A stretch of DNA of 64,000 bases. Source: Candidatus Latescibacterota bacterium. Lineage in GTDB: Bacteria; Latescibacterota; UBA2968; UBA8231. Positions within the stretch are counted from its first letter, which is position 1, and every line of letters begins with the position of its first letter. Shown here one piece after another: positions 1 through 64,000 of this stretch. The stretch is from positions 3,424,001 to 3,488,000 of the forward strand of contig OZ242005.1 in the NCBI GenBank assembly GCA_965204725.1, read 5' to 3'. A model generated the notes under the pieces. The model did not search any database, had not been told where the DNA came from, and saw only the letters and a program-made list of their open reading frames with translations. The position numbers were made by a program, and so were the translations under genes.

Positions 1-1317
1 GAAAATCTCCAACGCATCAAAGCCCACGTCCGTCTCGTTTATGTCGGCGCGGATGTCGTAGGCAAAGGTCGAGAGGGCGCCGGCCGGCACTCGGGGCTTG
101 TTGCCCGAGGGGCGGGGGGTTTCCAGCGTGGAGATTTCCCCTATTAGTTGCTGGGCCAACGGCGGGATGGAGTGCTCGACCACCAGCGAGTTGACCCGGA
201 TGCCGTCGAGGATGGAGTGGCTGGTCAGGACGATTTCGAGTTGGAAGAAACGGCGCGGGCTCGGCAGCTCAATCCGCTGGCCGGACTCGGCGAAGGGGGG
301 CGACCACTCGCTCCAGTTGACTTGGTCGTCTTCAACCGGGCCGCGCACGTTCAGGCCCAGCCGACCGTAGTCGCCTTCCGAGACTTCCCGCACATCGCCG
401 GTGAAAACATTGACGATCTCGTAGAAGACCTGTGGGGTATCGTCGCGGCCCGTGCGCATGCGAATGGAGACCTCGGCATCGGCCCTAGGCTCGACGTCGA
501 TGCGGCCCTCCTCTTGGCGCAAGCCCTCGGCTGTCCACAATAGGCGGCTGAAGTTGGCCACCTCGCCCAAGTCGATGATCTTGGACCGATAGCGGCCCTC
601 CGGGGGAAAGCCCGCTCCGTACACCTCAAACTCGGCTATCTCAAAGGGGTTGGTCGAAGTGACGTTGAGCTGGATGTAGCGGACGAATTGCAATGGGAAG
701 GGAATGTGCGCCACGCTTTCCGTGGTGAAATCCACTTGGGTCAGCAGGTTGTACACCGGCAGGTTTTCCGGCGTGAAGCGCACGCCATCGCTGACCTGAA
801 TTTTGTAGCCGCGGATGAAGTCGTCGGCAAAGGGCCGCCCGCGGCTGTCAGCCCCGGCTGGGCGCGGGAAAAACGAGATGCGGTTGATCGGAAAGCGCGT
901 CCCCAAGTCGAAAAAAAAGGCCCGGCCCGCTTGCAGCACCCCAAATTCCTTGAAGCGATTTTCGCTGGAGGTCTGCGCGTCGCCATCGACGAGCGGGGCA
1001 TTCGTCTGCTTGAAGGGCACGTTGTCCCACACCCGCGCCTCGGCCACCTCTGCGACGAAATCCAAGGGAAAACCCTCGGTCCACCGTAGCTGCCGGACGA
1101 TGTTGTCGTTGGGATTGAACCCGACCAATTGAATGGCCCCGGCCGCGTCGAAGCTGATGGCCGTGGAGTTTAGCTCGTCGTCCCTCCAAGCCCGGCCCGC
1201 GCCCCCCAATTCCCACGGCCGCACCTCGCCCGCCGCGGCCGCGGCCAACCACGCGACTCCAACGAGCGCCCTAGCAGTAGCAGCACAAAACAGCGATTTG
1301 AACGCGGACAAAAGCAA
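1..1317 (-). CDS. Secreted protein, paralogue of 7853..9919; runs off the left edge of the window
   Basis: Not in the ORF track. I translated both ends by hand: TTG start after AGAGGGG gives MLLSAFKSLF...RPWELGGAG...LVDGD...FFFDLGTRFPINRISFFPR, and the window edge reads FAYDIRADINETDVGFDALEIF in the same frame. These blocks match WQLGGQG, FVDGD, IDLG...FVFFP and FTYDLG...VGCDAVRV of the 688-aa ORF. Confidence 0.85.
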   Translation of the reverse strand, partial: MLLSAFKSLFCAATARALVGVAWLAAAAAGEVRPWELGGAGRAWRDDELNSTAISFDAAGAIQLVGFNPNDNIVRQLRWTEGFPLDFVAEVAEARVWDNVPFKQTNAPLVDGDAQTSSENRFKEFGVLQAGRAFFFDLGTRFPINRISFFPRPAGADSRGRPFADDFIRGYKIQVSDGVRFTPENLPVYNLLTQVDFTTESVAHIPFPLQFVRYIQLNVTSTNPFEIAEFEVYGAGFPPEGRYRSKIIDLGEVANFSRLLWTAEGLRQEEGRIDVEPRADAEVSIRMRTGRDDTPQVFYEIVNVFTGDVREVSEGDYGRLGLNVRGPVEDDQVNWSEWSPPFAESGQRIELPSPRRFFQLEIVLTSHSILDGIRVNSLVVEHSIPPLAQQLIGEISTLETPRPSGNKPRVPAGALSTFAYDIRADINETDVGFDALEIF

Positions 1318-1362
1318 TTCCCCCTCTTTATGGCGAAATATAGCCCGTTCTCACCCAGCCCT

Positions 1363-3303
1363 TCAACCCCAGAAAATCACGTTGCCGACCATGCCTGTGT
1401 AGTGATCGACGAACAGAAAAAGGCCCCCCGGCACGATGTGCCCGGCGATCATGCCCATGAAAAAGGGGCGCGTCCGGCGGTAGAGGGCCACCCCGCCGTA
1501 GCGCAGCACCGACACCTTAATCAGCCAAGCCAAGAACATGTCAAACCAAAGGTGATCCATAATCACGGTCGGGCCGATGGGGTAGCCGAGGGGATGGAGG
1601 GGCCACCAGACATAGTACCAGCGCGCCAGCATCAAGAGCAGCATCACGCCGGCCCCAATCCCGGTGTTGATCCAACCCCCTAAATGCGGCTCGCTCGGTG
1701 TGCGAATCAAGCCGGCCGCGTAGTCGTAAAACCCGTGCTTCCCCCCGGGTATTTTCAGGTTGAGTGCCCCGTAGGAATAGCCCAGTTCCATAACCACCCA
1801 CATCGACGAAACCATCCCGATGGCCATGGCCAAGAGCATCGTCCAGAACAGCGGGCGTTTGGAACCGCCGAAGCCCTCGCCCAATTTGAGGCTGTTGGCG
1901 GCCGAAGTCATGGCGAAACTGCGCCCCGTAGTCCAGAAATAGGTCGTCGCCAGCACGACTAAGCCCTGCGCCCCGATGGCCGAAGAGCCGAGGGCGGAGA
2001 CGACGATGGCGGCCGAGCCGACCGGGACCGAACCGTCCGAAAGCCCCCCTTCGGCAATCAGGCGGGTAAAACCCACAAAGAGCGCGGCCGCGGTAAAGAG
2101 AAAGGCTAGGGCAATCCAGACGGGCAGGCCCGCCAGCGCGAGCCACGCGACAATCACCGCGCTGCTGCCCAGCAGAACGAGCACGGCCGTCCGGTAGGAG
2201 AGGATTTCGCCGGAGTCATCCACCTTGGGATCTCCCCACACGGCCTTGCACCACACCGCCCGCAGGTGCTTGCGAGCCGCGAACAGGCCAAACAGAAACA
2301 GGACCAGCATGCCGCCCATCGACTGGTGGACGAGGATCGGGTCGATGATCGAGTGCCCGCCCCCCAGCATCTCCGAGCTGGTGACGCCGAGGACGGCAAA
2401 CGCGGTGCGCAAGGCGTTGGCGAAGAGGTTAAAAAACCACAGGCTGAAGGCGATTTCGGTCTTGAGAAAATAGAAGAAGCCGAGGATGTTGAAGCGGAAC
2501 TTGAATTGCAGTTCGGACAGATTGTCGAAGATGGGCAGAATGAAGTGAATGGGATCTACATTGGTGGCGATGGGCACGGTCTCTGGAAAGTAGTTGTGCA
2601 GCCCGTGCAGCGTGCCCCAGACGGCCGGCACGGCAAAGCCTACCCACATCACCGGGTTTTTGAAGAAGGGGGCCATGCGTTCCCCCCCGGCGTCCTGTTC
2701 GGTGAGGGCCATGGGCACTTGCACCAGCGGATAGGTCAGCCGCTCGTGGTCGTTCCACTGCTTGCGCAAAATCGCCATCGCGGCAATCATCGCCAAAAAC
2801 AAGGCCCACACCAGCGGAGCCCAGCGCAGGAAAATCGGCAGCCAGCCAGCCCACGGAGTGGACCGGCCCTGCTCCAAGCCCTCGTAAAAAGGACCCATAA
2901 CCGCTAGGTCACGCGGCTCCAGCCAGTCCGCTAGGTGGGGCTGGATGAGGGTGTGCCAGTCGTTTTCCGGCGTGGCAAAGTAAAAGGGGGTGAGAATCGT
3001 GCCGATGAACCGGCCGGCAAAAAACACCGGCAGGGGCGAGGCCATGACCATCATTATATAAATGAGTAGGAGCTCGCCGCGGTTCAGCCCGGCCCGAGGG
3101 TGGATCCACTTGAGCAGCGGGTTGACCAAGCCGGCGAGGAAGAAGAGCAAGAACAGGGCACCGACCGTGCTGGTCCCCAGCGTCATGTACGAGCCGCGCA
3201 GATAGAAGACGCCGTAGGAGTCGCCGGCAGCCACGAAAAACGTAAACAGGCAGCCGAGAAGCAGGGCCTTGGGCGTGAAGGCTCCGGCCGCTGGGGGGCG
3301 CAA
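1363..3303 (-). CDS. Polytopic membrane protein, DUF6785/DUF6784-like (putative transporter)
   Basis: 646 aa with many TM segments; motifs LRKQWNDHERLTYPL, WWPLHPLGY and YGG..LYRRTRPFF.G. Confidence 0.75.
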   Translation of the reverse strand: MRPPAAGAFTPKALLLGCLFTFFVAAGDSYGVFYLRGSYMTLGTSTVGALFLLFFLAGLVNPLLKWIHPRAGLNRGELLLIYIMMVMASPLPVFFAGRFIGTILTPFYFATPENDWHTLIQPHLADWLEPRDLAVMGPFYEGLEQGRSTPWAGWLPIFLRWAPLVWALFLAMIAAMAILRKQWNDHERLTYPLVQVPMALTEQDAGGERMAPFFKNPVMWVGFAVPAVWGTLHGLHNYFPETVPIATNVDPIHFILPIFDNLSELQFKFRFNILGFFYFLKTEIAFSLWFFNLFANALRTAFAVLGVTSSEMLGGGHSIIDPILVHQSMGGMLVLFLFGLFAARKHLRAVWCKAVWGDPKVDDSGEILSYRTAVLVLLGSSAVIVAWLALAGLPVWIALAFLFTAAALFVGFTRLIAEGGLSDGSVPVGSAAIVVSALGSSAIGAQGLVVLATTYFWTTGRSFAMTSAANSLKLGEGFGGSKRPLFWTMLLAMAIGMVSSMWVVMELGYSYGALNLKIPGGKHGFYDYAAGLIRTPSEPHLGGWINTGIGAGVMLLLMLARWYYVWWPLHPLGYPIGPTVIMDHLWFDMFLAWLIKVSVLRYGGVALYRRTRPFFMGMIAGHIVPGGLFLFVDHYTGMVGNVIFWG

Positions 3304-3306
3304 GGA

Positions 3307-5946
3307 CTACACCCCGCCAGTGGCGGCGAAGATGCGGACGAAGACGACCGATTGCTTCTGGGTCTGCTCGGCGAAGAACTGGCGCTCTAGCAGGAAGCCG
3401 GCGTTCATGGTCAGCTCGTACCCTTGATAGGACGACACATTCGTCAGCAGGGCCGAAAAGACCAAGCTGCGGAAGTCATCGACATAGCTCGGCGACGCCT
3501 CGGCTGGACGCTCAATTAGGTTCTCAAAGAGGCTGAATTCAACGCCAAAGTCCAAGTGCGTCTTAGGCAGGAGCAAGTACTGGCCGATGAAGAAGAAGCT
3601 CTCGGTCAGTTCGTCGGCCGGCAAGTCAACCAACGCGGTGGGGGTTTCTCGCAGGTACATGCTTTTCCACTTGGGGTAGAAAGCGAGTTGGTCGCTGGGG
3701 CGGATGGCGTAATCGGCCTTGTTGATCAGGCCCAAGAACGAGCGGTCGCGCTTTAGGCGGGCCTGCTCCCCGAGTTGGTTGAAGTGCTCGTACTTTAGCT
3801 TGGCCTCGACGTTCAGGTTGGGGATGCGAAAGTAGCGGGCCTGCAAGTACAGCGCGTTGACAAAGGTGTCTTGGTTGTCGAGCGGATCGTCAAAATCCGT
3901 CAGGCCGACGGGATCGCGCCAGACGATGCGGTCTTCGGGCAAGGTGTCGGCCACGAGTTTGGCGTGTTCAAAAAGGGCTAGGTCCAGCCCGGGATAGGAT
4001 TTTTCCACGGTCAGCAGCCCGTAGAACGAGCGGCTCGCGCGGTCGCTGCTCAACTGGTGCTCGGCGAGCCGGCCGACGGTCAGCCGAGTGCTCTCGGTGA
4101 TTTTTAATCCCCCGTACGCGTTGTAGCCGCGGTGGTCGCGCTCGTAGGGATAGTCGGGCAGGCGGTCGTCCTCAAAGCGGTCGATGATCGTGTTGTTGTT
4201 CATGTCCATGCCAAAGAGGAACTCCGGCGGATCGACCTGATAGCGGAGGAAAGGCTCGACGTAATCCGGGCGGCTGTTCTGGTTTTGGTTGAAGTCGGAG
4301 ATAAAGTCGTTGTTCTCGTCCAGCCCGGGGAAAATCTCCGTGTCGCGGCCCAGCGAGCCGCCCTGCCCTCCAAATCCTTGGCTCTGGCGATAGCGCTGCC
4401 AGTCGGTGAAGCGGTCTTGGTCGTCGTTGTCATCGACAAACTCAAAGAGGTTTTGGGTCTCGCTGGCGTAGTCAATGACCCCGCCCGGGTCGGCGATAAA
4501 GGCCGTGGTGCTGTAATCGGGATCTATGGAGAACACCTCGCCGTATGCAAAGAAGGGGTAGCGCTGGTACGAGGCCGTGACGTACCCGGCTTCGGCCGTT
4601 TCCTTGTAGGCCAGCAGCTTGCGAAAGTTCTGGTTGGGGAAGCGGCGAAAGCGCCGATTGACCGCCCATTCGGCCCGCAAGTCGAAGTGGGCGAGGTTGA
4701 TCAGCTCTAAATCCATGCCCACCACCTCGTGCCCGGTCGGCAGGCCGTAGGCAAAGCGCACAAAGGTCTGATTGGAGCCATCGGTGATCTCGTCGCGGGC
4801 TTGGGCCACCGGCAAGAAGACCTGCTCGCCCCGGGCGTTGGTCTGGAGATTGGAGGCGATCTCTATGCGGTAGTCGTTGGACACCACCAGCTCGAATTCG
4901 AGCTTCTGGGCCTCGCGGAAGGTGCCCACTTTTTCGGTTGGGCTAAAATCGTTGCGAATGTCGTAGATAAGCTCAATTACGTCCGAGCCGCTCACCTCCA
5001 AAATGCCCTCGCGCCGCACGCCGCCGCGCACCAAGGGCACGATTTCCGGGTGCAGCTCGCCATCGATGATCACCTGATCGACGAAAAACGAGGCCCCGGT
5101 TTGCTCGGATTCGGGCGAATCGTCCACGATGCGGATGATGACCCGCTCGACATTGCCCGTGTTTTGGGGGCCGGTCAGCAGGCCCTTGAGCGAGTTGTCC
5201 CCGAGGCTTAGCTCGCTGCTGGTATTGGACACGTTGACCCACGTCAGGCCCAGCTTGGCGAAATCGCCCACTTGGGCCACGCCCCGCGCCCCGAGCAGGC
5301 GGGTCGTGTTTTCGAGTGCCGAAGACCCGGCCGCCTCGTTGAGCGCGGTAAATCCCGGCGCGTTGAGCCGCGAGCCGAGGAGGGTCAGGGCGTACTTGTC
5401 GGCGAGAAAATCCCACTGCAACCCATTGAACGTGGGCTTGGAAAAGGTCAGGGGCGTGAGCGTCGTGCGAATGGCGTCGCCCACGGTCAGGGAGGTGTGG
5501 AATTGGCCGTGGCTGGCCGACGAGATGACGAGGCTGTCGAACCACCGCCCAAAGCGGGTTCCCTTTAGGAGGGCGCTGCCTTGGCGCAGGGGGCTGGTTT
5601 CGGTCCAGTCGTAGATGACCCAGCCGCGGTTGATATACTGGCCGAAGAGGTTGTAGTTGCGGGTGCCTTCGAGCAGGATATTCACGTAGCGCTCGTAGTT
5701 GTCGCGCGCGTAGTTGCTGTATTCCCAGCCGCGCCACTGGTATTCGTAGTACAGGTTCTGCGGCAAGTACCACTTGCGCCGATTGGGCGCCAAGGCCCCG
5801 GGATGGATGCGCACCCCGCGAATCCCCGGTTGCTCAACCGGGCGAAAGCCGGTAGATAGCTGGGCAAGAGCCGTGGATTCTGAGAGTACAAACGCGCACC
5901 ACAACAGCAAGATCGACCCTCTGCGGTAAAGGGTTGTAAGCCTCAT
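3307..5946 (-). CDS. Large secreted or outer-membrane protein with acidic Ca-binding-like repeats
   Basis: ATG 5946 is preceded by AGGAG; signal peptide; DDNDDQD, DENNDFISD and DMNNNTIID motifs; alternating beta-strand pattern at the C-terminus. Confidence 0.75.
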   Translation of the reverse strand: MRLTTLYRRGSILLLWCAFVLSESTALAQLSTGFRPVEQPGIRGVRIHPGALAPNRRKWYLPQNLYYEYQWRGWEYSNYARDNYERYVNILLEGTRNYNLFGQYINRGWVIYDWTETSPLRQGSALLKGTRFGRWFDSLVISSASHGQFHTSLTVGDAIRTTLTPLTFSKPTFNGLQWDFLADKYALTLLGSRLNAPGFTALNEAAGSSALENTTRLLGARGVAQVGDFAKLGLTWVNVSNTSSELSLGDNSLKGLLTGPQNTGNVERVIIRIVDDSPESEQTGASFFVDQVIIDGELHPEIVPLVRGGVRREGILEVSGSDVIELIYDIRNDFSPTEKVGTFREAQKLEFELVVSNDYRIEIASNLQTNARGEQVFLPVAQARDEITDGSNQTFVRFAYGLPTGHEVVGMDLELINLAHFDLRAEWAVNRRFRRFPNQNFRKLLAYKETAEAGYVTASYQRYPFFAYGEVFSIDPDYSTTAFIADPGGVIDYASETQNLFEFVDDNDDQDRFTDWQRYRQSQGFGGQGGSLGRDTEIFPGLDENNDFISDFNQNQNSRPDYVEPFLRYQVDPPEFLFGMDMNNNTIIDRFEDDRLPDYPYERDHRGYNAYGGLKITESTRLTVGRLAEHQLSSDRASRSFYGLLTVEKSYPGLDLALFEHAKLVADTLPEDRIVWRDPVGLTDFDDPLDNQDTFVNALYLQARYFRIPNLNVEAKLKYEHFNQLGEQARLKRDRSFLGLINKADYAIRPSDQLAFYPKWKSMYLRETPTALVDLPADELTESFFFIGQYLLLPKTHLDFGVEFSLFENLIERPAEASPSYVDDFRSLVFSALLTNVSSYQGYELTMNAGFLLERQFFAEQTQKQSVVFVRIFAATGGV

Positions 5947-6058
5947 GATCCATCTCCTAATGAGGGAAAGCCCGTCTAGACCTGCGAGCGCTGACAATAT
6001 ACGCCCCGTTCCCACTGCCTACCAAGTCAGTAGCCTATTTCGCCTGTTTGGGTTTTTT

Positions 6059-6067
6059 TGTTATAAT
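6059..6067 (+). promoter_or_regulatory. Extended -10 promoter candidate
   Basis: TG-T-TATAAT in the divergent intergenic region upstream of 6186. Confidence 0.5.
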
Positions 6068-6185
6068 GTAAAATCACTTGGCAGTATCACTTATCCGAAA
6101 GGAGGTTGTGTAGCGTGCTAAACAGCAATTCTCGCATTCCCTTTTTTACTTCATCTCATCTCTTCCAATCAAGGAGCGTAGCATA

Positions 6186-7097
6186 ATGAGAAAGTTCGGC
6201 TTTTTCGCCTTGTCTTGCGGGCTGGCGTGCCTGCTGAGCACGGCCGCTTTTGCCCACGTGGGCGTGACCGTGTTCTATCCCCAAGTGCCCGACCCGGCGG
6301 CCATTACCATCGACGGCAACGACGATGACTGGGGTTGGTACGACCCGGCCCTCGCCCTCAATCAGCCCGATTTCTTCGACCGGGCCAGCGATTTCGTCGA
6401 GTTGTCGGACTACGATTTCACCATCCTCAACGGTTGGTCCGCGCCGCCGGACAACAAGTGGTACGGCTTTGCGCGCTTTGTCGATGACACCCTCAAGTAC
6501 GATTCGCCCGTCAAGGAGTGGTGGAAAGACGACTGCTTGCAGATAACCGTGGACGCCGATCATCTCGGCGGCAATATCCTCGGTTCCGACCTCGAGCAGA
6601 TCGCCAATGGCCAGCGCTGGCACGTGCGCATCTTCCCGCCCGCCGGCGAGTCCCTGCTGCCCAATCAAACTCCCTTCTTCTACAGCCAGCTAGAGTTCAT
6701 CGACTCCGAAGAGCTCCTCTGGGGAGTGGAGCCGGAGTTTTTCGAGGCCGCGTGGACCGTCCTGCCAGCCGGCGCCGAAAACCTGACGGTTGGCCCGGTC
6801 ACGTACACCTATGAGTGGCGGGGTGCCCTGTGGGACATCTGGGGCCTGAGCGAGAGCGAGAGTGTGCGGCACGTGTTCGCCGAGGACGACGTGATTCACC
6901 TCGGCTACCGCCCGCTTGACGCCGACCGCCCCGGCGGTGGACGCAAGCATTCCATGTACATCAACGACGGCAGCCAGTCGCAGGACGTCGACGCTTCGCA
7001 GATGCCCGACTTCTGGGCACTGGCGGCCCCCGAGACGAGCGTGGAAAACGAGACTTGGGGCCACATCAAAAACAGCATGTCCCAACGCCTCAAGTAG
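6186..7097 (+). CDS. Secreted CBM9/DOMON-like sugar-binding protein with C-terminal TWGHIK motif
   Basis: AAGGAG RBS; signal peptide ending AFA; ITIDGNDDDW, V-D-D, W..DDCLQITVDAD and YTYEW pattern; ends TSVENETWGHIK. Confidence 0.7.
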   Translation: MRKFGFFALSCGLACLLSTAAFAHVGVTVFYPQVPDPAAITIDGNDDDWGWYDPALALNQPDFFDRASDFVELSDYDFTILNGWSAPPDNKWYGFARFVDDTLKYDSPVKEWWKDDCLQITVDADHLGGNILGSDLEQIANGQRWHVRIFPPAGESLLPNQTPFFYSQLEFIDSEELLWGVEPEFFEAAWTVLPAGAENLTVGPVTYTYEWRGALWDIWGLSESESVRHVFAEDDVIHLGYRPLDADRPGGGRKHSMYINDGSQSQDVDASQMPDFWALAAPETSVENETWGHIKNSMSQRLK

Positions 7098-7114
7098 GAG
7101 TTCGCGGCGCAACC

Positions 7115-7157
7115 ACGAGGGAGGGGGGCAGCAGCCCTTCTCCCTCGTTTCATTTTC
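7115..7157 (+). terminator. Intrinsic terminator candidate
   Basis: ACGAGGGAGGGG...CCCTTCTCCCTCGT hairpin followed by a T-rich tract, right after the 6186 gene. Confidence 0.6.
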
Positions 7158-7183
7158 TATGAATTTGCTCAAGGAACAGGAAC

Positions 7184-7828
7184 ATGGCTGAAGAGAATGT
7201 CCGCACCGAGGTCGCCCAAGTGCGAGGCGAGATGCGCGAGAAGTCTGCTCAAGCCGATGCGAAATTTGCCGAGATGAACGGCCAGATGCGCGAGGGCTTT
7301 GCTCGCGTCGATAAAGAGGTCGCGCAGGTACGAGGCGAGATAGAGACCGGATTTGCCCAAGTGCGAGGCGAAATGGACGCCGGATTTGCCCGCGTCGATA
7401 AGGAATTTGCCCAAGTGCGAGGCGAAATGGAAACCGGGTTTGCCCGCGTCGATAAAGAGGTCGCGCAGGTACGAGGCGAGATGGAAACCGGATTTGCCCG
7501 CGTCGATAAAGAAATTGCCCAAGTGCGAGGCGAAATGGAAACCGGATTTGCCCAAGTGCGAGGCGAAATGGAAACCGGATTTGCCCAGGTACGAGGCGAG
7601 ATGGAAACCGGATTTGCCCGCGTCGATAAAGAAATTGCCCAAGTGCGAGGCGAAATGGAAACCGGGTTTGCCCAAGTGCGAGGCGAAATGAGAGAGGGAT
7701 TCTCGCAAATGCGGAGCGATATGGAGAAATCGATCAAGACCTTGCTCTATGCGATACTCAGCACTGGCGGCATTCTCGTCATTGGGATGATCACCGCGCT
7801 CATCAAATTCTGGTTCACCACGCCATAG
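7184..7828 (+). CDS. Membrane-anchored coiled-coil repeat protein (CCDC90/DUF1640-like)
   Basis: AQVRGEMETGF and ARVDKE[VIF] repeats followed by a single C-terminal TM helix. Confidence 0.75.
   Translation: MAEENVRTEVAQVRGEMREKSAQADAKFAEMNGQMREGFARVDKEVAQVRGEIETGFAQVRGEMDAGFARVDKEFAQVRGEMETGFARVDKEVAQVRGEMETGFARVDKEIAQVRGEMETGFAQVRGEMETGFAQVRGEMETGFARVDKEIAQVRGEMETGFAQVRGEMREGFSQMRSDMEKSIKTLLYAILSTGGILVIGMITALIKFWFTTP
7301..7702 (+). repeat. Intragenic mosaic tandem repeat of 33-nt and 21-nt units
   Basis: Nine 33-nt units (A) and five 21-nt units (B) in the order BAABABABAAABAA. Confidence 0.9.
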
Positions 7829-7852
7829 GCGGCCACCGTTCCGGCAGCCTCA

Positions 7853-9919
7853 ATGAAGACGACGAAACCTTCACCGGAACCTTCGCCTCGGAGAAGGCTG
7901 CTCCTTAGGTGGGTGCGATGGGCACTGTTGGCTTGCGTCGCGCTGATGTGCAGCCCTGGGGCGGCGCAAGAGTGGTGGCAGCTCGGCGGGCAGGGCGGCG
8001 TCTCGCCGGTAGATGTGGCGGATTTCAGCCTGATGATAGACGATGCAGCCGCTTCCCAAGTGCTCCAGCCTTTCGAGCTCGACCCGCATGAAAACATCTT
8101 GCCGCAACTCGGCCCTTGGCAGCGCTGGCGCTTTCCCACCGACCCGCAATTCCGCCCCGGCCATCCGCGCTTCTGGACGGACATCAACCACAACACCCTA
8201 TACAAGGCCACGGAAATTTTTCTCTTCGTCGATGGCGACTCAACCACGTACGTGGAGCGGCGAGATGAGCAGGAGATTTTCTATACCATAGACCTGGGTA
8301 TCCAAGTGCCGGTAGAGCGCTTTGTCTTTTTCCCTCCCCAAGGCGTCAGCCCCGAAAGCGACGAGCCTTTCAGACCCAATTACATCCTCAAGTCCTATAG
8401 TCTGACGGCCGCCAAAGCCGAGACCGGCATCCTGCAAGAGGAGACAGAGCGCGGGTTTGTCTGGCGAGGCGACGGGCCGTGCTGTCCGCTGGCCATCCCC
8501 CTCGCCTACGAAGAGCGCAACACCGACGCGGTGACCGCAATCGCTTTTCCCACCCAATACCTCCGCTTTTTCCGCCTAATCGCCATCCCCGACGGCTTTA
8601 CCCTATACGGCGACCCCATCGTCACGCGCTCAGCCTTTGCCGAGATGGAAATCTACGGCCGGGGGTTCGCCCCGCAGGCGATCTATGAGTCGCAGATCAT
8701 AGATTTGGGGCGGGAGGTCAATTTTGGGCAGGTGCGCTTGGGGGTGAGCAAATGGCGCAAGGACGGGGAGCAACTGCTGCCGTCCAACGGGCCAGCCCGC
8801 GCCCAAGTGGAAATCCGCACGGGGCGCGACGACAGCCCAACGGCTTATTTCGGCTTTGACGATCTGGGCGCCCATGTAGAGGTGACCAAGAAGCAGTGGG
8901 ACCGGCTGATACCCCTAGAGACGCGCGGCGCGACCATAGCGGTCGGCTATCGCGGTCCGGTGGCCGAAGACCTGCAAAACTGGAGCTTTTGGTCGCTGCC
9001 GCTAGAGGGCTCGGGCCAGCACCCGCGCCTGCCGTGGGGTCGGTATTTCCAATTGCGCGTCCAGCTAGCAACGGACGCGCTGTGGGAATTTGCCCGCCTC
9101 GATTCCCTGCAAATCGAGATCGCGCCCCTGCTGGCTGACCGGGTTGTCGGCGAGGTCGTCCGTGCGGACCAACCCCATCCCCAAGGCGGGCAAGTGCGCG
9201 TCCCAGCGGGTGAGAAAACCTCGTTCACGTACGACCTAGGCGTAGAATTTGCCAGTGCGGACCGCGTCGGCTGCGACGCCGTGCGCGTCTCGGCACCGGC
9301 CGAAGCCACATTTCGCTATCTGGAGATGGGCGACCCGCTCAGCGCAATAGAGCCAGACAGCCTACTGCGCGAAGAAAGCGGCTTTGTCGTATTCTTGCCC
9401 CGCCCCTTACACCCAAGCGGCGACCAGCGGCTGCGCATCGGCGTCGAAGCCGTGCTGTACGGCGAGGCCGGCGAATTTGGCGGCGAGGTCTTTAACCGCC
9501 GCGAGCCGAGCTTGTTGCAGCGCGTCGAAGGAGGCGACGTCAGCGCGGCACTAGGCTCCAACCAGTTGCTCGTCGTGGCCTCTGCCACTTCCAAGAGTGG
9601 GGTACTGGGAGACATCGAGGCGGGTAGCGGCGCGTTTACTCCTCAAGGCGACGGCGTAAACGACCTGCTGCCCATACGATACACCCTCTTCCGGGTGCGG
9701 CAGTCGTCCCAAGTGCAAGTCGGCGTGTACGCCCTCGACGGGCGGGCGGTATGGCAGGCGCAGCCTAGCGTGCAGGGGGCAGGACGCCATGCGGTCTATT
9801 GGGATGGGCGCGATAGCACCGGCCAAAGAGTCCCTCCCGGCACCTATTTGGCGCGGGTGGAAGTAGAAACGGATAAGGGACGTGAGGTGCGGTTGCGGCC
9901 GGTGGCCGTGGCGTATTAA
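7853..9919 (+). CDS. Secreted protein with discoidin-like N-region and C-terminal FlgD-Ig domain
   Basis: Signal peptide; C-terminal FTPQGDGVND...VYALDGRAV...WDGRDSTGQRVPPGTYLARV. Confidence 0.8.
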   Translation: MKTTKPSPEPSPRRRLLLRWVRWALLACVALMCSPGAAQEWWQLGGQGGVSPVDVADFSLMIDDAAASQVLQPFELDPHENILPQLGPWQRWRFPTDPQFRPGHPRFWTDINHNTLYKATEIFLFVDGDSTTYVERRDEQEIFYTIDLGIQVPVERFVFFPPQGVSPESDEPFRPNYILKSYSLTAAKAETGILQEETERGFVWRGDGPCCPLAIPLAYEERNTDAVTAIAFPTQYLRFFRLIAIPDGFTLYGDPIVTRSAFAEMEIYGRGFAPQAIYESQIIDLGREVNFGQVRLGVSKWRKDGEQLLPSNGPARAQVEIRTGRDDSPTAYFGFDDLGAHVEVTKKQWDRLIPLETRGATIAVGYRGPVAEDLQNWSFWSLPLEGSGQHPRLPWGRYFQLRVQLATDALWEFARLDSLQIEIAPLLADRVVGEVVRADQPHPQGGQVRVPAGEKTSFTYDLGVEFASADRVGCDAVRVSAPAEATFRYLEMGDPLSAIEPDSLLREESGFVVFLPRPLHPSGDQRLRIGVEAVLYGEAGEFGGEVFNRREPSLLQRVEGGDVSAALGSNQLLVVASATSKSGVLGDIEAGSGAFTPQGDGVNDLLPIRYTLFRVRQSSQVQVGVYALDGRAVWQAQPSVQGAGRHAVYWDGRDSTGQRVPPGTYLARVEVETDKGREVRLRPVAVAY

Positions 9920-10031
9920 TTCAATGAGATTTTTTTAGAATAGGGGCGGTCTGATCCCAGATATAGTTAGTGAGACATTTCGCCATATGAGAAAACAACA
10001 TCAAATAGCCTAACATAGAAAGGAAATCGAC

Positions 10032-10454
10032 ATGCCAATACCACTATTTCTTGTCGGATTAGCTAAAACGGCAGCCATGACATTAGCCTCCTCTGCTGCT
10101 AACAAACTCGTAGAGGAACTTATGAATGAGCCATCTGATGAAGAAATCCAAGAGTTACTCGAAGAAACTAGGAGGCAACTCGAAGATGAACAGCGAAAAC
10201 GTAAAAAGCAAGTAATAGCAATAGGAGTGGTGTGTTTCCTCCTAGGAGGCTTAGTAGCCAGTTCAGGCACTTGGTACGCCCTTCAATCTAGTCAATCTAG
10301 TGAACAGATAATTGCACTTGAGGAACTCGAGAAGTACGAAAAGGCGCGGGATGCAGGTCTCCAAGCTCTAGAATATTATGTCATTCAAAATCCCAACAGT
10401 CCGTACATTTCCCAAGCAAAAGATTTAATTCGAGCTTATAAAGGTAAGGAGTAA
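10032..10454 (+). CDS. Hypothetical membrane-anchored protein (AT-rich islet)
   Basis: AAGGA RBS; coiled region, one TM helix and a TPR-like NPNSPYISQAK end. Confidence 0.7.
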   Translation: MPIPLFLVGLAKTAAMTLASSAANKLVEELMNEPSDEEIQELLEETRRQLEDEQRKRKKQVIAIGVVCFLLGGLVASSGTWYALQSSQSSEQIIALEELEKYEKARDAGLQALEYYVIQNPNSPYISQAKDLIRAYKGKE

Positions 10455-10457
10455 CTC

Positions 10458-11315
10458 ATGCGCTATATTTTTTTCCTTCTCTCTATAGCAGGCTGTATAA
10501 GTCTGGCAGCCTGTAGTGATGAGGACGAGAAGGCACGGCTCTTAGAGGGAATAAAAAAAAGATCGGCATTGAATAACTCTCTAAAGGAAGAGATAATCCA
10601 ATCCGAGAGCGACATAGCCGCTTTGGAGGCTATGAACGACAGTCTGAGTAAATCTGGGGAACTTCTCTTGGTGAAGAACAATCAGCTCCGCAAGGAAGTG
10701 GAGAACGCCGAGCAAGAGGCCAACAAATACCGCCGACACAATGAGCACTTGCAAGAGAAGGTTAGCCAACTACAGAAGGAGACTGACCAACTACAGAAGG
10801 ATAAGCGTACCAACGAACGGGAAATCCGCAGACTAGCTGTTAAGATAGACAGTATTTCCGTAGATCGGGACCTCCTAATAGGCGTCAATCAAGACTTAAA
10901 AAATAAACTAAACGAGATTAGGGAGACTCACAACGCACTCCACAGGATTCGGAAATCGGTACGTCTCCTAGTAGGTACTGAGAGTCTTCTCAAAAGCAAT
11001 CGCTTTCTCAAGACGAGCCGCAATGCGATGCTGCGCAAACAGTACAAACTGGTTAAAAAGCTCGAAGGCGACGACTCCCGGGTCAAAATTGTGCCCCTCA
11101 ATCAGCAATTGGACTTGACCCTAAATTCAGCTCCAGAAGCCCTAGTTGGTAGTTCTGGCAAGCTTAAACTAAAAGCACTGGTTGACCGTTCTGGCAAGCT
11201 CAAGGAAGATCGCGATTACATAGTCGATAAAAGTAGAGGTACTACAATCATTACCTTTATAAATCCCGTTTTAGAAGGGACGGATGTATTGGCCGTGGTC
11301 GAGGTCGAAGATTGA
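10458..11315 (+). CDS. Coiled-coil lipoprotein
   Basis: AAGGAG RBS; lipobox LAAC; long heptad region. Confidence 0.75.
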   Translation: MRYIFFLLSIAGCISLAACSDEDEKARLLEGIKKRSALNNSLKEEIIQSESDIAALEAMNDSLSKSGELLLVKNNQLRKEVENAEQEANKYRRHNEHLQEKVSQLQKETDQLQKDKRTNEREIRRLAVKIDSISVDRDLLIGVNQDLKNKLNEIRETHNALHRIRKSVRLLVGTESLLKSNRFLKTSRNAMLRKQYKLVKKLEGDDSRVKIVPLNQQLDLTLNSAPEALVGSSGKLKLKALVDRSGKLKEDRDYIVDKSRGTTIITFINPVLEGTDVLAVVEVED

Positions 11316-11346
11316 GGGAATTATACCCAGCGAGGACTTGGACCCT

Positions 11347-11691
11347 ATGAATGCCATTGAAACCCAGATCAACAACGCTACCATTGAGGCCATAGCGCGA
11401 CTGATCGTCGAACGCTTTGAGCCGGAACAAGTCATTCTCTTCGGCAGTCACGCCTGCGGAGAGGGGGGATCGCATAGCGATGTGGACCTGCTGGTCGTGC
11501 TTCGCACCGGCACAGAAAAACTACCGCCCGGCAATCCAATCCGTCGAGCGATTGCCGAGCGTTTCGTCCTGCCCGTTGATGTCCTTATCCGCTCGCCGGA
11601 AGTTCTCGCCGAACAGCGCAATGACCCATATTCCTTGATGCACCAAGTGCTAAAAGAGGGAAAGGTATTGTATGAGCGGCACGTTGCCTGA
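11347..11691 (+). CDS. Minimal nucleotidyltransferase (MNT antitoxin family)
   Basis: VILFGSHACG...SDVDLLVV and C-terminal LKEGKVLYE. Confidence 0.85.
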   Translation: MNAIETQINNATIEAIARLIVERFEPEQVILFGSHACGEGGSHSDVDLLVVLRTGTEKLPPGNPIRRAIAERFVLPVDVLIRSPEVLAEQRNDPYSLMHQVLKEGKVLYERHVA

Positions 11692-11773
11692 ACGGGACTG
11701 GTTCGATAAGGCAAATCAAGATTTGGAGATGGCGCGTCGGGCGTTGGGTCCGAAAACACCTTCTCATCTATGA
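11672..11773 (+). pseudogene. Truncated HEPN-domain gene
   Basis: Overlaps the MNT stop; MSGTLPERDWFDKANQDLEMARRALG matches the HEPN first helix (W..KA..DL..A); stops after 33 aa. Confidence 0.7.
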
Positions 11774-11799
11774 CCTAATGAAAATGAAGAGAGGCTGTT

Positions 11800-12714
11800 T
11801 TGCGTAGAATCATACAGATCGTCTCGGCAGGCATCCACAAGGTGGGCGTCTTCCTTGTAGAAAAAGTCAGCACGATCCAGTATATTGTATTTTTCGCTGC
11901 GGTAGTCATAGTTTTCGGGATTCTTTATACCTATCTGACCCCAATAGGGCACGGTATTGGGCAAAATCTCAAGCCGCTTTCTGACATTGCATTTCTCACA
12001 GGCATATACTTCAGTATTGTCACGATCTCCTCGTTAGGGTACGGTGACATGCACCCGATGGGGTTCTCAAAAGCTCTCGCCTGTATAGAAGTCCTCCTAG
12101 GACTCGTAGTGATAGGCATTATGATAGCTAAAGTTACTTCGCGACGTCCGTCATACCATGTTGAACGTCTTTTCAGTTCCGATGCTCAAAAACGACTTGA
12201 ACATTTTGCTACAGAATTCGTGGCGTTTCACGGAAATTTTGAAACAATTATTTCGGACTTTGGGGACGCCTATCAGAGAATTCCTGGCAAACCACCCCCT
12301 GCCGACAAGAGCACATTGATCGCACGTTTCCAAGAAATTATCACTGCATTCCAATCACAATGTACTGAGTTGCATTCCTACTTCTTAGATGAGACTGATC
12401 AGGGGAACTACTTCGAGATCGTCCCAGCTATTGCAATGGTGCAAGTAGGTAATGCCGTTGACGGTGCTTTCTTTAGACTTAGTCAACTTCTTATAAATCT
12501 GTCACCGCAAGCGAAAATTGAAGTTCTTGATAGGCGTAGCAGACAGGGGATTGCAAGGGCAATCGACGCCCAGATAAAGGCATGTGATTTAGTTGATCAA
12601 TATGCGACTGATCAGGGTACACGCGATGTATTCCGGCGCATTCAAGATATTTGTAGTAGGTTGCCAGAAAGTTATTTCGCAGAAGTATCGCAACCCGACC
12701 AACTCCCACAATGA
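11800..12714 (+). CDS. Two-TM potassium-channel-domain protein with helical C-terminal region
   Basis: YFSIVTISSLGYGDMHP pore and filter motif flanked by TM helices; start uncertain. Confidence 0.8.
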   Translation: MRRIIQIVSAGIHKVGVFLVEKVSTIQYIVFFAAVVIVFGILYTYLTPIGHGIGQNLKPLSDIAFLTGIYFSIVTISSLGYGDMHPMGFSKALACIEVLLGLVVIGIMIAKVTSRRPSYHVERLFSSDAQKRLEHFATEFVAFHGNFETIISDFGDAYQRIPGKPPPADKSTLIARFQEIITAFQSQCTELHSYFLDETDQGNYFEIVPAIAMVQVGNAVDGAFFRLSQLLINLSPQAKIEVLDRRSRQGIARAIDAQIKACDLVDQYATDQGTRDVFRRIQDICSRLPESYFAEVSQPDQLPQ

Positions 12715-12750
12715 TCCTGACGAGTCGCAATAACTTTAAGGAGGTGTAAG

Positions 12751-13140
12751 ATGAACGAACAGCTTCTTCATGGACACGAATTGTCGCTAGAGCTGGAATG
12801 GATGAGATGCTGGGGCGATGTCTGGTGCAATCTCAACCTTGTAAACCTAAACCATGAGTATTTCCACAAGGACGTCTCTGGCGTCTATATAATTTGGCAC
12901 GGAGGACCAGACCCCAAGGTGGTGTACGTCGGTCAGGGAAATATCAGGGATCGCATAGCCGAACACCGGAACGATCCAGAGATACAGCGATATGATTCTC
13001 TAGAGCTTTATGTCACTTGGGCACCAGTACCCAAGGAATACCAAGACGGTGCAGAAGCGTCCTTGGCTAAGCGATGGTCTCCAATAGTCGGCGAACGCTA
13101 TCCAGACGCCCTGCCCATAAAGGTAAACTCTCCGTGGTAG
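12751..13140 (+). CDS. Stand-alone GIY-YIG nuclease-domain protein
   Basis: AAGGAGG RBS; SGVYII...VYVGQG.IRDRIAEH. Confidence 0.75.
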   Translation: MNEQLLHGHELSLELEWMRCWGDVWCNLNLVNLNHEYFHKDVSGVYIIWHGGPDPKVVYVGQGNIRDRIAEHRNDPEIQRYDSLELYVTWAPVPKEYQDGAEASLAKRWSPIVGERYPDALPIKVNSPW

Positions 13141-13190
13141 CCATTGCGACCATCCCACCCCAAACAGCACCTCCTAACGAAAGCCTAGCT

Positions 13191-13964
13191 ATGCCTGCAT
13201 CGTCTCACCACCTATTCGCCCTGCTGTGCGCCGTGCTGCTCGTCGGAGGCTGCGGCCACAAGCTCGGCTACCGCCACTTTGCTGGCCCCATCTTGCCAGC
13301 CGCGGATTTAGCGGCAACGGATTTCGTCGTCCGCGACGACCACAGCATCACCTTCGTCAAAAACCGCTTGGAGGTGAGTTTGCTGCCGCTGACCGTGGCC
13401 ATGCTCAATCGGCAGCTAAGCAGCCACTCGCAGCGGCCCGAGGGCTTTCACGACCCCAACCCCTATCTCGCGCCAGTCAATCCCTACACCTACGGCGACT
13501 GGAAACCGGGGTGGGAGGAGGACCAGCCCACCCGCTTTACGGTTTTTCTGATCAAGGTCAAAAACTACGCGTACCCCAAGGTGTGGCTCAATCCCTACGC
13601 CATAGAGATCGCCACCTCCAATGGCCGGCGCTACCAAGCCTTCACCCGGCTGGCGTTAGACGAGTACTTCGCCCCGTATGCCATAGGCTATGCCGGCAAT
13701 ACCTTTCTCCCCTTCCGCGAGCGGCGCGACTTACTCCTCCGCACCTTGTATCCCGAAGACGAGATGATCTTCAGCGGCCAAGAGCGCGAAGGCTTTGTTG
13801 CCTTTGCCCCGCTGGCACACGATGTCGAAGCGTTTGAGGTGCGGGTCGCGGAGATGGTGCTGCGCTTCGACTACCGCGATCAGCCGGTGGAGACCATAGA
13901 CATCGCCTACCCGTTTACGCGCGAAGTGTACTTGGCCAAGCACCGCCGCGCCGAGGAACTCTAA
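13191..13964 (+). CDS. Hypothetical lipoprotein
   Basis: ATG 13191, hydrophobic leader with VGGC lipobox; backbone codon usage. Confidence 0.7.
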   Translation: MPASSHHLFALLCAVLLVGGCGHKLGYRHFAGPILPAADLAATDFVVRDDHSITFVKNRLEVSLLPLTVAMLNRQLSSHSQRPEGFHDPNPYLAPVNPYTYGDWKPGWEEDQPTRFTVFLIKVKNYAYPKVWLNPYAIEIATSNGRRYQAFTRLALDEYFAPYAIGYAGNTFLPFRERRDLLLRTLYPEDEMIFSGQEREGFVAFAPLAHDVEAFEVRVAEMVLRFDYRDQPVETIDIAYPFTREVYLAKHRRAEEL

Positions 13965-13966
13965 CG

Positions 13967-15637
13967 ATGCTCGCTCGGGTCGTTGCGGGAGTCGCCCTCG
14001 CGTCGCTGTGGTGGAGCGGCTGCGAGCCAAAAGTGGATGGCGACGTGGTCGCTAGGGTCGGAGACGAAGCGATCAAACTAGCAGACCTGCGCCAGTTCCG
14101 CGCCGAGTCCACCGCCAACTACCGCGACCCCGAAGAGGGCCTCAAGGCGTGGCGCTTCTACTTGCAGACCATGATCGACATGAAGTTGATGCTCATGGAG
14201 GCGCGGGAGCGGCGGCTGGAGCAGACCGCGGAGTTCGTCCGCCAATGGGAGCGGGAACGGCGCAAGAAACTGGTTGACGAGTACGCCGTGCGGACCATCC
14301 TCGCGGATGTAGATCTCGCGGTAGAAGAGATGCGGCAGGGTTTTGCGACGAGTAAGTGGAATCGGATGTTGCGCTTGGCCCATATCCGCACCGCGAGCGA
14401 GGCCGAAGCCCAAAAGGCCCTGCGCGACTTGGAGCAGGGGCGAGATTTTGCCGAGGTGGCCCGAGCGCGTTCTATCGCGCCGACCGCCGCCCACGGCGGG
14501 GCACTCGACGCTTGGTACGGACGCGGCAACTTGGAGGAGATGGGCCTGCCCCTAGCCGTGGGGGAGCAGGTATTCGACCTACAGGTGGGGGCCTTGAGCC
14601 AGCCCTTACTCGTGGGGGAACACTACGAGATTTTCAAGGTGTTGTCTCAAGGGCCAGCGCCTGCACACTACCGAGCGTCCTTCTTGCGCGAACACTATTG
14701 GAAGGAGTTTCGCGCCCGCTGGAACGCGCTGACCGCCCAACTCAAAGACCGCCTCAACGCCCAGCTCGATGGCGAGGCGATCCGGTTGCTGGTCGATAGG
14801 ATGGCCGAAGCCGATGGCCGCCGAGGGATGCTGCTGGGTCCCGACGAGCAGGATGTGATCCTCTGTCGCTTCGAGGGCGGTCAGGTAACGCTGCTCGATT
14901 TCGCGGAAACCTACAACGCCTATTGGTTTATCCGCTCGGTTTCCTTTGACAGCAGCGGGATTGCCGAGTTCGTCCACCGGGATCTCTTGCCGCGGACCCT
15001 CGTCTATCAAGCGGCGTTGCAGGAAGGCCTAGACCAAGATTCGACCATCGCCGCTTGGTTGCAGGACAAAAAAAAATCACTGCTGCTCGAAGCCCTCCGC
15101 CGCGAGGACGTCGTGCAGCGGGTCGAGGTGGATAGTGCCATGGCCCGCCAGTACTACGACGACCATCCGCAAATGTTCATGGAACTCGAAGAAATTCGGG
15201 TGGCCGAGGTACTGGTGGCGACCCGCGCCGAGGCGGAACAACTCTTGCGGCGGATCCGTGCTGGCGAACCCCTAGCAACGCTGGCCGCTCGCCACACGCT
15301 CCGCACGGATGCCGAGGGGGCATACCACATCCACAACCATCCCTCCGAGCGGCGGGTTTTCGGTGCGCTCTACGACTCGGTGGTCGCCGCACCCGTGGGG
15401 GTGCTGACCGGCCCGGTGGCTCTCGACGAGGGCTACTCGATCTTCGAGGTGCAAGAGCGCATTCCCCCCCGTCCCACGCCCTTTGCACAGGCGGCTTCGC
15501 GGGCGCGGTGGTGGGTGCAGAAGCAGCAAGAAAAGACCCTCTTCGCCTCCTTGTTCGCCCGGCTCAGAGATCAGTACGCCGATAGGGTTGTGGTATTTGA
15601 AGAGCAGTTGAGCGCGCTAGACGCCAGCCCTGACTAG
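13967..15637 (+). CDS. Parvulin-type peptidyl-prolyl isomerase lipoprotein (two PpiC domains)
   Basis: WSGC lipobox; HI...GRDFAEVARARS...GG.L and a second rotamase-like domain. Confidence 0.85.
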   Translation: MLARVVAGVALASLWWSGCEPKVDGDVVARVGDEAIKLADLRQFRAESTANYRDPEEGLKAWRFYLQTMIDMKLMLMEARERRLEQTAEFVRQWERERRKKLVDEYAVRTILADVDLAVEEMRQGFATSKWNRMLRLAHIRTASEAEAQKALRDLEQGRDFAEVARARSIAPTAAHGGALDAWYGRGNLEEMGLPLAVGEQVFDLQVGALSQPLLVGEHYEIFKVLSQGPAPAHYRASFLREHYWKEFRARWNALTAQLKDRLNAQLDGEAIRLLVDRMAEADGRRGMLLGPDEQDVILCRFEGGQVTLLDFAETYNAYWFIRSVSFDSSGIAEFVHRDLLPRTLVYQAALQEGLDQDSTIAAWLQDKKKSLLLEALRREDVVQRVEVDSAMARQYYDDHPQMFMELEEIRVAEVLVATRAEAEQLLRRIRAGEPLATLAARHTLRTDAEGAYHIHNHPSERRVFGALYDSVVAAPVGVLTGPVALDEGYSIFEVQERIPPRPTPFAQAASRARWWVQKQQEKTLFASLFARLRDQYADRVVVFEEQLSALDASPD

Positions 15638-15681
15638 CCCATGACCGCACTCCTCGCTCACTCCTACTCCTACTCCTAAGC

Positions 15682-17325
15682 GTGGTCGCCGCGTTGTCTT
15701 TGTGGGTGCTGCTCGTGGTGGGCGGCGCGGGATGCGGGCCAGCGGACCCGGAGGTCAAACCGGCGTTTGTAGCGGTGGAGGCGGGCCTTGAATTCCACCA
15801 TCAGAATGGGGCGAGCGGGCGCTACTACTACGTGGAAACCTATGGGTCGGGGGCGGCCTTCCTCGACTACGACAGCGACGGGGACCAAGACCTCTATGCG
15901 GTCAACAGCGCACCGCTGCCGGGTTTTGTCGCCGAGGACATCCCTACCAACGCGCTCTACCGCAACCGGGGCGACGGCACTTTCGCCGATGCGACCGCGC
16001 AAACGAGAACGGGCCATCCGGGCTATGGCATGGGCAGTTGCGTCGGGGACATTGACAACGACGGGCACGTGGATTTGTACGTGACCAACTTCGGCCCCAA
16101 CGTCCTCTATCGCAATCAGGGCGACGGCACCTTTGCCGATCAGACTGCCGACGCCGGGGTCGGCGACCCCCGCCTGAGCACCAGCGCGGCGTTTGCCGAC
16201 ATCGACAACGACGGCGACCTAGACCTCTATGTAGCCAACAACGTCTCCATTGACCTAGCGCACGACGAAGGATGTCGCCAAGGGGCGATCTCGGTCTATT
16301 GCGCCCCCACCCAGTACCCAGGAGAATCCGGCGCCCTCTTTCGCAACGACGGCGGCGGGAAGTTCGCCGATATTACCCGGCCGGCTGGTGTGCATAACCG
16401 AGCCGGCCGCCAGTTGGGCGTAGTCTTTGGCGACTACGACGGCGACGGGGACGCAGACCTGTATGTGGCCAACGACATGAAGGCCAATTTCCTCTTCCGC
16501 AACGACGGCGCGGCGCGGTTTGCCGAAGTGGGATTGAGCGCGGGGGTGGCACTCAGCGAGAGCGCTCGTCCCGAGGCCGGCATGGGCACGGATTTTGGCG
16601 ACTGCGACCGGGACGGCGACTTGGATATTGTGGTCTGCAACTTCCAGTGGGAAAGCTGCCGCCTCTATCGCAACGAGGGCGACGGCACCTTTGCCGACCT
16701 GAGTTTTCCGGCGGGGCTGGGCGAACCTACGCTTTCGACCTTGACTTTTGGCACGGATTTTCTCGACTACGACAACGACGGCGACCTAGACCTCTACCTA
16801 GCCAACGGCCACGTCCATCCAGAAGTGCAGGCGTTCGATCAAGCCGCGTCCTATCCGCAGTCGGACCAGCTCTTTGCCAACGACGGGGCCGGGCGGTTTG
16901 CGCTGGTGCAGGCTACGACCCTGCGCGGAGTCGGCCGGGGCGCGGCCTTTGCCGACATCGACAACGACGGCGACCTCGATGCTTTTGTCTCCAACAACAA
17001 CCAACGAGCGTTTTTGTTGCGCAACGACAGCGGCCAGCGCAACCACTGGATCGCCTTTAAGACCGTAGGCCGGGTTAGCAACCGCGACGGGATCGGGGCG
17101 GTGATCCGGGTGGTAAGCGGCGACTTGGTCCAGGTCGCGGAGGTGCGCAGCGGCAGCAGCTATCTTTCGCAAAACGATCTGCGGGTGTACTTCGGCTTGG
17201 GCCAGCGAGAAAAGGTGGATCGCGTCCAGATCCGCTGGCCCAGCGGGATCGTGCAGACGCTCGTACAAGTGCCCATCAACCAGATCCACCAAGTGAAAGA
17301 ACCTCCTTCCGCTGGCGGCGCATGA
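15682..17325 (+). CDS. CRTAC1/ASPIC-UnbV family FG-GAP repeat protein
   Basis: Repeated D[YI]DNDGD.DLY motifs; C-terminal NRDGIGA...GSSYLSQN...FGLG...IRWPSG. Confidence 0.9.
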   Translation: MVAALSLWVLLVVGGAGCGPADPEVKPAFVAVEAGLEFHHQNGASGRYYYVETYGSGAAFLDYDSDGDQDLYAVNSAPLPGFVAEDIPTNALYRNRGDGTFADATAQTRTGHPGYGMGSCVGDIDNDGHVDLYVTNFGPNVLYRNQGDGTFADQTADAGVGDPRLSTSAAFADIDNDGDLDLYVANNVSIDLAHDEGCRQGAISVYCAPTQYPGESGALFRNDGGGKFADITRPAGVHNRAGRQLGVVFGDYDGDGDADLYVANDMKANFLFRNDGAARFAEVGLSAGVALSESARPEAGMGTDFGDCDRDGDLDIVVCNFQWESCRLYRNEGDGTFADLSFPAGLGEPTLSTLTFGTDFLDYDNDGDLDLYLANGHVHPEVQAFDQAASYPQSDQLFANDGAGRFALVQATTLRGVGRGAAFADIDNDGDLDAFVSNNNQRAFLLRNDSGQRNHWIAFKTVGRVSNRDGIGAVIRVVSGDLVQVAEVRSGSSYLSQNDLRVYFGLGQREKVDRVQIRWPSGIVQTLVQVPINQIHQVKEPPSAGGA

Positions 17326-18860
17326 GCAACCTGTGGAAAAAGACCAGAGGGGGCCGCTGGGCTGTCGCCTGTTTGCCAGCCCTGCTCTGCGGATGCGTGC
17401 CCCCCGAAGAGAGCCTAGGCGAGCGCGAGAGCCGCTATCAACGCCAAATCGCCGAAGATCCGACAGACGCCGAGGCCCATTACGCGCTCGGCCAAGTGTA
17501 CCACGAACAGGCGCACTACCCCGAGGCCCTACAGTCCTTTCGTCAGGCTCTGGTGCTGGATTCCACCCACACCGGAGCGCGGGTGGGGCTGGGCAACATT
17601 CTGTTTAGGAGCGGCGAATTAGATCGAGCTGCAAGCGCATACCAACGGGCCGCGCAGGGATGTGCCGATTGTGCGGACGCGCACCGGGGGCTGGGAACGG
17701 TCTATCTGCGGCAGCGGCGCTTTGCAAAGGCCCGTCAAGCCTACCAGCAAGCCCTTTTAAGCGAGCCGGATCACGCCCCCTCGCACTACAATATCGGCGC
17801 GGCCTTCGCCCAAGAAGGCGCGTATCAAGAGGCGGCTGCGGCAATGGAACGGGCTCTTGCCAGCGACTCTAAATACATCCGAGCGTACACCGCGCTGGGC
17901 GATGTGTACTGCCTCAAGCTCGGACAGTGCGAAAAGGCCGCCGCGCTCCTCGCGCAGGCCGCGACCTTGCAACCAACGGCGGTCGCCCCCCGGATCGGCT
18001 TGGGGCGGGCACACCTCCGGCTAGGGCGATACGAGGAGGCCGCGGCCAGCTTTGAGGCGGCCATTGCAGGGGATTCGACGGCCGCGGCTGCATTTAACTG
18101 GCTGGGGGTAGCCCACACCAAGCTGGGGCAATACGAACTGGCGGCCCAAGCCCTGCGCCGCGCCATCCACCTCGATATGCTCTACCCACAAGCCTATTAC
18201 AACCTATCTCAGACCTACCAAAAGCAGGGTAAGACCAAAGAGAGTGAAAAGGCCCTTCGCGCCTTCAACCGCATGGACGCGTACTCGGGGGACATTCTCC
18301 GGTGGAAAACAATACTAGACGGCAATCCGCACGATGCTATGGCGCTCTTTGAATGGGGCCGGATCTATGCGAGATTGGGCGTAGCAAGCCAAGCGGTCGC
18401 GGCTTTTGAGCGCGCGTTGATGATCAACCCCGCTCATGCGCCGGCTTGGCACAATCTGGGCAATGCCTACGCTCGTCTCGACCGCTTGGACGAGGCCATC
18501 GCCGCCTACCGCAGGGCTTTGTCGCTGGACGAAGGGTATGCCCTCGCTTGGAACAACCTCGGCAACGCCCATTTTGCAAAGGGGGAACTGGCTCAAGCCC
18601 GCGAGGCATTCACTGCGGCACTCAATCACCGGGCCGGGTACGCGGACGCGCACCACGGCCTCGGGGGGGTGGCCCTGCGCGAAAGGGCGGCCGAGGAGGC
18701 CGTTGACCACTTTCGCGCGGTTCTAGCGGCCGACTCGAGCTATGCCCGCGCCCATTACGGCTTGGCCTTGGCTTACCGGGCACTGGGCGATTCGCTACGT
18801 GCGGTGCAGGCACTGGCGCGTTTTAAGCGGCTGCGCGCTGGGCCGCAGAATCCACCCTGA
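17322..18860 (+). CDS. Tetratricopeptide repeat lipoprotein
   Basis: LCGC lipobox; many TPRs (AHYALG, AWHNLG, AWNNLG). Confidence 0.9.
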   Translation: MSNLWKKTRGGRWAVACLPALLCGCVPPEESLGERESRYQRQIAEDPTDAEAHYALGQVYHEQAHYPEALQSFRQALVLDSTHTGARVGLGNILFRSGELDRAASAYQRAAQGCADCADAHRGLGTVYLRQRRFAKARQAYQQALLSEPDHAPSHYNIGAAFAQEGAYQEAAAAMERALASDSKYIRAYTALGDVYCLKLGQCEKAAALLAQAATLQPTAVAPRIGLGRAHLRLGRYEEAAASFEAAIAGDSTAAAAFNWLGVAHTKLGQYELAAQALRRAIHLDMLYPQAYYNLSQTYQKQGKTKESEKALRAFNRMDAYSGDILRWKTILDGNPHDAMALFEWGRIYARLGVASQAVAAFERALMINPAHAPAWHNLGNAYARLDRLDEAIAAYRRALSLDEGYALAWNNLGNAHFAKGELAQAREAFTAALNHRAGYADAHHGLGGVALRERAAEEAVDHFRAVLAADSSYARAHYGLALAYRALGDSLRAVQALARFKRLRAGPQNPP

Positions 18861-18861
18861 T

Positions 18862-20337
18862 TCACCGCCTCCAGTCCTTCTCCAGCCGACTCGCCTGTTT
18901 TTTAGACAGCCCACCCAACGCCTTCATGGCGTCCAACAGCCGCATCCGCGTCAATTCCGACCCCAAGAGCGCAGCGGATTCAAACAGCGGAGGCCCCACC
19001 CGCTCGCCAGTCAGCGCGACAATGAGCGGTACGGTCACGTCGCGGACCGGCCACGCCCAATGCGCGACCACCCGTCGCACGGCCTTTTCTACGCTGTCTT
19101 TGTCCCACTCCCCCACCTCGTCCAAGGCCCACACGGCCGTTTGCAACATCCGCGTCACCTCGGCGGCCTCCCGCTTTTTCGGGATCAAATCCTCGGCCTT
19201 TGGCACTACCTGCCGGGCAAAGAAAAACGCCACGCGCGGCACAAAATCCCCCAGCGTCTCTAGCCGCGGCTGCATAAACGGCAGCATCTGCCCGACGTAT
19301 TCGTCGTTGAGCAGCCAGTCCTTTAGCTCCGTCAACAGAGCTTCCGGCGTCCGCTCCTCGCGCAGGTAGCGTCCATTGAGCCAGCCCAGCTTGTCTATGT
19401 CAAAGATGGAGCCGCTCAAGTTGAGCTTGGCCGGGTCAAAATGCTCTGTTAGTTGCGCCAAGGTGAACTTTTCTTCTTCGAGCGGCGGATGGACCATGAG
19501 GGCCAAGTAGTTGATCAGGGCCTGCGGCAGATAGCCGGCGCGGCGATAGTACTCCACTGAGGTCGGGTTGCGCCGCTTCGACATCTTGGAGCCGTCGGGG
19601 TTGAGCAACAACGGCAGGTGTATGTACGTCGGCGGCGTCCAGCCAAAAGCCTCGTAGAGCATGAGGTGCTTGGGCGTGGAGGTGATCCACTCCTCTCCCC
19701 GAATCACGTGGCTGATCTGCATCAAGTGATCGTCCACCACCACGGCTAAGTGGTAGGTCGGAAAGCCATCGGACTTTATCAGCACTTGATCGTCCATGTT
19801 CTCCCACTGTAGGGAAATTGGCTCGCGGAGCAGGTCCTCAACTATACACGCGCCCTCCTTAGGCATCTTCAGCCGAATGACGTGTGCACAGCCCGCCCGC
19901 ATCTGGGCTTCAACCTCGCTGGCGGCTAGCACTCGGCAATGGCCATCGTAGCCGAGCGGCTCTCTGCGCTGCTGCTGCTCCGCTCGCAGGGCGGCCAGCC
20001 GCTCGCTCGTGCAAAAGCAGGGATAGGCGCACCCGCTCGCCACCAACTTTGCGGCGTACTCTGCGTAGATGGACAAGCGCTCGCTCTGCCGATACGGGCC
20101 GTAGGGTCCGCCCACATCCGGGCCTTCGTCCCACGCCAGCCCCAGCCACCGCAGCGACTGCATGAGCAGCTCTTCGTACTTCCGGTGCGACCGCGCTTGG
20201 TCGGTGTCCTCAATGCGCAGCACAAACCGCCCTCCGTTTTTCCGCGCCCACACCCAGTCGAACAGTGCTTGATACGCAGTCCCTACGTGCATGGGGCCGG
20301 TCGGCGAAGGTGCGATGCGCACTCGCACATCTGCCAT
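18862..20337 (-). CDS. gltX: Glutamate--tRNA ligase
   Basis: RIAPSPTGPMHVG (HIGH), LRIEDTD, IRGEEW and KMSKR motifs. Confidence 0.97.
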   Translation of the reverse strand: MADVRVRIAPSPTGPMHVGTAYQALFDWVWARKNGGRFVLRIEDTDQARSHRKYEELLMQSLRWLGLAWDEGPDVGGPYGPYRQSERLSIYAEYAAKLVASGCAYPCFCTSERLAALRAEQQQRREPLGYDGHCRVLAASEVEAQMRAGCAHVIRLKMPKEGACIVEDLLREPISLQWENMDDQVLIKSDGFPTYHLAVVVDDHLMQISHVIRGEEWITSTPKHLMLYEAFGWTPPTYIHLPLLLNPDGSKMSKRRNPTSVEYYRRAGYLPQALINYLALMVHPPLEEEKFTLAQLTEHFDPAKLNLSGSIFDIDKLGWLNGRYLREERTPEALLTELKDWLLNDEYVGQMLPFMQPRLETLGDFVPRVAFFFARQVVPKAEDLIPKKREAAEVTRMLQTAVWALDEVGEWDKDSVEKAVRRVVAHWAWPVRDVTVPLIVALTGERVGPPLFESAALLGSELTRMRLLDAMKALGGLSKKQASRLEKDWRR

Positions 20338-20510
20338 CTGTTACCTCCTCGTCTTTTGGCTTACAAGTTAAGCCCCAGCTGCTCCCGCGCAACGCGGCCT
20401 ATTGCACATTTAGCTTTTTTTCGTAAGTTTATAACTTATAATAATTAACGCGCATTCGCTAGCGTCTCACCGCCCCTATTTCCCGCCCTTTCAACCCACA
20501 GACAGGATTT

Positions 20511-21695
20511 ATGCAGTTTACCGAGCTCGATCTAGCCCCCCACATCCTCAGAGCACTCGACGAGATGGGCTACGAGGACATGACGCCCATCCAAGAACAA
20601 ACCGTTCCCCACATTATCGCCGGCAAAGACGTCATGGGCCTAGCCGAAACCGGCTCTGGCAAGACCGGCGCCTGTGCCATTCCCCTAATCCAAGCCACCG
20701 ACGTGTCGCTCAACGCCATCCAATTCCTCATCTTGGTCCCCACCCGCGAGTTGGCGCTCCAATACGTCCAAGAGGTGGACGAAATCGCCCAGTACTCAGG
20801 GGCTGTGCCGTTTGCCATCTACGGCGGCTTTGACATGGACATCCAAAAGGCCAAGCTCAACCACGGAGTCCACATCCTCGTGGCCACGCCCGGCCGCCTC
20901 ATCGACTTTATATGGAACCACAGCCTTGACTTGACCCAAGTCAAAACCGTGGTCCTCGACGAGGCGGACGAAATGCTCAAGATGGGATTTATCGAAGACG
21001 TAGATTTTATCATGTCCTGCATCATGCAGGAATACCAAACCCTGCTTTTTTCCGCGACCATGCCCCCAGAAATAGAGCGGCTGACCCAACAATACCTCAA
21101 GTCGCCTGAGCGCGTCCACCTCAACCGCCACCAGCGGGCACCCCAATCGCTGGCCCATCACTTCCTCCACGTCTCCCGCCGTCGCAACGACGCACTCGTC
21201 AATTACATCGAGGGCCAAGAGATCCAACAGGGTATCATATTCTGCAACTCGCGCGACAAAGCATCCGTCTTGTTCCGCGACCTCCAACGGCGCATCCGCT
21301 CGGTCGATATCATCCACGGCGGGCTAGACCAAGAGCGGCGCACCTCCATCTTCCGCCGCTTCCGCCAGCAGAAAATTCGCTTTATGGTCGCCACGGACGT
21401 GGCCGGGCGCGGCCTCGATTTTTCGCACGTCACCCACGTCATCAACTACGACTTTCCCTTTAACGCCGAAATCTACACCCACCGCACAGGCCGGGCCGGG
21501 CGCATGGGCCGGGTCGGCAAGGCCCTGACCTTGGTCGGCGACCGCGACCTCCGCGACCTCAAGCGCCTGCTCAACGCCAACCGCATCCACGCGCATTGGG
21601 AAGGGACTGCGCCCGACTTGGACGATGTGAAACGCAATGGCCGAGGACGCCGGCGAAGGCCGCGCGGCAGAAAACCCGCAGCCAAAGCCAACTAA
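20511..21695 (+). CDS. DEAD-box RNA helicase
   Basis: Q motif, AETGSGKT, PTRELA, DEAD, SAT, HRTGRAGR. Confidence 0.95.
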   Translation: MQFTELDLAPHILRALDEMGYEDMTPIQEQTVPHIIAGKDVMGLAETGSGKTGACAIPLIQATDVSLNAIQFLILVPTRELALQYVQEVDEIAQYSGAVPFAIYGGFDMDIQKAKLNHGVHILVATPGRLIDFIWNHSLDLTQVKTVVLDEADEMLKMGFIEDVDFIMSCIMQEYQTLLFSATMPPEIERLTQQYLKSPERVHLNRHQRAPQSLAHHFLHVSRRRNDALVNYIEGQEIQQGIIFCNSRDKASVLFRDLQRRIRSVDIIHGGLDQERRTSIFRRFRQQKIRFMVATDVAGRGLDFSHVTHVINYDFPFNAEIYTHRTGRAGRMGRVGKALTLVGDRDLRDLKRLLNANRIHAHWEGTAPDLDDVKRNGRGRRRRPRGRKPAAKAN

Positions 21696-21717
21696 GTGCT
21701 TTTCGCAACGCGGCCGG

Positions 21718-22488
21718 CTAATTGGCCTTTTCCAATTCGGGCAGCAGCACGTCCTTGACCCAGCCAAAATCCGGGTCGATTTCAAGCGCCTTTTCAAAGG
21801 CCGCACGCGCCGACTCTAGCTCGCCTCGGTCTTGGTACGCGAGGCCGAGCCAAGCGTAAGTGCGGCTGTGTCCCCATGTCGGTTGGATGGGATCGGTTGG
21901 CTCTTCGCGGGCAAAGAGTTCGGCCGCGCGCTGGAATCCTTGCAGGCCCTTTTCCTTGCTTCCACCAAACATTTTTGGGGTATTGAAAGCACTGATGGCC
22001 GCGCTCAGCATCACGCGCGGATTGTCGGGGGCGAGCTGTAGGGCTTTTTGGGCAGCCTTTCCTGCTCTGGGGCCTAAGACCATGCTCTTGACCGGGTTGA
22101 GGGCGATCTGTCTTCCGTACGCACTCGACAGCAGAGAATAGGCTTCGGCGGCTTGAGGATCGAGCCGGGTGGCCTCTTTCAAATGCTCGACAGCGGTTTT
22201 GAGATGTTCAGAGACCGCGTCTTTGTTTTGTTCGCCCGCGGCGAATAGGCGATCGGCGATGCGGTAATCGGCCAAGGCGATGTAGTAGTGGCCCCACGCG
22301 GTCGAGCTGGTATCGGCCAAGGCGCGCTCGAATGTGGCCCGCGCCGCGTACATCGCATCGAGGTCGCTCGCGTTTTCACCGGCTTGCAGCATCTGTTTTC
22401 CACTGACGAGGAGGCTGTCGCCCGATTGCGCGCGAGTGGGATAGGCGATAGAGGCGACAAAGACGAGGGAGAGCAGCAAACGTTGCAT
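21718..22488 (-). CDS. Secreted TPR protein
   Basis: AGGAG RBS, signal peptide, TPR helices and a PKMFGGS motif. Confidence 0.8.
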   Translation of the reverse strand: MQRLLLSLVFVASIAYPTRAQSGDSLLVSGKQMLQAGENASDLDAMYAARATFERALADTSSTAWGHYYIALADYRIADRLFAAGEQNKDAVSEHLKTAVEHLKEATRLDPQAAEAYSLLSSAYGRQIALNPVKSMVLGPRAGKAAQKALQLAPDNPRVMLSAAISAFNTPKMFGGSKEKGLQGFQRAAELFAREEPTDPIQPTWGHSRTYAWLGLAYQDRGELESARAAFEKALEIDPDFGWVKDVLLPELEKAN

Positions 22489-22526
22489 GGACGTTCTCCT
22501 GAGTAAGGGAATCGGGTTGGGCGGCT

Positions 22527-24775
22527 TTAGTAGTTTAAGGAGAAACTGGCCCCGAAGTATATGGAGCGGCGGAAATTGGTGGTACGCGGTTGGCGTTGGG
22601 TATAGTCAATGCTGTAATCGTAGTCGAGCACGTTGGCGCGGTTGAGCAGGTTGCCGATGGCCAAGTAGAAAACGGCTTGGTGGCCGCTACCAAAGAACAG
22701 CACGTAACTCAACTGCCCATCCAGCTCTTGAAACGACGGCAGACGCTGTGAGCCGACCGGCCCTCTATGGGGAGGTAGTAATTTTGGTCCGCTACTCGAA
22801 TGGCATCGATAACAGGGGTAATGGGCCGACCGGTGGCGTGTCTTAGGGTCAGGCCGCCGCTGAGTGCGCCGACGAGTCGCGCTTTGGCGACCAAGGTCAG
22901 GTTGTGGGTAATGTCAAAGGGCGAAGGGGCCACTTCGTACTCCATATCCATCCCATTATAGCGCACCTGCTCTCGGCGCGAGCGCAGCAGACTGTAGGCC
23001 ATCCACCCGCTCAAGCGCGTATTGAGAAAAGCGCCGTACTTGAGGAACAAATCGGCCCCCGAGGCCCGGCCCTCGCCTGTGTTGGCAACATGGACCGGAG
23101 CAGGATGGTCAATGACGAGGTTGCGATACGGTTTGTAGTAGAGTTCGAGTCGAGCGGTGAAGTGGTCGCGCTCGTGGTGTAAGCCGCTTACCCAGTGCTG
23201 GGCGCGTTGGGCCTTCAGCTTGGGGTTGCCGCTGGTCGGATTGTACTCAAACGGCGCGGCGAATTGGTGATAGATGCCCCAAGCGAGCCGCACACTCGTG
23301 TACTTGGATAGCAGGTATCGCGCAGACAGGCGCGGATCTACGACAAAACGGCCGGATAGATCGTGGTGGTCGGTACGCACCCCAACTTGGGCGACGATGC
23401 GGCGCATGAGTCTAAAATCGGTTTCAACATAGGCCCCCGTGCGCCTAGTGCTATAGGAGGTATCGAACTCAAAGACCGCTGCCCCGGGGTCGAGAATCTC
23501 TCTCTGCGGAAAACTGCCCAGCAATCGGTTCGCACTGTGTTCGCTTTCGGCCCCCAAGCGCACAGCCTTATCAGTGCCGAGGGGACGTTCTAGATCGGTG
23601 CGAACTTTGAGGGTCCAGTCGCGGGGCGTCAAGTCTAGGTTGCCTAGCTGCTGCCGGGCATTGTAGCGGTTGAGCGAGGCACTGGTCTGGATGCTCCAAC
23701 TGGCCCACTCTTCTGTCCACTGGAGGTTGTGCAAATAGCTGTCCGTGCGGCTGCGATAAAGGCCATTGAAGGAAGGCTCGACGACTTTCACCCCGAGGCG
23801 GTTGTTGGAGTTGAAGTTGAATAGCTTGAGGCGTCCAGTCGGCGAGTATTGGTACACTAGGTTGAGATTGCCGTCGTACCCACGCGGGGTAGTGGTAAAG
23901 GTGTTGCGGTAACCATTGACGCGAAACAGGAGATCGGTAAAGCCGAGGTTGCCGGTGAAGCGCAGGCCGAGCTTGTCGTCTATCAGCGGCAGGTCCAGTG
24001 CAAGCGAGCCGGCCGCGAGGCCCAAACCGAGCGTATAGCGCCGTTGCTCGGGCATGTTTTGACTTTCCATGGACAGCACCGCAGAAAGCGCGTTGCCATA
24101 GCGCGCCGAGAACCCGCCGGTGGAAAAGACCGTGCCCTGTACCATAAAGGGAGAAATCGTGCCAAATACTCCGCCGGTGGGCGATTCGTATCTATAGGGA
24201 TGCACCACCGTGGCTTGATCGAGCAAAACAACGGTCTCGCTCACATCGCCCCCGCGCACAAAAAGACCGGCCCCGTCATCTACGGTGGCAACGCCGGGAA
24301 AGGTCTTGACCGCGAGAAAAATATCGGCCGAGGCCCCAGCCGTCGTCACTACGTCCAAAGGCGAGAGCGTGACGGTCTCATCCTCTCCGGTGGTATAAGT
24401 GCTCACTGAGACGACGGTTTCCCCGAGCTCGATGAGGGCGAACCTGAGTATTAAGCGAACCGTTGCGGTGTCGCCAGCGACTAAGTGCATGGTTTGCCGG
24501 GTAGGCTCAAAGCCGATGCAGGAGGCACTCAGGTCGTGTTGCCCGAGGTGGCGCGTGGAAAAGGCAAAGCGGCCGTCGCGCCCGGTTGTCGCGCCGGCTG
24601 TGGTCCCGACGATTTGTACATTGGCAAAGGCAACCGGCTGTCCAGTTTCATCGACGACCCGTCCCTGTACGAGGGCCACGCTCTCAGCAAAGGTTGGGCC
24701 GCCGTGCAGACCGACGAGCAGGAGAACCCAGAACAGGACCAGCGCGGCCTGTCGGGCGGTGCATCTTCTATCCAT
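22527..24775 (-). pseudogene. TonB-dependent receptor with a frameshift near 22760
   Basis: Carboxypeptidase-like N-domain and plug (LFVRGGD, GGFSARYGNALS). Adding one base near 22760 gives EGPVGSQRLPSFQELDGQLSY...GNLLNRAN...YFGASFSLNY, joining ORFs 22709..24775 and 22527..22712. Confidence 0.8.
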
Positions 24776-24781
24776 TGCGTC

Positions 24782-24990
24782 CTAATGGTCCAATCCCGGC
24801 AATAAGTGGTCTTTTACCCAGCCGTTGTTGGGGTTCACTTCAAGAGCTTTGACAAAGGCTTGCCGCGCCCCTTCGGGGTCGCCGGTCTCCTGACGCATGA
24901 TGCCGAGGTGGACACAGGCTTCGTCGTAGCCCCAAGAGGGTTGGAAGGGGTCGCGGATTTCCTCTTTGGCGAACAACTCAAGGGCTTGAT
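24782..24990 (-). pseudogene. 3' remnant of a TPR gene paralogous to 21718..22488
   Basis: QALELFAKEEIRDPFQPSWG...KALEVNPNNGWVKDHLLP aligns with RAAELFAREEPTDPIQPTWG...KALEIDPDFGWVKDVLLP; the 5' part is absent. Confidence 0.75.
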
Positions 24991-24998
24991 CCGGAAGA

Positions 24999-25700
24999 CT
25001 AGCCGATACTGCCTAGGGCAGCGGCGAAGGAAAGCCAAACAATCGTTATGATACCAACTCCAGCGTAGGCTTTGCGGCGATCAAACTGCCCGATAATAGA
25101 CAGGCCGAGACCAGTGATTACAACGCTCCAAACGACAAAGGGATCAATGAGAGACAATAAGTGCCCACTGAAGCTTCGGAGAGCCTCTTCGGAGAGGAAC
25201 ACCCCCAAGCCTATTTGCACTAGCGGTGTCTCTGTGGCCAATATTAGCAATGTCTTGACAATATGTTGGGGGATATTTATCAACCCCGCATAGACTACTA
25301 TGGTTAGGACTTGTCCGTAGGAGAGCAGGCCGCCTAGTAATTTACCCACCAGTAGGCAAAGCGCGGCAAATATAAAAATAAAAACGAAAAGCACAATAGG
25401 TGTAACGATCAGAGTACTAGCCTGCATGATGCCTTGGGTTCGGTATTGCTCCACTATCTTGCGCTCTTCGTCGGATATGCCCTGCATCCGTTGCTGCATG
25501 ACTTCTCGGTTGAATTCAGCCGTAAAGGGCAGGATAAGCACAGCGGCAATCGTGGCAACTACAACGTTCAAAGTAGCAGGCACAAGCCAGTCGGCAGCAC
25601 TGCGCTTGCGGGCGAGGGATTCAAAGGTTTCTCTCGGCGTGTAGAAGAGGCGAATCATGCGGTTGATGAGGCCGATTTCGGCTTGGGATGTAGGTTCCAT
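24999..25700 (-). CDS. Yip1-family membrane protein
   Basis: AAGGAGG RBS; LFYTPRETFESL N-terminal motif, about five TM helices, IDPF.VW motif. Confidence 0.8.
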   Translation of the reverse strand: MEPTSQAEIGLINRMIRLFYTPRETFESLARKRSAADWLVPATLNVVVATIAAVLILPFTAEFNREVMQQRMQGISDEERKIVEQYRTQGIMQASTLIVTPIVLFVFIFIFAALCLLVGKLLGGLLSYGQVLTIVVYAGLINIPQHIVKTLLILATETPLVQIGLGVFLSEEALRSFSGHLLSLIDPFVVWSVVITGLGLSIIGQFDRRKAYAGVGIITIVWLSFAAALGSIG

Positions 25701-25824
25701 GAAGACTCCTCCTTATTAAAAGAGATGAGTTTATCTCTATAACATCGTATTTACTAAAAACGTGTTTGACATATAGCAGACGAACCATAAACTAAAATGG
25801 GACCGAGGATTTTTCTAGTACCAA

Positions 25825-26628
25825 TTAAGGTTGAGCTGGTATAAAGGCTGATAGCTCCAGAGCCAAAACTGACATATTGCGTATAAAGTGGTATATAATG
25901 GAAGGATAAAGGGAGCGTGTTCCCTGATACAAAAAAAACGAAAGACTCTGTGTCATAAACGTAACGATAAATTCCCTTAGATGTTCCTCTGAAAACGGAG
26001 AGTAATGGTGGTAGCTGAAGATGAACGCGGTAATAGTGAAACCGAGAACGAACCCCAATCGATTTCTCAAAGCAGGGAATATCAGGCCGGTAAAATATGC
26101 CTCCTCTATAACAGGGGCAATCAGTAAAACGCGAACTGAGTGTGGAATGATAAGGAGAAATATAGTACGAGATTTTTCGTCCCAGTCGGCTTCCTCAGTC
26201 CAAGGTGTTAGAATGGGATTGGGATTTATTAAGTGGATATCAATTCCCTGGAGCTTCATGTAAAGGAAAAAGGCCAATACACTTACTCCGGATATCAACA
26301 ATAAAAAGTTAAATTTTAAAACGAACTTTTTTGATTCTCTGGGAATTTGAATGGACAATCCCAGTGTTTGGGTGTTTAGATCCTGTTTTTCTATTTTGGA
26401 GAATGCTACGACAACCAAAATAAGTAGAACATAAGGAATAGTACATAATAATACGAGAAGGTAGTCGCTCAAAGCGAATAGATTAAGTATAGTATCGACA
26501 GTATAGCGAAAGAAAAAGAACATAAAAATGGCTAGTAGAAAGGTAGAAAACATTCTACATCGTATATTTTCAAACTTTCTGGTAAATACGGAATAAATGT
26601 ATTGGTCCATTGTATGGATTTTTTTCAT
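25825..26628 (-). CDS. CPBP/Abi (CAAX protease-like) intramembrane metalloprotease
   Basis: APVIEEAYFTG, F..HH and SLYPSIIYHFIRN motifs; start uncertain (26628 follows AGGTG). Confidence 0.85.
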   Translation of the reverse strand: MKKIHTMDQYIYSVFTRKFENIRCRMFSTFLLAIFMFFFFRYTVDTILNLFALSDYLLVLLCTIPYVLLILVVVAFSKIEKQDLNTQTLGLSIQIPRESKKFVLKFNFLLLISGVSVLAFFLYMKLQGIDIHLINPNPILTPWTEEADWDEKSRTIFLLIIPHSVRVLLIAPVIEEAYFTGLIFPALRNRLGFVLGFTITAFIFSYHHYSPFSEEHLREFIVTFMTQSLSFFLYQGTRSLYPSIIYHFIRNMSVLALELSAFIPAQP

Positions 26629-26668
26629 GAATACACCTGCTTCTTCCATTAGTTGCTGGCGAAGACTT

Positions 26669-26704
26669 TGAGCTACCAGTCTCGATAAGGAGACTGGTAG
26701 CTCA
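26669..26704 (-). terminator. Perfect 15-bp hairpin downstream of the precursor gene (terminator or mRNA stabiliser)
   Basis: TGAGCTACCAGTCTC-gataag-GAGACTGGTAGCTCA; no U-tract on the minus (sense) strand. Confidence 0.7.
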
Positions 26705-26706
26705 TC

Positions 26707-27110
26707 CATTCACCATGTAGAGGTTGTGGGTTTCATCTAGGTTGGCTTCTTACTGATTTTGTTTGTTGTTTTTCAGGCTTCTTACGGATTGCGGGCGTAT
26801 GATGCTTCTCGGTCTTGCCTTGAAGACTCTAGGGTACCGTAGAGGGCCATCGCAGCAGCTGTGAGGGCGACGTCAGCCGCTAAAGCAATTCCTATTATTG
26901 CCCAAGGAATAGCTCCCCCTTTGATATCTCGAGCTTCAGAAGACGTAATAGGTTTTGAAACGATCTCACTGTTGCTCGGTGCGATACTATAGGCGCACAA
27001 ACCCAAGGCTGTCGCCAGAGCTGTTACACCTTTAGTTTTGATAAGTTTAGTCATGATGTTCTCCTTTCTTTAGGAAGAAGATGACAACCCTTACCTCCAC
27101 ATGGTGAATG
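26707..27110. repeat. 32-nt imperfect inverted repeat enclosing the precursor gene
   Basis: Arms 26707-26738 CATTCACCATGTAGAGGTTGTGGGTTTCATCT and 27079-27110 AGATGACAACCCTTACCTCCACATGGTGAATG. Confidence 0.85.
26782..27054 (-). CDS. Putative RiPP/bacteriocin precursor with double-glycine leader
   Basis: AAGGAG RBS; ITSSEARDIKGG fits LsxxELxxIxGG; hydrophobic 43-aa core AIPWAIIGIALAADVALTAAAMALYG...; adjacent to a C39 peptidase. Confidence 0.8.
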   Translation of the reverse strand: MTKLIKTKGVTALATALGLCAYSIAPSNSEIVSKPITSSEARDIKGGAIPWAIIGIALAADVALTAAAMALYGTLESSRQDREASYARNP

Positions 27111-27112
27111 TT

Positions 27113-27658
27113 TTATTTTTTTGTCAATATCAAAATCTCTCCTTTCCATATACGATTGAATGCCCCTTTTCCAATTCTGAGCCTGCCAATGGCTGGATCT
27201 CTCAAGATGACCTCACCATGTTCATCGATTCGGTCTAACACCGCAAAGTGATCATCCTCAATAAAGACCACTGCCGGAAGCGGTTTGCTTTCTAGGTCAT
27301 CTATATTTAGTCTCCAAGCTTCAGCATGTACTCCTTGACTTTCGGCGTATTTCATCAGGTCGAATAAGGAAGAACCTGTCTCGTCCAGTCTAATCATGTC
27401 TTCAATATCTGTAAGATCTTGGTCTATACCTAGGCTATCCAAAACCATTTTAAGAGCTACAGGACCACAATTCATTTTACGTGTCTGTAGAATGACTCCT
27501 TCTGTCCCTTCGTATTCCGCACCTTTCAACCATGCCGCCAAGTTACGGTATATGGTTTCACTCGTAATGGATACGGCGACTAATTGCAAGCTAGAAGCAA
27601 AAAAGATGACTAATACTATTGCCGCTCCAATCGTTAATTTACTTTTCCAAAGCGTCAT
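27113..27658 (-). CDS. Stand-alone C39 cysteine peptidase with N-terminal TM or signal segment
   Basis: LQTRKMNCGPVAL (Gln, Cys), DHFAVL (His), LRDPAIG (Asp); no ABC domains. Confidence 0.9.
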   Translation of the reverse strand: MTLWKSKLTIGAAIVLVIFFASSLQLVAVSITSETIYRNLAAWLKGAEYEGTEGVILQTRKMNCGPVALKMVLDSLGIDQDLTDIEDMIRLDETGSSLFDLMKYAESQGVHAEAWRLNIDDLESKPLPAVVFIEDDHFAVLDRIDEHGEVILRDPAIGRLRIGKGAFNRIWKGEILILTKK

Positions 27659-27676
27659 ACTTGATATAAATTATTA

Positions 27677-30226
27677 CTATCCTTTTGCGAAGGTATCGTC
27701 TGTGATATTACACTGTAGTGCTGGTTCCTGAACAGTCTTTATCTTTTCTTCGACTCGATTAGCATAGTCATACATATCTATTCCGACGAAAATTTTTGAT
27801 GCCATCATCCACAAAGCAATAGCTTTTGCTTTTGACTCTTTTTGGGCAGCCACATCTCCCATACCTGTATAGGCAAGTCCTTGTCCTAGTTCGTCACCTA
27901 TCCTTTTGCATATAGACAGAGCTCTACCATAACAAGCTTCAGCTTCACTCCATTGTCCTCTAAGCTGATGTATCTCGCCCAGACTAGCAAGTCCGTAGGC
28001 GGATCCCTTTTCGTCATCCTCAGCTTCGTATATCCCCAGTGCAGTCCTCTGCTCTTGGTACGCGTCTTCATATTGTCCGCATTGGATATATACGAGACTT
28101 AAAGTAGTTCGGGCTGTAGCAATAGCTTGCTGATTAGGCGAGTCTGGAGTAAGGCGTAGGTAATCGCATAAGAATTCCTTGGCTTTATCAAATTTTTTAC
28201 TATGAGCATACAATTTTCCGAGAGATAAATAGCACTCATTCACATCGGATGACATACCTATACGTTCAAATAGACCTATCGAGTGATGCAGGTAGGATTC
28301 TGCCAGAGGGAAATCTCCGCGATAGAAATGTACATTCGCTAGTATTTTATATGAGTACGCTTTTCCCTTTTCATCCGCCAAGCTTTGGTTAGCCTCTAAG
28401 GCAGCTTTGCCGTACTCTAGTGCTTTTTCCATATTTCCCATTAGAAGGTGTATCGAAGAAAATAATCCATAATGTAATGCCAATCCCTCTTTTCTATTCG
28501 CCTTTTTGTCTATATCAATAGCCTGTTCCAGTAGAGTATGTGCTTCGTAAATACGGCCTTGGATTTTTCTCAAATTTGCAAGCGAATTGTACTGGTTAGC
28601 AATCCCCTCGGAGTCTCCGATTTCTTTGTAAATAGCTAAAGATTCCTCGTAAAGTTTCTCTGCTGAATTCAAGTCGTCTTTTAGAAGATGCACAGTACCC
28701 AAGTTGCTAGTAACTAAGGCATAATCTTCTCGACAACTTATTTTTTTGTGAAGACTCTGTGCTTTTATATAAAAATCCTCAGCTTCGGCGAGATTTCCTT
28801 GTAGCTGCGTGATAAATCCTTTGCAGGTATATCCTACAGCTAGCTTCCTCTTACTTTTATCATCCCCAGTTTGTGAAAAAATTGATATGGCCTCATCATA
28901 GCATTGACTCGCCTTATCTAATTCGCCTTTCAGCTCGCAAACCTTACCTTGGGAGATCAGTATGTTAGCCAATCCTGTAGTTGTTCCACCCCGAAGCCGA
29001 TTAACTTCTTTGGCCAATTCGATTTGAGATAAGGCAGATTCTAGACGACCGTTCTGCCAGTGCTCGTCAGCAGAGGCTAAAATAATTTCCCATTCTTCAG
29101 GATCACCTTGCTGATCAACCCGTTTGGCTACCTCGCTTTCAGTAGGGCTAAATTTGCAATGAGTAGGAAGCTCGGTCTCTAGGTTGAGCTGTGGGAGCAC
29201 ATCCAAGACCTCTTGATACTCTTTCCTGTCTGTTGCAGAGATCGTTCGATAGATATGGTCAAATTCAATCAGACTGTCTATAACTGACTCCTCTGGAAGA
29301 AAAGGATTAGGCCACAGATGCGCCCACCAGAAGTGGATCAGACGCACCAAGGGATCGCTATGTTTGCAGGCTATGTACTCAACCGCGGCGTATCGCTTCA
29401 CGCTTTCTGCTTTTGCCTTCTCAGGATCGGAGAAATTATGAGGATGGTACAGGTGATAAGAAGAGGCTTGGACACTGATAAATTGTCCACCTGTCGCCCC
29501 TAGGCGGTAGCCAAGTTCCCACCCTTCACAGAAAGGTATGGCATCATCGAATCCCCCTACTTTTTCTAGCAGCTTTAACGGTATGGCCATATTGTGAGGG
29601 TATAACCCAATCCAGCCTAGGGCCGGTTCTGCGACAGTTTCGTAAAGATCGTGAAATTCTCTCTGTATAGTACGGACTTCTTCAAACGGATAGCCTCCTT
29701 CCACTGCTTTTTCGATAATACTATCGAACTCATTGCACACCATACTCTCTGTGACAATCATCTTATCTCGATGTAGAGCCAAGAACCGGCGCAGTGAATA
29801 AGGCAGTGAGGTATCGAAAGGTGAACCTGTCTGAGGATCTTGGAAATACTCTAGGTCGGGAAGGACATATTGACAGCCACATAATACTGATTTCTGACCA
29901 TTCTCTTTATAGGCTTCTAAGTAGCACTGGAGTAGTTCCGGGGCTGGTAGTGCATCTCCATCTAGGAAAACGACTAATGAACCGCATGCTCGCTCAACCC
30001 CTCTATTTCGTGCTCGACACCGGCCCTGATTCGTTTCAAAATATTCAACTTTGAGATTGTGCATCTTCAGTGATTCTAGCATTGCTCCAGTGCCGTCGGT
30101 AGAACCGTCGTCAACCACTATTACTTCAAAACGATCACTTGGAATATTCTGATTTTCTAAGCCACTTAACACGAGACGGAGGCGTTCTTTCTGGTTATAC
30201 GTGGCTACGATTACACTTGTATCCAT
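27677..30226 (-). CDS. Family 2 glycosyltransferase fused to a TPR array
   Basis: SVIVATYN, EVIVVDDGSTD, ARNRG, FLDGD, GGFDD, then many TPRs; ATG overlaps the upstream stop (TAATG). Confidence 0.9.
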   Translation of the reverse strand: MDTSVIVATYNQKERLRLVLSGLENQNIPSDRFEVIVVDDGSTDGTGAMLESLKMHNLKVEYFETNQGRCRARNRGVERACGSLVVFLDGDALPAPELLQCYLEAYKENGQKSVLCGCQYVLPDLEYFQDPQTGSPFDTSLPYSLRRFLALHRDKMIVTESMVCNEFDSIIEKAVEGGYPFEEVRTIQREFHDLYETVAEPALGWIGLYPHNMAIPLKLLEKVGGFDDAIPFCEGWELGYRLGATGGQFISVQASSYHLYHPHNFSDPEKAKAESVKRYAAVEYIACKHSDPLVRLIHFWWAHLWPNPFLPEESVIDSLIEFDHIYRTISATDRKEYQEVLDVLPQLNLETELPTHCKFSPTESEVAKRVDQQGDPEEWEIILASADEHWQNGRLESALSQIELAKEVNRLRGGTTTGLANILISQGKVCELKGELDKASQCYDEAISIFSQTGDDKSKRKLAVGYTCKGFITQLQGNLAEAEDFYIKAQSLHKKISCREDYALVTSNLGTVHLLKDDLNSAEKLYEESLAIYKEIGDSEGIANQYNSLANLRKIQGRIYEAHTLLEQAIDIDKKANRKEGLALHYGLFSSIHLLMGNMEKALEYGKAALEANQSLADEKGKAYSYKILANVHFYRGDFPLAESYLHHSIGLFERIGMSSDVNECYLSLGKLYAHSKKFDKAKEFLCDYLRLTPDSPNQQAIATARTTLSLVYIQCGQYEDAYQEQRTALGIYEAEDDEKGSAYGLASLGEIHQLRGQWSEAEACYGRALSICKRIGDELGQGLAYTGMGDVAAQKESKAKAIALWMMASKIFVGIDMYDYANRVEEKIKTVQEPALQCNITDDTFAKG

Positions 30227-32700
30227 TATATACACTCCACCCTCAGATGATATTGGCATTTCAGATTTGGTATATAGTTCCACCCATCTTTACCTTCTAT
30301 TAGGCAGGAGGGCAGTGTCTTAGCAGAATTGGAAAACATTAGTCGTTGGTTATCTAAGTGGCCAAAATAGTAAGAATCAAAAGATCGAGTATTTCGTTTT
30401 ATGTATGTTTTTAATTTAAGATCTTCGACATTGTATTCGTTTATAGAAACTTCGCCGATAGCCATACTGAGAAATTCAACGGGTATCCAGCCTGATTCTT
30501 CTAGATAAATTTCGGCCCACGTGTGGCCTACCATAGGCTCGTCTATACTTCTGTATTCGTACACCTGTCCAGAAATTGGAAATCCCAACAAGGTTCCACA
30601 TCTCTCTCTAGCAGGAATACCGACCATTCTACACAGAGCTATAAAGGTTCTCGCAAAGTGAATACAATTGCCACCGATGTTATTCAGCAAAATAGCCGAA
30701 CTATCGGCCAGACCCACCGCAGGTATCTTAGTCTTCCTGAATTTTTTAGTTCTGATTAGTTTGCTGTAGAAGGCCCAAGCCAGTTCTTTTTTATCGCAAG
30801 GCGCGGATGCTTCGAGTATCTCGGAGAGCACTTGCTCCAGTTCTGGCAGTTTGTCTAAGACCTCGTCGGTATATAAATACTTCGACCTCTCCCAGTCCGA
30901 GAGGGTGTGTTCGCCTCTACCTTCAGCATTATACTCGCTGACTTCAAGTTCGCAAGTATATGAAAAATTTGCCGAATTTGATTTTACAGTGAAGGGATAT
31001 GCATAGAAGAATCCAAACTTGCTGCGTAAACAGTATTTCATATTCTCTGGGAAACAGTCGATTAGACTAACGGCCTTTTGGTCTTCTGTCTCCAAAGGAT
31101 ATGGTATAAAAGCTCTTAACTGGTGATCCGGTTTTTCAGTGAGATGTATGTCGTAGGAGTAGGTCATTTTATAACGCTGGGTATGAGATTTTGAACGTAT
31201 GTTACCTGTTTCATCTATATCGAAAAAGACACGTCGTCTTTGATCGCAGGCCTTGTATTCAGCCTCAAAAAATCGAGCCTCTCTTTCGTATAGCCAGTTC
31301 CAAGAGTCTATTCTATCGAAGAAATACTGATTGCCCTGTCGCCAGTGAGGTATCCCTTTTTTAATACCTTGCCTTAGCATTTCACGCAGCGATTCAATTG
31401 ATAGGGTGGAAGGAGTAGTACCGTCGAGTTGCTGTAAGAATTCATTTTCACCTACCAGAAATTTAGGATCGTAACGGAGTGCCGTATAACGGTTTAAAAA
31501 ATAATCATCCACCCAGTCTGCTACTACGTCTTTTTCACACCATCGCTTCAATAAATTGGCAATAGAATCCAACTGAATCTCCATTTTATCCCAGACATCT
31601 AGAGTTCTCCCTAGTATTTGTGTAATATTGTGATAATTAAATCTATCCGGATCTATTTTCAGACCTAAACTAACCGCTTCGAGTCTATCGAGATGGAGAT
31701 CCTGATCTAAAGTGGTTGCTATACCGATAGGCAAAACTCCATGAAGTAAAGCACTATATAGGGTCTCTATATCTAAATCTCCAATTATTATATGTATTCT
31801 TTCCCATGGCGGATCTCTATAGATTTCATCGACAAACTCTATGTGGCTTTCAGGTCGCTTTACTCCTCGGGTAGATTCTACTAGTAAGCGATAAGGGATC
31901 TCCATCCCGGATGTATTCTGTCTCAGTATATCTTCTTTTAGAAGATTTCTGGGATCTTTTATATAGACGACAGGAAATGACTTATCCTGTTTGCGAAGCA
32001 TCTTTCGTCTGCCTCTTTTTTTATTGGTGGTCGGCAATAGAGGCCCTATATAGTGGAACCCATCAGCACCGAAATCTAGCGTGGGATATAGTTCGGGTAT
32101 ATCGGCAATTAGATAGTACTTCTTCTTCTTCTTAATTTCGCAGGCTTTATTTTTTAAGTACTCTGCAAACGTGTCTCTTGATGATAAGACAGATAGAGTC
32201 TGAGGAGGAATACTATGTCCTATTCGGTCGTATCCTTGAATTATTTCAACTTCGTCAATCCCTTCCAAGTGTGCTGCAATTGAAGCCGTTGGTTTCAAGG
32301 AATGGATAATCAGATCAGGCTTATACATCTCAATCAAAGACCGTTCGGATTTTACGCAAGAGTCGATCCATTCAGTATCGCATGATCTATAGCCCGATAG
32401 CTCAATCTGGTCTCTGTGGATCTCTAGAGGCAGCGTTTTAACACTGCATATTTCTTCGCCTTTTTGGGAACACTGATCCACACAAGGCCCATCTCCTGCT
32501 AGCCGAACCTCATAGCCTCGACAGCGTAACTGTTGGGCGATCTCACAAGCTCGCCTAGTATGAACAGCACTACAGCCATGGAATAGGACCATAATAGATA
32601 ACGCGCTACGGTCTAATATATTGGTTTCCGATGCTCTTCTAAGATTACTGCTCCACCACAATAACCTTGAGACTAATTTTTCTCTGATAGATGTAATCAA
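30226..32700 (-). CDS. GT-B (GT1-like) glycosyltransferase fused to a transglutaminase-like domain
   Basis: N-terminal H.RR...IAQQL..RGYEV, PDLII and ALLHGV.....LDQ....RLE motifs; C-terminal GNCIHFARTFIALCRMVGIPAR, GHTWAEIY, GWIPVE and YYFGHLD. Confidence 0.8.
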   Translation of the reverse strand: MITSIREKLVSRLLWWSSNLRRASETNILDRSALSIMVLFHGCSAVHTRRACEIAQQLRCRGYEVRLAGDGPCVDQCSQKGEEICSVKTLPLEIHRDQIELSGYRSCDTEWIDSCVKSERSLIEMYKPDLIIHSLKPTASIAAHLEGIDEVEIIQGYDRIGHSIPPQTLSVLSSRDTFAEYLKNKACEIKKKKKYYLIADIPELYPTLDFGADGFHYIGPLLPTTNKKRGRRKMLRKQDKSFPVVYIKDPRNLLKEDILRQNTSGMEIPYRLLVESTRGVKRPESHIEFVDEIYRDPPWERIHIIIGDLDIETLYSALLHGVLPIGIATTLDQDLHLDRLEAVSLGLKIDPDRFNYHNITQILGRTLDVWDKMEIQLDSIANLLKRWCEKDVVADWVDDYFLNRYTALRYDPKFLVGENEFLQQLDGTTPSTLSIESLREMLRQGIKKGIPHWRQGNQYFFDRIDSWNWLYEREARFFEAEYKACDQRRRVFFDIDETGNIRSKSHTQRYKMTYSYDIHLTEKPDHQLRAFIPYPLETEDQKAVSLIDCFPENMKYCLRSKFGFFYAYPFTVKSNSANFSYTCELEVSEYNAEGRGEHTLSDWERSKYLYTDEVLDKLPELEQVLSEILEASAPCDKKELAWAFYSKLIRTKKFRKTKIPAVGLADSSAILLNNIGGNCIHFARTFIALCRMVGIPARERCGTLLGFPISGQVYEYRSIDEPMVGHTWAEIYLEESGWIPVEFLSMAIGEVSINEYNVEDLKLKTYIKRNTRSFDSYYFGHLDNQRLMFSNSAKTLPSCLIEGKDGWNYIPNLKCQYHLRVECI

Positions 32701-32983
32701 TTGAAATATACCTCTGGTTGGATGATCTGACTAGAATTGGTGAAGCACAGCTAAGCTTCAGCGGGAGTAAAAGCGAAAAGTGTGCCGAGAAGTGCGTCCA
32801 GATAAACTGAGCCGTCGCTGGTATTCTGCTAAGTTCTTGGAATCAAGCAAGTTAGGTAATTCATATTTTTTATTGCCGCAGTTTCCGCCCACCTAGTCAA
32901 TACGCCAAAGCGTATCACCTCTGAAACACTACCGTTCCCAAGCGTTACAAAAAGTCGCCGCCTTGGCCCCTGTCGATGATTGA

Positions 32984-33012
32984 TTGACAACTGCATTTAT
33001 GTTCACTATATT
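32984..33012 (+). promoter_or_regulatory. Sigma-70 promoter candidate for parE-parC
   Basis: TTGACA-17 nt-TATATT. Confidence 0.65.
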
Positions 33013-33145
33013 AGACAGACGGAGAAATTAGCAGCCGCACCCAAGAGAGCGACTTCCCTGCTTCTGTTTTCTCCGCATTTTAACTCCCACTGTCCGCCGG
33101 TCGCGTCCCTCCCCCCTAAACGCGGCGCGTTCTACATTACCTCTT

Positions 33146-34978
33146 ATGGAAGCAATGGCTAAGACTGCAACCAATGGCCACGCCAACGGCAAGGCCACGT
33201 ACGACGAAAGCAAGATCAAGACCCTCTCTTCACTCGAGCACATCCGCCTGCGGACCGGCATGTACATCGGTCGGATCGGCTCGGGTGCTGACCCCGACGA
33301 CGGCATCTATATATTGCTCAAGGAGGTCATCGACAACGCAGTCGATGAGTTCATCATGGGATGTGGCAAGCAGGTCGACGTCGAGATCGACGAGGGGCGG
33401 GTCAAGGTCCGCGACTACGGCCGCGGCATTCCCCTCGGCAAAGTCGTCGAGTGCGTCTCGGTCATCAACACCGGCGCCAAGTACAACGACGATGTCTTCC
33501 AGTTCAGCGTAGGGCTCAACGGCGTCGGCACCAAGGCTGTCAACGCGCTTTCGGCCCATTTCGTCGTGCGCTCCTACCGCGACGGCCGGTGCGCCGAAGT
33601 GCTCTTTGAGCGCGGCGAGCTAAAGAAGCAAAAGAAGAGCCGAGCACCCAACGAGCCCGACGGCACGTACGTCGAGTTTTTGCCCGATCCCGTCATCTTT
33701 GGCGAATGCGCCTTCAACCACGAATTCGTCGAGCGCCGGATGTGGAACTACGCCTGCCTCAACCGAGGCTTGCGCCTGTACTTCAACCGCCAAAAATTCG
33801 AGTCCAAACAGGGCCTTTTCGACCTTCTCAAAAGCGAGGCCGGCGACTCGGTGCTCTACCCGCCCGCATACTACAAGGGCCAGTACCTCGAGTTTGCCTT
33901 CACGCACGTCGATAGCTACGGCGAGTCCTACCGCTCCTTTGTCAACGGCCAATACACGGCCGACGGCGGCACCCACCAGAGCGCGTTCCGCGAGGGGGTG
34001 CTCAAGGGGGTCAACGAATTTTACAAGAAAACCTTCAACGGCGTTGATGTCCGCGACGGGGCCTTTGGCGTCGTCGCCGTCAAGGTCAAGGAGCCGGTCT
34101 TTGAGTCGCAGACCAAAAACAAGCTGGGCAATACCGACGTCCGCAGTTGGATCGTCAACCAGACCCGCGAAGCCATCGTCGATTTCCTCCACAAAAATCG
34201 GGAGACCGCGCAAAAGCTCGAAGCGCGCATTATCCACAACGAGAAGTTGCGGAAGGAGCTGAACGCGGTTAAAAAGGAAGCCAAGGAGGCGGCGCGGCGC
34301 ATCGAGATCAAAATTCCCCAGCTCAAGGACTGCAAGTTTCACAAAGGCGACAAGAAGCGCGGCGAGGAGTCCATGATCTTCATCGCCGAGGGTCAATCGG
34401 CGGCTGGCTCCATCGTCTCCTCACGCGACCCGGAGACCCAAGCCATCTTCACGCTCAAGGGCAAGCCGCAAAACCTCTGCGGCAAGACCCGCGCCTCCAT
34501 CTACAAAAACGAAGAGCTATACAACATGATGATGGCACTGGGCATTGAAGAGGACGTGGAAAATCTGCGCTACGACCACGTCGTCTTGGCTACAGACGCC
34601 GATGAAGACGGCTTCCACATCCGCACCTTGCTCATGACTTTCTTCCTCACGTACTTCGAGGAGCTGGTCACCAGCGGCCACCTCTACATTTTGGAGACTC
34701 CGCTCTTCCGGGTCCGCAACAGGCGACAGACCCTCTATTGCTACGACCAGCGCGAGCGCGAGCGCGCCGAGGGCCGGCTCAAGGGCAACATCGAGGTCAC
34801 TCGCTTCAAGGGCTTGGGCGAAATCTCCCCCAAAGAATTCGGGCAATTTATCAACGGCGACATGCGCTTGGTCAAGGTCGCCGTGCGCTCGCTAGACACC
34901 GTGCCGCAGACCCTCTCCTTTTACATGGGCAGAAATACCCCGGAACGCCGCGACTACATCATGGAGCACTTAGTCTAA
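33146..34978 (+). CDS. parE: DNA topoisomerase IV subunit B
   Basis: EVIDNAVDE, DYGRGIP, GLNGVG, EGQSA, DADEDG, RFKGLGE; start could be 33155. Confidence 0.9.
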   Translation: MEAMAKTATNGHANGKATYDESKIKTLSSLEHIRLRTGMYIGRIGSGADPDDGIYILLKEVIDNAVDEFIMGCGKQVDVEIDEGRVKVRDYGRGIPLGKVVECVSVINTGAKYNDDVFQFSVGLNGVGTKAVNALSAHFVVRSYRDGRCAEVLFERGELKKQKKSRAPNEPDGTYVEFLPDPVIFGECAFNHEFVERRMWNYACLNRGLRLYFNRQKFESKQGLFDLLKSEAGDSVLYPPAYYKGQYLEFAFTHVDSYGESYRSFVNGQYTADGGTHQSAFREGVLKGVNEFYKKTFNGVDVRDGAFGVVAVKVKEPVFESQTKNKLGNTDVRSWIVNQTREAIVDFLHKNRETAQKLEARIIHNEKLRKELNAVKKEAKEAARRIEIKIPQLKDCKFHKGDKKRGEESMIFIAEGQSAAGSIVSSRDPETQAIFTLKGKPQNLCGKTRASIYKNEELYNMMMALGIEEDVENLRYDHVVLATDADEDGFHIRTLLMTFFLTYFEELVTSGHLYILETPLFRVRNRRQTLYCYDQRERERAEGRLKGNIEVTRFKGLGEISPKEFGQFINGDMRLVKVAVRSLDTVPQTLSFYMGRNTPERRDYIMEHLV

Positions 34979-36867
34979 TGGCCTATATAGACCACTTATA
35001 TGAGAGCTACTTCCTCAAATACGCCTCGTACTACATCAAGGATCGCGCCATCCCGCACCTCGACGACGGGTTAAAGCCCGTCCAACGGCGCATCCTCTAC
35101 GCGCTACAGCAGATTGACGACGGCAAATTCCACAAGGTCGCCAATGTAGTCGGCCAAACCATGCAGTATCACCCGCACGGCGATCAGTCGATCTACGGCG
35201 CCTTAGTCGTCCTCGCCAACAAGGACCTTTTCATTGAGAAACAGGGCAATTTCGGCAACATCTACACGGGCGACGAAGCCGCTGCGGCGCGCTATATCGA
35301 GTGCCGCCTCACGCCCTTGGCTAAGGAAGCCCTCTTCAACAAATCGCTTACTCCATACGTCCCCTCTTACGACGGGCGCAACGAAGAGCCCGTGGTTTTT
35401 CCCGCCAAGCTCCCGGTGCTCCTCGCCCAAGGGGCCGAGGGCATTGCCGTCGGCATGGCCACCAAAATTCTGCCGCACAACCTCGTCGAGCTCCTACAAG
35501 CCCAAGTCGCGTACCTCCAAGACCAGCCCTTTGCCATTCGCCCGGATTTTCCCACCGGCGGGCTTGCCGACCTTTCGGAGTACAACGACGGCAACGGCAA
35601 GGTCTTAGTCCGCGCCCAGCTCGACGCTTCCGACCCCAAGCGCATCCTCATCCGCGAGATTCCCTTCGGCACCACCACCGAACAGCTCATCGCTTCCATC
35701 GAAGACGCAGCGCGCAAAAACAAAATCAAGATCGGTGCCATCAGCGACTACACGGCCGAAGAGGTTGAGATCGAGATCAAGCTGCCGCGCGGCACGTACA
35801 CCGAAGAGATCGTAGATGCGCTCTACGCCTTCACGGACTGCGAACTGTCGATTTCGACCCACCTGATGCTGATCAACCAGCAGGACAAGCCTCAAGCCAT
35901 GAGCGCGACCGAAGTCTTGCAGCACAACGTCGATCGCCTCGTCGATATCCTCAAGGCCGAGCTGCACCTCGAATCCGACCAACTCAACGACCGGCTCCAC
36001 GCCCGGACCTTGGAGCAAATTTTCATTGCCAACCGCGTGTACGAGGCCATTGAGGGCGAGGACTCCCCCAAGCAGGTTGCCACGGCCGTGCGGACGGGGC
36101 TTGCGCCGTTTGCCACCCAAATCAAACGCGCCGTCACGGCCGACGACATCGACGCCTTGCTCGCCATACCAATCCGCCGCATCTCGCTCTACGACACCAA
36201 CCGCGCCCAAAAGGAAATGGCCCAAATCCGCGGCCGGCTGCGCGAGATCAAGGGCCATTTAGACGGCATCATCCCCTACGCCATTTCCTTTCTCCAAGAC
36301 CTCATTAGCCGCTACCGCAGCCAGTTCCCGCGCCGCACCAAAATCGTCGAGCTCAAACGAGTCGATGCGCGCTCGGCTGCCAACCGCAACCTCAAACTCC
36401 GCTACGACAAAAAGACCGGCTATCTCGGCCATCAAATCAACGGCGCGGCCCTGTTCGACGTATCGCTCTACGACAAAGTACTCGCCATCCGCAAGGACGG
36501 CTCGTACTCGGTTGTCCACGCGCCGGACAAACTTTTCGTCGGTACAGGCTTGCTCCACTGCGGCTTGGTAGATAAGGACCTAATTTTCAGCATCATCTAT
36601 AAAGACAAGGCCGGTGCCTCCTACATCAAGCGCTGCACAATCGACAAATTCATCTTAGGTCGCAGCTATGAGCTCGTACCTGCCGAGTGCAAGGTGCTTA
36701 AGCTGACTACCGACTCCGACAAAAAGATCGCCCTCAACTACAAGCCCAAGCCGCGCCTCCGCAAGCTCGACGAGGTCTTCTCCATCGGCCAATATCCCGT
36801 GCGTGGACACCGTGCCGGCGGCATTCGCCTGACGACCAAGGAACTAGCCGGGTGTAAGCTGGTGTGA
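34978..36867 (+). CDS. parC: DNA topoisomerase IV subunit A
   Basis: TAATG coupling; DGLKPVQRR, YHPHGD, AAARY; short C-terminal domain with no GyrA box seen. Confidence 0.9.
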   Translation: MAYIDHLYESYFLKYASYYIKDRAIPHLDDGLKPVQRRILYALQQIDDGKFHKVANVVGQTMQYHPHGDQSIYGALVVLANKDLFIEKQGNFGNIYTGDEAAAARYIECRLTPLAKEALFNKSLTPYVPSYDGRNEEPVVFPAKLPVLLAQGAEGIAVGMATKILPHNLVELLQAQVAYLQDQPFAIRPDFPTGGLADLSEYNDGNGKVLVRAQLDASDPKRILIREIPFGTTTEQLIASIEDAARKNKIKIGAISDYTAEEVEIEIKLPRGTYTEEIVDALYAFTDCELSISTHLMLINQQDKPQAMSATEVLQHNVDRLVDILKAELHLESDQLNDRLHARTLEQIFIANRVYEAIEGEDSPKQVATAVRTGLAPFATQIKRAVTADDIDALLAIPIRRISLYDTNRAQKEMAQIRGRLREIKGHLDGIIPYAISFLQDLISRYRSQFPRRTKIVELKRVDARSAANRNLKLRYDKKTGYLGHQINGAALFDVSLYDKVLAIRKDGSYSVVHAPDKLFVGTGLLHCGLVDKDLIFSIIYKDKAGASYIKRCTIDKFILGRSYELVPAECKVLKLTTDSDKKIALNYKPKPRLRKLDEVFSIGQYPVRGHRAGGIRLTTKELAGCKLV

Positions 36868-36967
36868 GCGGCACTCAGCCGCTGCACTAGTTCATATTTT
36901 TACGCTGTTAGATATTTGGCTATATTACCAGTAGTCAGGCTGTTATCGACCCTACTTTTGCCTGAAA

Positions 36968-38014
36968 ATGGAGAACTTGACAGTGCCTAATCCTAAAACA
37001 GTAGAGGAACTGCAGGAGAAAGCTGCAATTTATTGGCCATCTGAAATCGCCAAGCAAGAGAAGAGTTCTAGTATTATTCCATTGCTCCTTAAAACACAAG
37101 ACAGTTTTATAAGCGTACTCCATCTTGCATCTAAAGACCCTTATGATTGGACTAAAATTTTAGATTTTGTTGAAGATCTCTATCCAAACCTTTTTCTAAA
37201 ACATCTTTGTATTTTATCCGACATCGGCGGAGAAAACTTAAAACGCTTTGCAGCAGACCTTCCGAATAAATTTAAGTGTGAGGATTTCAGATTTAACTTT
37301 CGTGGCAAAAATTACGATTCTAAGATGGAATCTCTTTTTTCTGGCAAGAAATGGAGTAATTCCAGCCTAGGACTTGATGGAGAAGGTCTCCAAAGACGTT
37401 TTGGCCTTACAGACGCCATTATTGATGTAAGTACCCTGATATTATTTGGCAGTTTGTCAACTAATGACTTCTTGCCAGAAGAAGTCGAAGATAAATGTAT
37501 TATCGGTTCAATGCTCGGCGACAGGTCGAGATTGGAAAAATACATTAAAGAACGATATATTTGGGTCAGTCGAATTACTGGAGGAGCAACGTCCAATAGA
37601 ATGGGACATCTCGCTCAGAATTATGTAAAAGAGCGATTGGCCCAATATCTCCCAAGTTGGAATTTTTCACAAACTACGATTCCAGGCGTCAGTCAAAATG
37701 AGGGTAGAACAGATATAAAATTTGACATCGTAGGAAAAAGCCCTAGTGGTAATTATTGGGGAATTGAAGTAAGTTTCCAATTTACGACAAACAGTGTAGT
37801 AGAAAGAAAAGCCAAACTTGCCCCTGATAGACAAAGGCTTCTTCGTGAAAAAGGGCATAAAATTGCGTATGTAGTTGATGGTGCCGGTAATTTTGAACGT
37901 CGATCTTTTGTGAAGGACCTAATCGACTACAGCGACTGTATTATCAACTTTAGCGACAACGATATTAGACGTCTTGCAGAAACTATGGAAGGAGACGATG
38001 AAAATGGCTCATAG
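36968..38014 (+). CDS. Type II restriction endonuclease, BanI/HgiCI-like
   Basis: NLFLKHL, ERYIWVSRITGGA, FD...IEVSFQFTTNSVVERK and AYVVDGAGNF resemble R.BanI as I recall it; AT-rich; overlaps a methyltransferase gene. Confidence 0.8.
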   Translation: MENLTVPNPKTVEELQEKAAIYWPSEIAKQEKSSSIIPLLLKTQDSFISVLHLASKDPYDWTKILDFVEDLYPNLFLKHLCILSDIGGENLKRFAADLPNKFKCEDFRFNFRGKNYDSKMESLFSGKKWSNSSLGLDGEGLQRRFGLTDAIIDVSTLILFGSLSTNDFLPEEVEDKCIIGSMLGDRSRLEKYIKERYIWVSRITGGATSNRMGHLAQNYVKERLAQYLPSWNFSQTTIPGVSQNEGRTDIKFDIVGKSPSGNYWGIEVSFQFTTNSVVERKAKLAPDRQRLLREKGHKIAYVVDGAGNFERRSFVKDLIDYSDCIINFSDNDIRRLAETMEGDDENGS

Positions 38015-39758
38015 GAGTGAAAACTGCAAACCTCTAGATATATCAACAAGGGCATTTGCAGATTTTCAAAAATTATCGTCAAAGTCATCACGTCCAGATG
38101 TATGGCTTTTCCATTTGACTACAGAAGTCGATTTCGACGATAAAGTTTCTATGGAATTTTTTAATCAAGATTTTGACGGTTTTCTTGAAAAATTGCCTGA
38201 AGAAAGTACAATTTGTTTTTTAACAAACCCTCACACAGCTTGCTATGTAATAGAAAAACTTCAGAACCGCGTCAATTTCAAACTTTGGATTGCTGTCAAA
38301 CGGAAGAAAAAGATACTGAGATTGGACGCTTTACCAGATGACCATATTGCTCTTTTAGTTTTTACCCGTTACAAAGATTCTTTAAGACACAACAAGACTC
38401 AAATAGAATATACGTACTGTCCTGCCTGCAAGAAAACAACAAAGGACTACGGCGGCAAGAAACATATTTATAGCCCCTATGGGACGCTTATGTCTGATAT
38501 TTGGCGAGACATTTCTTATGATAATGACGCAGCACCAAGAGCTATTCTGAGTAGGCTAAAGGACCTCTTTGGACACGAACCTTATCGCGAACTGATTTAC
38601 TGCGATGTCAGGAACTTTCTTACATGTTCCAACAAGAGAAAATTCCACTCTTCAAATGGAATAATTAATAACCCCGGCGAGAGTCGTTTACTTAATGGAG
38701 ATTGTTTAGATGTCATTAAAACTATACCTGAAAATTCTGTAGATTTTATTTTTGCTGATCCTCCATATAATATAAAAAAGAAATATGATAACTGGAATGA
38801 CGCCCAAGATATTAGTAATTACTTTTCATGGTGTGACCAATGGATAGCTGAATCAGCTAGAGTCTTAAAGCCCGGTCGGACTTTTGCAATTATAAATATC
38901 CCCCTCTGGATCGTCAGGCATTTTTCGTTCGCGAAAAGCATTTTAGACTACCAAGATTGGATAGTTTGGGAGGGATTGAGCTTACCCGTCAGAAAAATTA
39001 TGCCGGCACACTACGGAATAATTTGCTTTAGTAAAGGTCGGCCAATCGAAATTGCCAATCACGAGAAGAAAGCCAGTTGGACAACTCCCCAAGACTTCAT
39101 GAGCCTCAAACCATGGTATTGTGTTAGAACCTCTTGTATCAAGAAGAGAAATATAAACAAAATTACCGACCGGCAGCCGATTGGAAATTTGTGGTGGGAC
39201 ATCCATAGACTAAAACACAATTCAAAAAGAGTTGATCACCCATGTCAACTACCTCCATCATTGATGAGACGACTTATCCATACCTTTACCAAAGTAGGAG
39301 ATCTCGTTTTAGATCCTTTTAATGGTGCCGGTACAACAACCTTAACATCGGAAATGCTTGGAAGAAAATTTATTGGAATTGAACTGTCAAATAAATATCA
39401 TGCAATTGCCGAACAGAGACATTTAGAGCTGCAAAAAGGGAGGGATCCGTTTGCAAAAAATGGCACTACTCCAAAAGCAAAGAATAGCAGAGTTGCAAGA
39501 CTACAAAAACAGAAGTATGAAGTACCCAAAAAAACACTACAGATCGAAGTCAAGAAGATCGCGATCAAACTGGAACGCAGGCCCACTAGAGAAGATATTA
39601 TTAGACTCAGCAAATACCCAATTCGTTATTTTGACGAATACTTCATCGACTGGGGAGAGGTGTGTAGTGCCGTTGGCGACAAAGGAATGACTGAAAACTT
39701 CTCTCAATCCATTAGCAATCAACCAGATGATCAACAGATGGAACTCTCTTTTAGATAG
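38004..39758 (+). CDS. Beta-class N4/N6 DNA methyltransferase with N- and C-terminal extra domains
   Basis: FADPPYN (motif IV) precedes HPCQLP and VLDPFNGAGTT (motif I). Confidence 0.9.
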   Translation: MAHRSENCKPLDISTRAFADFQKLSSKSSRPDVWLFHLTTEVDFDDKVSMEFFNQDFDGFLEKLPEESTICFLTNPHTACYVIEKLQNRVNFKLWIAVKRKKKILRLDALPDDHIALLVFTRYKDSLRHNKTQIEYTYCPACKKTTKDYGGKKHIYSPYGTLMSDIWRDISYDNDAAPRAILSRLKDLFGHEPYRELIYCDVRNFLTCSNKRKFHSSNGIINNPGESRLLNGDCLDVIKTIPENSVDFIFADPPYNIKKKYDNWNDAQDISNYFSWCDQWIAESARVLKPGRTFAIINIPLWIVRHFSFAKSILDYQDWIVWEGLSLPVRKIMPAHYGIICFSKGRPIEIANHEKKASWTTPQDFMSLKPWYCVRTSCIKKRNINKITDRQPIGNLWWDIHRLKHNSKRVDHPCQLPPSLMRRLIHTFTKVGDLVLDPFNGAGTTTLTSEMLGRKFIGIELSNKYHAIAEQRHLELQKGRDPFAKNGTTPKAKNSRVARLQKQKYEVPKKTLQIEVKKIAIKLERRPTREDIIRLSKYPIRYFDEYFIDWGEVCSAVGDKGMTENFSQSISNQPDDQQMELSFR

Positions 39759-39821
39759 GGCTACACGGCCAGCCATTCTCCTTCTCGCCAGAAGGCAAGC
39801 GCATCAGAAAGGATCGACTCC

Positions 39822-40814
39822 ATGTACGTAGGGACTCAGTACTTCGGCACCTCAAAGACCGAGATGGAATTCCTCGTCCGGCACGGCGTGACCCACTTCG
39901 ACGCCAGAGTCGAGGACCTAAACGTCGATACCCTCGTCCGGCACCGCGAGGCCGCGGCCACCTACGGGGTGGAACTGGAAATGGTCCACGTCGCGCCGCT
40001 CGACAACATCGGCCTAGCCAAAAACCCCGAGCGCGAGCGCGACCTCGACACGCTGTGCCAATACATTGAAAACGCCGGTAAGGCCGGGCTGCGCGGCCTC
40101 AACTACAACTTCTGCATCCTGCGCGCCGATGGGGCCGGTGGGCTGGTGCAGCGCACGGCATCTCGCCCGGGGCGCGGCGGGACGACCTATAGCTCGTTCC
40201 GGCTCGCCGAATACGACAACGACACGCGCTACGCGGCCGGTGAGGTCAGCCGCGGAGAGGCCTTTGAGCGGGCGGCTTATATGTTGGAGCGCATCATGCC
40301 CGTTGCCGAGCAATGGAAGGTCCAGATGGCGTGTCACCTCAACGACCCGCCCGCGCCGGTCCTGAACGGAGTGGAAAAGTGGAATTGGCCCGTCTTTGAG
40401 GGGCTGAAACGCTTCAGCGAACTGGTTGACAGCCCGTACCACGGCTTCAACTTCTGCTGCGGGGTAGCGGCGGAGGGCCTAGAAAATCCGGCCACAGAAC
40501 TGCCGCCAATCGTCCGGTATTTTGCCGAGCGAAAAAAGATATTCAACGTGCATTTTAGGAACATCCGCGGCGGTCTGCACGACTTCTGCGAGACCTGGCC
40601 CGACGAGGGCGATGTCAATATGTACGAGGTCGCCAAGGTCCTACACGAAGCGGGCTATCCCTACATGCTGATGCCCGACCACGCGCCGAGCCATCCCGAG
40701 GACAAGGCTCCGGCCGGCGTTTCGGTCCGCGTCAACCAAGCTTGGGCCTACCAGTTCGGCTATATCAAAGCCTTTATCCAAGCACTCGAATACGAGCGAC
40801 CATCTTCGACCTGA
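39822..40814 (+). CDS. uxuA: Mannonate dehydratase family protein
   Basis: YNF, CHLNDPP, FCCG, HFRNI, PDEGDV, MPDHAP and FGYIKA motifs. Confidence 0.8.
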   Translation: MYVGTQYFGTSKTEMEFLVRHGVTHFDARVEDLNVDTLVRHREAAATYGVELEMVHVAPLDNIGLAKNPERERDLDTLCQYIENAGKAGLRGLNYNFCILRADGAGGLVQRTASRPGRGGTTYSSFRLAEYDNDTRYAAGEVSRGEAFERAAYMLERIMPVAEQWKVQMACHLNDPPAPVLNGVEKWNWPVFEGLKRFSELVDSPYHGFNFCCGVAAEGLENPATELPPIVRYFAERKKIFNVHFRNIRGGLHDFCETWPDEGDVNMYEVAKVLHEAGYPYMLMPDHAPSHPEDKAPAGVSVRVNQAWAYQFGYIKAFIQALEYERPSST

Positions 40815-40894
40815 TGACTATCCAAGCCTAGCGGCCAATTTGCCTTTGTACCATTAGAACACTGTTATTTAGCCAGACAACAAGGAAAACGCCC

Positions 40895-42718
40895 ATGACC
40901 GCTACCTCGCCTGCTATGGACTGGGACCTGACGAGCTATTTCGATGAATTTGATGGCCCGGCCATGCGGCAATTCAAAGAAGCCCTGCAAAGGGATATTG
41001 CAGCGGCACGCCAGCAAGCTGCCGCCCTAGCGCCGCTTGCCGAGGACAATGCCGACGCTTGGGAAGCCGTATTCCTCCTGACGGAGGGCCTGACCGACCG
41101 CCTCTCTCATCTGGGTTCCTACCTCGGCTGTCTCACAGCAGCGGACGCTCGCAATGAGGACTACGCCCGCGAGGAGGCCGCCTTTGCCCTGCTGGCGGCC
41201 GAGAGCGAAAAGCTCTATGTCGAACTCTTGCGTACGCTCAAGGACGCTGCGGACGAAATTTTTGCCGAGTTCGCCCAACGGGCCGCCTTGGCGGACTGCC
41301 TCCACTTCCTCCGCCGCCAGCGCGAAGACGCGCAGCGCACCATGAGCCTGGAGCAGGAGATGCTCTCGGCCGACCTCGGCGTTGACGGTCTCCACGCTTG
41401 GGGCCGCCTCTACGACACGATCTCCGGCAAGCTCGAATTCGACATCGCGTTTCCCGATGGCCGCACCGAGCGGCGCCCTATGTCGCAACGCCGCGCCCTG
41501 ATGGAAGACCCCGACCGCCGGGTCCGCCAAGCGGCCTTTGACGGAGGCAATCGGGCTTGGGAGCGCATGGAAGACGTAGCCTGCGCCGCGCTCAACGCCA
41601 TCTCGGGGACGCGCCTGACCCTCAATCAGCACCGCGGCGTCAACCACTTTCTCGATGTCGCCCTCTTCGAGGCATCAATTTCGTCCAAGACCCTCGACGC
41701 GATGTTTGCGGCTATTGCCGACCAAATCGAACTGCCTCGACGCATCCTCGCCCTCAAGGCTCAACTGATGGGCACCGAAGGCGTGGCTTGGTACGATCTG
41801 GGCGCACCGCTGCCGCTGCCCGATCAAGGGCAACTCTCTTGGGAAGAGGGCACGGCCCTCGTCGCCCGCTCCTTTGCGGCAGCCTACCCGCGCTTAGGGG
41901 AGTTCCTCGGCCAAGTCTGCGAACGCCAATGGATTGAGCACGCGCCCCGCTCGGGCAAACGGCCCGGTGCCTTTTGCACTGGCTCGCTGTTGACCCGCGA
42001 GTCCCGCATCTATATGACCTACAACGACACCCTCGGCGATGTGCTCACGCTCGCCCACGAGGCCGGGCACGCCTTCCATAGCTACATCATGCGCGACGTG
42101 CGCACCTACGCCCACTCCTACCCGATGACGCTGGCCGAGTCGGCCTCGACCTTCGGCGAAATGATCCTCACCGAGGGCATCCTCGCCGACCCCTCCTTCA
42201 GCCCGGCCCAAAAGGCCAGCGCTCTCAATCAAGAAATTGGCCACGGCGCGATCTTCCTGCTGGATATTCCGGTGCGCTACCAGTTCGAGAAAAAGCTCTA
42301 CGAAGAGCGCGCCAACGGCGAACTCACGGTCAGCCGCCTCAAGGAACTAATGGTCGAAACCCAGCGCGGAGTCTTCGGCGACGCGCTCTCGCCGGGGGGC
42401 GAAGACCCCTACTTCTGGGCCTCGAAACTCCACTTCTATATCACCGGCGTGACCTTTTACAACTTCCCTTACACCTTTGGATTCCTACTCAGCCGCGGCC
42501 TGTATTCAATGTTTAAGCAAGAGGGGAGCGACTTTCTTCCGCGCTACGAGCAATTCCTCCGCCTCACCGGCAGCGACACCGCCGAGGGCGTGGCGCGCCG
42601 GGCCTTGGGCCGCGACCTCGAAGACCCCCAGTTCTGGACCGAGGCCATTCAGACTTTGGAAGCTCCACTGGCCGAGTTGGAAAAATTGCTACCCGAGGTG
42701 CTACCTGAGCATTCTTAG
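40895..42718 (+). CDS. M3 family oligoendopeptidase F
   Basis: WDL start, GKRPGAFC, HEAGH, LAESASTF.E, FYNFPYTFG. Confidence 0.92.
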   Translation: MTATSPAMDWDLTSYFDEFDGPAMRQFKEALQRDIAAARQQAAALAPLAEDNADAWEAVFLLTEGLTDRLSHLGSYLGCLTAADARNEDYAREEAAFALLAAESEKLYVELLRTLKDAADEIFAEFAQRAALADCLHFLRRQREDAQRTMSLEQEMLSADLGVDGLHAWGRLYDTISGKLEFDIAFPDGRTERRPMSQRRALMEDPDRRVRQAAFDGGNRAWERMEDVACAALNAISGTRLTLNQHRGVNHFLDVALFEASISSKTLDAMFAAIADQIELPRRILALKAQLMGTEGVAWYDLGAPLPLPDQGQLSWEEGTALVARSFAAAYPRLGEFLGQVCERQWIEHAPRSGKRPGAFCTGSLLTRESRIYMTYNDTLGDVLTLAHEAGHAFHSYIMRDVRTYAHSYPMTLAESASTFGEMILTEGILADPSFSPAQKASALNQEIGHGAIFLLDIPVRYQFEKKLYEERANGELTVSRLKELMVETQRGVFGDALSPGGEDPYFWASKLHFYITGVTFYNFPYTFGFLLSRGLYSMFKQEGSDFLPRYEQFLRLTGSDTAEGVARRALGRDLEDPQFWTEAIQTLEAPLAELEKLLPEVLPEHS

Positions 42719-42744
42719 CTGATAAGACAGCCGCAAGGACTCCC

Positions 42745-43503
42745 ATGTCGCGCTTACTCCTAGTCTTCTTCTTTTGCATCGGCCCGGCTCATGCCGCCGA
42801 CAACCCGCCAGCGTCCGGCTTCAATGCCGCTGATTCCGACCCCAAAGCCATCGCCCTAGCCGACGAAGTTATGACCGCGCTGGGGGGCCGCGCCAACTGG
42901 GACGCTACTCGCTACATCACTTGGCGCTTTTTCGGTTTCCGCTTACACGTGTGGGACAAGTGGACGGGGGATATTCGCTTTGAGGAAGGCGACTTGACGG
43001 TGCTGATGAACATCCACAGCAAAGAGGGCCGCGCCTTTGTCGCGGGTGAGGCAATCAGCGACCCCGACACCCTCGCGGCCAAACTCGACCACGGCTACCG
43101 CGCTTGGATCAACGACTCGTACTGGCTGGTCATGCCCTACAAGCTCAAGGACACCGGCGTCACTCTGCGCTATCGGGGCCTTGAAGCCACCCAAGATGGC
43201 CGCCCGGCCCAAGTGCTGGAGCTCACGTTCAAAGATGTCGGCGTCACCCCGCAGAACAAATACGCGGTCTGGATCAACCGAGAATCGCGGCTGGTTACTC
43301 AATGGGCGTTCTACCGCGACGCGGCCGACGCCGAACCGCGCTTTATCGGCCCGTGGACGAACTGGCAACGCCACGGCTCCATTTTGCTCTCCGACGGTCG
43401 CGGCGAGCGCGAGCACACGGATGTGGCGGTCTTCGACGAACTGTCGCGCTCGGTCTTTACGAGTCCGGATCCGCTAGATTGCTCTTGCCTTCTGGGCGAG
43501 TAG
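42745..43503 (+). CDS. Secreted hypothetical protein
   Basis: Signal peptide ending AHA; ALGG..NW and WINDSYWLVMPYKLKD motifs. Confidence 0.75.
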   Translation: MSRLLLVFFFCIGPAHAADNPPASGFNAADSDPKAIALADEVMTALGGRANWDATRYITWRFFGFRLHVWDKWTGDIRFEEGDLTVLMNIHSKEGRAFVAGEAISDPDTLAAKLDHGYRAWINDSYWLVMPYKLKDTGVTLRYRGLEATQDGRPAQVLELTFKDVGVTPQNKYAVWINRESRLVTQWAFYRDAADAEPRFIGPWTNWQRHGSILLSDGRGEREHTDVAVFDELSRSVFTSPDPLDCSCLLGE

Positions 43504-43559
43504 GCTACTACACTGCTAGGCCGGTACAGCAATACAACAAAAAAGCCGACCTCGCTCGC

Positions 43560-44405
43560 TCAGTTGCTCGAAAACTCGACCAACTGCCCGCCGCACTCGT
43601 CTTTCATTTTTTGCAAAGCCCTGTTCCGCAACTGCCGGACGCGCTCGCGGGTGACGCCCATGCCCGCGCCGATTTCCTCCAAGGTCTTGGGTGCGCTGTC
43701 GTTGAGGCCAAAATAAGCGCGGACGATGTGGGACTCGCGGGCGTCGAGCACCTTCAGACAATTGGCTACAGCCGCGCGCATTTCCCCATCGACAAAATGC
43801 TCGTGTGAGCTGGGCTCGGCCGCGACAAACGTCTGTGCAAACGTCATCTCGCCATCGGCAAAAGCAGGGGCGTCCAAGGGCAGGTCCGGCTGCCCCATCT
43901 CAAAGGCGTTGCGGATGCGCTCGGCTGAGAAATCGACCGATGCGGCGATCTCCTCGACAGTCGGGGCACGCCCTAGCTGCTGCGAGAGGACCGCGGCCTC
44001 CTTTTCGACCCTCTGCCGGTCGCTGACCCGACTCAGGGGCGGGCGGGCAATTTTGCCGTGTTCGGCCAAGGCCCGGAGGATGGCTTGGCGAATCCACCAC
44101 ACCGCATAGGTGATGAACTTAAAGCCGCGCGTCTCGTCGAAGCGCTGGACAGCTTCGAGCAGCCCGAGGTTGCCTTCGGAAATCAGCTCAATCAGCGAGA
44201 GACCGCAGTCGTGGTACTCGCGGGCGACGCGCACCACAAAGCGCAAATTGGCCTGTACCAGCGCCTGACGCGCCTCTTCGTCACCTGCTTTGGCGCGCTT
44301 GAAAAGGGCTATTTCTTCCTTGCGACTGAGCGGCTCGGAGCCTTTTATATCGCGCCAGTAGAGATCGGTCGCCGAGTACATTGTTTCTTTTTTTTGAGCG
44401 TCCAT
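43560..44405 (-). CDS. RNA polymerase sigma-70 factor (RpoD/RpoS-like, no region 1.1)
   Basis: NLRFVV, EGNLGLLEAVQRFD, FITYAVWWIRQ, TLEEIG, TRERVRQ. Confidence 0.93.
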   Translation of the reverse strand: MDAQKKETMYSATDLYWRDIKGSEPLSRKEEIALFKRAKAGDEEARQALVQANLRFVVRVAREYHDCGLSLIELISEGNLGLLEAVQRFDETRGFKFITYAVWWIRQAILRALAEHGKIARPPLSRVSDRQRVEKEAAVLSQQLGRAPTVEEIAASVDFSAERIRNAFEMGQPDLPLDAPAFADGEMTFAQTFVAAEPSSHEHFVDGEMRAAVANCLKVLDARESHIVRAYFGLNDSAPKTLEEIGAGMGVTRERVRQLRNRALQKMKDECGGQLVEFSSN

Positions 44406-44515
44406 TTTAGTTCTCCACGTTAAACAATGTTTACGTTCACGTTAAAGTTGAAGGTAGAATACCAAGTGAACATGTGCAAATCCTATCTTTTTGACGCACC
44501 AAGACAGCCAAATGT

Positions 44516-44938
44516 TCAATCTAAAGGCAGTCGGCGGCTCTTTTTTTTCTCGGAATGACGCCGCTTGCTGTTAAGGCGGCGCGTTTGGGCGGCGCGGCTG
44601 GGCTTGGTTTTTTCGCGCTTAGGCGGCTTCTGGAGGGCCGCGGCGAGCAGGGCGGCCAGCTTACTGAGGCAGTCGGCGCGATTGCGTCCCTGCGTGCGAA
44701 ATCGCTCCGACTGGATCGACAGAATCCCCGCGTTGTTCAGCCGAGCGGCGAGCTTCTCGGCAATCTGCTGGCGTTGCTCGGGGCTGAGCACCGCACTGTG
44801 GACAAAATCAAACTGTAGCTCAACGGAGGTATTGAGCTTGTTGACGTTTTGTCCCCCCGGCCCAGAGCTGCGGCGAAACTTGAAGCGCAGTTCGGAAAGC
44901 GGAATGGAAAGAGAAGGTAAGACGTATAGGGTTTCCAT
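44516..44938 (-). CDS. arfB: Ribosome rescue peptidyl-tRNA hydrolase ArfB
   Basis: RSSGPGGQNVNK and a basic C-terminal tail. Confidence 0.93.
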   Translation of the reverse strand: METLYVLPSLSIPLSELRFKFRRSSGPGGQNVNKLNTSVELQFDFVHSAVLSPEQRQQIAEKLAARLNNAGILSIQSERFRTQGRNRADCLSKLAALLAAALQKPPKREKTKPSRAAQTRRLNSKRRHSEKKKSRRLPLD

Positions 44939-45047
44939 AATGAGTGGTCGCTCCTCGGCCGGCAGACTTGAAGATAACCTAATATGTATCCTTTATTATG
45001 TCCCGTAATGCACCCGCCATCCCATTTTCGCTAAGGAGAGACTTTCT

Positions 45048-46214
45048 ATGAAACGCTATACCGCGGCAATCGTCGGCTGTGGCTCCATAGGCAATGCCCA
45101 TATAGAAGGCTACAATCTCGTGGACGAGGTCGAGGTGATCGCAGTCGCCGACCCGGTCGCCACGGCGCGCCAGACCTATGTAGAAGCATACGACATCCCT
45201 CGGGAATTTGAGACGGTCGCCGAGATGATGGAAAAGGCCCGGCCCGATATCGTCAGCGTCTGCACTTGGCATCTCTTGCATCCGGCGCCCACGATTGCCG
45301 CAGCCGAGGGCGGTGCCCGCGCCGTCATCTGCGAAAAGCCCATGGCCATCGGCATGGCGGCCGCCGACTCCATGGTCAATGCCTGCCAAGCGCACGGCAC
45401 CCAACTGGTCATCAGCCATCAGCGCCGCTTTACCCCGGGCTGGGAAAAGGCCAAGGCACTGGTCGAAGAGGGCGCGATTGGCGAGCCGATCTTCGTCACC
45501 AACAAGGTCGCCGACGGGCTGACCAACTGGGGTACGCACTCCATTGACGGTTCGCGCTTCGTGCTCGGCGACCCCCGCGCCCAATGGGTTATGGGCGCGG
45601 TCGAGCGTCGCACCGACCGCTACGAGCGCGACACCATGATCGAAGACGCCTGCATGGGTTTGGTCCACTTCGCCGGCGATCTCCAGCTTTTCATTCAGTC
45701 CGACCTCATGCGCGAGGGGGCTGCGGCCGGCCACTTTGAAATCCGCGGCCGCGAAGGAATTTTATCAGTGAGCGAGACTCGGGTCCAGCTTATGAACGCC
45801 TCCTCTGGCGGCTGGCGGGAAGTCGATCTCGCGCTCACCGCCGGCACCAAGGCCATTGGGGGCAATACCAACGCCGCCCAAGTCCGCGAACTCATCGCCT
45901 GTCTCGAAGGCCACAAGGCCGAGCACCGCAACGCCGGCACCACGGCCCGCGACACCGTAGAAATTATGATGGCCCTCTACGAATCGGCGCGCCGCAACCG
46001 CGTGGTCCACTTGCCGCTGCAAGAAAAGGGCTATCCCCTCCAGCTCATGGTCGAGGAGGGCAGCCTGCCCGTGGAAGTCGAGGGCCGCTATGACATCCGC
46101 GGCTTTCTCAAGCGCGAGGGCATCGACGAGGCCAAGTACAAAAAGCTCTGGGATGAGGGCATGGGGCACCACCAAATCATGCGCCAACTCCACGACGAAA
46201 TGAACCCGCGTTGA
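45048..46214 (+). CDS. Gfo/Idh/MocA oxidoreductase
   Basis: IVGCGSIG, CEKPMA, WGTHSID. Confidence 0.9.
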   Translation: MKRYTAAIVGCGSIGNAHIEGYNLVDEVEVIAVADPVATARQTYVEAYDIPREFETVAEMMEKARPDIVSVCTWHLLHPAPTIAAAEGGARAVICEKPMAIGMAAADSMVNACQAHGTQLVISHQRRFTPGWEKAKALVEEGAIGEPIFVTNKVADGLTNWGTHSIDGSRFVLGDPRAQWVMGAVERRTDRYERDTMIEDACMGLVHFAGDLQLFIQSDLMREGAAAGHFEIRGREGILSVSETRVQLMNASSGGWREVDLALTAGTKAIGGNTNAAQVRELIACLEGHKAEHRNAGTTARDTVEIMMALYESARRNRVVHLPLQEKGYPLQLMVEEGSLPVEVEGRYDIRGFLKREGIDEAKYKKLWDEGMGHHQIMRQLHDEMNPR

Positions 46215-46242
46215 CCGCGAGAGGCCGGGGCGCGATACCATA

Positions 46243-46271
46243 TTGACATTCCCCGATCCCTCCTGTACCTT
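46243..46271 (+). promoter_or_regulatory. Sigma-70 promoter candidate for rpsR
   Basis: TTGACA-17 nt-TACCTT. Confidence 0.55.
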
Positions 46272-46329
46272 CTATTTTTTCTAAATTTACGTGCCCGCCC
46301 CAGCGGATGCCTTAACAAGGAGCGTCGTC

Positions 46330-46557
46330 ATCGCCAAGTTCCGCAGCTCGCGCCGAGAGGCCGTAGCCAAGCTCAAGTCCGAAGACATCGACTACAAGCG
46401 TCTCGATGTCCTAGTCAAGTTCATCACGCCGACCGGCAAGATCGAATCGGCCCGGCGCACCGGCGCCACGCGCAAGCAGCAGACGCGCGTAGTTCGCGCC
46501 ATCAAGCGCGCCCGCTTTTTAGCCCTCGTCCCCCACACCATCGACGATACTCGTTGA
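46330..46557 (+). CDS. rpsR: 30S ribosomal protein S18 (Cys-free type)
   Basis: IDYK...KFITPTGKI..RRTG...Q...AIKRARFLALVP; start placed at the ATC after AAGGAG (alternative GTG 46291). Confidence 0.9.
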   Translation: MAKFRSSRREAVAKLKSEDIDYKRLDVLVKFITPTGKIESARRTGATRKQQTRVVRAIKRARFLALVPHTIDDTR

Positions 46558-46645
46558 CCGAGCCCAGCGCACCCAGTGGCCGCCATGGCTGATTGAGACC
46601 CGCGCCTCGGCACCAGACACTTAAACCTTATGAGATGAGGTCTCA

Positions 46646-46966
46646 GTGGATAACCTGTGGAACAACCTCCTTAAAGGGCTACAAGAAGGCGCGGCTGCCG
46701 CGGCCGACAAGGCCGGCGACCTAACCCGCCTAGCGCGTGCCCGGCTCGACATCGCCGCTGCTAGGACCCAACTCCACCGCACCCAAGCGGATCTGGGGGC
46801 GCGGGTCCACCAGCGCCTCGAAGCCGGGGACGATCCCGTAGCCGACGATCAAGTACAAGCACTGAACCAACAGATCAAAGAGCAGAATGCTGCGCTCGCC
46901 GATTTCGAGGCGGCCTACGACGCGCTACAGAGCACGCTGCGCACGGAAGAGCGCAACGCCGATTAG
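46646..46966 (+). CDS. Hypothetical coiled-coil protein
   Basis: GAGG RBS, GTG start, amphipathic helical sequence. Confidence 0.7.
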   Translation: MDNLWNNLLKGLQEGAAAAADKAGDLTRLARARLDIAAARTQLHRTQADLGARVHQRLEAGDDPVADDQVQALNQQIKEQNAALADFEAAYDALQSTLRTEERNAD

Positions 46967-47517
46967 CAGTACCTCCGTTAGTAACCAATGGTGCTAGTGT
47001 TTTATAATCCGAACTCCGCGATAGACGCCGTGGTCGCGGGGCCGCTCCGTAGCTGAAAACCCTCGTAGCCGCTCCGCGCTTTGGCAAGCTGGCGAGCACG
47101 AGCAGGCTCGCGGCTTATAGCCGTTGCCAGCGGCGTTGCGGCTGGCGCGGCGTCATTATTGATAAAACGGCATAATTATCGGCGGTTTTTCCATCGAGGA
47201 TCGTCGATCTACCGCGAATTGGCCCTTTTTCGGCATAATTATCAAGTTTTTGTGGTAAGCCAGCGGCGTTGCGGCTTGTGAACCAACTCTGCGGCTCCCT
47301 ATATTGCCCGGCGCCGCGGCAACGCCCTGCTTGGAGCAAGGAAAGGCTAAGGATGGCTACCGCTTGGGGAGGGCGTTGGCGTGGCACACACTCCACTGAA
47401 GGGAGGTTTAGCTATGCTGCCGATTGACAGACTGCCAACCGCTCCCTACCTAACAGTCTCGTATCCTTCGGCGTACTCAAGACGGGTGCGCCGTTCACCC
47501 AACAAGGAGATACTCCT

Positions 47518-48345
47518 ATGTTTAAGTCTTTCAAAAACCTGCTTGGCCTTAGCCTGCTGGCTTTCTTCGGCGTTTGGATGGGGTGCTCGTCCGACTCCTC
47601 GCCCGTCAGTCCTTCAAACAAAGCCGTGACGGACGATGACGGATCAGCAACACAAGTATCGACGTTTTCGACCGATGTTTCCATTCCTGACGACAGTCTA
47701 AGGGTAGCGGTTACTCAAGGACTCTGGGCTTTGGTGGCAGAAGGGAAAATCGACATTCCTACAGGGACAAACCCGCTTACAACGGCAAACCTTGCAAAGC
47801 TAGAAACGCTTACCGCTAGCGGCAAAGGGATTGTGAATTTGAGCGGCCTTGAGCACGCTACCGACTTGAAAAGCCTGAACCTAAACGGGAACAACGTTGA
47901 GGACCTAGCGCCTTTGGCCAATCTGACCAAGTTGGAATATCTGAGCTTGGAAAATAATCTCATTCCCCAAACGGGTTATTCTCATTTGGCTAATCTGACC
48001 AAGTTGACAAATCTTAGGATAGGCGGCCACAGAAACGCCGACATTGGCAGCGACACCCTAGAGGTGGTGGTTGAGAACATGACCAAGTTGACCGCTCTAA
48101 AGGTGAACCACATGGGGCTTACGGATATTTCTTTTTTGGAAAAGGAAAATCTGAAAGAGTTGCGATACTTAAACCTAAATGGCAACCGGGAGATTACGAA
48201 TCTCAAACCGCTTGCTTGTCTGCCGAATCTGAACGATTTGCGCGTAGAGAGGGTTGGTGCTGCTTACAACACCGTTACCGGCGAGGTAAATAAACTTCTC
48301 CTATTCTTGATAGGGGAAGGGGTATATGTAGATTACATTACTTAG
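47518..48345 (+). CDS. Internalin-like leucine-rich repeat lipoprotein
   Basis: AAGGAG RBS; WMGC lipobox; LKSLNLNGNNVEDLAPLANLTKLEYLSLENN repeats. Confidence 0.9.
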   Translation: MFKSFKNLLGLSLLAFFGVWMGCSSDSSPVSPSNKAVTDDDGSATQVSTFSTDVSIPDDSLRVAVTQGLWALVAEGKIDIPTGTNPLTTANLAKLETLTASGKGIVNLSGLEHATDLKSLNLNGNNVEDLAPLANLTKLEYLSLENNLIPQTGYSHLANLTKLTNLRIGGHRNADIGSDTLEVVVENMTKLTALKVNHMGLTDISFLEKENLKELRYLNLNGNREITNLKPLACLPNLNDLRVERVGAAYNTVTGEVNKLLLFLIGEGVYVDYIT

Positions 48346-48360
48346 CCCCATGCAGTAGAT

Positions 48361-48419
48361 CGTCCTCTACGCAGAGGACGCCCAACGCCCCGTTGCCGCT
48401 TGCCGGTGACGGGGCGTTG
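48361..48419 (+). terminator. Tandem hairpins after the LRR gene
   Basis: CGTCCTCT/AGAGGACG and CAACGCCCCGT/ACGGGGCGTTG stems. Confidence 0.55.
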
Positions 48420-48468
48420 CTATGCCGCTCCAATACGCCGCTCGCTGGCGTCCGCGCATCATAGACCA

Positions 48469-48707
48469 TTGACCGCCCCCGGCGCACGGGCGATATTGGC
48501 AATCCTGTCCTTGAGAGAGACAGGGTTAGGCTGGCGGTTAGTATCCGCGACCGCCGACTAAGCCTAGCTAGCGCATTGCGGCTTGATTTATTGGCGGTGG
48601 AAACCGGATGCGCGAAAATGAATAAGCGGCGTTGGTTGGGCCGATTGCGTAAGCGCGGCCACCGGGTCTAACATCCCCGGCTTCTTGGGCCAACGCCGCG
48701 CTTTTTT
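48469..48707 (+). ncRNA. Putative promoter plus structured RNA or leader, copy 1 (long form)
   Basis: TTGACC-17-GATATT, three extra hairpins, then a three-way-junction core closed by GCGGCGTTGG/CCAACGCCGC and a T-run; core repeated at 49388-49479. Confidence 0.5.
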
Positions 48708-48753
48708 ATGGGGCTTGGCTTGGCACACACTTTCACAGACAGGAGCAAAGACG

Positions 48754-49335
48754 ATGCGGGTATTGAGTGGGTTGTTAATTGGCTTGGAGTTGGCAGCGAC
48801 GCCAGCGGATAGCACGGACGCCGCACCAGCGGATACGACGACGACGCCAGATTTGTCTTGTCTGTTTGGCCTCTTTGGAACTGAAGAAACCGATCATTGT
48901 CTGGAACAGCTGCAGGAACCAGAGGAACAGGAACCAGAGGAACAGGAACCAGAGGAACAGGAACCAGAGGAACAGGAACCAGAGGAACCAACAGCACCCA
49001 CAGACAACGCCGATGCGTTGGCACAGTTGCAGGCTGAGTTAGATGCGTTGCGGGGCGAGAATGACGCTTTACGGGGCGATCTAAGCGCGGCGCGTGACAG
49101 TCTTGCTTCTCGCACGGCTATCGGGGGAGGTCGGCAAGTAGTGCGCGATACGGTGCTAGTTTCGCACACGGATACGCTTTTGTTTTGCCCCCCAACGGAC
49201 CAAGAGCGGCGCGATCTATTTGACTTGTTCACGGGGGCGGCTGACGATACAACGAACAGCGAGGGATCGGCGGGTAAGGCTGGTTCGGTGCAGGTTGAAT
49301 CGTGGGGCGCGATTAAAGCCTTGATACAAGAGTAA
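48754..49335 (+). CDS. Secreted acidic protein with QEPEE repeats, coiled coil and C-terminal SWGAIK motif
   Basis: AGGAG RBS, ATG 48754; ends SVQVESWGAIKALIQE. Confidence 0.75.
   Translation: MRVLSGLLIGLELAATPADSTDAAPADTTTTPDLSCLFGLFGTEETDHCLEQLQEPEEQEPEEQEPEEQEPEEQEPEEPTAPTDNADALAQLQAELDALRGENDALRGDLSAARDSLASRTAIGGGRQVVRDTVLVSHTDTLLFCPPTDQERRDLFDLFTGAADDTTNSEGSAGKAGSVQVESWGAIKALIQE
48913..48987 (+). repeat. 15-nt tandem repeat x5 (QEPEE)
   Basis: CAGGAACCAGAGGAA, five perfect copies. Confidence 0.95.
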
Positions 49336-49347
49336 CTCAATGAAATC

Positions 49348-49479
49348 TTGACCGCCCCCGCTCGCGGCGCGATATTGGCAATCCTGTAAATGAATAAGCG
49401 GCGTTGGTTGGGCCGATTGCGTAAGCGCGGCCGCCGGGTCGAACATCCCCGGCGCCTTGAACCAACGCCGCGCCTTTTT
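49348..49479 (+). ncRNA. Putative promoter plus structured RNA, copy 2 (short form)
   Basis: TTGACC-17-GATATT followed directly by the same three-way-junction core and T-run. Confidence 0.5.
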
Positions 49480-49561
49480 GTGCTCGCTTGCCACCGCCAA
49501 ACGCCCCCAGCGAATAACGCGCCTTAGACTTTTATACTAACGATAATAGGCCTTATCGGGA

Positions 49562-49738
49562 CTACCCCTTGGCGGCACTCTTCGTCATCCACTCGTCCCG
49601 TCCGCCGTAAGCGGCAAACACGGCTTCGAGCAAGAGCCGCACGGCTTGGCCAAAGTAACGGCCCCGACGCCACGCCACGCCGATTTCGCGCTCAAAGGCT
49701 ACGCCGCGCACCTCTACGGTCTTGAGCGCACCGCTCGT
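49562..49738 (-). pseudogene. C-terminal remnant of a LysR-family regulator
   Basis: Manual translation TSGALKTVEVRGVAFEREIGVAWRRGRYFGQAVRLLLEAVFAAYGGRDEWMTKSAAKG*; an in-frame stop lies shortly upstream and no start was found. Confidence 0.6.
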
Positions 49739-49803
49739 TAGTATGAGATGTAGGGGTATTCTCTGAAGATGCCTTTAGACAGGCCCCGGGGCTAGCTGGC
49801 ATC

Positions 49804-50931
49804 CTAACAGCCTATCGGCAGCATCATTTGCGGGACTTCGCCGACCGTGCAGTCAGCGGATAAACTTTCACCGACCATGCCGTTTGGTTGCTCCCTGTAC
49901 TGAGCCACTAGCGTCGTGCCGTCGGCCTCGTCGTCAACTCCCGTAATTTCGTTTAAGAACAAGTCCTGTTCCTGAGCCGTCATTACCGGAAATCCGTAGT
50001 GGCGGCTCGCGTATTTTAACGGGCCGCTCTCTTCCGTCCGCGCAACGGCCCACTCCACGTGCCGGGCTAGCCGGGCGCGGTTGTACTCGTTGGCAACCGG
50101 AGGTGTGGAGCGCAGCAGGTTTTGCGCGACCGCCACCAACGTCTCGTCAATCTCCATGCCGACAGAATTTCTTCCTGCTGTTAGGGCGGCTGCGAGCGTC
50201 GTCCCGGTCCCGGCAAACGGGTCGAGCACCACATCCCCTTTGACAGAAAACATGCAGACGAGCCGGTAGGCCAACTCAAAAGGAAAGGCCGCGCTACGCT
50301 CGCGGGTCGGCCCATCCACAAGCCCTTGCGAAGTTCCCTTTACGTCGAACCACACATCCGAGAACCACACGTTGCGTTCCTCCCAGAAGAAGGCACTCTC
50401 GCGGCGGTTGGCTTTCTCAGCGACCGTTGTGAATGTTCGTCGCCGCCCTTTTCTAAGCACGAGAATGTACTCGTGCTCGTAGGTTATGTATGCTCCTACG
50501 GGCAACATCCCAGACCCCATAAATTTGTTGGGGGCGTTGGTCTGCTTGCGCCAGAGTATATCGGGCAAAGCGGCAAAACCGTTGTCGAGAAAATAGCTGA
50601 GTATGCGGGAGTGATTGGAGTATAGCTGGAAGTCGCCATCTATGGTTCGGGTGGCGTCGCCAATGTTGATACAGGCAATAGCCCCCGGCTTCATAACGCG
50701 GTCGCACTCCCGCCACACGGCATCGAGCAACTCGTGCATGAGCTTGAAAGCGTCCGGTCCATTGCCGCTCGACAGTTGCTCCCCAATGCGATAGTCTTGG
50801 AGCGCGAAAATATCATCCCACATTTCCACCATCGGATAGGGCGGCGAGGTGACGATCAAATCAACCGACTCATCCGCGATTCCGGCCATGGACTGGGCAG
50901 GGCCGCATATCAGCTTAGCGGTGGTCTGCAA
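49804..50931 (-). CDS. Orphan beta-class DNA methyltransferase (probably N4-cytosine)
   Basis: IVTSPPY (motif IV), AAFPFEL, VLDPFAGTGTT (motif I). Confidence 0.9.
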   Translation of the reverse strand: MQTTAKLICGPAQSMAGIADESVDLIVTSPPYPMVEMWDDIFALQDYRIGEQLSSGNGPDAFKLMHELLDAVWRECDRVMKPGAIACINIGDATRTIDGDFQLYSNHSRILSYFLDNGFAALPDILWRKQTNAPNKFMGSGMLPVGAYITYEHEYILVLRKGRRRTFTTVAEKANRRESAFFWEERNVWFSDVWFDVKGTSQGLVDGPTRERSAAFPFELAYRLVCMFSVKGDVVLDPFAGTGTTLAAALTAGRNSVGMEIDETLVAVAQNLLRSTPPVANEYNRARLARHVEWAVARTEESGPLKYASRHYGFPVMTAQEQDLFLNEITGVDDEADGTTLVAQYREQPNGMVGESLSADCTVGEVPQMMLPIGC

Positions 50932-50953
50932 AGGAAAGTGGTACGTGGATCAT

Positions 50954-53488
50954 CTAGAGATCAAAGGTGTATTTCCCGTACCAGAACGCGCCGCCAAAGC
51001 CATAGGGACTGTGCTCGCCAAATGGTCTGCCGAGGCCGGTTGCGGGATCCTCGCCGGCGATCTCGTTTTCGTAATTCGTCGGCTCGGTGTTGAGGACATT
51101 TTGAACGCCGAGGGTGATTGTCGATCCAGTGCCGAGTGAAAAACTGGATTCGAGGTCGAGCAACAACGCACGGCCAAAAACTTGGTGGCCCCAATCCCAT
51201 TCGTCCCACGAACCGTAATAACTGACGCGGCCCAACACACGCCAATTATCAGTTGGGGCGTGCATCAGGGTCACATTTGCGCGGTGCCTAGGGAGCCCCT
51301 TTTCCAAGAGCGTGATGCGCTTTTGATTGACCAAGGTTTCGTCGTATTCGGTGACATCGGTCTGGGTGAAATTATACGCGAGGCTCAGTTCTCCTTTGGA
51401 CCCAAACGGCGCGGTGAGAACGACATCGATCCCTTGGGTGCGCGTTGCAAAATTATTGGTAAAGAAGCGGAACTCTTGCAGATTGGTGATGCCTGCAACG
51501 CGCAGTTGTTCTATTGGTGCGTCGTCGAGTTCACTGAGCTTAAAGTCCTGCGAGGTCGTCAGGCGATCCTCCACCACAATATTGAAATAGTCGAGCGTGA
51601 CATGGACGGGATAGCTGGGAACCGCCACGACGAGGCCAGCCGACATATTGATCGATTTTTCCGGCTCCAGCACATCGCCCCCCACCAATTTCGCGGCCGG
51701 ATGCGTTGAGGGAATCGTGGCTTTATTGACCAAAATGAGATTGCCTTCGTCATCTTCGCCGACCCCCGTCGTCTCGTTATAGGCATTTTGTTGCCCGGGC
51801 GTGGGCGCTCTAAAGCCCGTGCTGAACGAGCCGCGCACTCTCACATTCTCGTTGATCCCGTAGTTGGTCGCCAACTTGTAATTGGTCGTGGCACCAAATC
51901 CCTCGAAATTTTCAAAGCGCACCGCACCGCCGAGCAACCAGTTGTCCTGCGGGTTCCATTCCGCATCGCCATAAATCGCCCAGTTGGACCGACTCCACGC
52001 CCCGGCGGCAACATCGCTGAACCCCGGGAACCCATTGGAACTCGGCAGAAAACCATAGCGCGCCAGCGAGCCTACTTCATAAGACTTTGGCTCGCCGCTT
52101 ACGATTTCAAACCTTTCAATGCGATATTCAAGCCCGCTGGCAAAGAACAGCCGCTCGCTAAGTGGATAGATCACATCGAGATTGAAATTGGTATCGGTCT
52201 GGATGTACGCGCCCGGATCAAACGAGGTGGGGGTGTTGGGGCCTAGGGACGCATTGATGGTTCGGTTGATAAAAAAATCGGTTTCGTGACGCCCATAAGA
52301 CGCGCTGAGGTCCCATGCCAACAGCGATTTCGTGCCCTTAATCCCGGCCAACAAGGCGCGATCTTGCGTGGTCGCGCCAAACCGAGGCGTGAAACCATTG
52401 GGAAACATTTCTTGGAAGGTGAACAGCCCCGGATCGTCGAAAACCTTTTTCAGGGAATCTGGCTGCGGCACATCGTTGACGATGGGCACTACGGGCACCT
52501 CGCCGCCGCTTAAACTGCCAATGAGCAGGGTCTCGCCCTTGTCAATGCTGTACACGCCGTATCGCTCATTGGGATTGCGGAAGTAAAACCCGCCCTCCAC
52601 TTCCTTGCTGGCAAAATTGCCGTGTCCGTACCATTCGATATGGTCGTTGATGAACGCGCCGTAATTGGCAAAGAGTTTCACGTCATTGCGAACAATGGGC
52701 TGCCCCCACGGCTGGGCCGGATCAGCTATATCCTTGCCCAGATCGATTAGGCGCGCAGCATCGGCGCGTTGCACCGAGCGGTCCGTCTCATCCGCGTTGC
52801 CATACTCCGCGCTGAGGTTTGCCCACGCCTGATCGCTGCCCAAGCCAACATTGCCCGCGACGCTGTATGTAAATCCATCGCCCGCTTGGAAAATACCGGG
52901 TTTGATTTGAAAAGACGCGCCTTGGTACTTGTTCTTGAGCTGGAAGTTCATCACCCCGGCAATGGCGTCAGAGCCGTATTGCGCCGAGGCGCCGTCGCGC
53001 AGCACTTCCACGCGCTTCAATGCAATGGCCGGGATCGGAGATATGTCAGGGCCTTGCGCCGCATCGGATACGCCCGTGGGCCACCATGCGATCACAGACC
53101 CGCGGTGTCGGCGTTTGCCATTGACGAGTACTAAAGTGTGGTCGGGTGCCAGTCCGCGCAGGTTGGCTGGGCGGACAAAGGTCGCAGCATCGCTGATCGG
53201 CTGGATATTGACATTGTAGGATGGCACGACATTTCTCAGCAGATCGGGCAAATCCGAACCGCCCTGCTTGACGAAATCTTCGCCAGTGACCACGTCGATG
53301 GGGACGGCCGACTCGGCGACGGAACGCGGCTGGGCGCGCGATCCCGTCACCACCAATTCATCAAACTCAACCAATTGTTCGAGAATATCCGAAAACTCGG
53401 TCGCGGTGGTATCCGCGCTTTCCTGCGCGCTGGCAATGTTGCTCGCAGCAAGCGCGACGATGAGGGCGAAAGGGTACTTGTGCCGCAT
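50954..53488 (-). CDS. TonB-dependent receptor
   Basis: AGGAG RBS; signal peptide; TonB box ELVVTGSR; LVLVNGKR, RVEVLRDGASAQYGSDAIAGVMN; aromatic C-terminal strand. Confidence 0.95.
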   Translation of the reverse strand: MRHKYPFALIVALAASNIASAQESADTTATEFSDILEQLVEFDELVVTGSRAQPRSVAESAVPIDVVTGEDFVKQGGSDLPDLLRNVVPSYNVNIQPISDAATFVRPANLRGLAPDHTLVLVNGKRRHRGSVIAWWPTGVSDAAQGPDISPIPAIALKRVEVLRDGASAQYGSDAIAGVMNFQLKNKYQGASFQIKPGIFQAGDGFTYSVAGNVGLGSDQAWANLSAEYGNADETDRSVQRADAARLIDLGKDIADPAQPWGQPIVRNDVKLFANYGAFINDHIEWYGHGNFASKEVEGGFYFRNPNERYGVYSIDKGETLLIGSLSGGEVPVVPIVNDVPQPDSLKKVFDDPGLFTFQEMFPNGFTPRFGATTQDRALLAGIKGTKSLLAWDLSASYGRHETDFFINRTINASLGPNTPTSFDPGAYIQTDTNFNLDVIYPLSERLFFASGLEYRIERFEIVSGEPKSYEVGSLARYGFLPSSNGFPGFSDVAAGAWSRSNWAIYGDAEWNPQDNWLLGGAVRFENFEGFGATTNYKLATNYGINENVRVRGSFSTGFRAPTPGQQNAYNETTGVGEDDEGNLILVNKATIPSTHPAAKLVGGDVLEPEKSINMSAGLVVAVPSYPVHVTLDYFNIVVEDRLTTSQDFKLSELDDAPIEQLRVAGITNLQEFRFFTNNFATRTQGIDVVLTAPFGSKGELSLAYNFTQTDVTEYDETLVNQKRITLLEKGLPRHRANVTLMHAPTDNWRVLGRVSYYGSWDEWDWGHQVFGRALLLDLESSFSLGTGSTITLGVQNVLNTEPTNYENEIAGEDPATGLGRPFGEHSPYGFGGAFWYGKYTFDL

Positions 53489-53648
53489 GGGAGGACTCCT
53501 TTGAGACGAGTAGAGTAGAGTCAAATATGGGCTTTCTACGCAAGCATCATAATATCACTTCAGACCGCTCTCCTGCAACTCGCTGCCGTTGATTGCGGCT
53601 GCTCAATGCCGTATCCTTTCGGCAACACCCCTGCAGAGGAGGATCACC

Positions 53649-54488
53649 ATGGCCACACCCCGCATTGACGACCGCGATTGGTCAGCCCTCACCACCGGCC
53701 AGCGCATCCGCCAACTCGAAGTCGAAGGCTATCTCGTCCTGCCCGACCTGCTCAACGCCGACCACATCGCCCGCCTCAAAGCCATCACCGCTACCTTCGA
53801 GACCAAGGCCGTCGATTACAGCGAACGCCAGCGCGGTCGCAGCAACATCCAATTCGACGGCGGCGAAATCACCGCCCTGCTCGGCCACCCGCCAACGCTC
53901 GCGTTCCTGCGCGAACTCTTGGGCGACGACGTGATCTTCATGCACTACGGCTATGCCCGCTCCGAACCCGGTCACCCCGGCATCAGCCTCCACGCCGATG
54001 GCCAACCCTACGGCTCCAAAATTTTCGGCTTTGAAGGCTCTTGCCCAGTGCTAATACGAGTGCTCTACTATCTCGACGACCTCATACCAGCCGTCTCGCC
54101 TTTCCGCGTGGTGCCGCGCTCCCACCTGTGCTTGCACGCCCACGCCAACCCCTATACGCGCTACAAATCCCACCCCGAAGAAGTCATGGTGCCCTGCAAG
54201 GCCGGTTCTGCCGTGCTCATCCACCACCGCGTATTCCACGGCAACTTCCCCAACGTCGGGGCTTACCCGCGCGAAATGCTGGCCATCGCCTATCGACCCG
54301 CTTGGGCCGGGCCGGTTGACGAAGTCAGCCCTTGGAGCGAGGAAGACCTCCGAGCCTTGCCCGACGAAATCCGGCCGCTCTTCGCCGACCGCAACACGCG
54401 CCACTGGGACTACCACGGCGGCAACAAGCCCCCGAACATGGCCGCCGCGGCCCCGGGCATGGACCCCAGCCGCTGGGAGCGCGTCTAA
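53649..54488 (+). CDS. Phytanoyl-CoA dioxygenase (PhyH) family protein
   Basis: GGAGG RBS; EGYLVL, LHAD, VVPRSH, VFHG. Confidence 0.88.
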   Translation: MATPRIDDRDWSALTTGQRIRQLEVEGYLVLPDLLNADHIARLKAITATFETKAVDYSERQRGRSNIQFDGGEITALLGHPPTLAFLRELLGDDVIFMHYGYARSEPGHPGISLHADGQPYGSKIFGFEGSCPVLIRVLYYLDDLIPAVSPFRVVPRSHLCLHAHANPYTRYKSHPEEVMVPCKAGSAVLIHHRVFHGNFPNVGAYPREMLAIAYRPAWAGPVDEVSPWSEEDLRALPDEIRPLFADRNTRHWDYHGGNKPPNMAAAAPGMDPSRWERV

Positions 54489-54490
54489 CG

Positions 54491-55231
54491 CTACCGAGTA
54501 AACACCGTCCCCCGCACGTAAGACCCTTCCTCGCAAGCCAAAAACGCCAGCACCCGCGCCACCCCCATCGGATCCCCCAACACGGCGTTTCGCTTTGCTT
54601 CCTCTGGATCGCGGCCTGCGGCCTCGGCCCCCTGCGCTATATTCTCCAGCTTTAGCGGCGTTGCAATCCCCCCGGGGCACACCACGTGCAAGCGCACCCC
54701 TTTAGGCCCTAACTCGCTTTCGAGCTTGTAGTGCAACCCGTGCTGCCCGGCCTTGCTCGCTGCATAGGCGTAGGACGAGGAACCGCCCCGCACGCCCGCG
54801 CCCGAGGCGATGATCAGCAGCACGGATTGACCGGCGGCCGCCAAGAGCGGCGTCGCGTATTTGGCCGAGAGGAAGGTGCCCTTCAAGTTGGTGTCGAGCG
54901 TTGCGTCCCAATCTTCCGCCGACAGCTCCTCAATGGTCTTGTACGCCCCCGTCAAGACCCCGGCCGCGAAAACCGCCACCTCAAGGCGGACGGTGTGCTC
55001 TCTGATCTGCGCGACCGACGCGACCACGCTCTCTTCCAACCGCACATCCGTTGCATAGAAACGCGCTTGGCCGCCTGCGGCCTCGATCTGATCTACGGCG
55101 GCTCGTCCCTCCGCTTCGTTGTAATCAACGATGTGGACATGCGCGCCCTCTTGGGCGAAAAGCTCGGCAGTGGCCCGGCCAATGCCAGTAGCCCCGCCGG
55201 TTACCAACGCCTCTTTGTTCGCTAGTCTCAC
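54491..55231 (-). CDS. Short-chain dehydrogenase/reductase
   Basis: TGGATGIG and YAASK motifs. Confidence 0.92.
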   Translation of the reverse strand: MRLANKEALVTGGATGIGRATAELFAQEGAHVHIVDYNEAEGRAAVDQIEAAGGQARFYATDVRLEESVVASVAQIREHTVRLEVAVFAAGVLTGAYKTIEELSAEDWDATLDTNLKGTFLSAKYATPLLAAAGQSVLLIIASGAGVRGGSSSYAYAASKAGQHGLHYKLESELGPKGVRLHVVCPGGIATPLKLENIAQGAEAAGRDPEEAKRNAVLGDPMGVARVLAFLACEEGSYVRGTVFTR

Positions 55232-55327
55232 GCTTACCTCCCTCTATCGCTTGCGGCGAAGCGGCAAAAGTTGCCGATATATCGCCATGGGGTATTTTCT
55301 ACGAGTGATTTGTTCAAACTCCGCTAC

Positions 55328-56356
55328 ATGACCACCCATCGCCAACTCGCCATCTGGCTCCTCGCTGTGTCGGCCCTCATCGTCGTCCTCGTAGTGTACG
55401 GGGGCTGGGTGCGCCTGACTCGCTCGGGCCTATCCATCGTCGAGTGGAACGTCGTCACCGGCGTCGTTCCGCCGCTGAGTGCTGCGGCCTGGGAAGGCGA
55501 ATTCGCCAAGTACCGGCAGACGCCCGAATACCAACTCGTCAACTATGGTATGGGGCTGGACGAATTTAAGTTTATCTACTACATGGAGTTCGGCCACCGC
55601 TTGCTCGGCCGGGTGGCTGGGTTGCTCTTTGTCGCACCCCTGCTCTATTTCCTCGGCCGCCGGGCCATTCCCCGCGCCCACATACCCATCTATCTGGGCA
55701 TTGGCCTGCTCTTCGCCCTTCAGGGCTTGGTCGGCTGGCTGATGGTCAAAAGCGGCCTAGGCGACCGGCCCCAAGTAAGTCATCTGCGTTTGACCTTGCA
55801 CCTTGGTTGCGCCTTTGCTCTTTTGGCCGCTTGCCTCTGGCAGGTCTTTGGCTATCTGTCGCCTAAAGCAAAAGCCCGGCCAGTGCCCCGCACCGTGCGC
55901 TGCCTTTGTGCTGGGCTGTTTGCCGCTGTCTGCCTCCAGATCGCCGCGGGTGGCCTAGTCGCCGGACTTAAGGCCGGACACCTATCGGACACTTTTCCCA
56001 AGATGTTCGGAGCTTGGGTGCCAGACGGCTTGTGGGCCATGCAGCCACCGCTCGTAAACCTGCTCAACAACGCCACTACCGCCCACTTTCAACACCGCTT
56101 CTTCGCTTTTGTGGTCCTCGGGCTGGCACTAGCCTTGTGGGTAGCAGCACGCCGCACGGCCCTAAAAACTGGGGCTGGCCTAACCCTCTGCTTGGTAGCG
56201 GTGCAGATCGGCTTGGGGATCGGCACTGTCGTCGCCCAGATGCCCTTGGCCTTGGCCTCCCTGCATCAGGCCGTGGCCGTGGCCCTGTTTGCTGCCGCGC
56301 TTTTCCTCTGCCACCGCTCGTCTCGTACAGAGGCTATGCCGCCTCATAGCGGTTGA
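55328..56356 (+). CDS. ctaA: Heme A synthase (COX15/CtaA)
   Basis: RLTRSGLSIVEW, EFGHRLLGR, GWLMVKSGL, HFQHR, LHQ. Confidence 0.9.
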   Translation: MTTHRQLAIWLLAVSALIVVLVVYGGWVRLTRSGLSIVEWNVVTGVVPPLSAAAWEGEFAKYRQTPEYQLVNYGMGLDEFKFIYYMEFGHRLLGRVAGLLFVAPLLYFLGRRAIPRAHIPIYLGIGLLFALQGLVGWLMVKSGLGDRPQVSHLRLTLHLGCAFALLAACLWQVFGYLSPKAKARPVPRTVRCLCAGLFAAVCLQIAAGGLVAGLKAGHLSDTFPKMFGAWVPDGLWAMQPPLVNLLNNATTAHFQHRFFAFVVLGLALALWVAARRTALKTGAGLTLCLVAVQIGLGIGTVVAQMPLALASLHQAVAVALFAAALFLCHRSSRTEAMPPHSG

Positions 56357-57023
56357 TAATCTCGGTTTCAATCGCGCCGTCGGCCGCGATCTGGCGCACT
56401 GCAAGTGCAATTCGATGCTCGGGGTTTAGGGCTTCCCAAAGGCGGGTGGGCGCGTCGGCGAGGGGCAACAGGTAGGGAACTCCAGAAAACGGAGGCAGTG
56501 GGTCGCCATCTGAGTCGTACGTGGTGATGGCGTAACCGTAGCCCGGCTCGACCCAGTCAAAGCGAAAGAAGTGCCGCTCGCTGCGCTTGGGATCAAAGGG
56601 GCTGGCCTTGAGTATGGCAAGCCAAGCCTCATCGGCCTCCAGATCTACATACCCCGCTATGCGCGGCGTGTAGTTGGGCGGGTCCGGCTCGTGTAGCCAG
56701 TCAGCCAAACTCTCGGCAAAACTGCGGCCGGCGACAAAACCCTCGTGTATGGCGTCGGTATGGACCCCATTGGAGACAATGCTGCGCCGCGCACAAACTC
56801 GCATGGCGTTGTAAATAATGAGCGTGGGGTCGCTCAACTTCGCGGGGTCGGCTGCTTCGGTCCGCAGCACGTCGCCCTCAGCGACGAAGATGCGGTTGCG
56901 GCTGTTGGCACTGCGCCCCGCGATCCAGTAAACCTGCGTCCAAGTCCCCTCCGCGGCCCGGCCAATGACAATACCGCGGCCTACGTAGGGATTTTCGGCC
57001 AGCCGTTGCCGCAAGTTGGCCAT
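56334..57023 (-). CDS. IMP cyclohydrolase-like protein (PurO family)
   Basis: NPYVGRGIVIG, GRSANSRNR, LIIYN, VSNG.HTD, EPDPPNYTPRI. Confidence 0.8.
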   Translation of the reverse strand: MANLRQRLAENPYVGRGIVIGRAAEGTWTQVYWIAGRSANSRNRIFVAEGDVLRTEAADPAKLSDPTLIIYNAMRVCARRSIVSNGVHTDAIHEGFVAGRSFAESLADWLHEPDPPNYTPRIAGYVDLEADEAWLAILKASPFDPKRSERHFFRFDWVEPGYGYAITTYDSDGDPLPPFSGVPYLLPLADAPTRLWEALNPEHRIALAVRQIAADGAIETEIINRYEAA

Positions 57024-57115
57024 AGCCTGTTCTCTTACCGCTTTTGGTGCCATGCCCCATAGTATAGGACAACGCTACACTCGGCAAAAGCGCGACCGCA
57101 CCGCCTTTTAGCACG

Positions 57116-57162
57116 AAAAAGCCGGTCCTTTTTTCGCAGGGAATATCGAAAAAAGAACCGGC
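57116..57162 (-). terminator. Intrinsic terminator
   Basis: GCCGGTCCTTTTTTCG/CGAAAAAAGAACCGGC stem, with a T5 tail on the minus strand after the 57192 gene. Confidence 0.7.
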
Positions 57163-57191
57163 CTGAACGCGGTACAGCCGAGGCGGCCTAC

Positions 57192-57386
57192 TTATTTGCG
57201 CTTTAGCACGGGCAGGCCGTTTTTGCTCTCAGACACCTCATAGCCATCCGGCACTGCATCGAGAGCACCTTCCTTCTCAGTCTTAGAAAAGAAATAAATC
57301 GTCTGTGAGTTCCCGTTTTTGAGGGTCGTGATTCGGTGATGCAGAATATACGCGACCCCCTTGGAATTCGCGTGCGAAAAAGCCAT
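57192..57386 (-). CDS. Small hypothetical protein
   Basis: AAGGAG RBS; NSKG..Y.LH, IYFFSK, P.GYEV.E..NGLPVLK pattern; followed by a terminator. Confidence 0.8.
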   Translation of the reverse strand: MAFSHANSKGVAYILHHRITTLKNGNSQTIYFFSKTEKEGALDAVPDGYEVSESKNGLPVLKRK

Positions 57387-57554
57387 GGCATCTCCTTACG
57401 TGCGAAATAGAGGAAGGAAGTATGGAAGCCGAACCGCGAAGCACGACTTCCCTCTGAGTAGGGGAGTCTTTGCAAAAAAAAAGGCCATCGGTCCAAAATC
57501 GCAACTACTTTTGTAGCCCCTCGTCTTAGGCCGGCACTACCGTCAAGACGGGTC

Positions 57555-57583
57555 TTGACTAAGAGCAACCCATAGCGTAGAAT
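57555..57583 (+). promoter_or_regulatory. Sigma-70 promoter candidate for rpsU and the cold-shock gene
   Basis: TTGACT-17 nt-TAGAAT. Confidence 0.7.
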
Positions 57584-57631
57584 ATACATTTGTTTACGTA
57601 GTAACTTAAAACCGAGGGTTAGGAGCAGCAG

Positions 57632-57880
57632 ATGAGTAATTTCAGCGTTGAGGTCCGGTCGGACGAACCTTTTGAAAAGGCACTGCGGCGCTTTACGTCC
57701 AAAACCCGCAAAGCCGGCTTATTGCGCGACTTGAAGAAGCGGCGTTTCTACACTAAACCCTCGGTCCAGAAGAAGATCAATCGCCAAAAGAGCATCCGCC
57801 GGCAGCAGAAGGCCATTCGCATGGCCGGGGCTGGCTTCGTCCGCGGCGCACAAGGGGCCGGTGCGCGCAACTCGCGCTAG
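57632..57880 (+). CDS. rpsU: 30S ribosomal protein S21
   Basis: V.VR..EPFEKALRRF...G...RRFYTKPS. Confidence 0.92.
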   Translation: MSNFSVEVRSDEPFEKALRRFTSKTRKAGLLRDLKKRRFYTKPSVQKKINRQKSIRRQQKAIRMAGAGFVRGAQGAGARNSR

Positions 57881-57946
57881 GGCTTTTTTGTCAGCCAGCC
57901 CTGTTGGCTCAACACAATTAGCAACTAAAGGAAGGTAGCCTTCATC

Positions 57947-58186
57947 ATGTCCGAACGTCAAAGTGGATCCGTCAAATGGTTCGACAGTTCCAAGGGGTTT
58001 GGTTTCATTCAGCGCGGAGGACAAGACGACGTCTTCGTCCACTACAGCGCAATTCGCGGCGATGGTTTCCGCTCCCTAGAAGAAGGTCAGCAGGTGGAAT
58101 TTGAAACGGTCGCCAGCCCCAAGGGCCTCCAAGCCCGCGACGTGGTCGTCATCGGCACGGCCCCCGAAACCCAAACTCAGGAATAA
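57947..58186 (+). CDS. Cold-shock protein (CspA family)
   Basis: GSVKWF...KGFGFI (RNP1), DVFVHYSAI (RNP2). Confidence 0.95.
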
Positions 58187-58210
58187 TCCCTCAACCAGAC
58201 AGATACGAGC

Positions 58211-58244
58211 AGCGCGGGGCCTTTGGGCACCCGCGCTTTTTTTT
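58211..58244 (+). terminator. Intrinsic terminator
   Basis: AGCGCGGG/CCCGCGCT stem followed by a T-run. Confidence 0.8.
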
Positions 58245-58265
58245 GCCAACCATGCGGGGCCGGGG

Positions 58266-58628
58266 TTAAAGCAGATAGAAGAAGAGATAGGCCGCTAGCC
58301 CAGTGCCGACTAAGGCACCGCCGTAGCAAAAATAATGAATGGGAAGGATCAACTTCCGCACCCCCAACTCGTGGAGCATGAAGCGGATGCGGTGCGCCGC
58401 GTGGTAGAGTGGCAGAACGGCTACAACAAAAAAGAACACTTTGGCCAGCGGGTGGCTGAGCAACTCGCGCATGGCGTCGTATTGGCTCGCCCCCGAGCCG
58501 ACCAAGCCTAGCGGCTCGGCTAGCCCGACGAAGCAGATCATCACGGGGATCAGCATGGCGGCCACTACGCCGCCCGCGGAAAACAGGCCCCACCAGAAAG
58601 GTTCGGTTTTGTCTTGTTTGTAGCTCAT
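58266..58628 (-). CDS. frdD: Fumarate reductase subunit D
   Basis: EPFWWGLFSAGG, PLYHAAHRI, YG.A; ATG overlaps the frdC stop. Confidence 0.9.
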   Translation of the reverse strand: MSYKQDKTEPFWWGLFSAGGVVAAMLIPVMICFVGLAEPLGLVGSGASQYDAMRELLSHPLAKVFFFVVAVLPLYHAAHRIRFMLHELGVRKLILPIHYFCYGGALVGTGLAAYLFFYLL

Positions 58629-59029
58629 AGCTCTAGCGCGGATAGGAAAATGTAGCCGACGGCTGCCGACACCAAGAAAAACCCGACGAAGGCACCAGCC
58701 GTTACCAATTTGGGCGGCACGGTAAACGCGCCCAGCCGCACGACTTGGACTCGGCCCATGACTCCCAGCCAAGTGATCGTGTGGTAGAGGGCAAAGACAA
58801 ACGCAACCGCGTAAAAGGCCACAAACGCCGGGCTCGTCAGTACGGAGCGGCAAGCCGTATATGCCTCCGGCCCCTTGGCCAGCGCAAAGAGTTGGTAGAG
58901 GAAGACGAGGACGAAGGCGGCGATGAAGACGCTGCTCAATTCGCGCATCATAAACAGGAAGTAGCGACGGCTCTTCAGCCACCAAGCCGGCGACAGCTTT
59001 GGCTTGTAGGTTTCGTACGATTGGCTCAT
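58625..59029 (-). CDS. frdC: Fumarate reductase subunit C
   Basis: Y.PKL...WWLK...[17 protein letters not shown]. Confidence 0.88.
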
Positions 59030-59772
59030 TTGTTCCCCCAAGGCATGAGAAAAGACTTGAACCAATTGGTGGTGGTCTCGACCTTGGTGCGCTGGATGGC
59101 GGCGGCCGGGTCCACGTCCTTGGGACAGACCACTGAGCATTCACCGATAAAGGTGCATTCCCAGATCCCCTCACTACTAGCGGCAACGACCGTGCGCTGG
59201 GCGTAGCCTTCGTCGCGCGAGTCGAGGTTGTAGCGGTAGGCAAGCGCGAGGGCCGCTGGGCCGACGAAGACATCTTCTAGCCCATAGACAGGGCAAGCCG
59301 CATAGCACAGCAGGCAGTTGATGCACTGGCTAAACTGCTTGAACTCCTTTAGCTCTGCGGGCGACTGCAAATACTCGCCTTCGGCAACCGGCTTGTCTTC
59401 CTCGCGAATGATCCACGGCTGGACCGCCTTGAGCTTATCCATGAAATCGTCTATATCGACGACCAAATCGCGGATGATCGGAAAGTGGGCGAGGGGCTGG
59501 ACCACCAACTCATTCGGGTAGTAATCCTTGAGAAAGGCCGCGCAGGTCAACTTAGGCTCGCCGTTGACCATCATACCGCAAGAGCCGCACACGCCCATGC
59601 GACACGACCAGCGGTACGAGAGGGTGCCGTCAATATGGTCTTTGATGTAGTTGAGCGCGTCGAGGACGACCCAGTCCTCCTGATAGGGAACCTCGTAAAC
59701 CTGCTCGGTGGGGGCGTCCTCCTGTTCGGGTCGGAAGCGGGTCACTCGGATGCCAATGGTCTTGTCGCTCAT
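59026..59772 (-). CDS. frdB: Fumarate reductase/succinate dehydrogenase Fe-S subunit
   Basis: [35 protein letters not shown]. Confidence 0.93.
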
Positions 59773-59784
59773 AGCTCCTCTCCG

Positions 59785-61494
59785 TCAGTAGGTACGCTCT
59801 TGGGGCTGCCAGCGGGTAATGACGACATCTTGGTATTCAATGCGCGGCTCGCCATCGGTGCGAGACGCCAAGGAGTGGCAGAGGAAGTTTTCGTCATCGC
59901 GCTCCTCGTAGTCCGTGCGCGAATGCGAGCCACGCGACTCCCGACGCAAAAGCGCCGAGTGGGCCACGGCCTCGGCCACGTCGAGGAGCGAGCCCAGTTC
60001 CAAAGCAGTGGTTAGCTCGGTGTTGAAGACCGCTGAGCTGTCGTCAACCTTGACTCGAGTATAGCGTTCCTTGAGCTTGAGCAACTCGGCGCAGGTCGCC
60101 TCTAGGCTCTCCTGTTCGCGATAAATGCCCGCTCCTTGCTCCATCGCCTTTTGCAGATCCGTGCGAATGTCGGCAATTTTCTCGCGGCCTTCGTTTTTGA
60201 AAAACGCATTTTCAATCTGCTGCCACTCGTCGGCCGCCATCTTATCCAAGCTGCCGTCCGGCGGCATCTTGGCCTCCGCAGCATACTCGGCGGCATACCG
60301 GCCGGCCCGAGCGCCAAAGACCAATAGCTCAGACAGCGAGTTGGAACCGAGGCGATTGGCTCCGTTGATCGTGGCACAGGCTGTTTCCCCGGCCGCGTAC
60401 AAGCCCGGAATGGGCGTCGCCGTAGTAATGTCGGTGTGAATGCCGCCCATCATGTAGTGGACCACCGGGCGCACGGGCACCGGCTCATGCACGGGATCGA
60501 TGCCCACGTAGTTTTTGGTCAACTCGCGCACAAAGGGGATGCGCTCGTCGATTTTTTTTTCCCCCAAGTGCCGCAAATCAAGATGGACATAGGTCCCATA
60601 CTGGCCGGAAAAGACCCGACCGGCGCGCTCCTCGTGGACGAATGCCCGCGAAACCATGTCGCGCGGGCCTAACTCCATTTTGTCGGGCAGGTACTCACTG
60701 AGATAGCGGTCGCCCTTGTTGTTGATCAGATAGCCGCCCTCGCCGCGCGATGCCTCGGTCATCAGGATGCCCGTGCCCGGCAGCCCGGTGGGATGGTACT
60801 GCACAAATTCCATGTCCTTGAGTGGACAGCCCGCGCGGTAGGCCATGGACATGCCGTCGCCGGTCTTGATGGCGGCGTTGGTCGTAAAGGGAAAGATGCG
60901 CCCTCCGCCCCCCGTGCAGATGATTACGGCCTTGGCGGGAATCGCCTGCATGGCCCCTGAGCGCACGTTGATCGCTGTCACCCCGCAGGCCGCGCCGTTG
61001 TCGTCGAGCAGCAGCCGCGTCCCATACCACTCGTCGTAGCGATGGATGCGGTCGTACTGGAGCGAAGTCTGGAAAAGGGCGTGGAGCATGTGGAAGCCGG
61101 TCTTGTCGGCCGCGTACAGGGTGCGCTTGACCGACATGCCGCCGAAAGCGCGCACGCTGATTCGCCCATCGTCGTCGCGGCTCCAAGGGCAGCCCCAATG
61201 CTCCAACTGAATCAACTCGTCGCGGGCTTCCTCCACGAAGACCTCGACTACATCTTGGTCGGCGAGGAAGTCGCTGCCCTTAATGGTGTCGAAGGCATGG
61301 GAGTCGAAGCTGTCGTCGTCGCGCAGCACCGCCGCGGACCCGCCCTCGGCAGACACCGTGTGGCTGCGCATAGGGTACACTTTGGACACCAAGCCGACAC
61401 TGAGGTTTGGGTCGAGCTCGACGGCGGCAATCGCGGCCCGTAGCCCCGCGCCACCGCCGCCGATGATCAGGATGTCGTGTTTAGGTACGTTCAC
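59785..61494 (-). CDS. frdA: Fumarate reductase/succinate dehydrogenase flavoprotein
   Basis: [16 protein letters not shown] (covalent FAD His), [22 protein letters not shown]. Confidence 0.95.
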
Positions 61495-61640
61495 GAGAAA
61501 AGCTGCTTGATAAATGGTGCGTTGCTTGGGAAAAGCAAAGTTAAATCATATCTCCGCTGGGAGCAATTGCCTAGGCGCGGCGAGAGTACGCCGGGGCATG
61601 CAGCGCCCGCAGCCGAGCCGCTTCGCTTTGCAAAGCGGTG

Positions 61641-62063
61641 CTATTCATAGCCGTATTTTCTAACGGCGTCTTCATCAAAGCCCATAAAGTGCGCCAACTC
61701 GTGTACCAAGGTGGTTTCCACCTCCCGCGCCAACTCGCCCCGGTCGGGGAAGTCCTCCTCCAAAGGCCCCTGATAGAGCGCGATTACCGGCGGCAGGTCG
61801 CCGCTGTCTTCGAGGCGGCGCTCGGGTAAGGGCGTGCCCGTGAAAAGCCCGTAGAGCACTTCCTCGCGGTCGCCAGTGACCTCTTCAACCAGCTCGGGGT
61901 CGGGCCAGTCCTCAACGACGATGGCTAGGTTGTCCAGCGCTGTGCGGAACTCTGCCGGCAGGAGTTGGAGGGCCTTTTCCACCAGTTGCTCAAACGCACG
62001 GCGGCGCACGGCAACGCTACCAATCGGCGACGCTGCCGTCGTTTTCGTAGCAGTATTCACCAC
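61641..62063 (-). CDS. Zincin-like metallopeptidase (DUF1025-like)
   Basis: LYGLF.G.PL, I.LYQ.PL, VHELAHFMG. Confidence 0.85.
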   Translation of the reverse strand: MVNTATKTTAASPIGSVAVRRRAFEQLVEKALQLLPAEFRTALDNLAIVVEDWPDPELVEEVTGDREEVLYGLFTGTPLPERRLEDSGDLPPVIALYQGPLEEDFPDRGELAREVETTLVHELAHFMGFDEDAVRKYGYE

Positions 62064-63156
62064 CCAGTTCCTCTGTGTACTCTATCGTCTTTTCCGCCTC
62101 GGACTCGATCAGGTCAAACCCCAACCCGGGCTGGGTCGGCAGCGCAATGTGGCCGTCAACCACCTGCCAAGGCGCGACGAGTAGCCCTTCGCCCAACCCC
62201 TCGTCAACCTGTTCCTGCACGAGGAAATTGGGCACCACTGCATCGACCTGCATACAGGCGGCAAAGGCCACCGGGCCGATGGCGCAGTGCGGCATGATGT
62301 GGATGTAATAGACCTCGGCCATATTGGCGATCTTTTTTAGCTCGGTGATCCCGCCGGCGTGCGAGCCATCGGGTTGAATGTAAGAGACGGCCTGCTTTTC
62401 AAAGATCTCTCGGAACTCCCAGCGCGAGAGCAAGCGTTCCCCGGTGGCAATGGGAAAGGGGACGTGATCGGAGACCTCCTTTAGCGCATCGACATTCTCT
62501 TGCGGGATCGGCTCTTCGACGAACATCGGCCGCATCCCCGCGAGCTGGCCACACACCTCAATCGCCAGCCCAGGCGTCATCTTGCCGTGGAAGTCGAAGC
62601 ACAGCTCTACTTGGTCGCCGACCCATTCGCGCATGGTGTACGCGTCTTTGACAAAGGCGTCGATGCGTGCGGGGGGCTCGTGGGCGCGCCACGTACCGCC
62701 CGGCCCGGTCTTAAAGGCCGTGTAGCCTTTGGCCAACAGCATGTCGAGCCGCGCCCGAGCGGCTGCCAGTGCCGCGTCGGTCTGGCCGTGGATCCCCCAG
62801 TGCGCGTACACGCGAATCCGGTCGCGCACCGCCCCGCCCAAGAGCATATAGGCGGGGACATTGTAGTACTTACCGGCGATGTCCCACAGCGCCTGATCAA
62901 TGCCCGACAGCGCGCTCATCAGCACGTTGCCGCCGCGAAAAAAGGCCGAGCGATAGACGTGCTGCCAGTGGTGCTCAATGCGGAGCGGGTCCTTGCCGAC
63001 GAAGTACTCGGCCAACTCTTCCACCGCGGCCCAAGTGCTTTTGGGCTTGCCCTCCAGCGTGGTCTCGCCCCAGCCGACTAGACCGTTGTCCGTAGTAATT
63101 TTGACCAAGCGCATGCGCCGGCGCGGGAAAAACTGTTCGATCTGGGCAATTTTCAC
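62017..63156 (-). CDS. dgoD: Galactonate dehydratase-like enolase-superfamily enzyme
   Basis: GWGE..LEG, FFRGG.VLMSALSGIDQALWDI, DFHG, FVEEP, IATGERL. Confidence 0.85.
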   Translation of the reverse strand: MKIAQIEQFFPRRRMRLVKITTDNGLVGWGETTLEGKPKSTWAAVEELAEYFVGKDPLRIEHHWQHVYRSAFFRGGNVLMSALSGIDQALWDIAGKYYNVPAYMLLGGAVRDRIRVYAHWGIHGQTDAALAAARARLDMLLAKGYTAFKTGPGGTWRAHEPPARIDAFVKDAYTMREWVGDQVELCFDFHGKMTPGLAIEVCGQLAGMRPMFVEEPIPQENVDALKEVSDHVPFPIATGERLLSRWEFREIFEKQAVSYIQPDGSHAGGITELKKIANMAEVYYIHIMPHCAIGPVAFAACMQVDAVVPNFLVQEQVDEGLGEGLLVAPWQVVDGHIALPTQPGLGFDLIESEAEKTIEYTEELGGEYCYENDGSVADW

Positions 63157-63171
63157 CGTCTAGTCCTTTCG

Positions 63172-64000
63172 CTAATGGGCCTCGCGCGTCACAACCGCAC
63201 TGGACTTGCCAACCAAAAAGTCGAAGTCAACTCCGGTGTCGGCCTGCATCACGTGGTTGATGTAGAGGCTGACGTAGCCTCGGGTATCGTGGGGTGCGGG
63301 GGGCTGCCAAGCCGCTCGGCGGCGCGCCAACTCGTCGCCCGACACGTCGAGGTGTAGCCGCCGGCTCGCCACATCGAGTTCGATCAGGTCGCCATCGCGC
63401 ACCAGCGCCAGCGAGCCGCCAATGGCCGCTTCGGGAGCCACATGCAAGATCACGGTGCCGTAGGCCGTGCCGCTCATGCGGCCATCGGAAATCCGCACCA
63501 TGTCCCGGACGCCCTTTTCGAGCAGCTTCTTGGGCAATCCCACATTGCCTACCTCGGCCATGCCCGGATAGCCAACCGGCCCGACGTTTTGCAAGACCAA
63601 TACGCTCGACTCATCCACGTCCAAATCGCGGCTGTCGATCCGTTGGTGATAGTCCTCAATCGTTTTGAAGACCACCGCTCGGCCGCGGTGCTGCATCAGC
63701 TCGGGCGAGGCGGCCGACGGCTTGATGATCGCCCCGTCCTCGCAGAGGTTGCCCCGGAGCACGGCCAAGCCCGCGGCCTGGATCAGGGGGTCGCTTAGCG
63801 GCGCAATCACGTCGCGCGTGTAGCAGACCGCCCCGGCGACATTCTCCCCGAGCGACTGGCCCGTCGCCGTCAAAGCACCCAGATGCAAAAAATCCTTCAA
63901 CTCCTGAATCACCACCGGCAAGCCACCGGCGTAATAGAAATCCTCCATCAGATACTGGCCGGCGGGCATCAAATTGACCAACAGCGGCAACTCGCTACCG
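63172..64000 (-). CDS. IlvD/Edd family (sugar-acid) dehydratase; 5' end lies beyond the window
   Basis: YLMEDFYYAGG, LRGNL, GPVGYPGMAE, RISDGRMSGTAYG, LHVAPEAA. Confidence 0.92.
   Translation of the reverse strand, partial: GSELPLLVNLMPAGQYLMEDFYYAGGLPVVIQELKDFLHLGALTATGQSLGENVAGAVCYTRDVIAPLSDPLIQAAGLAVLRGNLCEDGAIIKPSAASPELMQHRGRAVVFKTIEDYHQRIDSRDLDVDESSVLVLQNVGPVGYPGMAEVGNVGLPKKLLEKGVRDMVRISDGRMSGTAYGTVILHVAPEAAIGGSLALVRDGDLIELDVASRRLHLDVSGDELARRRAAWQPPAPHDTRGYVSLYINHVMQADTGVDFDFLVGKSSAVVTREAH

Follow-up and report, generated by a model that had tools for sequence, protein, structure and literature searches.

What product is specified by an AT-rich island of Candidatus Latescibacterota bacterium on which a small double-glycine peptide is encoded beside two large glycosyltransferases? 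A preliminary description of the window (the whole stretch of 64,000 nucleotides that was analyzed), drawn up from the DNA alone, had placed six co-oriented genes on this island and proposed that they make a glycosylated and possibly isopeptide-cross-linked ribosomal peptide of an unrecognized class. Overall, that interpretation is partly supported. All six ORFs were found at the places it gave, on the minus strand between positions 24999 and 32700 (Table 1), and the GC content is 0.40-0.47 over positions 25001-33000, compared with ~0.60 around the island. Among the genome's 55 AT-rich islands, this foreign-looking one is the longest. Direct reading confirmed the TAATG overlap that couples the first two genes, and a gap of 18 nt separates the GT2-TPR gene from the C39 gene. 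A domain search of the six proteins detected no oxidoreductase or ABC gene on the island, as had been described, and likewise no sugar-nucleotide gene, flippase, recognizable peptide-binding element, receptor or kinase gene, or other candidate acceptor or exporter gene; no redoxin/thioredoxin domain was found in any of the six by Pfam search. PADLOC returned generic TPR models only for these proteins. Promoter and terminator scans (16 versus 15.4 in shuffles and 8 versus 7.4, respectively) did not rise above the shuffles, and Rfam gave nothing at E <= 0.1 over positions 24000-34000.

Table 1. Features of the island and its borders; positions are counted from the first nucleotide of the window
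Feature	Position	Strand	Basis or remarks
GT-B/transglutaminase-like fusion, 824 aa, TTG start	30226..32700	-	ORF, Pfam and fold
GT2-TPR protein, 849 aa from ATG	27677..30226	-	GT2 at 1-350, TPR at ~390-849
Stand-alone C39 peptidase, 181 aa	27113..27658	-	PF03412, E 5.5e-28, 97.9 bits vs cut-off 22
Putative pre-pro-peptide, 90 aa	26782..27054	-	ORF with AAGGAG RBS
CPBP (Rce1-like/Abi) intramembrane protease homologue	25825..26709	-	PF02517, E 5.9e-13, 49.4 bits vs 22.4
Yip1/YknW-like membrane protein	24999..25700	-	PF04893, E 8.2e-17, 62 bits vs 28.6
Conserved non-coding leader, ~250 nt, upstream of fusion gene	32701..32946	-	Alignment of 4 loci
Gene fragment at island border	24782..24976	-	Truncated duplicate of the TPR protein at 21718-22488 (C-terminal end)

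The first gene, whose RBS and TTG start are conserved at 4 loci, encodes a GT1-family GT-B region (residues ~30-400), a beta-sandwich (~430-600) and a transglutaminase-like core (660-745). Pfam was blind to the GT-B half of this copy and NCBIfam gave a weak match to TIGR04516 (E 2.4e-3); EryCIII-like_C and UDPGT domains were detected in paralogues of the fusion. A model of the whole protein (pLDDT 81) matched SpnP, OleD, GtfA/D and EryCIII in Foldseek at E values of ~1e-14 to 1e-12, and the GT-B part matched these and YjiC with a probability of 1.00. As modeled, the N-terminal half has the GT1-family GT-B fold with a C-terminal nucleotide-sugar domain. The remainder of the protein contains Transglut_core (PF01841) at residues 668-742 (E 4.9e-13, 49.7 bits versus a cut-off of 23), and the model of residues 400-824 (pLDDT 93) gave 3isr as its top Foldseek match (E 1.8e-12), with TgpA (6g49) at E 2.6e-7. 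No variation was seen at C679 and H726 across 17 sequences, or at the corresponding positions across 41; at the presumed third catalytic position the consensus is Glu instead of the customary Asp. Domain, fold and conserved Cys/His place this half in the transglutaminase-like superfamily, in keeping with the fusion first described, and ESM Atlas returned only "transglutaminase family" clusters for this half. A PNGase-like reading of the domain was ruled out by the fold matches, and a reading as a lasso-peptide B2 (C96)-like protein was rejected in view of the missing PF13471, the top folds (3isr, TgpA and TglA) and the lack of an RRE/PqqD on the island.

In the second protein, Glycos_transf_2 was detected at residues 23-150, in the numbering of a longer GTG frame (E 1.3e-26), together with TPR_12 (E 1.1e-45), and the DxD region (D89-G-D91) is invariant in alignments of 12 and 11 sequences. 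The preliminary description had likened this protein to SunS, the glycosyltransferase of a glycocin pathway, a resemblance that proved not to be specific. When a profile of the GT2 domain was compared with the PDB, the best solved relative was the chondroitin synthase K4CP (3.2e-33) and SunS (7msp and 7msn) ranked 45-46 of 52 matches (E 1.1e-3 and 1.7e-3); SunS was not among the matches of a single-sequence phmmer search at E <= 1e-3. Judged by these comparisons, the GT2 is no nearer to SunS than to other GT2 enzymes. A complex prediction of GT2-TPR with the peptide scored 0.00, which is not evidence either way.

The 181-aa protein is assigned to Peptidase C39 by its score and by its catalytic residues, Q58, C64, H137 and D154 aligning with those of LahT150 (PDB 6mpz). 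It has no ABC part and so stands alone, as had been noted, but the earlier account is corrected by an N-terminal hydrophobic anchor at residues 8-31. PF03412 occurs once in the whole 94%-complete genome, in this very protein; the genome therefore has no PCAT, and export of the peptide must use another route. There is precedent for a periplasmic C39 enzyme in FapD, which PMC5557850 describes as a stand-alone periplasmic peptidase of the Pseudomonas Fap amyloid system. On that description, the two proteins share a stand-alone C39 domain with an N-terminal export or anchor sequence, and the island protein is likewise predicted to act outside the cytoplasm on Sec-exported partners. It differs in having no fap neighbors and a canonical GG motif in an adjacent small peptide, and it falls below the FapD equivalog NF058616 (41.4 bits versus a cut-off of 330). 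Membrane topology of both C39 and peptide was assigned from charge and hydrophobicity rules alone.

The double-glycine motif of the 90-aa peptide is conserved, in line with the GG leader first proposed, whereas the start of the 47-aa leader was found to be signal-peptide-like: by direct reading, this part (residues 1-23) opens with basic residues, after which come 13 hydrophobic ones and A-Y-S. The pro-region terminates in SKPITSSEARDIKGG47. It is followed by a 43-aa core (residues 48-90), predicted to form a hydrophobic helix, in which P50 and D61 are conserved, and then a polar tail; the core has no Cys, as had been stated. Peptide alignments were made of 8 and 15 sequences. Across the 15, P35, E40 (-8), A41 (-7) and G46 (-2) are invariant and I36 (-12) nearly so, and the residue at position 47 varies (12 G, 2 A, 1 S). 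Ahead of G46-G47, I44 (-4) is hydrophobic, as are A41 and I36; PMC10885120 gives a GG/GA/GS rule in which positions -4, -7 and -12 are hydrophobic. The peptide thus matches the double-glycine motif of C39-processed leaders, and cleavage after GG47 is predicted. A lipoprotein reading was rejected: Leu precedes C20, and the Cys is absent in g12 relatives. No family was found for the peptide in Pfam or NCBIfam, and all its ESM Atlas scores were < 0.9. Word-index protein searches with the peptide, C39 and the fusion retrieved close relatives only (9, 15 and 16, respectively), all metagenomic.

Two membrane proteins complete the island. The CPBP protein matches its Pfam family as a probable homologue of these proteases; its start shifts, probably, to the methionine of MKKIH, as in orthologues, which gives 266 aa. 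In a 9-sequence alignment E174, E175, H246 and N250 (EE, HxxxN) are invariant. All 7 of the aligned downstream copies, 4 GT-linked and 3 GT-less, have Thr in place of the Arg of motif 1 (EExxxR), and the His of motif 2 (FxxxH) is absent in one relative. The Yip1 protein, also as originally annotated, reaches 71.5 bits against the YknW family NF052650, under the cut-off of 110. Its gene was found only in the form of the island carried by this genus (g1), and a paralogue (55%) sits in an ABC/membrane-fusion/FtsX-type locus.

The cluster is kept in at least 4 other genomes. All six genes recur in the same order at two loci adjoining parE/parC and on a third, short contig, and the first four recur at the end of another contig. 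The dN/dS values of 0.13-0.37 across the six genes (0.13-0.27 for the peptide) indicate purifying selection, and dS is similar among them. Because gene order recurs and dN/dS is low, the cluster is more than a chance assembly. It is, moreover, composite, made up of two modules that can be separated. Module 1 consists of C39, peptide and CPBP, plus Yip1 in this genus; of 168 genomes from the phylum, 7 carry the peptide, and C39 and peptide occur together in every one of the 7 genomes that has either. Module 2 consists of the fusion of a GT1-type GT-B to a transglutaminase-like domain together with the GT2 and TPR that follow it, and is a multi-copy family with up to five copies per genome in this uncultured lineage, this genome alone carrying four fusion-GT2 pairs. 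The co-occurrence expected by the preliminary description was borne out for the enzymes, with a GT2 gene following the fusion at 28 of 28 loci (TPR at 23), and failed for C39 and the peptide, which accompany them at only 4; at the other 24 loci the large-enzyme pair stands without either, an outcome that the preliminary description had named as refuting its proposal. Peptide-linked fusions form one long-branched clade (SH-aLRT 100 in a quick tree search), and on the sequence evidence module 2 was recruited to module 1 once. The GT2-TPR fusion was seen only in this clade; elsewhere GT2 is a protein of ~350 aa and TPR a separate one of ~330-420 aa. In the clade the enzymes lie with the peptide in a tight operon and have co-diverged with it.

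The domains are also joined in other orders, GT2-TGase and a GT2-TGase-GT-B protein of 1204 aa, and GT2-TGase loci in metagenomes have NRPS/adenylation neighbors in 10 of 14 cases and a GT-B neighbor in 8 of 14. Since the wider enzyme family lies within NRPS clusters, it would tailor peptide-like products, which speaks for the peptide-tailoring reading. Transglutaminase homologues are described as amide-forming catalysts of nonribosomal peptide pathways in PMC7898593, examples being AdmF (andrimid) and CtaJ (closthioamide). They resemble the fusion in a Cys-His transglutaminase fold and in the NRPS setting of its wider family; in contrast, the domain studied here is fused to GT-B, has a two-domain architecture like that of 3isr and TgpA, and is not accompanied in this genome by a carrier protein or an NRPS gene. 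COG1305-type proteins (3isr and the TgpA periplasmic domain, 6g49) share the fold of residues 400-824 and a PF01841 core with Cys/His, yet the domain of the fusion is cytoplasmic and glycosyltransferase-linked, and a GT2 gene is always next to it. Full-text literature searches yielded no description of a cluster that joins a transglutaminase-like domain, a glycosyltransferase and a C39/double-glycine pair, nor of a transglutaminase-like domain fused to a glycosyltransferase in such a cluster. The available text of a paper on sponge Latescibacterota MAGs (PMC12993501) speaks of "RiPP-like" regions of a generic kind; the words transglutaminase and bacteriocin are both absent from it. No described class fits the cluster, in agreement with the preliminary description.

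The best explanation as a whole, to which we assign a probability of roughly 0.45, is an operon of two modules that arose separately, in which module 2 tailors the peptide of module 1. Module 1 would yield a small, membrane-active, bacteriocin-like peptide. Its 90-aa product would be exported through the Sec-type, signal-like N-terminus and cut after Gly46-Gly47 by the membrane-anchored C39, whose catalytic domain is most likely periplasmic, as in FapD. This cleavage would free a 43-aa peptide with a single hydrophobic helix and a polar tail, and the CPBP and YknW-like Yip1 proteins may protect the producer or join in processing. Module 2, whose three catalytic domains are invariably found together, would act as a tailoring set in the cytoplasm. 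With Sec export and a periplasmic cut, these enzymes could act before export only, and most likely they glycosylate the peptide at that stage, the most conjectural step of the scheme; the transglutaminase-like domain perhaps performs an acyl transfer or a Gln-directed reaction. The GT pair works elsewhere without such a peptide and is joined to one here, so the cluster may make a new sugar-decorated peptide. The narrower proposal, a single recruitment of a peptide-tailoring module to a GG peptide, is tentative, and its only basis is operon structure and co-inheritance. A broader version is unlikely: a portable, hitherto undescribed peptide-tailoring trio (GT-B, transglutaminase-like, GT2 plus TPR) that acts on nonribosomal products in soil bacteria and on Sec-exported ribosomal peptides or proteins here, the island then representing a new RiPP class, a GG-leader peptide glycosylated and Gln-acylated or cross-linked in the cytoplasm and matured outside by an anchored C39.

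Separability of the modules in both directions counts against the peptide as substrate of module 2: in 3 of the 7 genomes, C39-peptide-CPBP has no accompanying GT gene, the converse of the 24 of 28 GT loci above. Three genomes in which the fusion is present in 3, 4 and 5 copies but PF03412 is wholly missing also count against our best explanation, as do the restriction of cytoplasmic enzymes to the time before export and the lack on the island of a sugar-nucleotide gene, a flippase or a recognizable peptide-binding element. Both the separability and the genomes devoid of C39 fit the possible, if somewhat doubtful, alternative that the modules are mere neighbors on a shared mobile island and transcript with no common substrate, the GT set building or decorating another acceptor such as a glycolipid, an envelope glycoconjugate or other exported proteins and the peptide remaining an unmodified, class-II-like GG peptide. 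Other settings of module 2 (ABC-2 permeases with an ATPase and a TolC-like OEP; a MacB-like permease; T9SS-tail proteins with an A24-like peptidase and redoxins) would suit export of a non-peptide product, and GT1-family folds like that of the fusion mostly glycosylate small molecules. Against this stand the distinct clade of peptide-linked enzymes with its unique GT2-TPR fusion, the retention of intact enzymes with the peptide across 57-94% divergence, and an island that offers neither another acceptor nor an exporter.

Comparison with known loci bears on the role of module 1. Abi/CPBP immunity genes accompany class II double-glycine bacteriocin loci such as pln and blp of lactic acid bacteria and pneumococci, and toxin-plus-immunity loci typically combine a GG peptide with genes of the CPBP/Abi and YknW-like kinds. 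The island resembles the class II loci in its GG-type leader with conserved -12, -8, -7 and -4 positions, its C39 cysteine peptidase with Q/C/H/D, its adjacent CPBP/Abi membrane protein and its hydrophobic helical core. It departs from them in that C39 lacks a fused ABC transporter and lies behind a membrane anchor, the leader opens with a signal-peptide-like stretch, the host is of a Gram-negative-type uncultured lineage, and two large glycosyltransferase genes head the operon. An improbable alternative is that the peptide is no antimicrobial at all but a membrane or signaling peptide matured by C39 and CPBP, with a logic like AgrD maturation or CPBP-type C-terminal sorting and a regulatory or surface role in a host-associated life style. 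The retained EE and HxxxN motifs of CPBP, two CPBP genes flanking the C39-peptide pair in two of the three GT-less genomes, and a core whose GG, hydrophobic helix and charged tail resemble C-terminal sorting signals are consistent with it, as are the single peptide copy per genome, the little core diversity within the genus, and weak NCBIfam matches of CPBP to the sorting proteases MrtS (E 1e-7) and MrtJ (5e-4). However, those matches lie far under the cut-offs, sorting systems have many substrates where each genome here has one, the island carries no receptor or kinase gene, and the pairing of genes is that of toxin-plus-immunity loci. A glycocin-like RiPP of the sublancin or glycocin F type, its core glycosylated by a SunS-type GT2 and its leader lost during export, is very improbable and conflicts with the data on four defining features. 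The island does share with glycocin clusters (SunA/SunS/SunT/BdbA/BdbB) a GT2, here with a helical-repeat C-terminal part, a GG-leader peptide and C39 activity in one locus, but this reading fails because the GT2 is not SunS-specific and the genome has no PCAT, and the anchored C39 domain, the Cys-free core and the lack of an oxidoreductase also speak against it. A further difference is the additional GT-B of GT1 type in the transglutaminase-like fusion.

If the module 2 enzymes do act on the peptide, the outcome would be a ribosomal peptide glycosylated by enzymes that bear no relation to the glycocin transferases, with its leader removed on the far side of the membrane, and both features would be new for RiPP biology. 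The peptide aside, the analysis defines an uncharacterized three-domain enzyme set (GT-B, transglutaminase-like and GT2) that is always tied to exported-product loci in this lineage and to NRPS clusters in other bacteria, and which offers a concrete handle on the role of COG1305-type bacterial transglutaminase-like proteins.

The sequences bordering the six genes carry two further features. Upstream of the fusion gene lies a conserved leader, which is taken as non-coding because 1-nt indels among the 4 aligned loci exclude a coding frame; it may form a helix that sequesters the RBS, for which RNAalifold gave weak support (3 of 56 pairs with compensatory change). At the opposite border, the gene fragment shares 52% identity over 63 aa with the TPR protein from which it is truncated (BLASTP, E 2e-22).

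Six ORFs, all on the minus strand, fill window positions 24999-32700, with GC contents of 0.40-0.47 against ~0.60 on either side. Together with the Pfam and NCBIfam domain assignments (see the table below), this bore out the preliminary description of six co-oriented genes on an AT-rich island, the longest of 55 such islands in the 5.4-Mb genome. On direct reading, the ATG of the GT2-TPR gene overlaps the stop codon of the fusion gene (TAATG); 18 nt separate GT2-TPR from the C39 gene, and an AAGGAG ribosome-binding site precedes the peptide gene. The truncated TPR copy at the downstream edge is likely an insertion scar. Since the leader preceding the fusion gene carries 1-nt indels between the four loci compared, it is non-coding; in the RNAalifold prediction, the region of the ribosome-binding site pairs with a stretch farther upstream, with compensatory change in only 3 of 56 pairs, and no Rfam match was obtained.

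Genes of the AT-rich island and elements at its borders
Feature	Window position	Location	Assignment
824-aa protein (fusion)			Transglut_core (Pfam/NCBIfam)
Second protein (GT2-TPR)			Glycos_transf_2 and long TPR array (Pfam/NCBIfam)
181-aa protein			Peptidase_C39 (Pfam/NCBIfam)
90-aa ORF (peptide)			No family (Pfam/NCBIfam)
Fifth protein			Rce1-like/CPBP (Pfam/NCBIfam)
Sixth protein			Yip1; YknW-like, score under the YknW model's cut-off (Pfam/NCBIfam)
TPR-gene fragment, 64 aa	24782-24976	Island downstream edge	52% identity, E 2e-22, to C-terminus of TPR gene at 21718-22488
Leader, ~250 nt	32701-32946 (minus strand)	5' of fusion gene	Conserved in four loci

Two further AT-rich islands lie in the window. 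One, on the other side of parE/parC (36968-39758; GC, 0.37-0.39), carries genes for a BanI-type restriction enzyme (PF24447, E 3e-110) and for an N6/N4 DNA methylase; at the same place in L007, a locus with the same six genes, lie ORFs of comparable length (344 and 584 aa) from the same BLAST clusters. The other (10032-13140; GC, 0.44-0.50) encodes a Pol-beta-type nucleotidyltransferase, an ion-channel protein, and three ORFs that either belong to no family or match only DUF3450, below threshold. Elsewhere in the genome (G000:C1:2909739-2910464), a paralogue of the island Yip1 gene (55% identical) is surrounded by two ~740-aa ABC-type proteins, two FtsX-like permeases, and a protein of 430 aa, a layout that is yknWXYZ-like as judged from length and N-terminal sequence alone.

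The peptide family is genuine, though narrow in its distribution: close relatives were found in 7 of the 76 genomes of the taxonomic family, a peptide profile matched 7 of the phylum's 168 genomes and gave one further, marginal hit, and metagenomes yielded nine relatives. Across 15 aligned peptides, there is no variation at P35, E40, A41, or G46 and almost none at I36, K45, P50, or D61; at position 47, 12 peptides have G, two have A, and one has S. The resulting motif, I(-12), E(-8), A(-7), I(-4), and G-G, conforms to the double-glycine rule as laid out in PMC10885120, in agreement with the double-Gly leader proposed earlier. Alignment indels are concentrated immediately after GG, as would be expected if the mature peptide begins there. 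When the C39 protein is aligned to the LahT150 protease domain, Q58, C64, H137, and D154 are in place. The pair differs from the textbook case in two respects: the C39 domain sits behind an N-terminal hydrophobic anchor, and peptide residues 1-23 (a basic start, ~13 hydrophobic residues, and then A-Y-S, read directly) appear Sec-signal-like. PF03412 occurs once in this genome (94% complete), and hence no PCAT is available. By the precedent of FapD, which shows that a C39 peptidase can process Sec-exported partners within the periplasm (PMC5557850), the peptide may leave via Sec, and C39 would then cut it outside the cytoplasm.

In a structure model of the whole fusion (17 homologues; pLDDT, 81), residues ~30-400 resemble GT1-family GT-B enzymes of natural-product pathways (SpnP, OleD, GtfA/D, EryCIII, and YjiC; E 1e-14 to 1e-12), and fusion paralogues have EryCIII-like_C and UDPGT Pfam matches. 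Residues 400-824, modelled separately (41 sequences; pLDDT, 93), match 3isr, a Cytophaga two-domain putative cysteine protease (E 1.8e-12), as well as the TgpA periplasmic domain and TglA. A lasso-peptide B or PNGase identity for this region was rejected, as neither gave a fold match. Within the transglutaminase core, C679 and H726 do not vary in the homologue alignments, which points to a catalytically active domain. The GT2 part of the second protein (residues 1-350) has an invariant D89-G-D91, and its closest solved structure is the chondroitin synthase K4CP. SunS ranks only 45 to 46 of 52 when the GT2 profile is compared with solved structures (E ~1e-3), so the likeness to glycocin transferases seen earlier reduces to common GT2 membership.

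The two sets of genes are separable. By tblastn, this genome holds five fusion genes, each followed by a GT2 gene, and C39, peptide, and CPBP genes in the island only. Fusion matches occur in 55 of the 168 phylum genomes, with up to five full-length copies per genome, and full-length fusions are almost confined to one family (f1; 38 of 75 genomes). We compared 28 fusion loci, namely, the window, three from the genome-contig scan or genome G114, four same-genome paralogues, and 20 others chosen from full-length matches on long contigs. It had been suggested to check whether fusion homologues co-occur with C39 and precursor genes: the fusion is followed immediately by a same-strand GT2 gene in 28/28 loci and a TPR homologue is present in 23/28, but C39 is present in only 4/28. 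Genomes G139, G144, and G131 have three, four, and five fusion matches, respectively, and zero PF03412 domains. Genomes G111, G112, and G115 carry C39-peptide-CPBP at native GC without a GT gene (with a second CPBP upstream in G111 and G112), in the same neighbourhood where G114 has a GT pair with C39-peptide. The cluster is therefore a composite, as GT genes occur without the peptide and the peptide without GT genes.

Within this composite, a quick ML tree of 28 sequences places all peptide-linked fusions in a single clade (SH-aLRT, 100) whose sister is one paralogue group (99), and fused GT2 and TPR are found in this clade only. Identities to L008 and L007 (same six genes) and L017 (first four genes, at a contig end) are 88, 79, and 57% for the fusion, 91, 89, and 56% for GT2-TPR, 90, 88, and 59% for C39, and 91, 81, and 56% for the peptide. 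These values run parallel for all genes, dS is alike across genes, and dN/dS is 0.13-0.37. Collectively, these findings show one recruitment of the GT module, after which the genes were inherited and selected together; a common substrate does not follow. A possible lead on the link is Gln in the polar tail, present in 12/12 peptides of the closer group versus 1/3 of the GT-less group, a pattern confounded by descent, with GT linkage verified for five loci only.

We consider it highly probable (roughly 0.8-0.9) that a mobile operon joins a GG-peptide/C39/CPBP module to a member of a multi-copy GT-B/transglutaminase/GT2/TPR family, that C39 cuts the peptide after Gly47, and that this is not a glycocin cluster. 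Modification of the peptide by the GT-module enzymes is a tentative proposal, at somewhat less than even odds. As far as full-text literature searches show, the trio of GT-B, transglutaminase-like, and GT2 enzymes is undescribed; the system is a variant on known kinds, and the variant itself is new.

Wherever else the GT module occurs in this lineage, its setting has to do with exported products. The first combines ABC-2 permeases, an ABC ATPase, a TolC-like OEP, DUF1573, and a secreted 280-aa protein family, in many cases together with a sigma-54 activator and a histidine kinase; the second has T9SS-tail FG-GAP proteins, DUF4159, an A24-like peptidase, and redoxins; the third has a MacB-like permease. 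At L009, L012, and relatives (G000:C1:2104001-2154000), the ~280-aa secreted proteins adjoining the GT module share QYGGF directly after the signal peptide, and two GT modules lie 28 kb apart in this region, which is rich in ABC-2 permeases with DUF3526. At L011 (G000:C1:366931-378000; partly AT-rich, 0.43) and its relatives L023, L026, L031, L033, and L036, the module lies by an A24 (prepilin-peptidase-like) membrane protein, two TlpA-like redoxins, a 196-aa membrane protein, and T9SS-tail FG-GAP proteins.

An exhaustive HMMER search gave 1095 matches, with about a dozen full-length clusters and many ~730-aa proteins matching fusion residues ~430-800 only. Among 15 matches scanned with Pfam, five were GT2-transglutaminase proteins, one was a 1204-aa GT2-transglutaminase-GT-B protein, and another began with a GT4-type domain, so that fusions join the three catalytic domains in several different orders. 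When metagenomes were scanned using a profile for the 730-aa class, 80 loci were retained, of which the 19 whose match spanned most of the query were analyzed. Five, all marine, have the fusion form, with GT2 in four, a TPR gene in five, and a kinase in four (Pfam on L054 only). The other type, GT2-transglutaminase (14/19), has NRPS/adenylation neighbours in 10/14 loci and GT-B, separate or NRPS-fused, in 8/14; C, A, and T domains were confirmed by Pfam in all four loci that were scanned, and the others were classed by BLAST to those four. Given these neighbours and the transglutaminase homologues AdmF and CtaJ, described in PMC7898593 as amide-forming catalysts of nonribosomal pathways, the GT module belongs among peptide-like natural products and is not specific to ribosomal peptides. 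In loci L038 to L053, the ~740-aa GT2-transglutaminase lies in NRPS clusters that also encode a fatty-acyl-AMP-ligase-like enzyme, a DegT aminotransferase, a penicillin amidase, and an MFS pump, and in L046 GT-B is fused to a C-A-T module (1498 aa).

Follow-up and report, generated by a model that had tools for sequence, protein, structure and literature searches.

Organization of the Locus

The locus under study lies on the minus strand of the window, i.e., the whole stretch of 64,000 nucleotides of Latescibacterota DNA that was analyzed, and its numbering is used below unless a genome contig is named. The following features were found:

24999..25700, minus strand, Yip1/YknW-like membrane protein (PF04893 and a sub-cutoff YknW match)
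25825..26709, minus strand, CPBP/Rce1-like intramembrane protease (PF02517; longest ORF)
26669..26704, minus strand, hairpin of 14–15 bp without a U-tract, just 3' of the 3' arm below; not listed as terminator-like
26707..26738, minus strand, 3' arm of a long-range RNA duplex, whose arms enclose the precursor ORF
26782..27054, minus strand, pre-pro-peptide (precursor) gene, 90 aa: signal-like residues 1–23, pro-segment 24–47 ending in GG, core 48–90
26785..26913, minus strand, core peptide, 43 aa: Ala-rich hydrophobic helix, central Asp (D61), polar tail
26914..26949, minus strand, double-glycine leader motif, I(-12)...E(-8)A(-7)...I(-4)KGG
26986..27054, minus strand, predicted Sec-type signal peptide with a probable signal peptidase I site A21-Y22-S23 / I24
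27079..27110, minus strand, 5' arm of the long-range RNA duplex (32-nt inverted repeat, 340 nt between the arms)
27113..27658, minus strand, stand-alone C39 peptidase, 181 aa: N-terminal anchor 13–31, Q58/C64/H137/D154
27677..30283, minus strand, fusion of a GT2 glycosyltransferase and a TPR array, 868 aa, no hydrophobic segment
30226..32700, minus strand, fusion of a GT1-type (GT-B) glycosyltransferase and a transglutaminase-like domain, 824 aa (PF01841; C679, H726)

The C39–precursor pair is located within a low-GC stretch (~25.7–32.8 kb; 40–47% GC versus about 60% in the flanks), and the order of transcription is GT1-transglutaminase, GT2-TPR, C39, precursor, CPBP/Rce1 and Yip1. A contig from another study spans positions 25840–32778 with 44 differences and no gaps (likeness 90); thus, the reading frames do not stem from faulty assembly. 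Island borders are suggested by loose ends at 24988 and 32738. An earlier sequence-only reading of this DNA had described the precursor and the C39 peptidase, and both ORFs (90 and 181 aa, minus strand) were found exactly where it had placed them. That reading mentioned neither the genes for CPBP and Yip1 nor the RNA duplex, and it did not recognize the family beyond this locus.

Precursor Peptide

Read directly from the sequence, the N-terminus of the precursor is basic and then hydrophobic, ITSSEARDIKGG occupies residues 36–47, and the 43-aa core contains two Thr, three Ser and one Gln and no Cys or Lys, all as described earlier. Nine homologues with 55–96% identity were found. Residues E40, A41, D43, I44, K45, G46 and G47 are invariant in all 10 precursors (leader end E-A-x-D-I-K-G-G), while the start of the core varies; Gln80 of the core is invariant in 10/10 close homologues. 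In addition, AAGGAG/AAAGGAG is conserved upstream of the gene.

Signal peptides were called using heuristic n/h/c anatomy together with the -3/-1 rule. According to this heuristic, a signal peptidase site of the type [AV]-x-[SC] is present in 16 of the 17 clade precursors (AQQ in the remaining one), with small residues at -3 and -1 and a large, variable residue at -2. The h-region of the query is weak (KD11 1.97 versus 2.7–3.5 in Cys-rich relatives). The leader matches the hydrophobic-position rule at I(-12), I(-4) and GG, with Ala instead of Leu/Met at -7. Ala occupies this position throughout the query clade, Leu or Met mostly does so in the Cys-rich relatives, and most PCAT substrates carry Leu, Val, Ile or Met there (PMC12457901).

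Modeling of the precursor led to a low-confidence model (pLDDT 58.5) with helices 3–23, 38–45 and 48–88. Approximately 26 mostly apolar residues follow the GG of the query, and an acidic residue lies within the helix in all 17 clade cores. The best 19-residue core window, evaluated with a position-independent scale, was unfavorable for membrane insertion in 16 of 17 clade cores (+1.77 for the query versus -0.12 for the C39 anchor).

A Pfam search revealed no match for the query precursor and none above the cut-off for 30 related proteins. Precursor matches in NCBIfam were below the cut-offs except for the leader of locus L049, which passes TIGR01847 (16.9; cut-off 15.7). No core reached the cut-off of a bacteriocin family in Pfam or NCBIfam; the query core showed a sub-cutoff match to the class IIb bacteriocin model TIGR03949 (14.2 bits; cut-off 21.5). 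A match of the precursors to BLB8/JUQZ-1 was rejected since it covers the N-terminal signal-like region only; for that comparison, the available part of PMC11747845 shows a signal peptide and no leader. Reading the precursor as a lipoprotein cleaved by signal peptidase II was also rejected: there is no lipobox, Leu or Phe precedes Cys20, and Cys20 itself is lost in L043 and P0028. In one homologue of 121 aa (P0025), the unit of pro-segment, GG site and core start occurs twice in tandem.

C39 Peptidase

The peptidase matched PF03412 with 97.9 bits over residues 55–181. The catalytic Cys/His/Asp set, described earlier as intact, is indeed so: Gln58, Cys64, His137 and Asp154 are invariant in 16/16 close homologues, and the Cys, His and Asp in 29/29 rows of the wider family. 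The N-terminal hydrophobic segment noticed in the sequence-only reading is the only one in the protein (residues 13–31; KD19 2.46, next best 0.77), and a single N-terminal anchor was found in 30/30 family C39s. Net charge is higher on the N-side of the anchor in 21 of these 30, with no N-side excess in the other nine; in the query the bias is slight (K/R 2 versus 2, net 2 versus 1).

The best PDB match was 6mpz, the double-glycine protease domain of a PCAT (E 1.5e-6). Similarly, the protein scored higher on the PCAT model (63.4 bits) than on the FapD equivalog model (41.4 bits, far below its cut-off of 330), and a FilB match was also sub-cutoff (33.8 bits). A complex prediction for C39 residues 31–181 and precursor residues 24–58 gave 0.45 versus 0.02 for the best control; in the benchmark, 116 of 157 solved pairs attained the mark, as did 2 of 215 mismatched ones, and those that did so at 0.60 or less were 18 solved pairs and both of the passing mismatches. 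The runs shared at least 86% of contacts, with a partner pLDDT of at least 59. The predicted complex gives weak support to recognition of the GG leader, and likeness to solved PCAT–leader complexes may lie behind the pass.

Of 30 other genomes of the genus, two carry a close stand-alone C39 and one more has a long PCAT-type match only. Database records assign the closest relatives to Ca. Latescibacterota and Poribacteria. Among plasmid records, 367 gave a match, and the ten listed were PCAT-type or unannotated.

Search for an Exporter

The genome (94% complete, about 10% contaminated) bears out the earlier statement that the pair lacks an exporter, the query C39 being its sole PF03412 match. 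An unfiltered six-frame search of the genome with the family profile revealed no further C39 below E 0.4. No PCAT was found: of the 11 ABC_membrane matches of the genome, the nearest lies 208 kb away, and the N-terminal Q-x5-CG motif is present in none of the 11. No type I HlyD in the genome reached the cut-off (best 44.6 bits versus 208.65). The C39 itself is a stand-alone ORF of 181 aa, not fused to an ABC transporter as in a PCAT. In related loci, none of the 118 nearest neighbor proteins scanned (of 233 called) matched ABC_membrane at E 1e-7, and stand-alone ABC ATPases were found in three loci (L038, L040 and L042).

A candidate exporter acting in trans (C1:2904607–2911746; an ABC pair, Yip1 and an HlyD-like protein) was rejected, as it is located ~545 kb away and its N-termini lack the C39 motif. 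Yip1 paralogues such as the one beside it are nearly genus-wide.

Related Cassettes

Related stand-alone, N-anchored C39s were found in Latescibacterota, Poribacteria, Gemmatimonadota, Bacteroidota, Ignavibacteria and Acidobacteriota. The family scans yielded 58 metagenome and 38 genome loci, of which 43 with long matches were analyzed. These were searched for an ORF of 55–135 aa with a basic and then hydrophobic start and a GG-type motif ending at residue 36–65. Of the 32 loci with at least 700 nt available, 27 have such an ORF at most 1.2 kb downstream of the C39 (24/29 once three duplicate loci were removed), as do 3 of 11 shorter loci. The background was three matches in 10.9 Mb of the query's own genome, namely the query itself plus two unrelated ORFs, and one in the flanks (671 kb), located next to a second C39; the contrast is inflated by the design of the pattern on these same loci. 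The pattern missed five of the 32 loci (L055, L061, L102, L107 and L108), and in L102, L107 and L108 precursors are visible that fail at position -8. At two positions left free in the parsing pattern, the residues agree with a GG leader: E or D was found at -8 in 23/31 leader rows and S or T at -11 in 21/31 (three of the 31 rows were misparsed). The signal–GG layout is kept across several phyla, and the cores diverge, being 21–52 aa long and highly variable.

In the phylogenetic tree, a branch (100/97) separated the 33 stand-alone C39s from 13 PCAT domains, and the six enzymes with Cys-free cores, query included, formed one clade (100/98). An even number of Cys was found in all 21 complete, correctly parsed Cys-containing cores (five truncated or misparsed rows were left out and five further rows are Cys-free), and nine aligned cores of relatives share four invariant Cys. 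Even counts fit disulfides formed outside the cytoplasm. In addition, the gene directly upstream in 15 related loci encodes a CxxC thioredoxin with an anchor like that of the C39 (CPHC in 8/15); these thioredoxins are ResA-like according to sub-cutoff NCBIfam matches, and MauE was found in L042 and L104. The combination of even-Cys cores and an anchored CxxC thioredoxin points to periplasmic maturation in the relatives. An upstream thioredoxin was not found in L101 and L106, nor in any locus of the Cys-free clade; since that clade is a single branch, the joint loss of thioredoxin and Cys counts as one event.

Several further observations were made on the Cys-rich loci and other relatives. The precursors of L041, L048, L098, L100, L101 and L102 contain an extra leader Cys at -5 beyond the even core set. 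A CarboxypepD_reg–DUF5686 protein, a candidate for an outer-membrane step, is encoded after the precursor in six Cys-rich loci (L042:11490–13811, L048, L049, L101, L102 and L105), and an unannotated protein of 160–200 aa likewise recurs in Cys-rich loci. Two tandem precursor-like ORFs each are located in L040:1770–2339 and L110:10651–11323, and L102 contains two C39–precursor pairs, which suggests two-component or diversified products.

RNA Elements around the Precursor Gene

The 12-bp core of the long-range duplex is fully paired in 8/8 loci. One A-U pair is replaced by G-C in two related loci, and two positions vary between G-C and G-U, the G-U variants pairing on the mRNA strand only. A covarying duplex surrounds the precursor gene. 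An 18-bp helix between the intergenic stretches was matched by 0/3000 random genome windows and 0/3000 shuffles, and the region folds with z = -7.4. In the 3' hairpin, both sides have changed in 7 of 14 pairs across the eight loci; since the compared sequences also served to derive the structure, the controls of this comparison are biased in its favor.

None of the 18 Cys-rich loci scanned showed the long-range duplex; many of them have a 3' hairpin only. No RNA dataset for this DNA was among the sequencing runs listed. A search of Rfam over 24500–33200 gave one chance match only (E 0.23), and promoter and terminator scans were at chance level (16 versus 16.4 and 8 versus 6.5, respectively). 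We infer that the duplex could serve RNase III-type excision or stabilization of the precursor message; alternatively, it could act as a translational lock.

Neighboring Genes

The CPBP gene is located after the precursor in all five clade loci scanned (L043, L094, L095, L096 and L097). Its true start is probably later than that of the longest ORF (orthologues are 264–285 aa), and sub-cutoff matches to the MrtJ/MrtS sorting proteases were found. Yip1 matches occur near the C39 in 14 related loci and Yip1 paralogues in 29/30 genomes of the genus. Proteins of both kinds are typical of bacteriocin loci and have been linked to bacteriocin immunity. The CPBP protein is a probable immunity factor or second processing enzyme, and Yip1 probably an accessory or immunity protein.

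Neither glycosyltransferase protein contains a hydrophobic segment. The fold of the 824-aa protein matches natural-product GT1 enzymes (best E 4.4e-15); by eye, its residues ~418–473 resemble a small winged-helix domain. It has five matches in its own genome and occurs in 21/30 other genomes of the genus, versus 2/30 for the close C39. The other copies (G000 C1:366910–369387, 2113155–2115350, 2143415–2145937 and 4892733–4895228) are usually followed by GT2 and TPR genes and are located beside different small, apparently secreted proteins. This GT1-transglutaminase fusion, recurring in islands of the genus, is undescribed. In L043, L044 and L097, the C39, precursor and CPBP genes are present without the glycosyltransferase pair upstream, which makes the pair an accessory, roaming module rather than a core part of the cassette. 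Modification of the query core by these enzymes is possible but not supported.

Comparison with Known Systems

The cassette shares with PCAT/AMS systems (LahT, PCAT1 and ComA; class II bacteriocins and microcins) the Q/C/H/D of the C39, a leader with hydrophobic residues at -12 and -4, E(-8) and GG, and a short hydrophobic core. Unlike in those systems, its C39 has its own anchor and no transmembrane or ATPase domain, and the precursor has a Sec-like signal ahead of the leader and Ala at -7.

Four other systems were considered. FapD of Pseudomonas, a C39 exported by Sec, works in the periplasm and requires its catalytic Cys; the available part of the paper gives no target and suspects GG/GA sites (PMC5557850). 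Common to both are a stand-alone C39, presumably also outside the cytoplasm in the cassette, and partners exported by Sec, which in the cassette is a prediction (PMC5557850). Unlike FapD, the cassette C39 is anchored rather than signal-cleaved and is nearer to PCAT domains than to the FapD model. The island is not a Fap operon but consists of GT1-transglutaminase, GT2-TPR, C39, precursor, CPBP and Yip1; it encodes neither a FapF barrel nor amyloid subunits, and its cargo, a peptide of ~40 aa, has a near-canonical GG leader.

Sec-dependent class II bacteriocins are treated as having a leader type distinct from GG (PMC12648112). The cassette resembles them in its predicted Sec signal, the lack of a dedicated exporter and its immunity-like neighbors, and differs in its GG-ended second pro-segment, dedicated C39 and diderm hosts. 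Its predicted mature peptide does not directly follow the signal, as a conserved 24-aa GG pro-segment intervenes. The SdpC/YknW system of Bacillus subtilis includes a Sec signal, a pro-segment, a ~40-aa hydrophobic mature peptide and a Yip1-type resistance protein. The signal (as predicted), the pro-segment, the peptide size and the Yip1-type protein are shared by the cassette. SdpC is not known to be matured by a C39 at GG.

C-x6-C is the spacing of glycocin cores. It is also found in the four-Cys cores of relatives, whose thioredoxins are a further glycocin-like trait. A GG-type leader, a C39 and a GT2 in the cluster likewise recall glycocins (sublancin and glycocin F; PMC12457901). Unlike glycocin clusters, the cassettes have no PCAT, and GT2 and four-Cys cores never occurred together in the loci seen. 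Glycocin membership of the query was rejected: its core has no Cys and hence no two nested disulfides. A profile of the nine four-Cys cores matched no glycocin in the PDB with E up to 10 and has no solved relative, so the glycocin-fold idea goes no further than this resemblance. Neither SunS nor ThuS was among the 30 PDB matches listed for the GT2-TPR protein. The cassette would work like a GG-leader bacteriocin pathway, yet it is not a PCAT system; its location would be that of FapD, and it is not a glycocin cluster.

The cassette is a real, conserved variant of double-glycine peptide maturation. No description of it was found in the titles and abstracts searched, which came mainly from openly accessible literature. 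FapD is a precedent for a periplasmic C39; the covarying RNA duplex that brackets the precursor gene and the roaming nature of the adjacent glycosyltransferase pair are new. One current mining pipeline, as described in the available text, drops context-based clusters without a transporter (PMC12648112). With such a filter, and with GG and Sec leaders treated as alternatives, cassettes of this kind may be missed or their mature peptide misassigned. The target and recognition rule of periplasmic C39s were left open in the available part of the FapD paper (PMC5557850), and a 181-aa enzyme with a synthesizable 67-aa pro-peptide makes the question testable. Leader removal is another possible use for a stand-alone C39 with tolerance of Ala at -7; a review of RiPP proteases calls for enzymes of this type (PMC10885120).

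Proposed Maturation Route and Alternatives

The sequence-only reading had proposed Sec export followed by cleavage at GG outside the cytoplasm, which may also hold the peptide inert up to that point. Comparison supports this order of events through the conserved signal–GG layout, the anchored C39s, the absence of a PCAT, the even-Cys cores with thioredoxin and the FapD precedent. The protease is anchored in the membrane and is not part of an exporter; therefore, the peptide is probably activated only after leaving the cytoplasm. We consider it likely that the precursor passes through Sec export, a signal peptidase cut and periplasmic C39 cleavage at GG. The 90-aa pre-pro-peptide would be exported by Sec and cut by signal peptidase I after Ser23. 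A single N-in anchor would tether the C39 to the inner membrane and place its catalytic domain in the periplasm, where the enzyme would bind the leader helix (-12/-7/-4) and cut after Gly47. The freed 43-aa helical core would most likely be a membrane-active, bacteriocin-like peptide, from which CPBP and Yip1 would shield the producer. The duplex and 3' hairpin, through an RNase III-type cut or an exonuclease block, would probably provide an excess of precursor mRNA.

The bacteriocin-like nature of the product, suggested by the size and hydrophobicity of the peptide, the variable cores behind constant leaders, the island location and the CPBP and Yip1 neighbors, stands at about even chances. 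A transporter-free secreted-peptide cassette, with product, immunity and RNA role included, is the best explanation of the locus as a whole, and the balance tips moderately in its favor.

It is also conceivable, but rather unlikely, that the same route ends differently, with the core helix acting as a stop-transfer anchor (N out, C in). The mature core would stay in the inner membrane, and the GG cut would free the 24-aa pro-peptide or unmask the core for CPBP, as in a signaling or sorting module. The apolar run after GG, modeled as one long helix, is consistent with this, as are the constant position of CPBP after the precursor in the clade loci scanned and its resemblance to MrtJ/MrtS. This topology would also bring the cytoplasmic tail (Ser, Thr and the invariant Gln80) within reach of the glycosyltransferase/transglutaminase enzymes, which, having no hydrophobic segments, would be cytoplasmic. 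However, owing to the central Asp the core helix is only marginally hydrophobic and may slip through the translocon without halting there, and the insertion estimates given above weakly favor such a passage. The cores of relatives resemble disulfide-locked hairpins, cores vary behind conserved leaders, and the glycosyltransferase pair is missing in three loci. These points argue against the stop-transfer reading. In the secreted-peptide cassette, too, the core could be retained in the inner membrane rather than released.

A structural role of the peptide seems improbable. It would be a subunit, as proposed for FapD-type systems, whose GG pro-segment blocks early assembly until periplasmic cleavage leads to a filament or surface layer. 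FapD, the sole characterized periplasmic C39 found, serves fiber secretion (PMC5557850), and the sub-cutoff FapD and FilB scores are in line with this, but the C39 scores higher on the PCAT model. The RNA elements suggest a high precursor output, and the CarboxypepD_reg–DUF5686 gene of the six related loci is of an outer-membrane type, whereas the island has no FapF-like barrel or amyloid repeat, the cores are short and highly variable, and CPBP and Yip1 are typical of bacteriocin loci. A conventional route in disguise, with the C39 as a cytoplasmic split PCAT domain, a distant peptidase-less ABC exporter and an N-terminus that merely tethers the precursor, can draw on the 11 ABC_membrane matches, the weak charge bias of the query and the PCAT-like sequence of the C39 domain, but is very improbable given the distance of those genes, the lack of a type I HlyD at the cut-off, the conserved -3/-1 site, the much stronger signal-like N-termini of relatives, the thioredoxins and even-Cys cores, which point outward, and the separation of stand-alone C39s from PCAT domains in the tree.

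Beyond the secreted-peptide cassette itself, the family could represent an undescribed "pre-pro" double-glycine antimicrobial class of diderms that does without ABC exporters. In Cys-rich members, the core would be folded by the co-encoded anchored thioredoxin before activation by the C39; in the Cys-free branch, it would instead be glycosylated by the neighboring glycosyltransferase module; and the RNA duplex would excise the precursor message from the operon transcript and amplify the supply. Taken with all of these parts (Sec, periplasmic C39, disulfide or glycosyltransferase modification, RNA-amplified supply), this scenario is tentative and more doubtful than not.

Other Observations on the Genome and Window

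Upstream of one glycosyltransferase module, G000 C1:374168–374374 (minus strand) encodes a 69-aa protein that starts like a signal peptide and is Cys-rich in its C-terminal portion; two anchored proteins of ~197 aa and a 798-aa permease-like gene are located near it. In the window, a TonB-dependent receptor ORF (22527–24775) has a host-like GC content and lies outside the likely island border. It encodes 688 aa versus 744 aa in L095, is followed by short ORFs and is possibly frameshifted. Further low-GC stretches with ORFs of their own are located at about 10001–13000 and 37001–40000.
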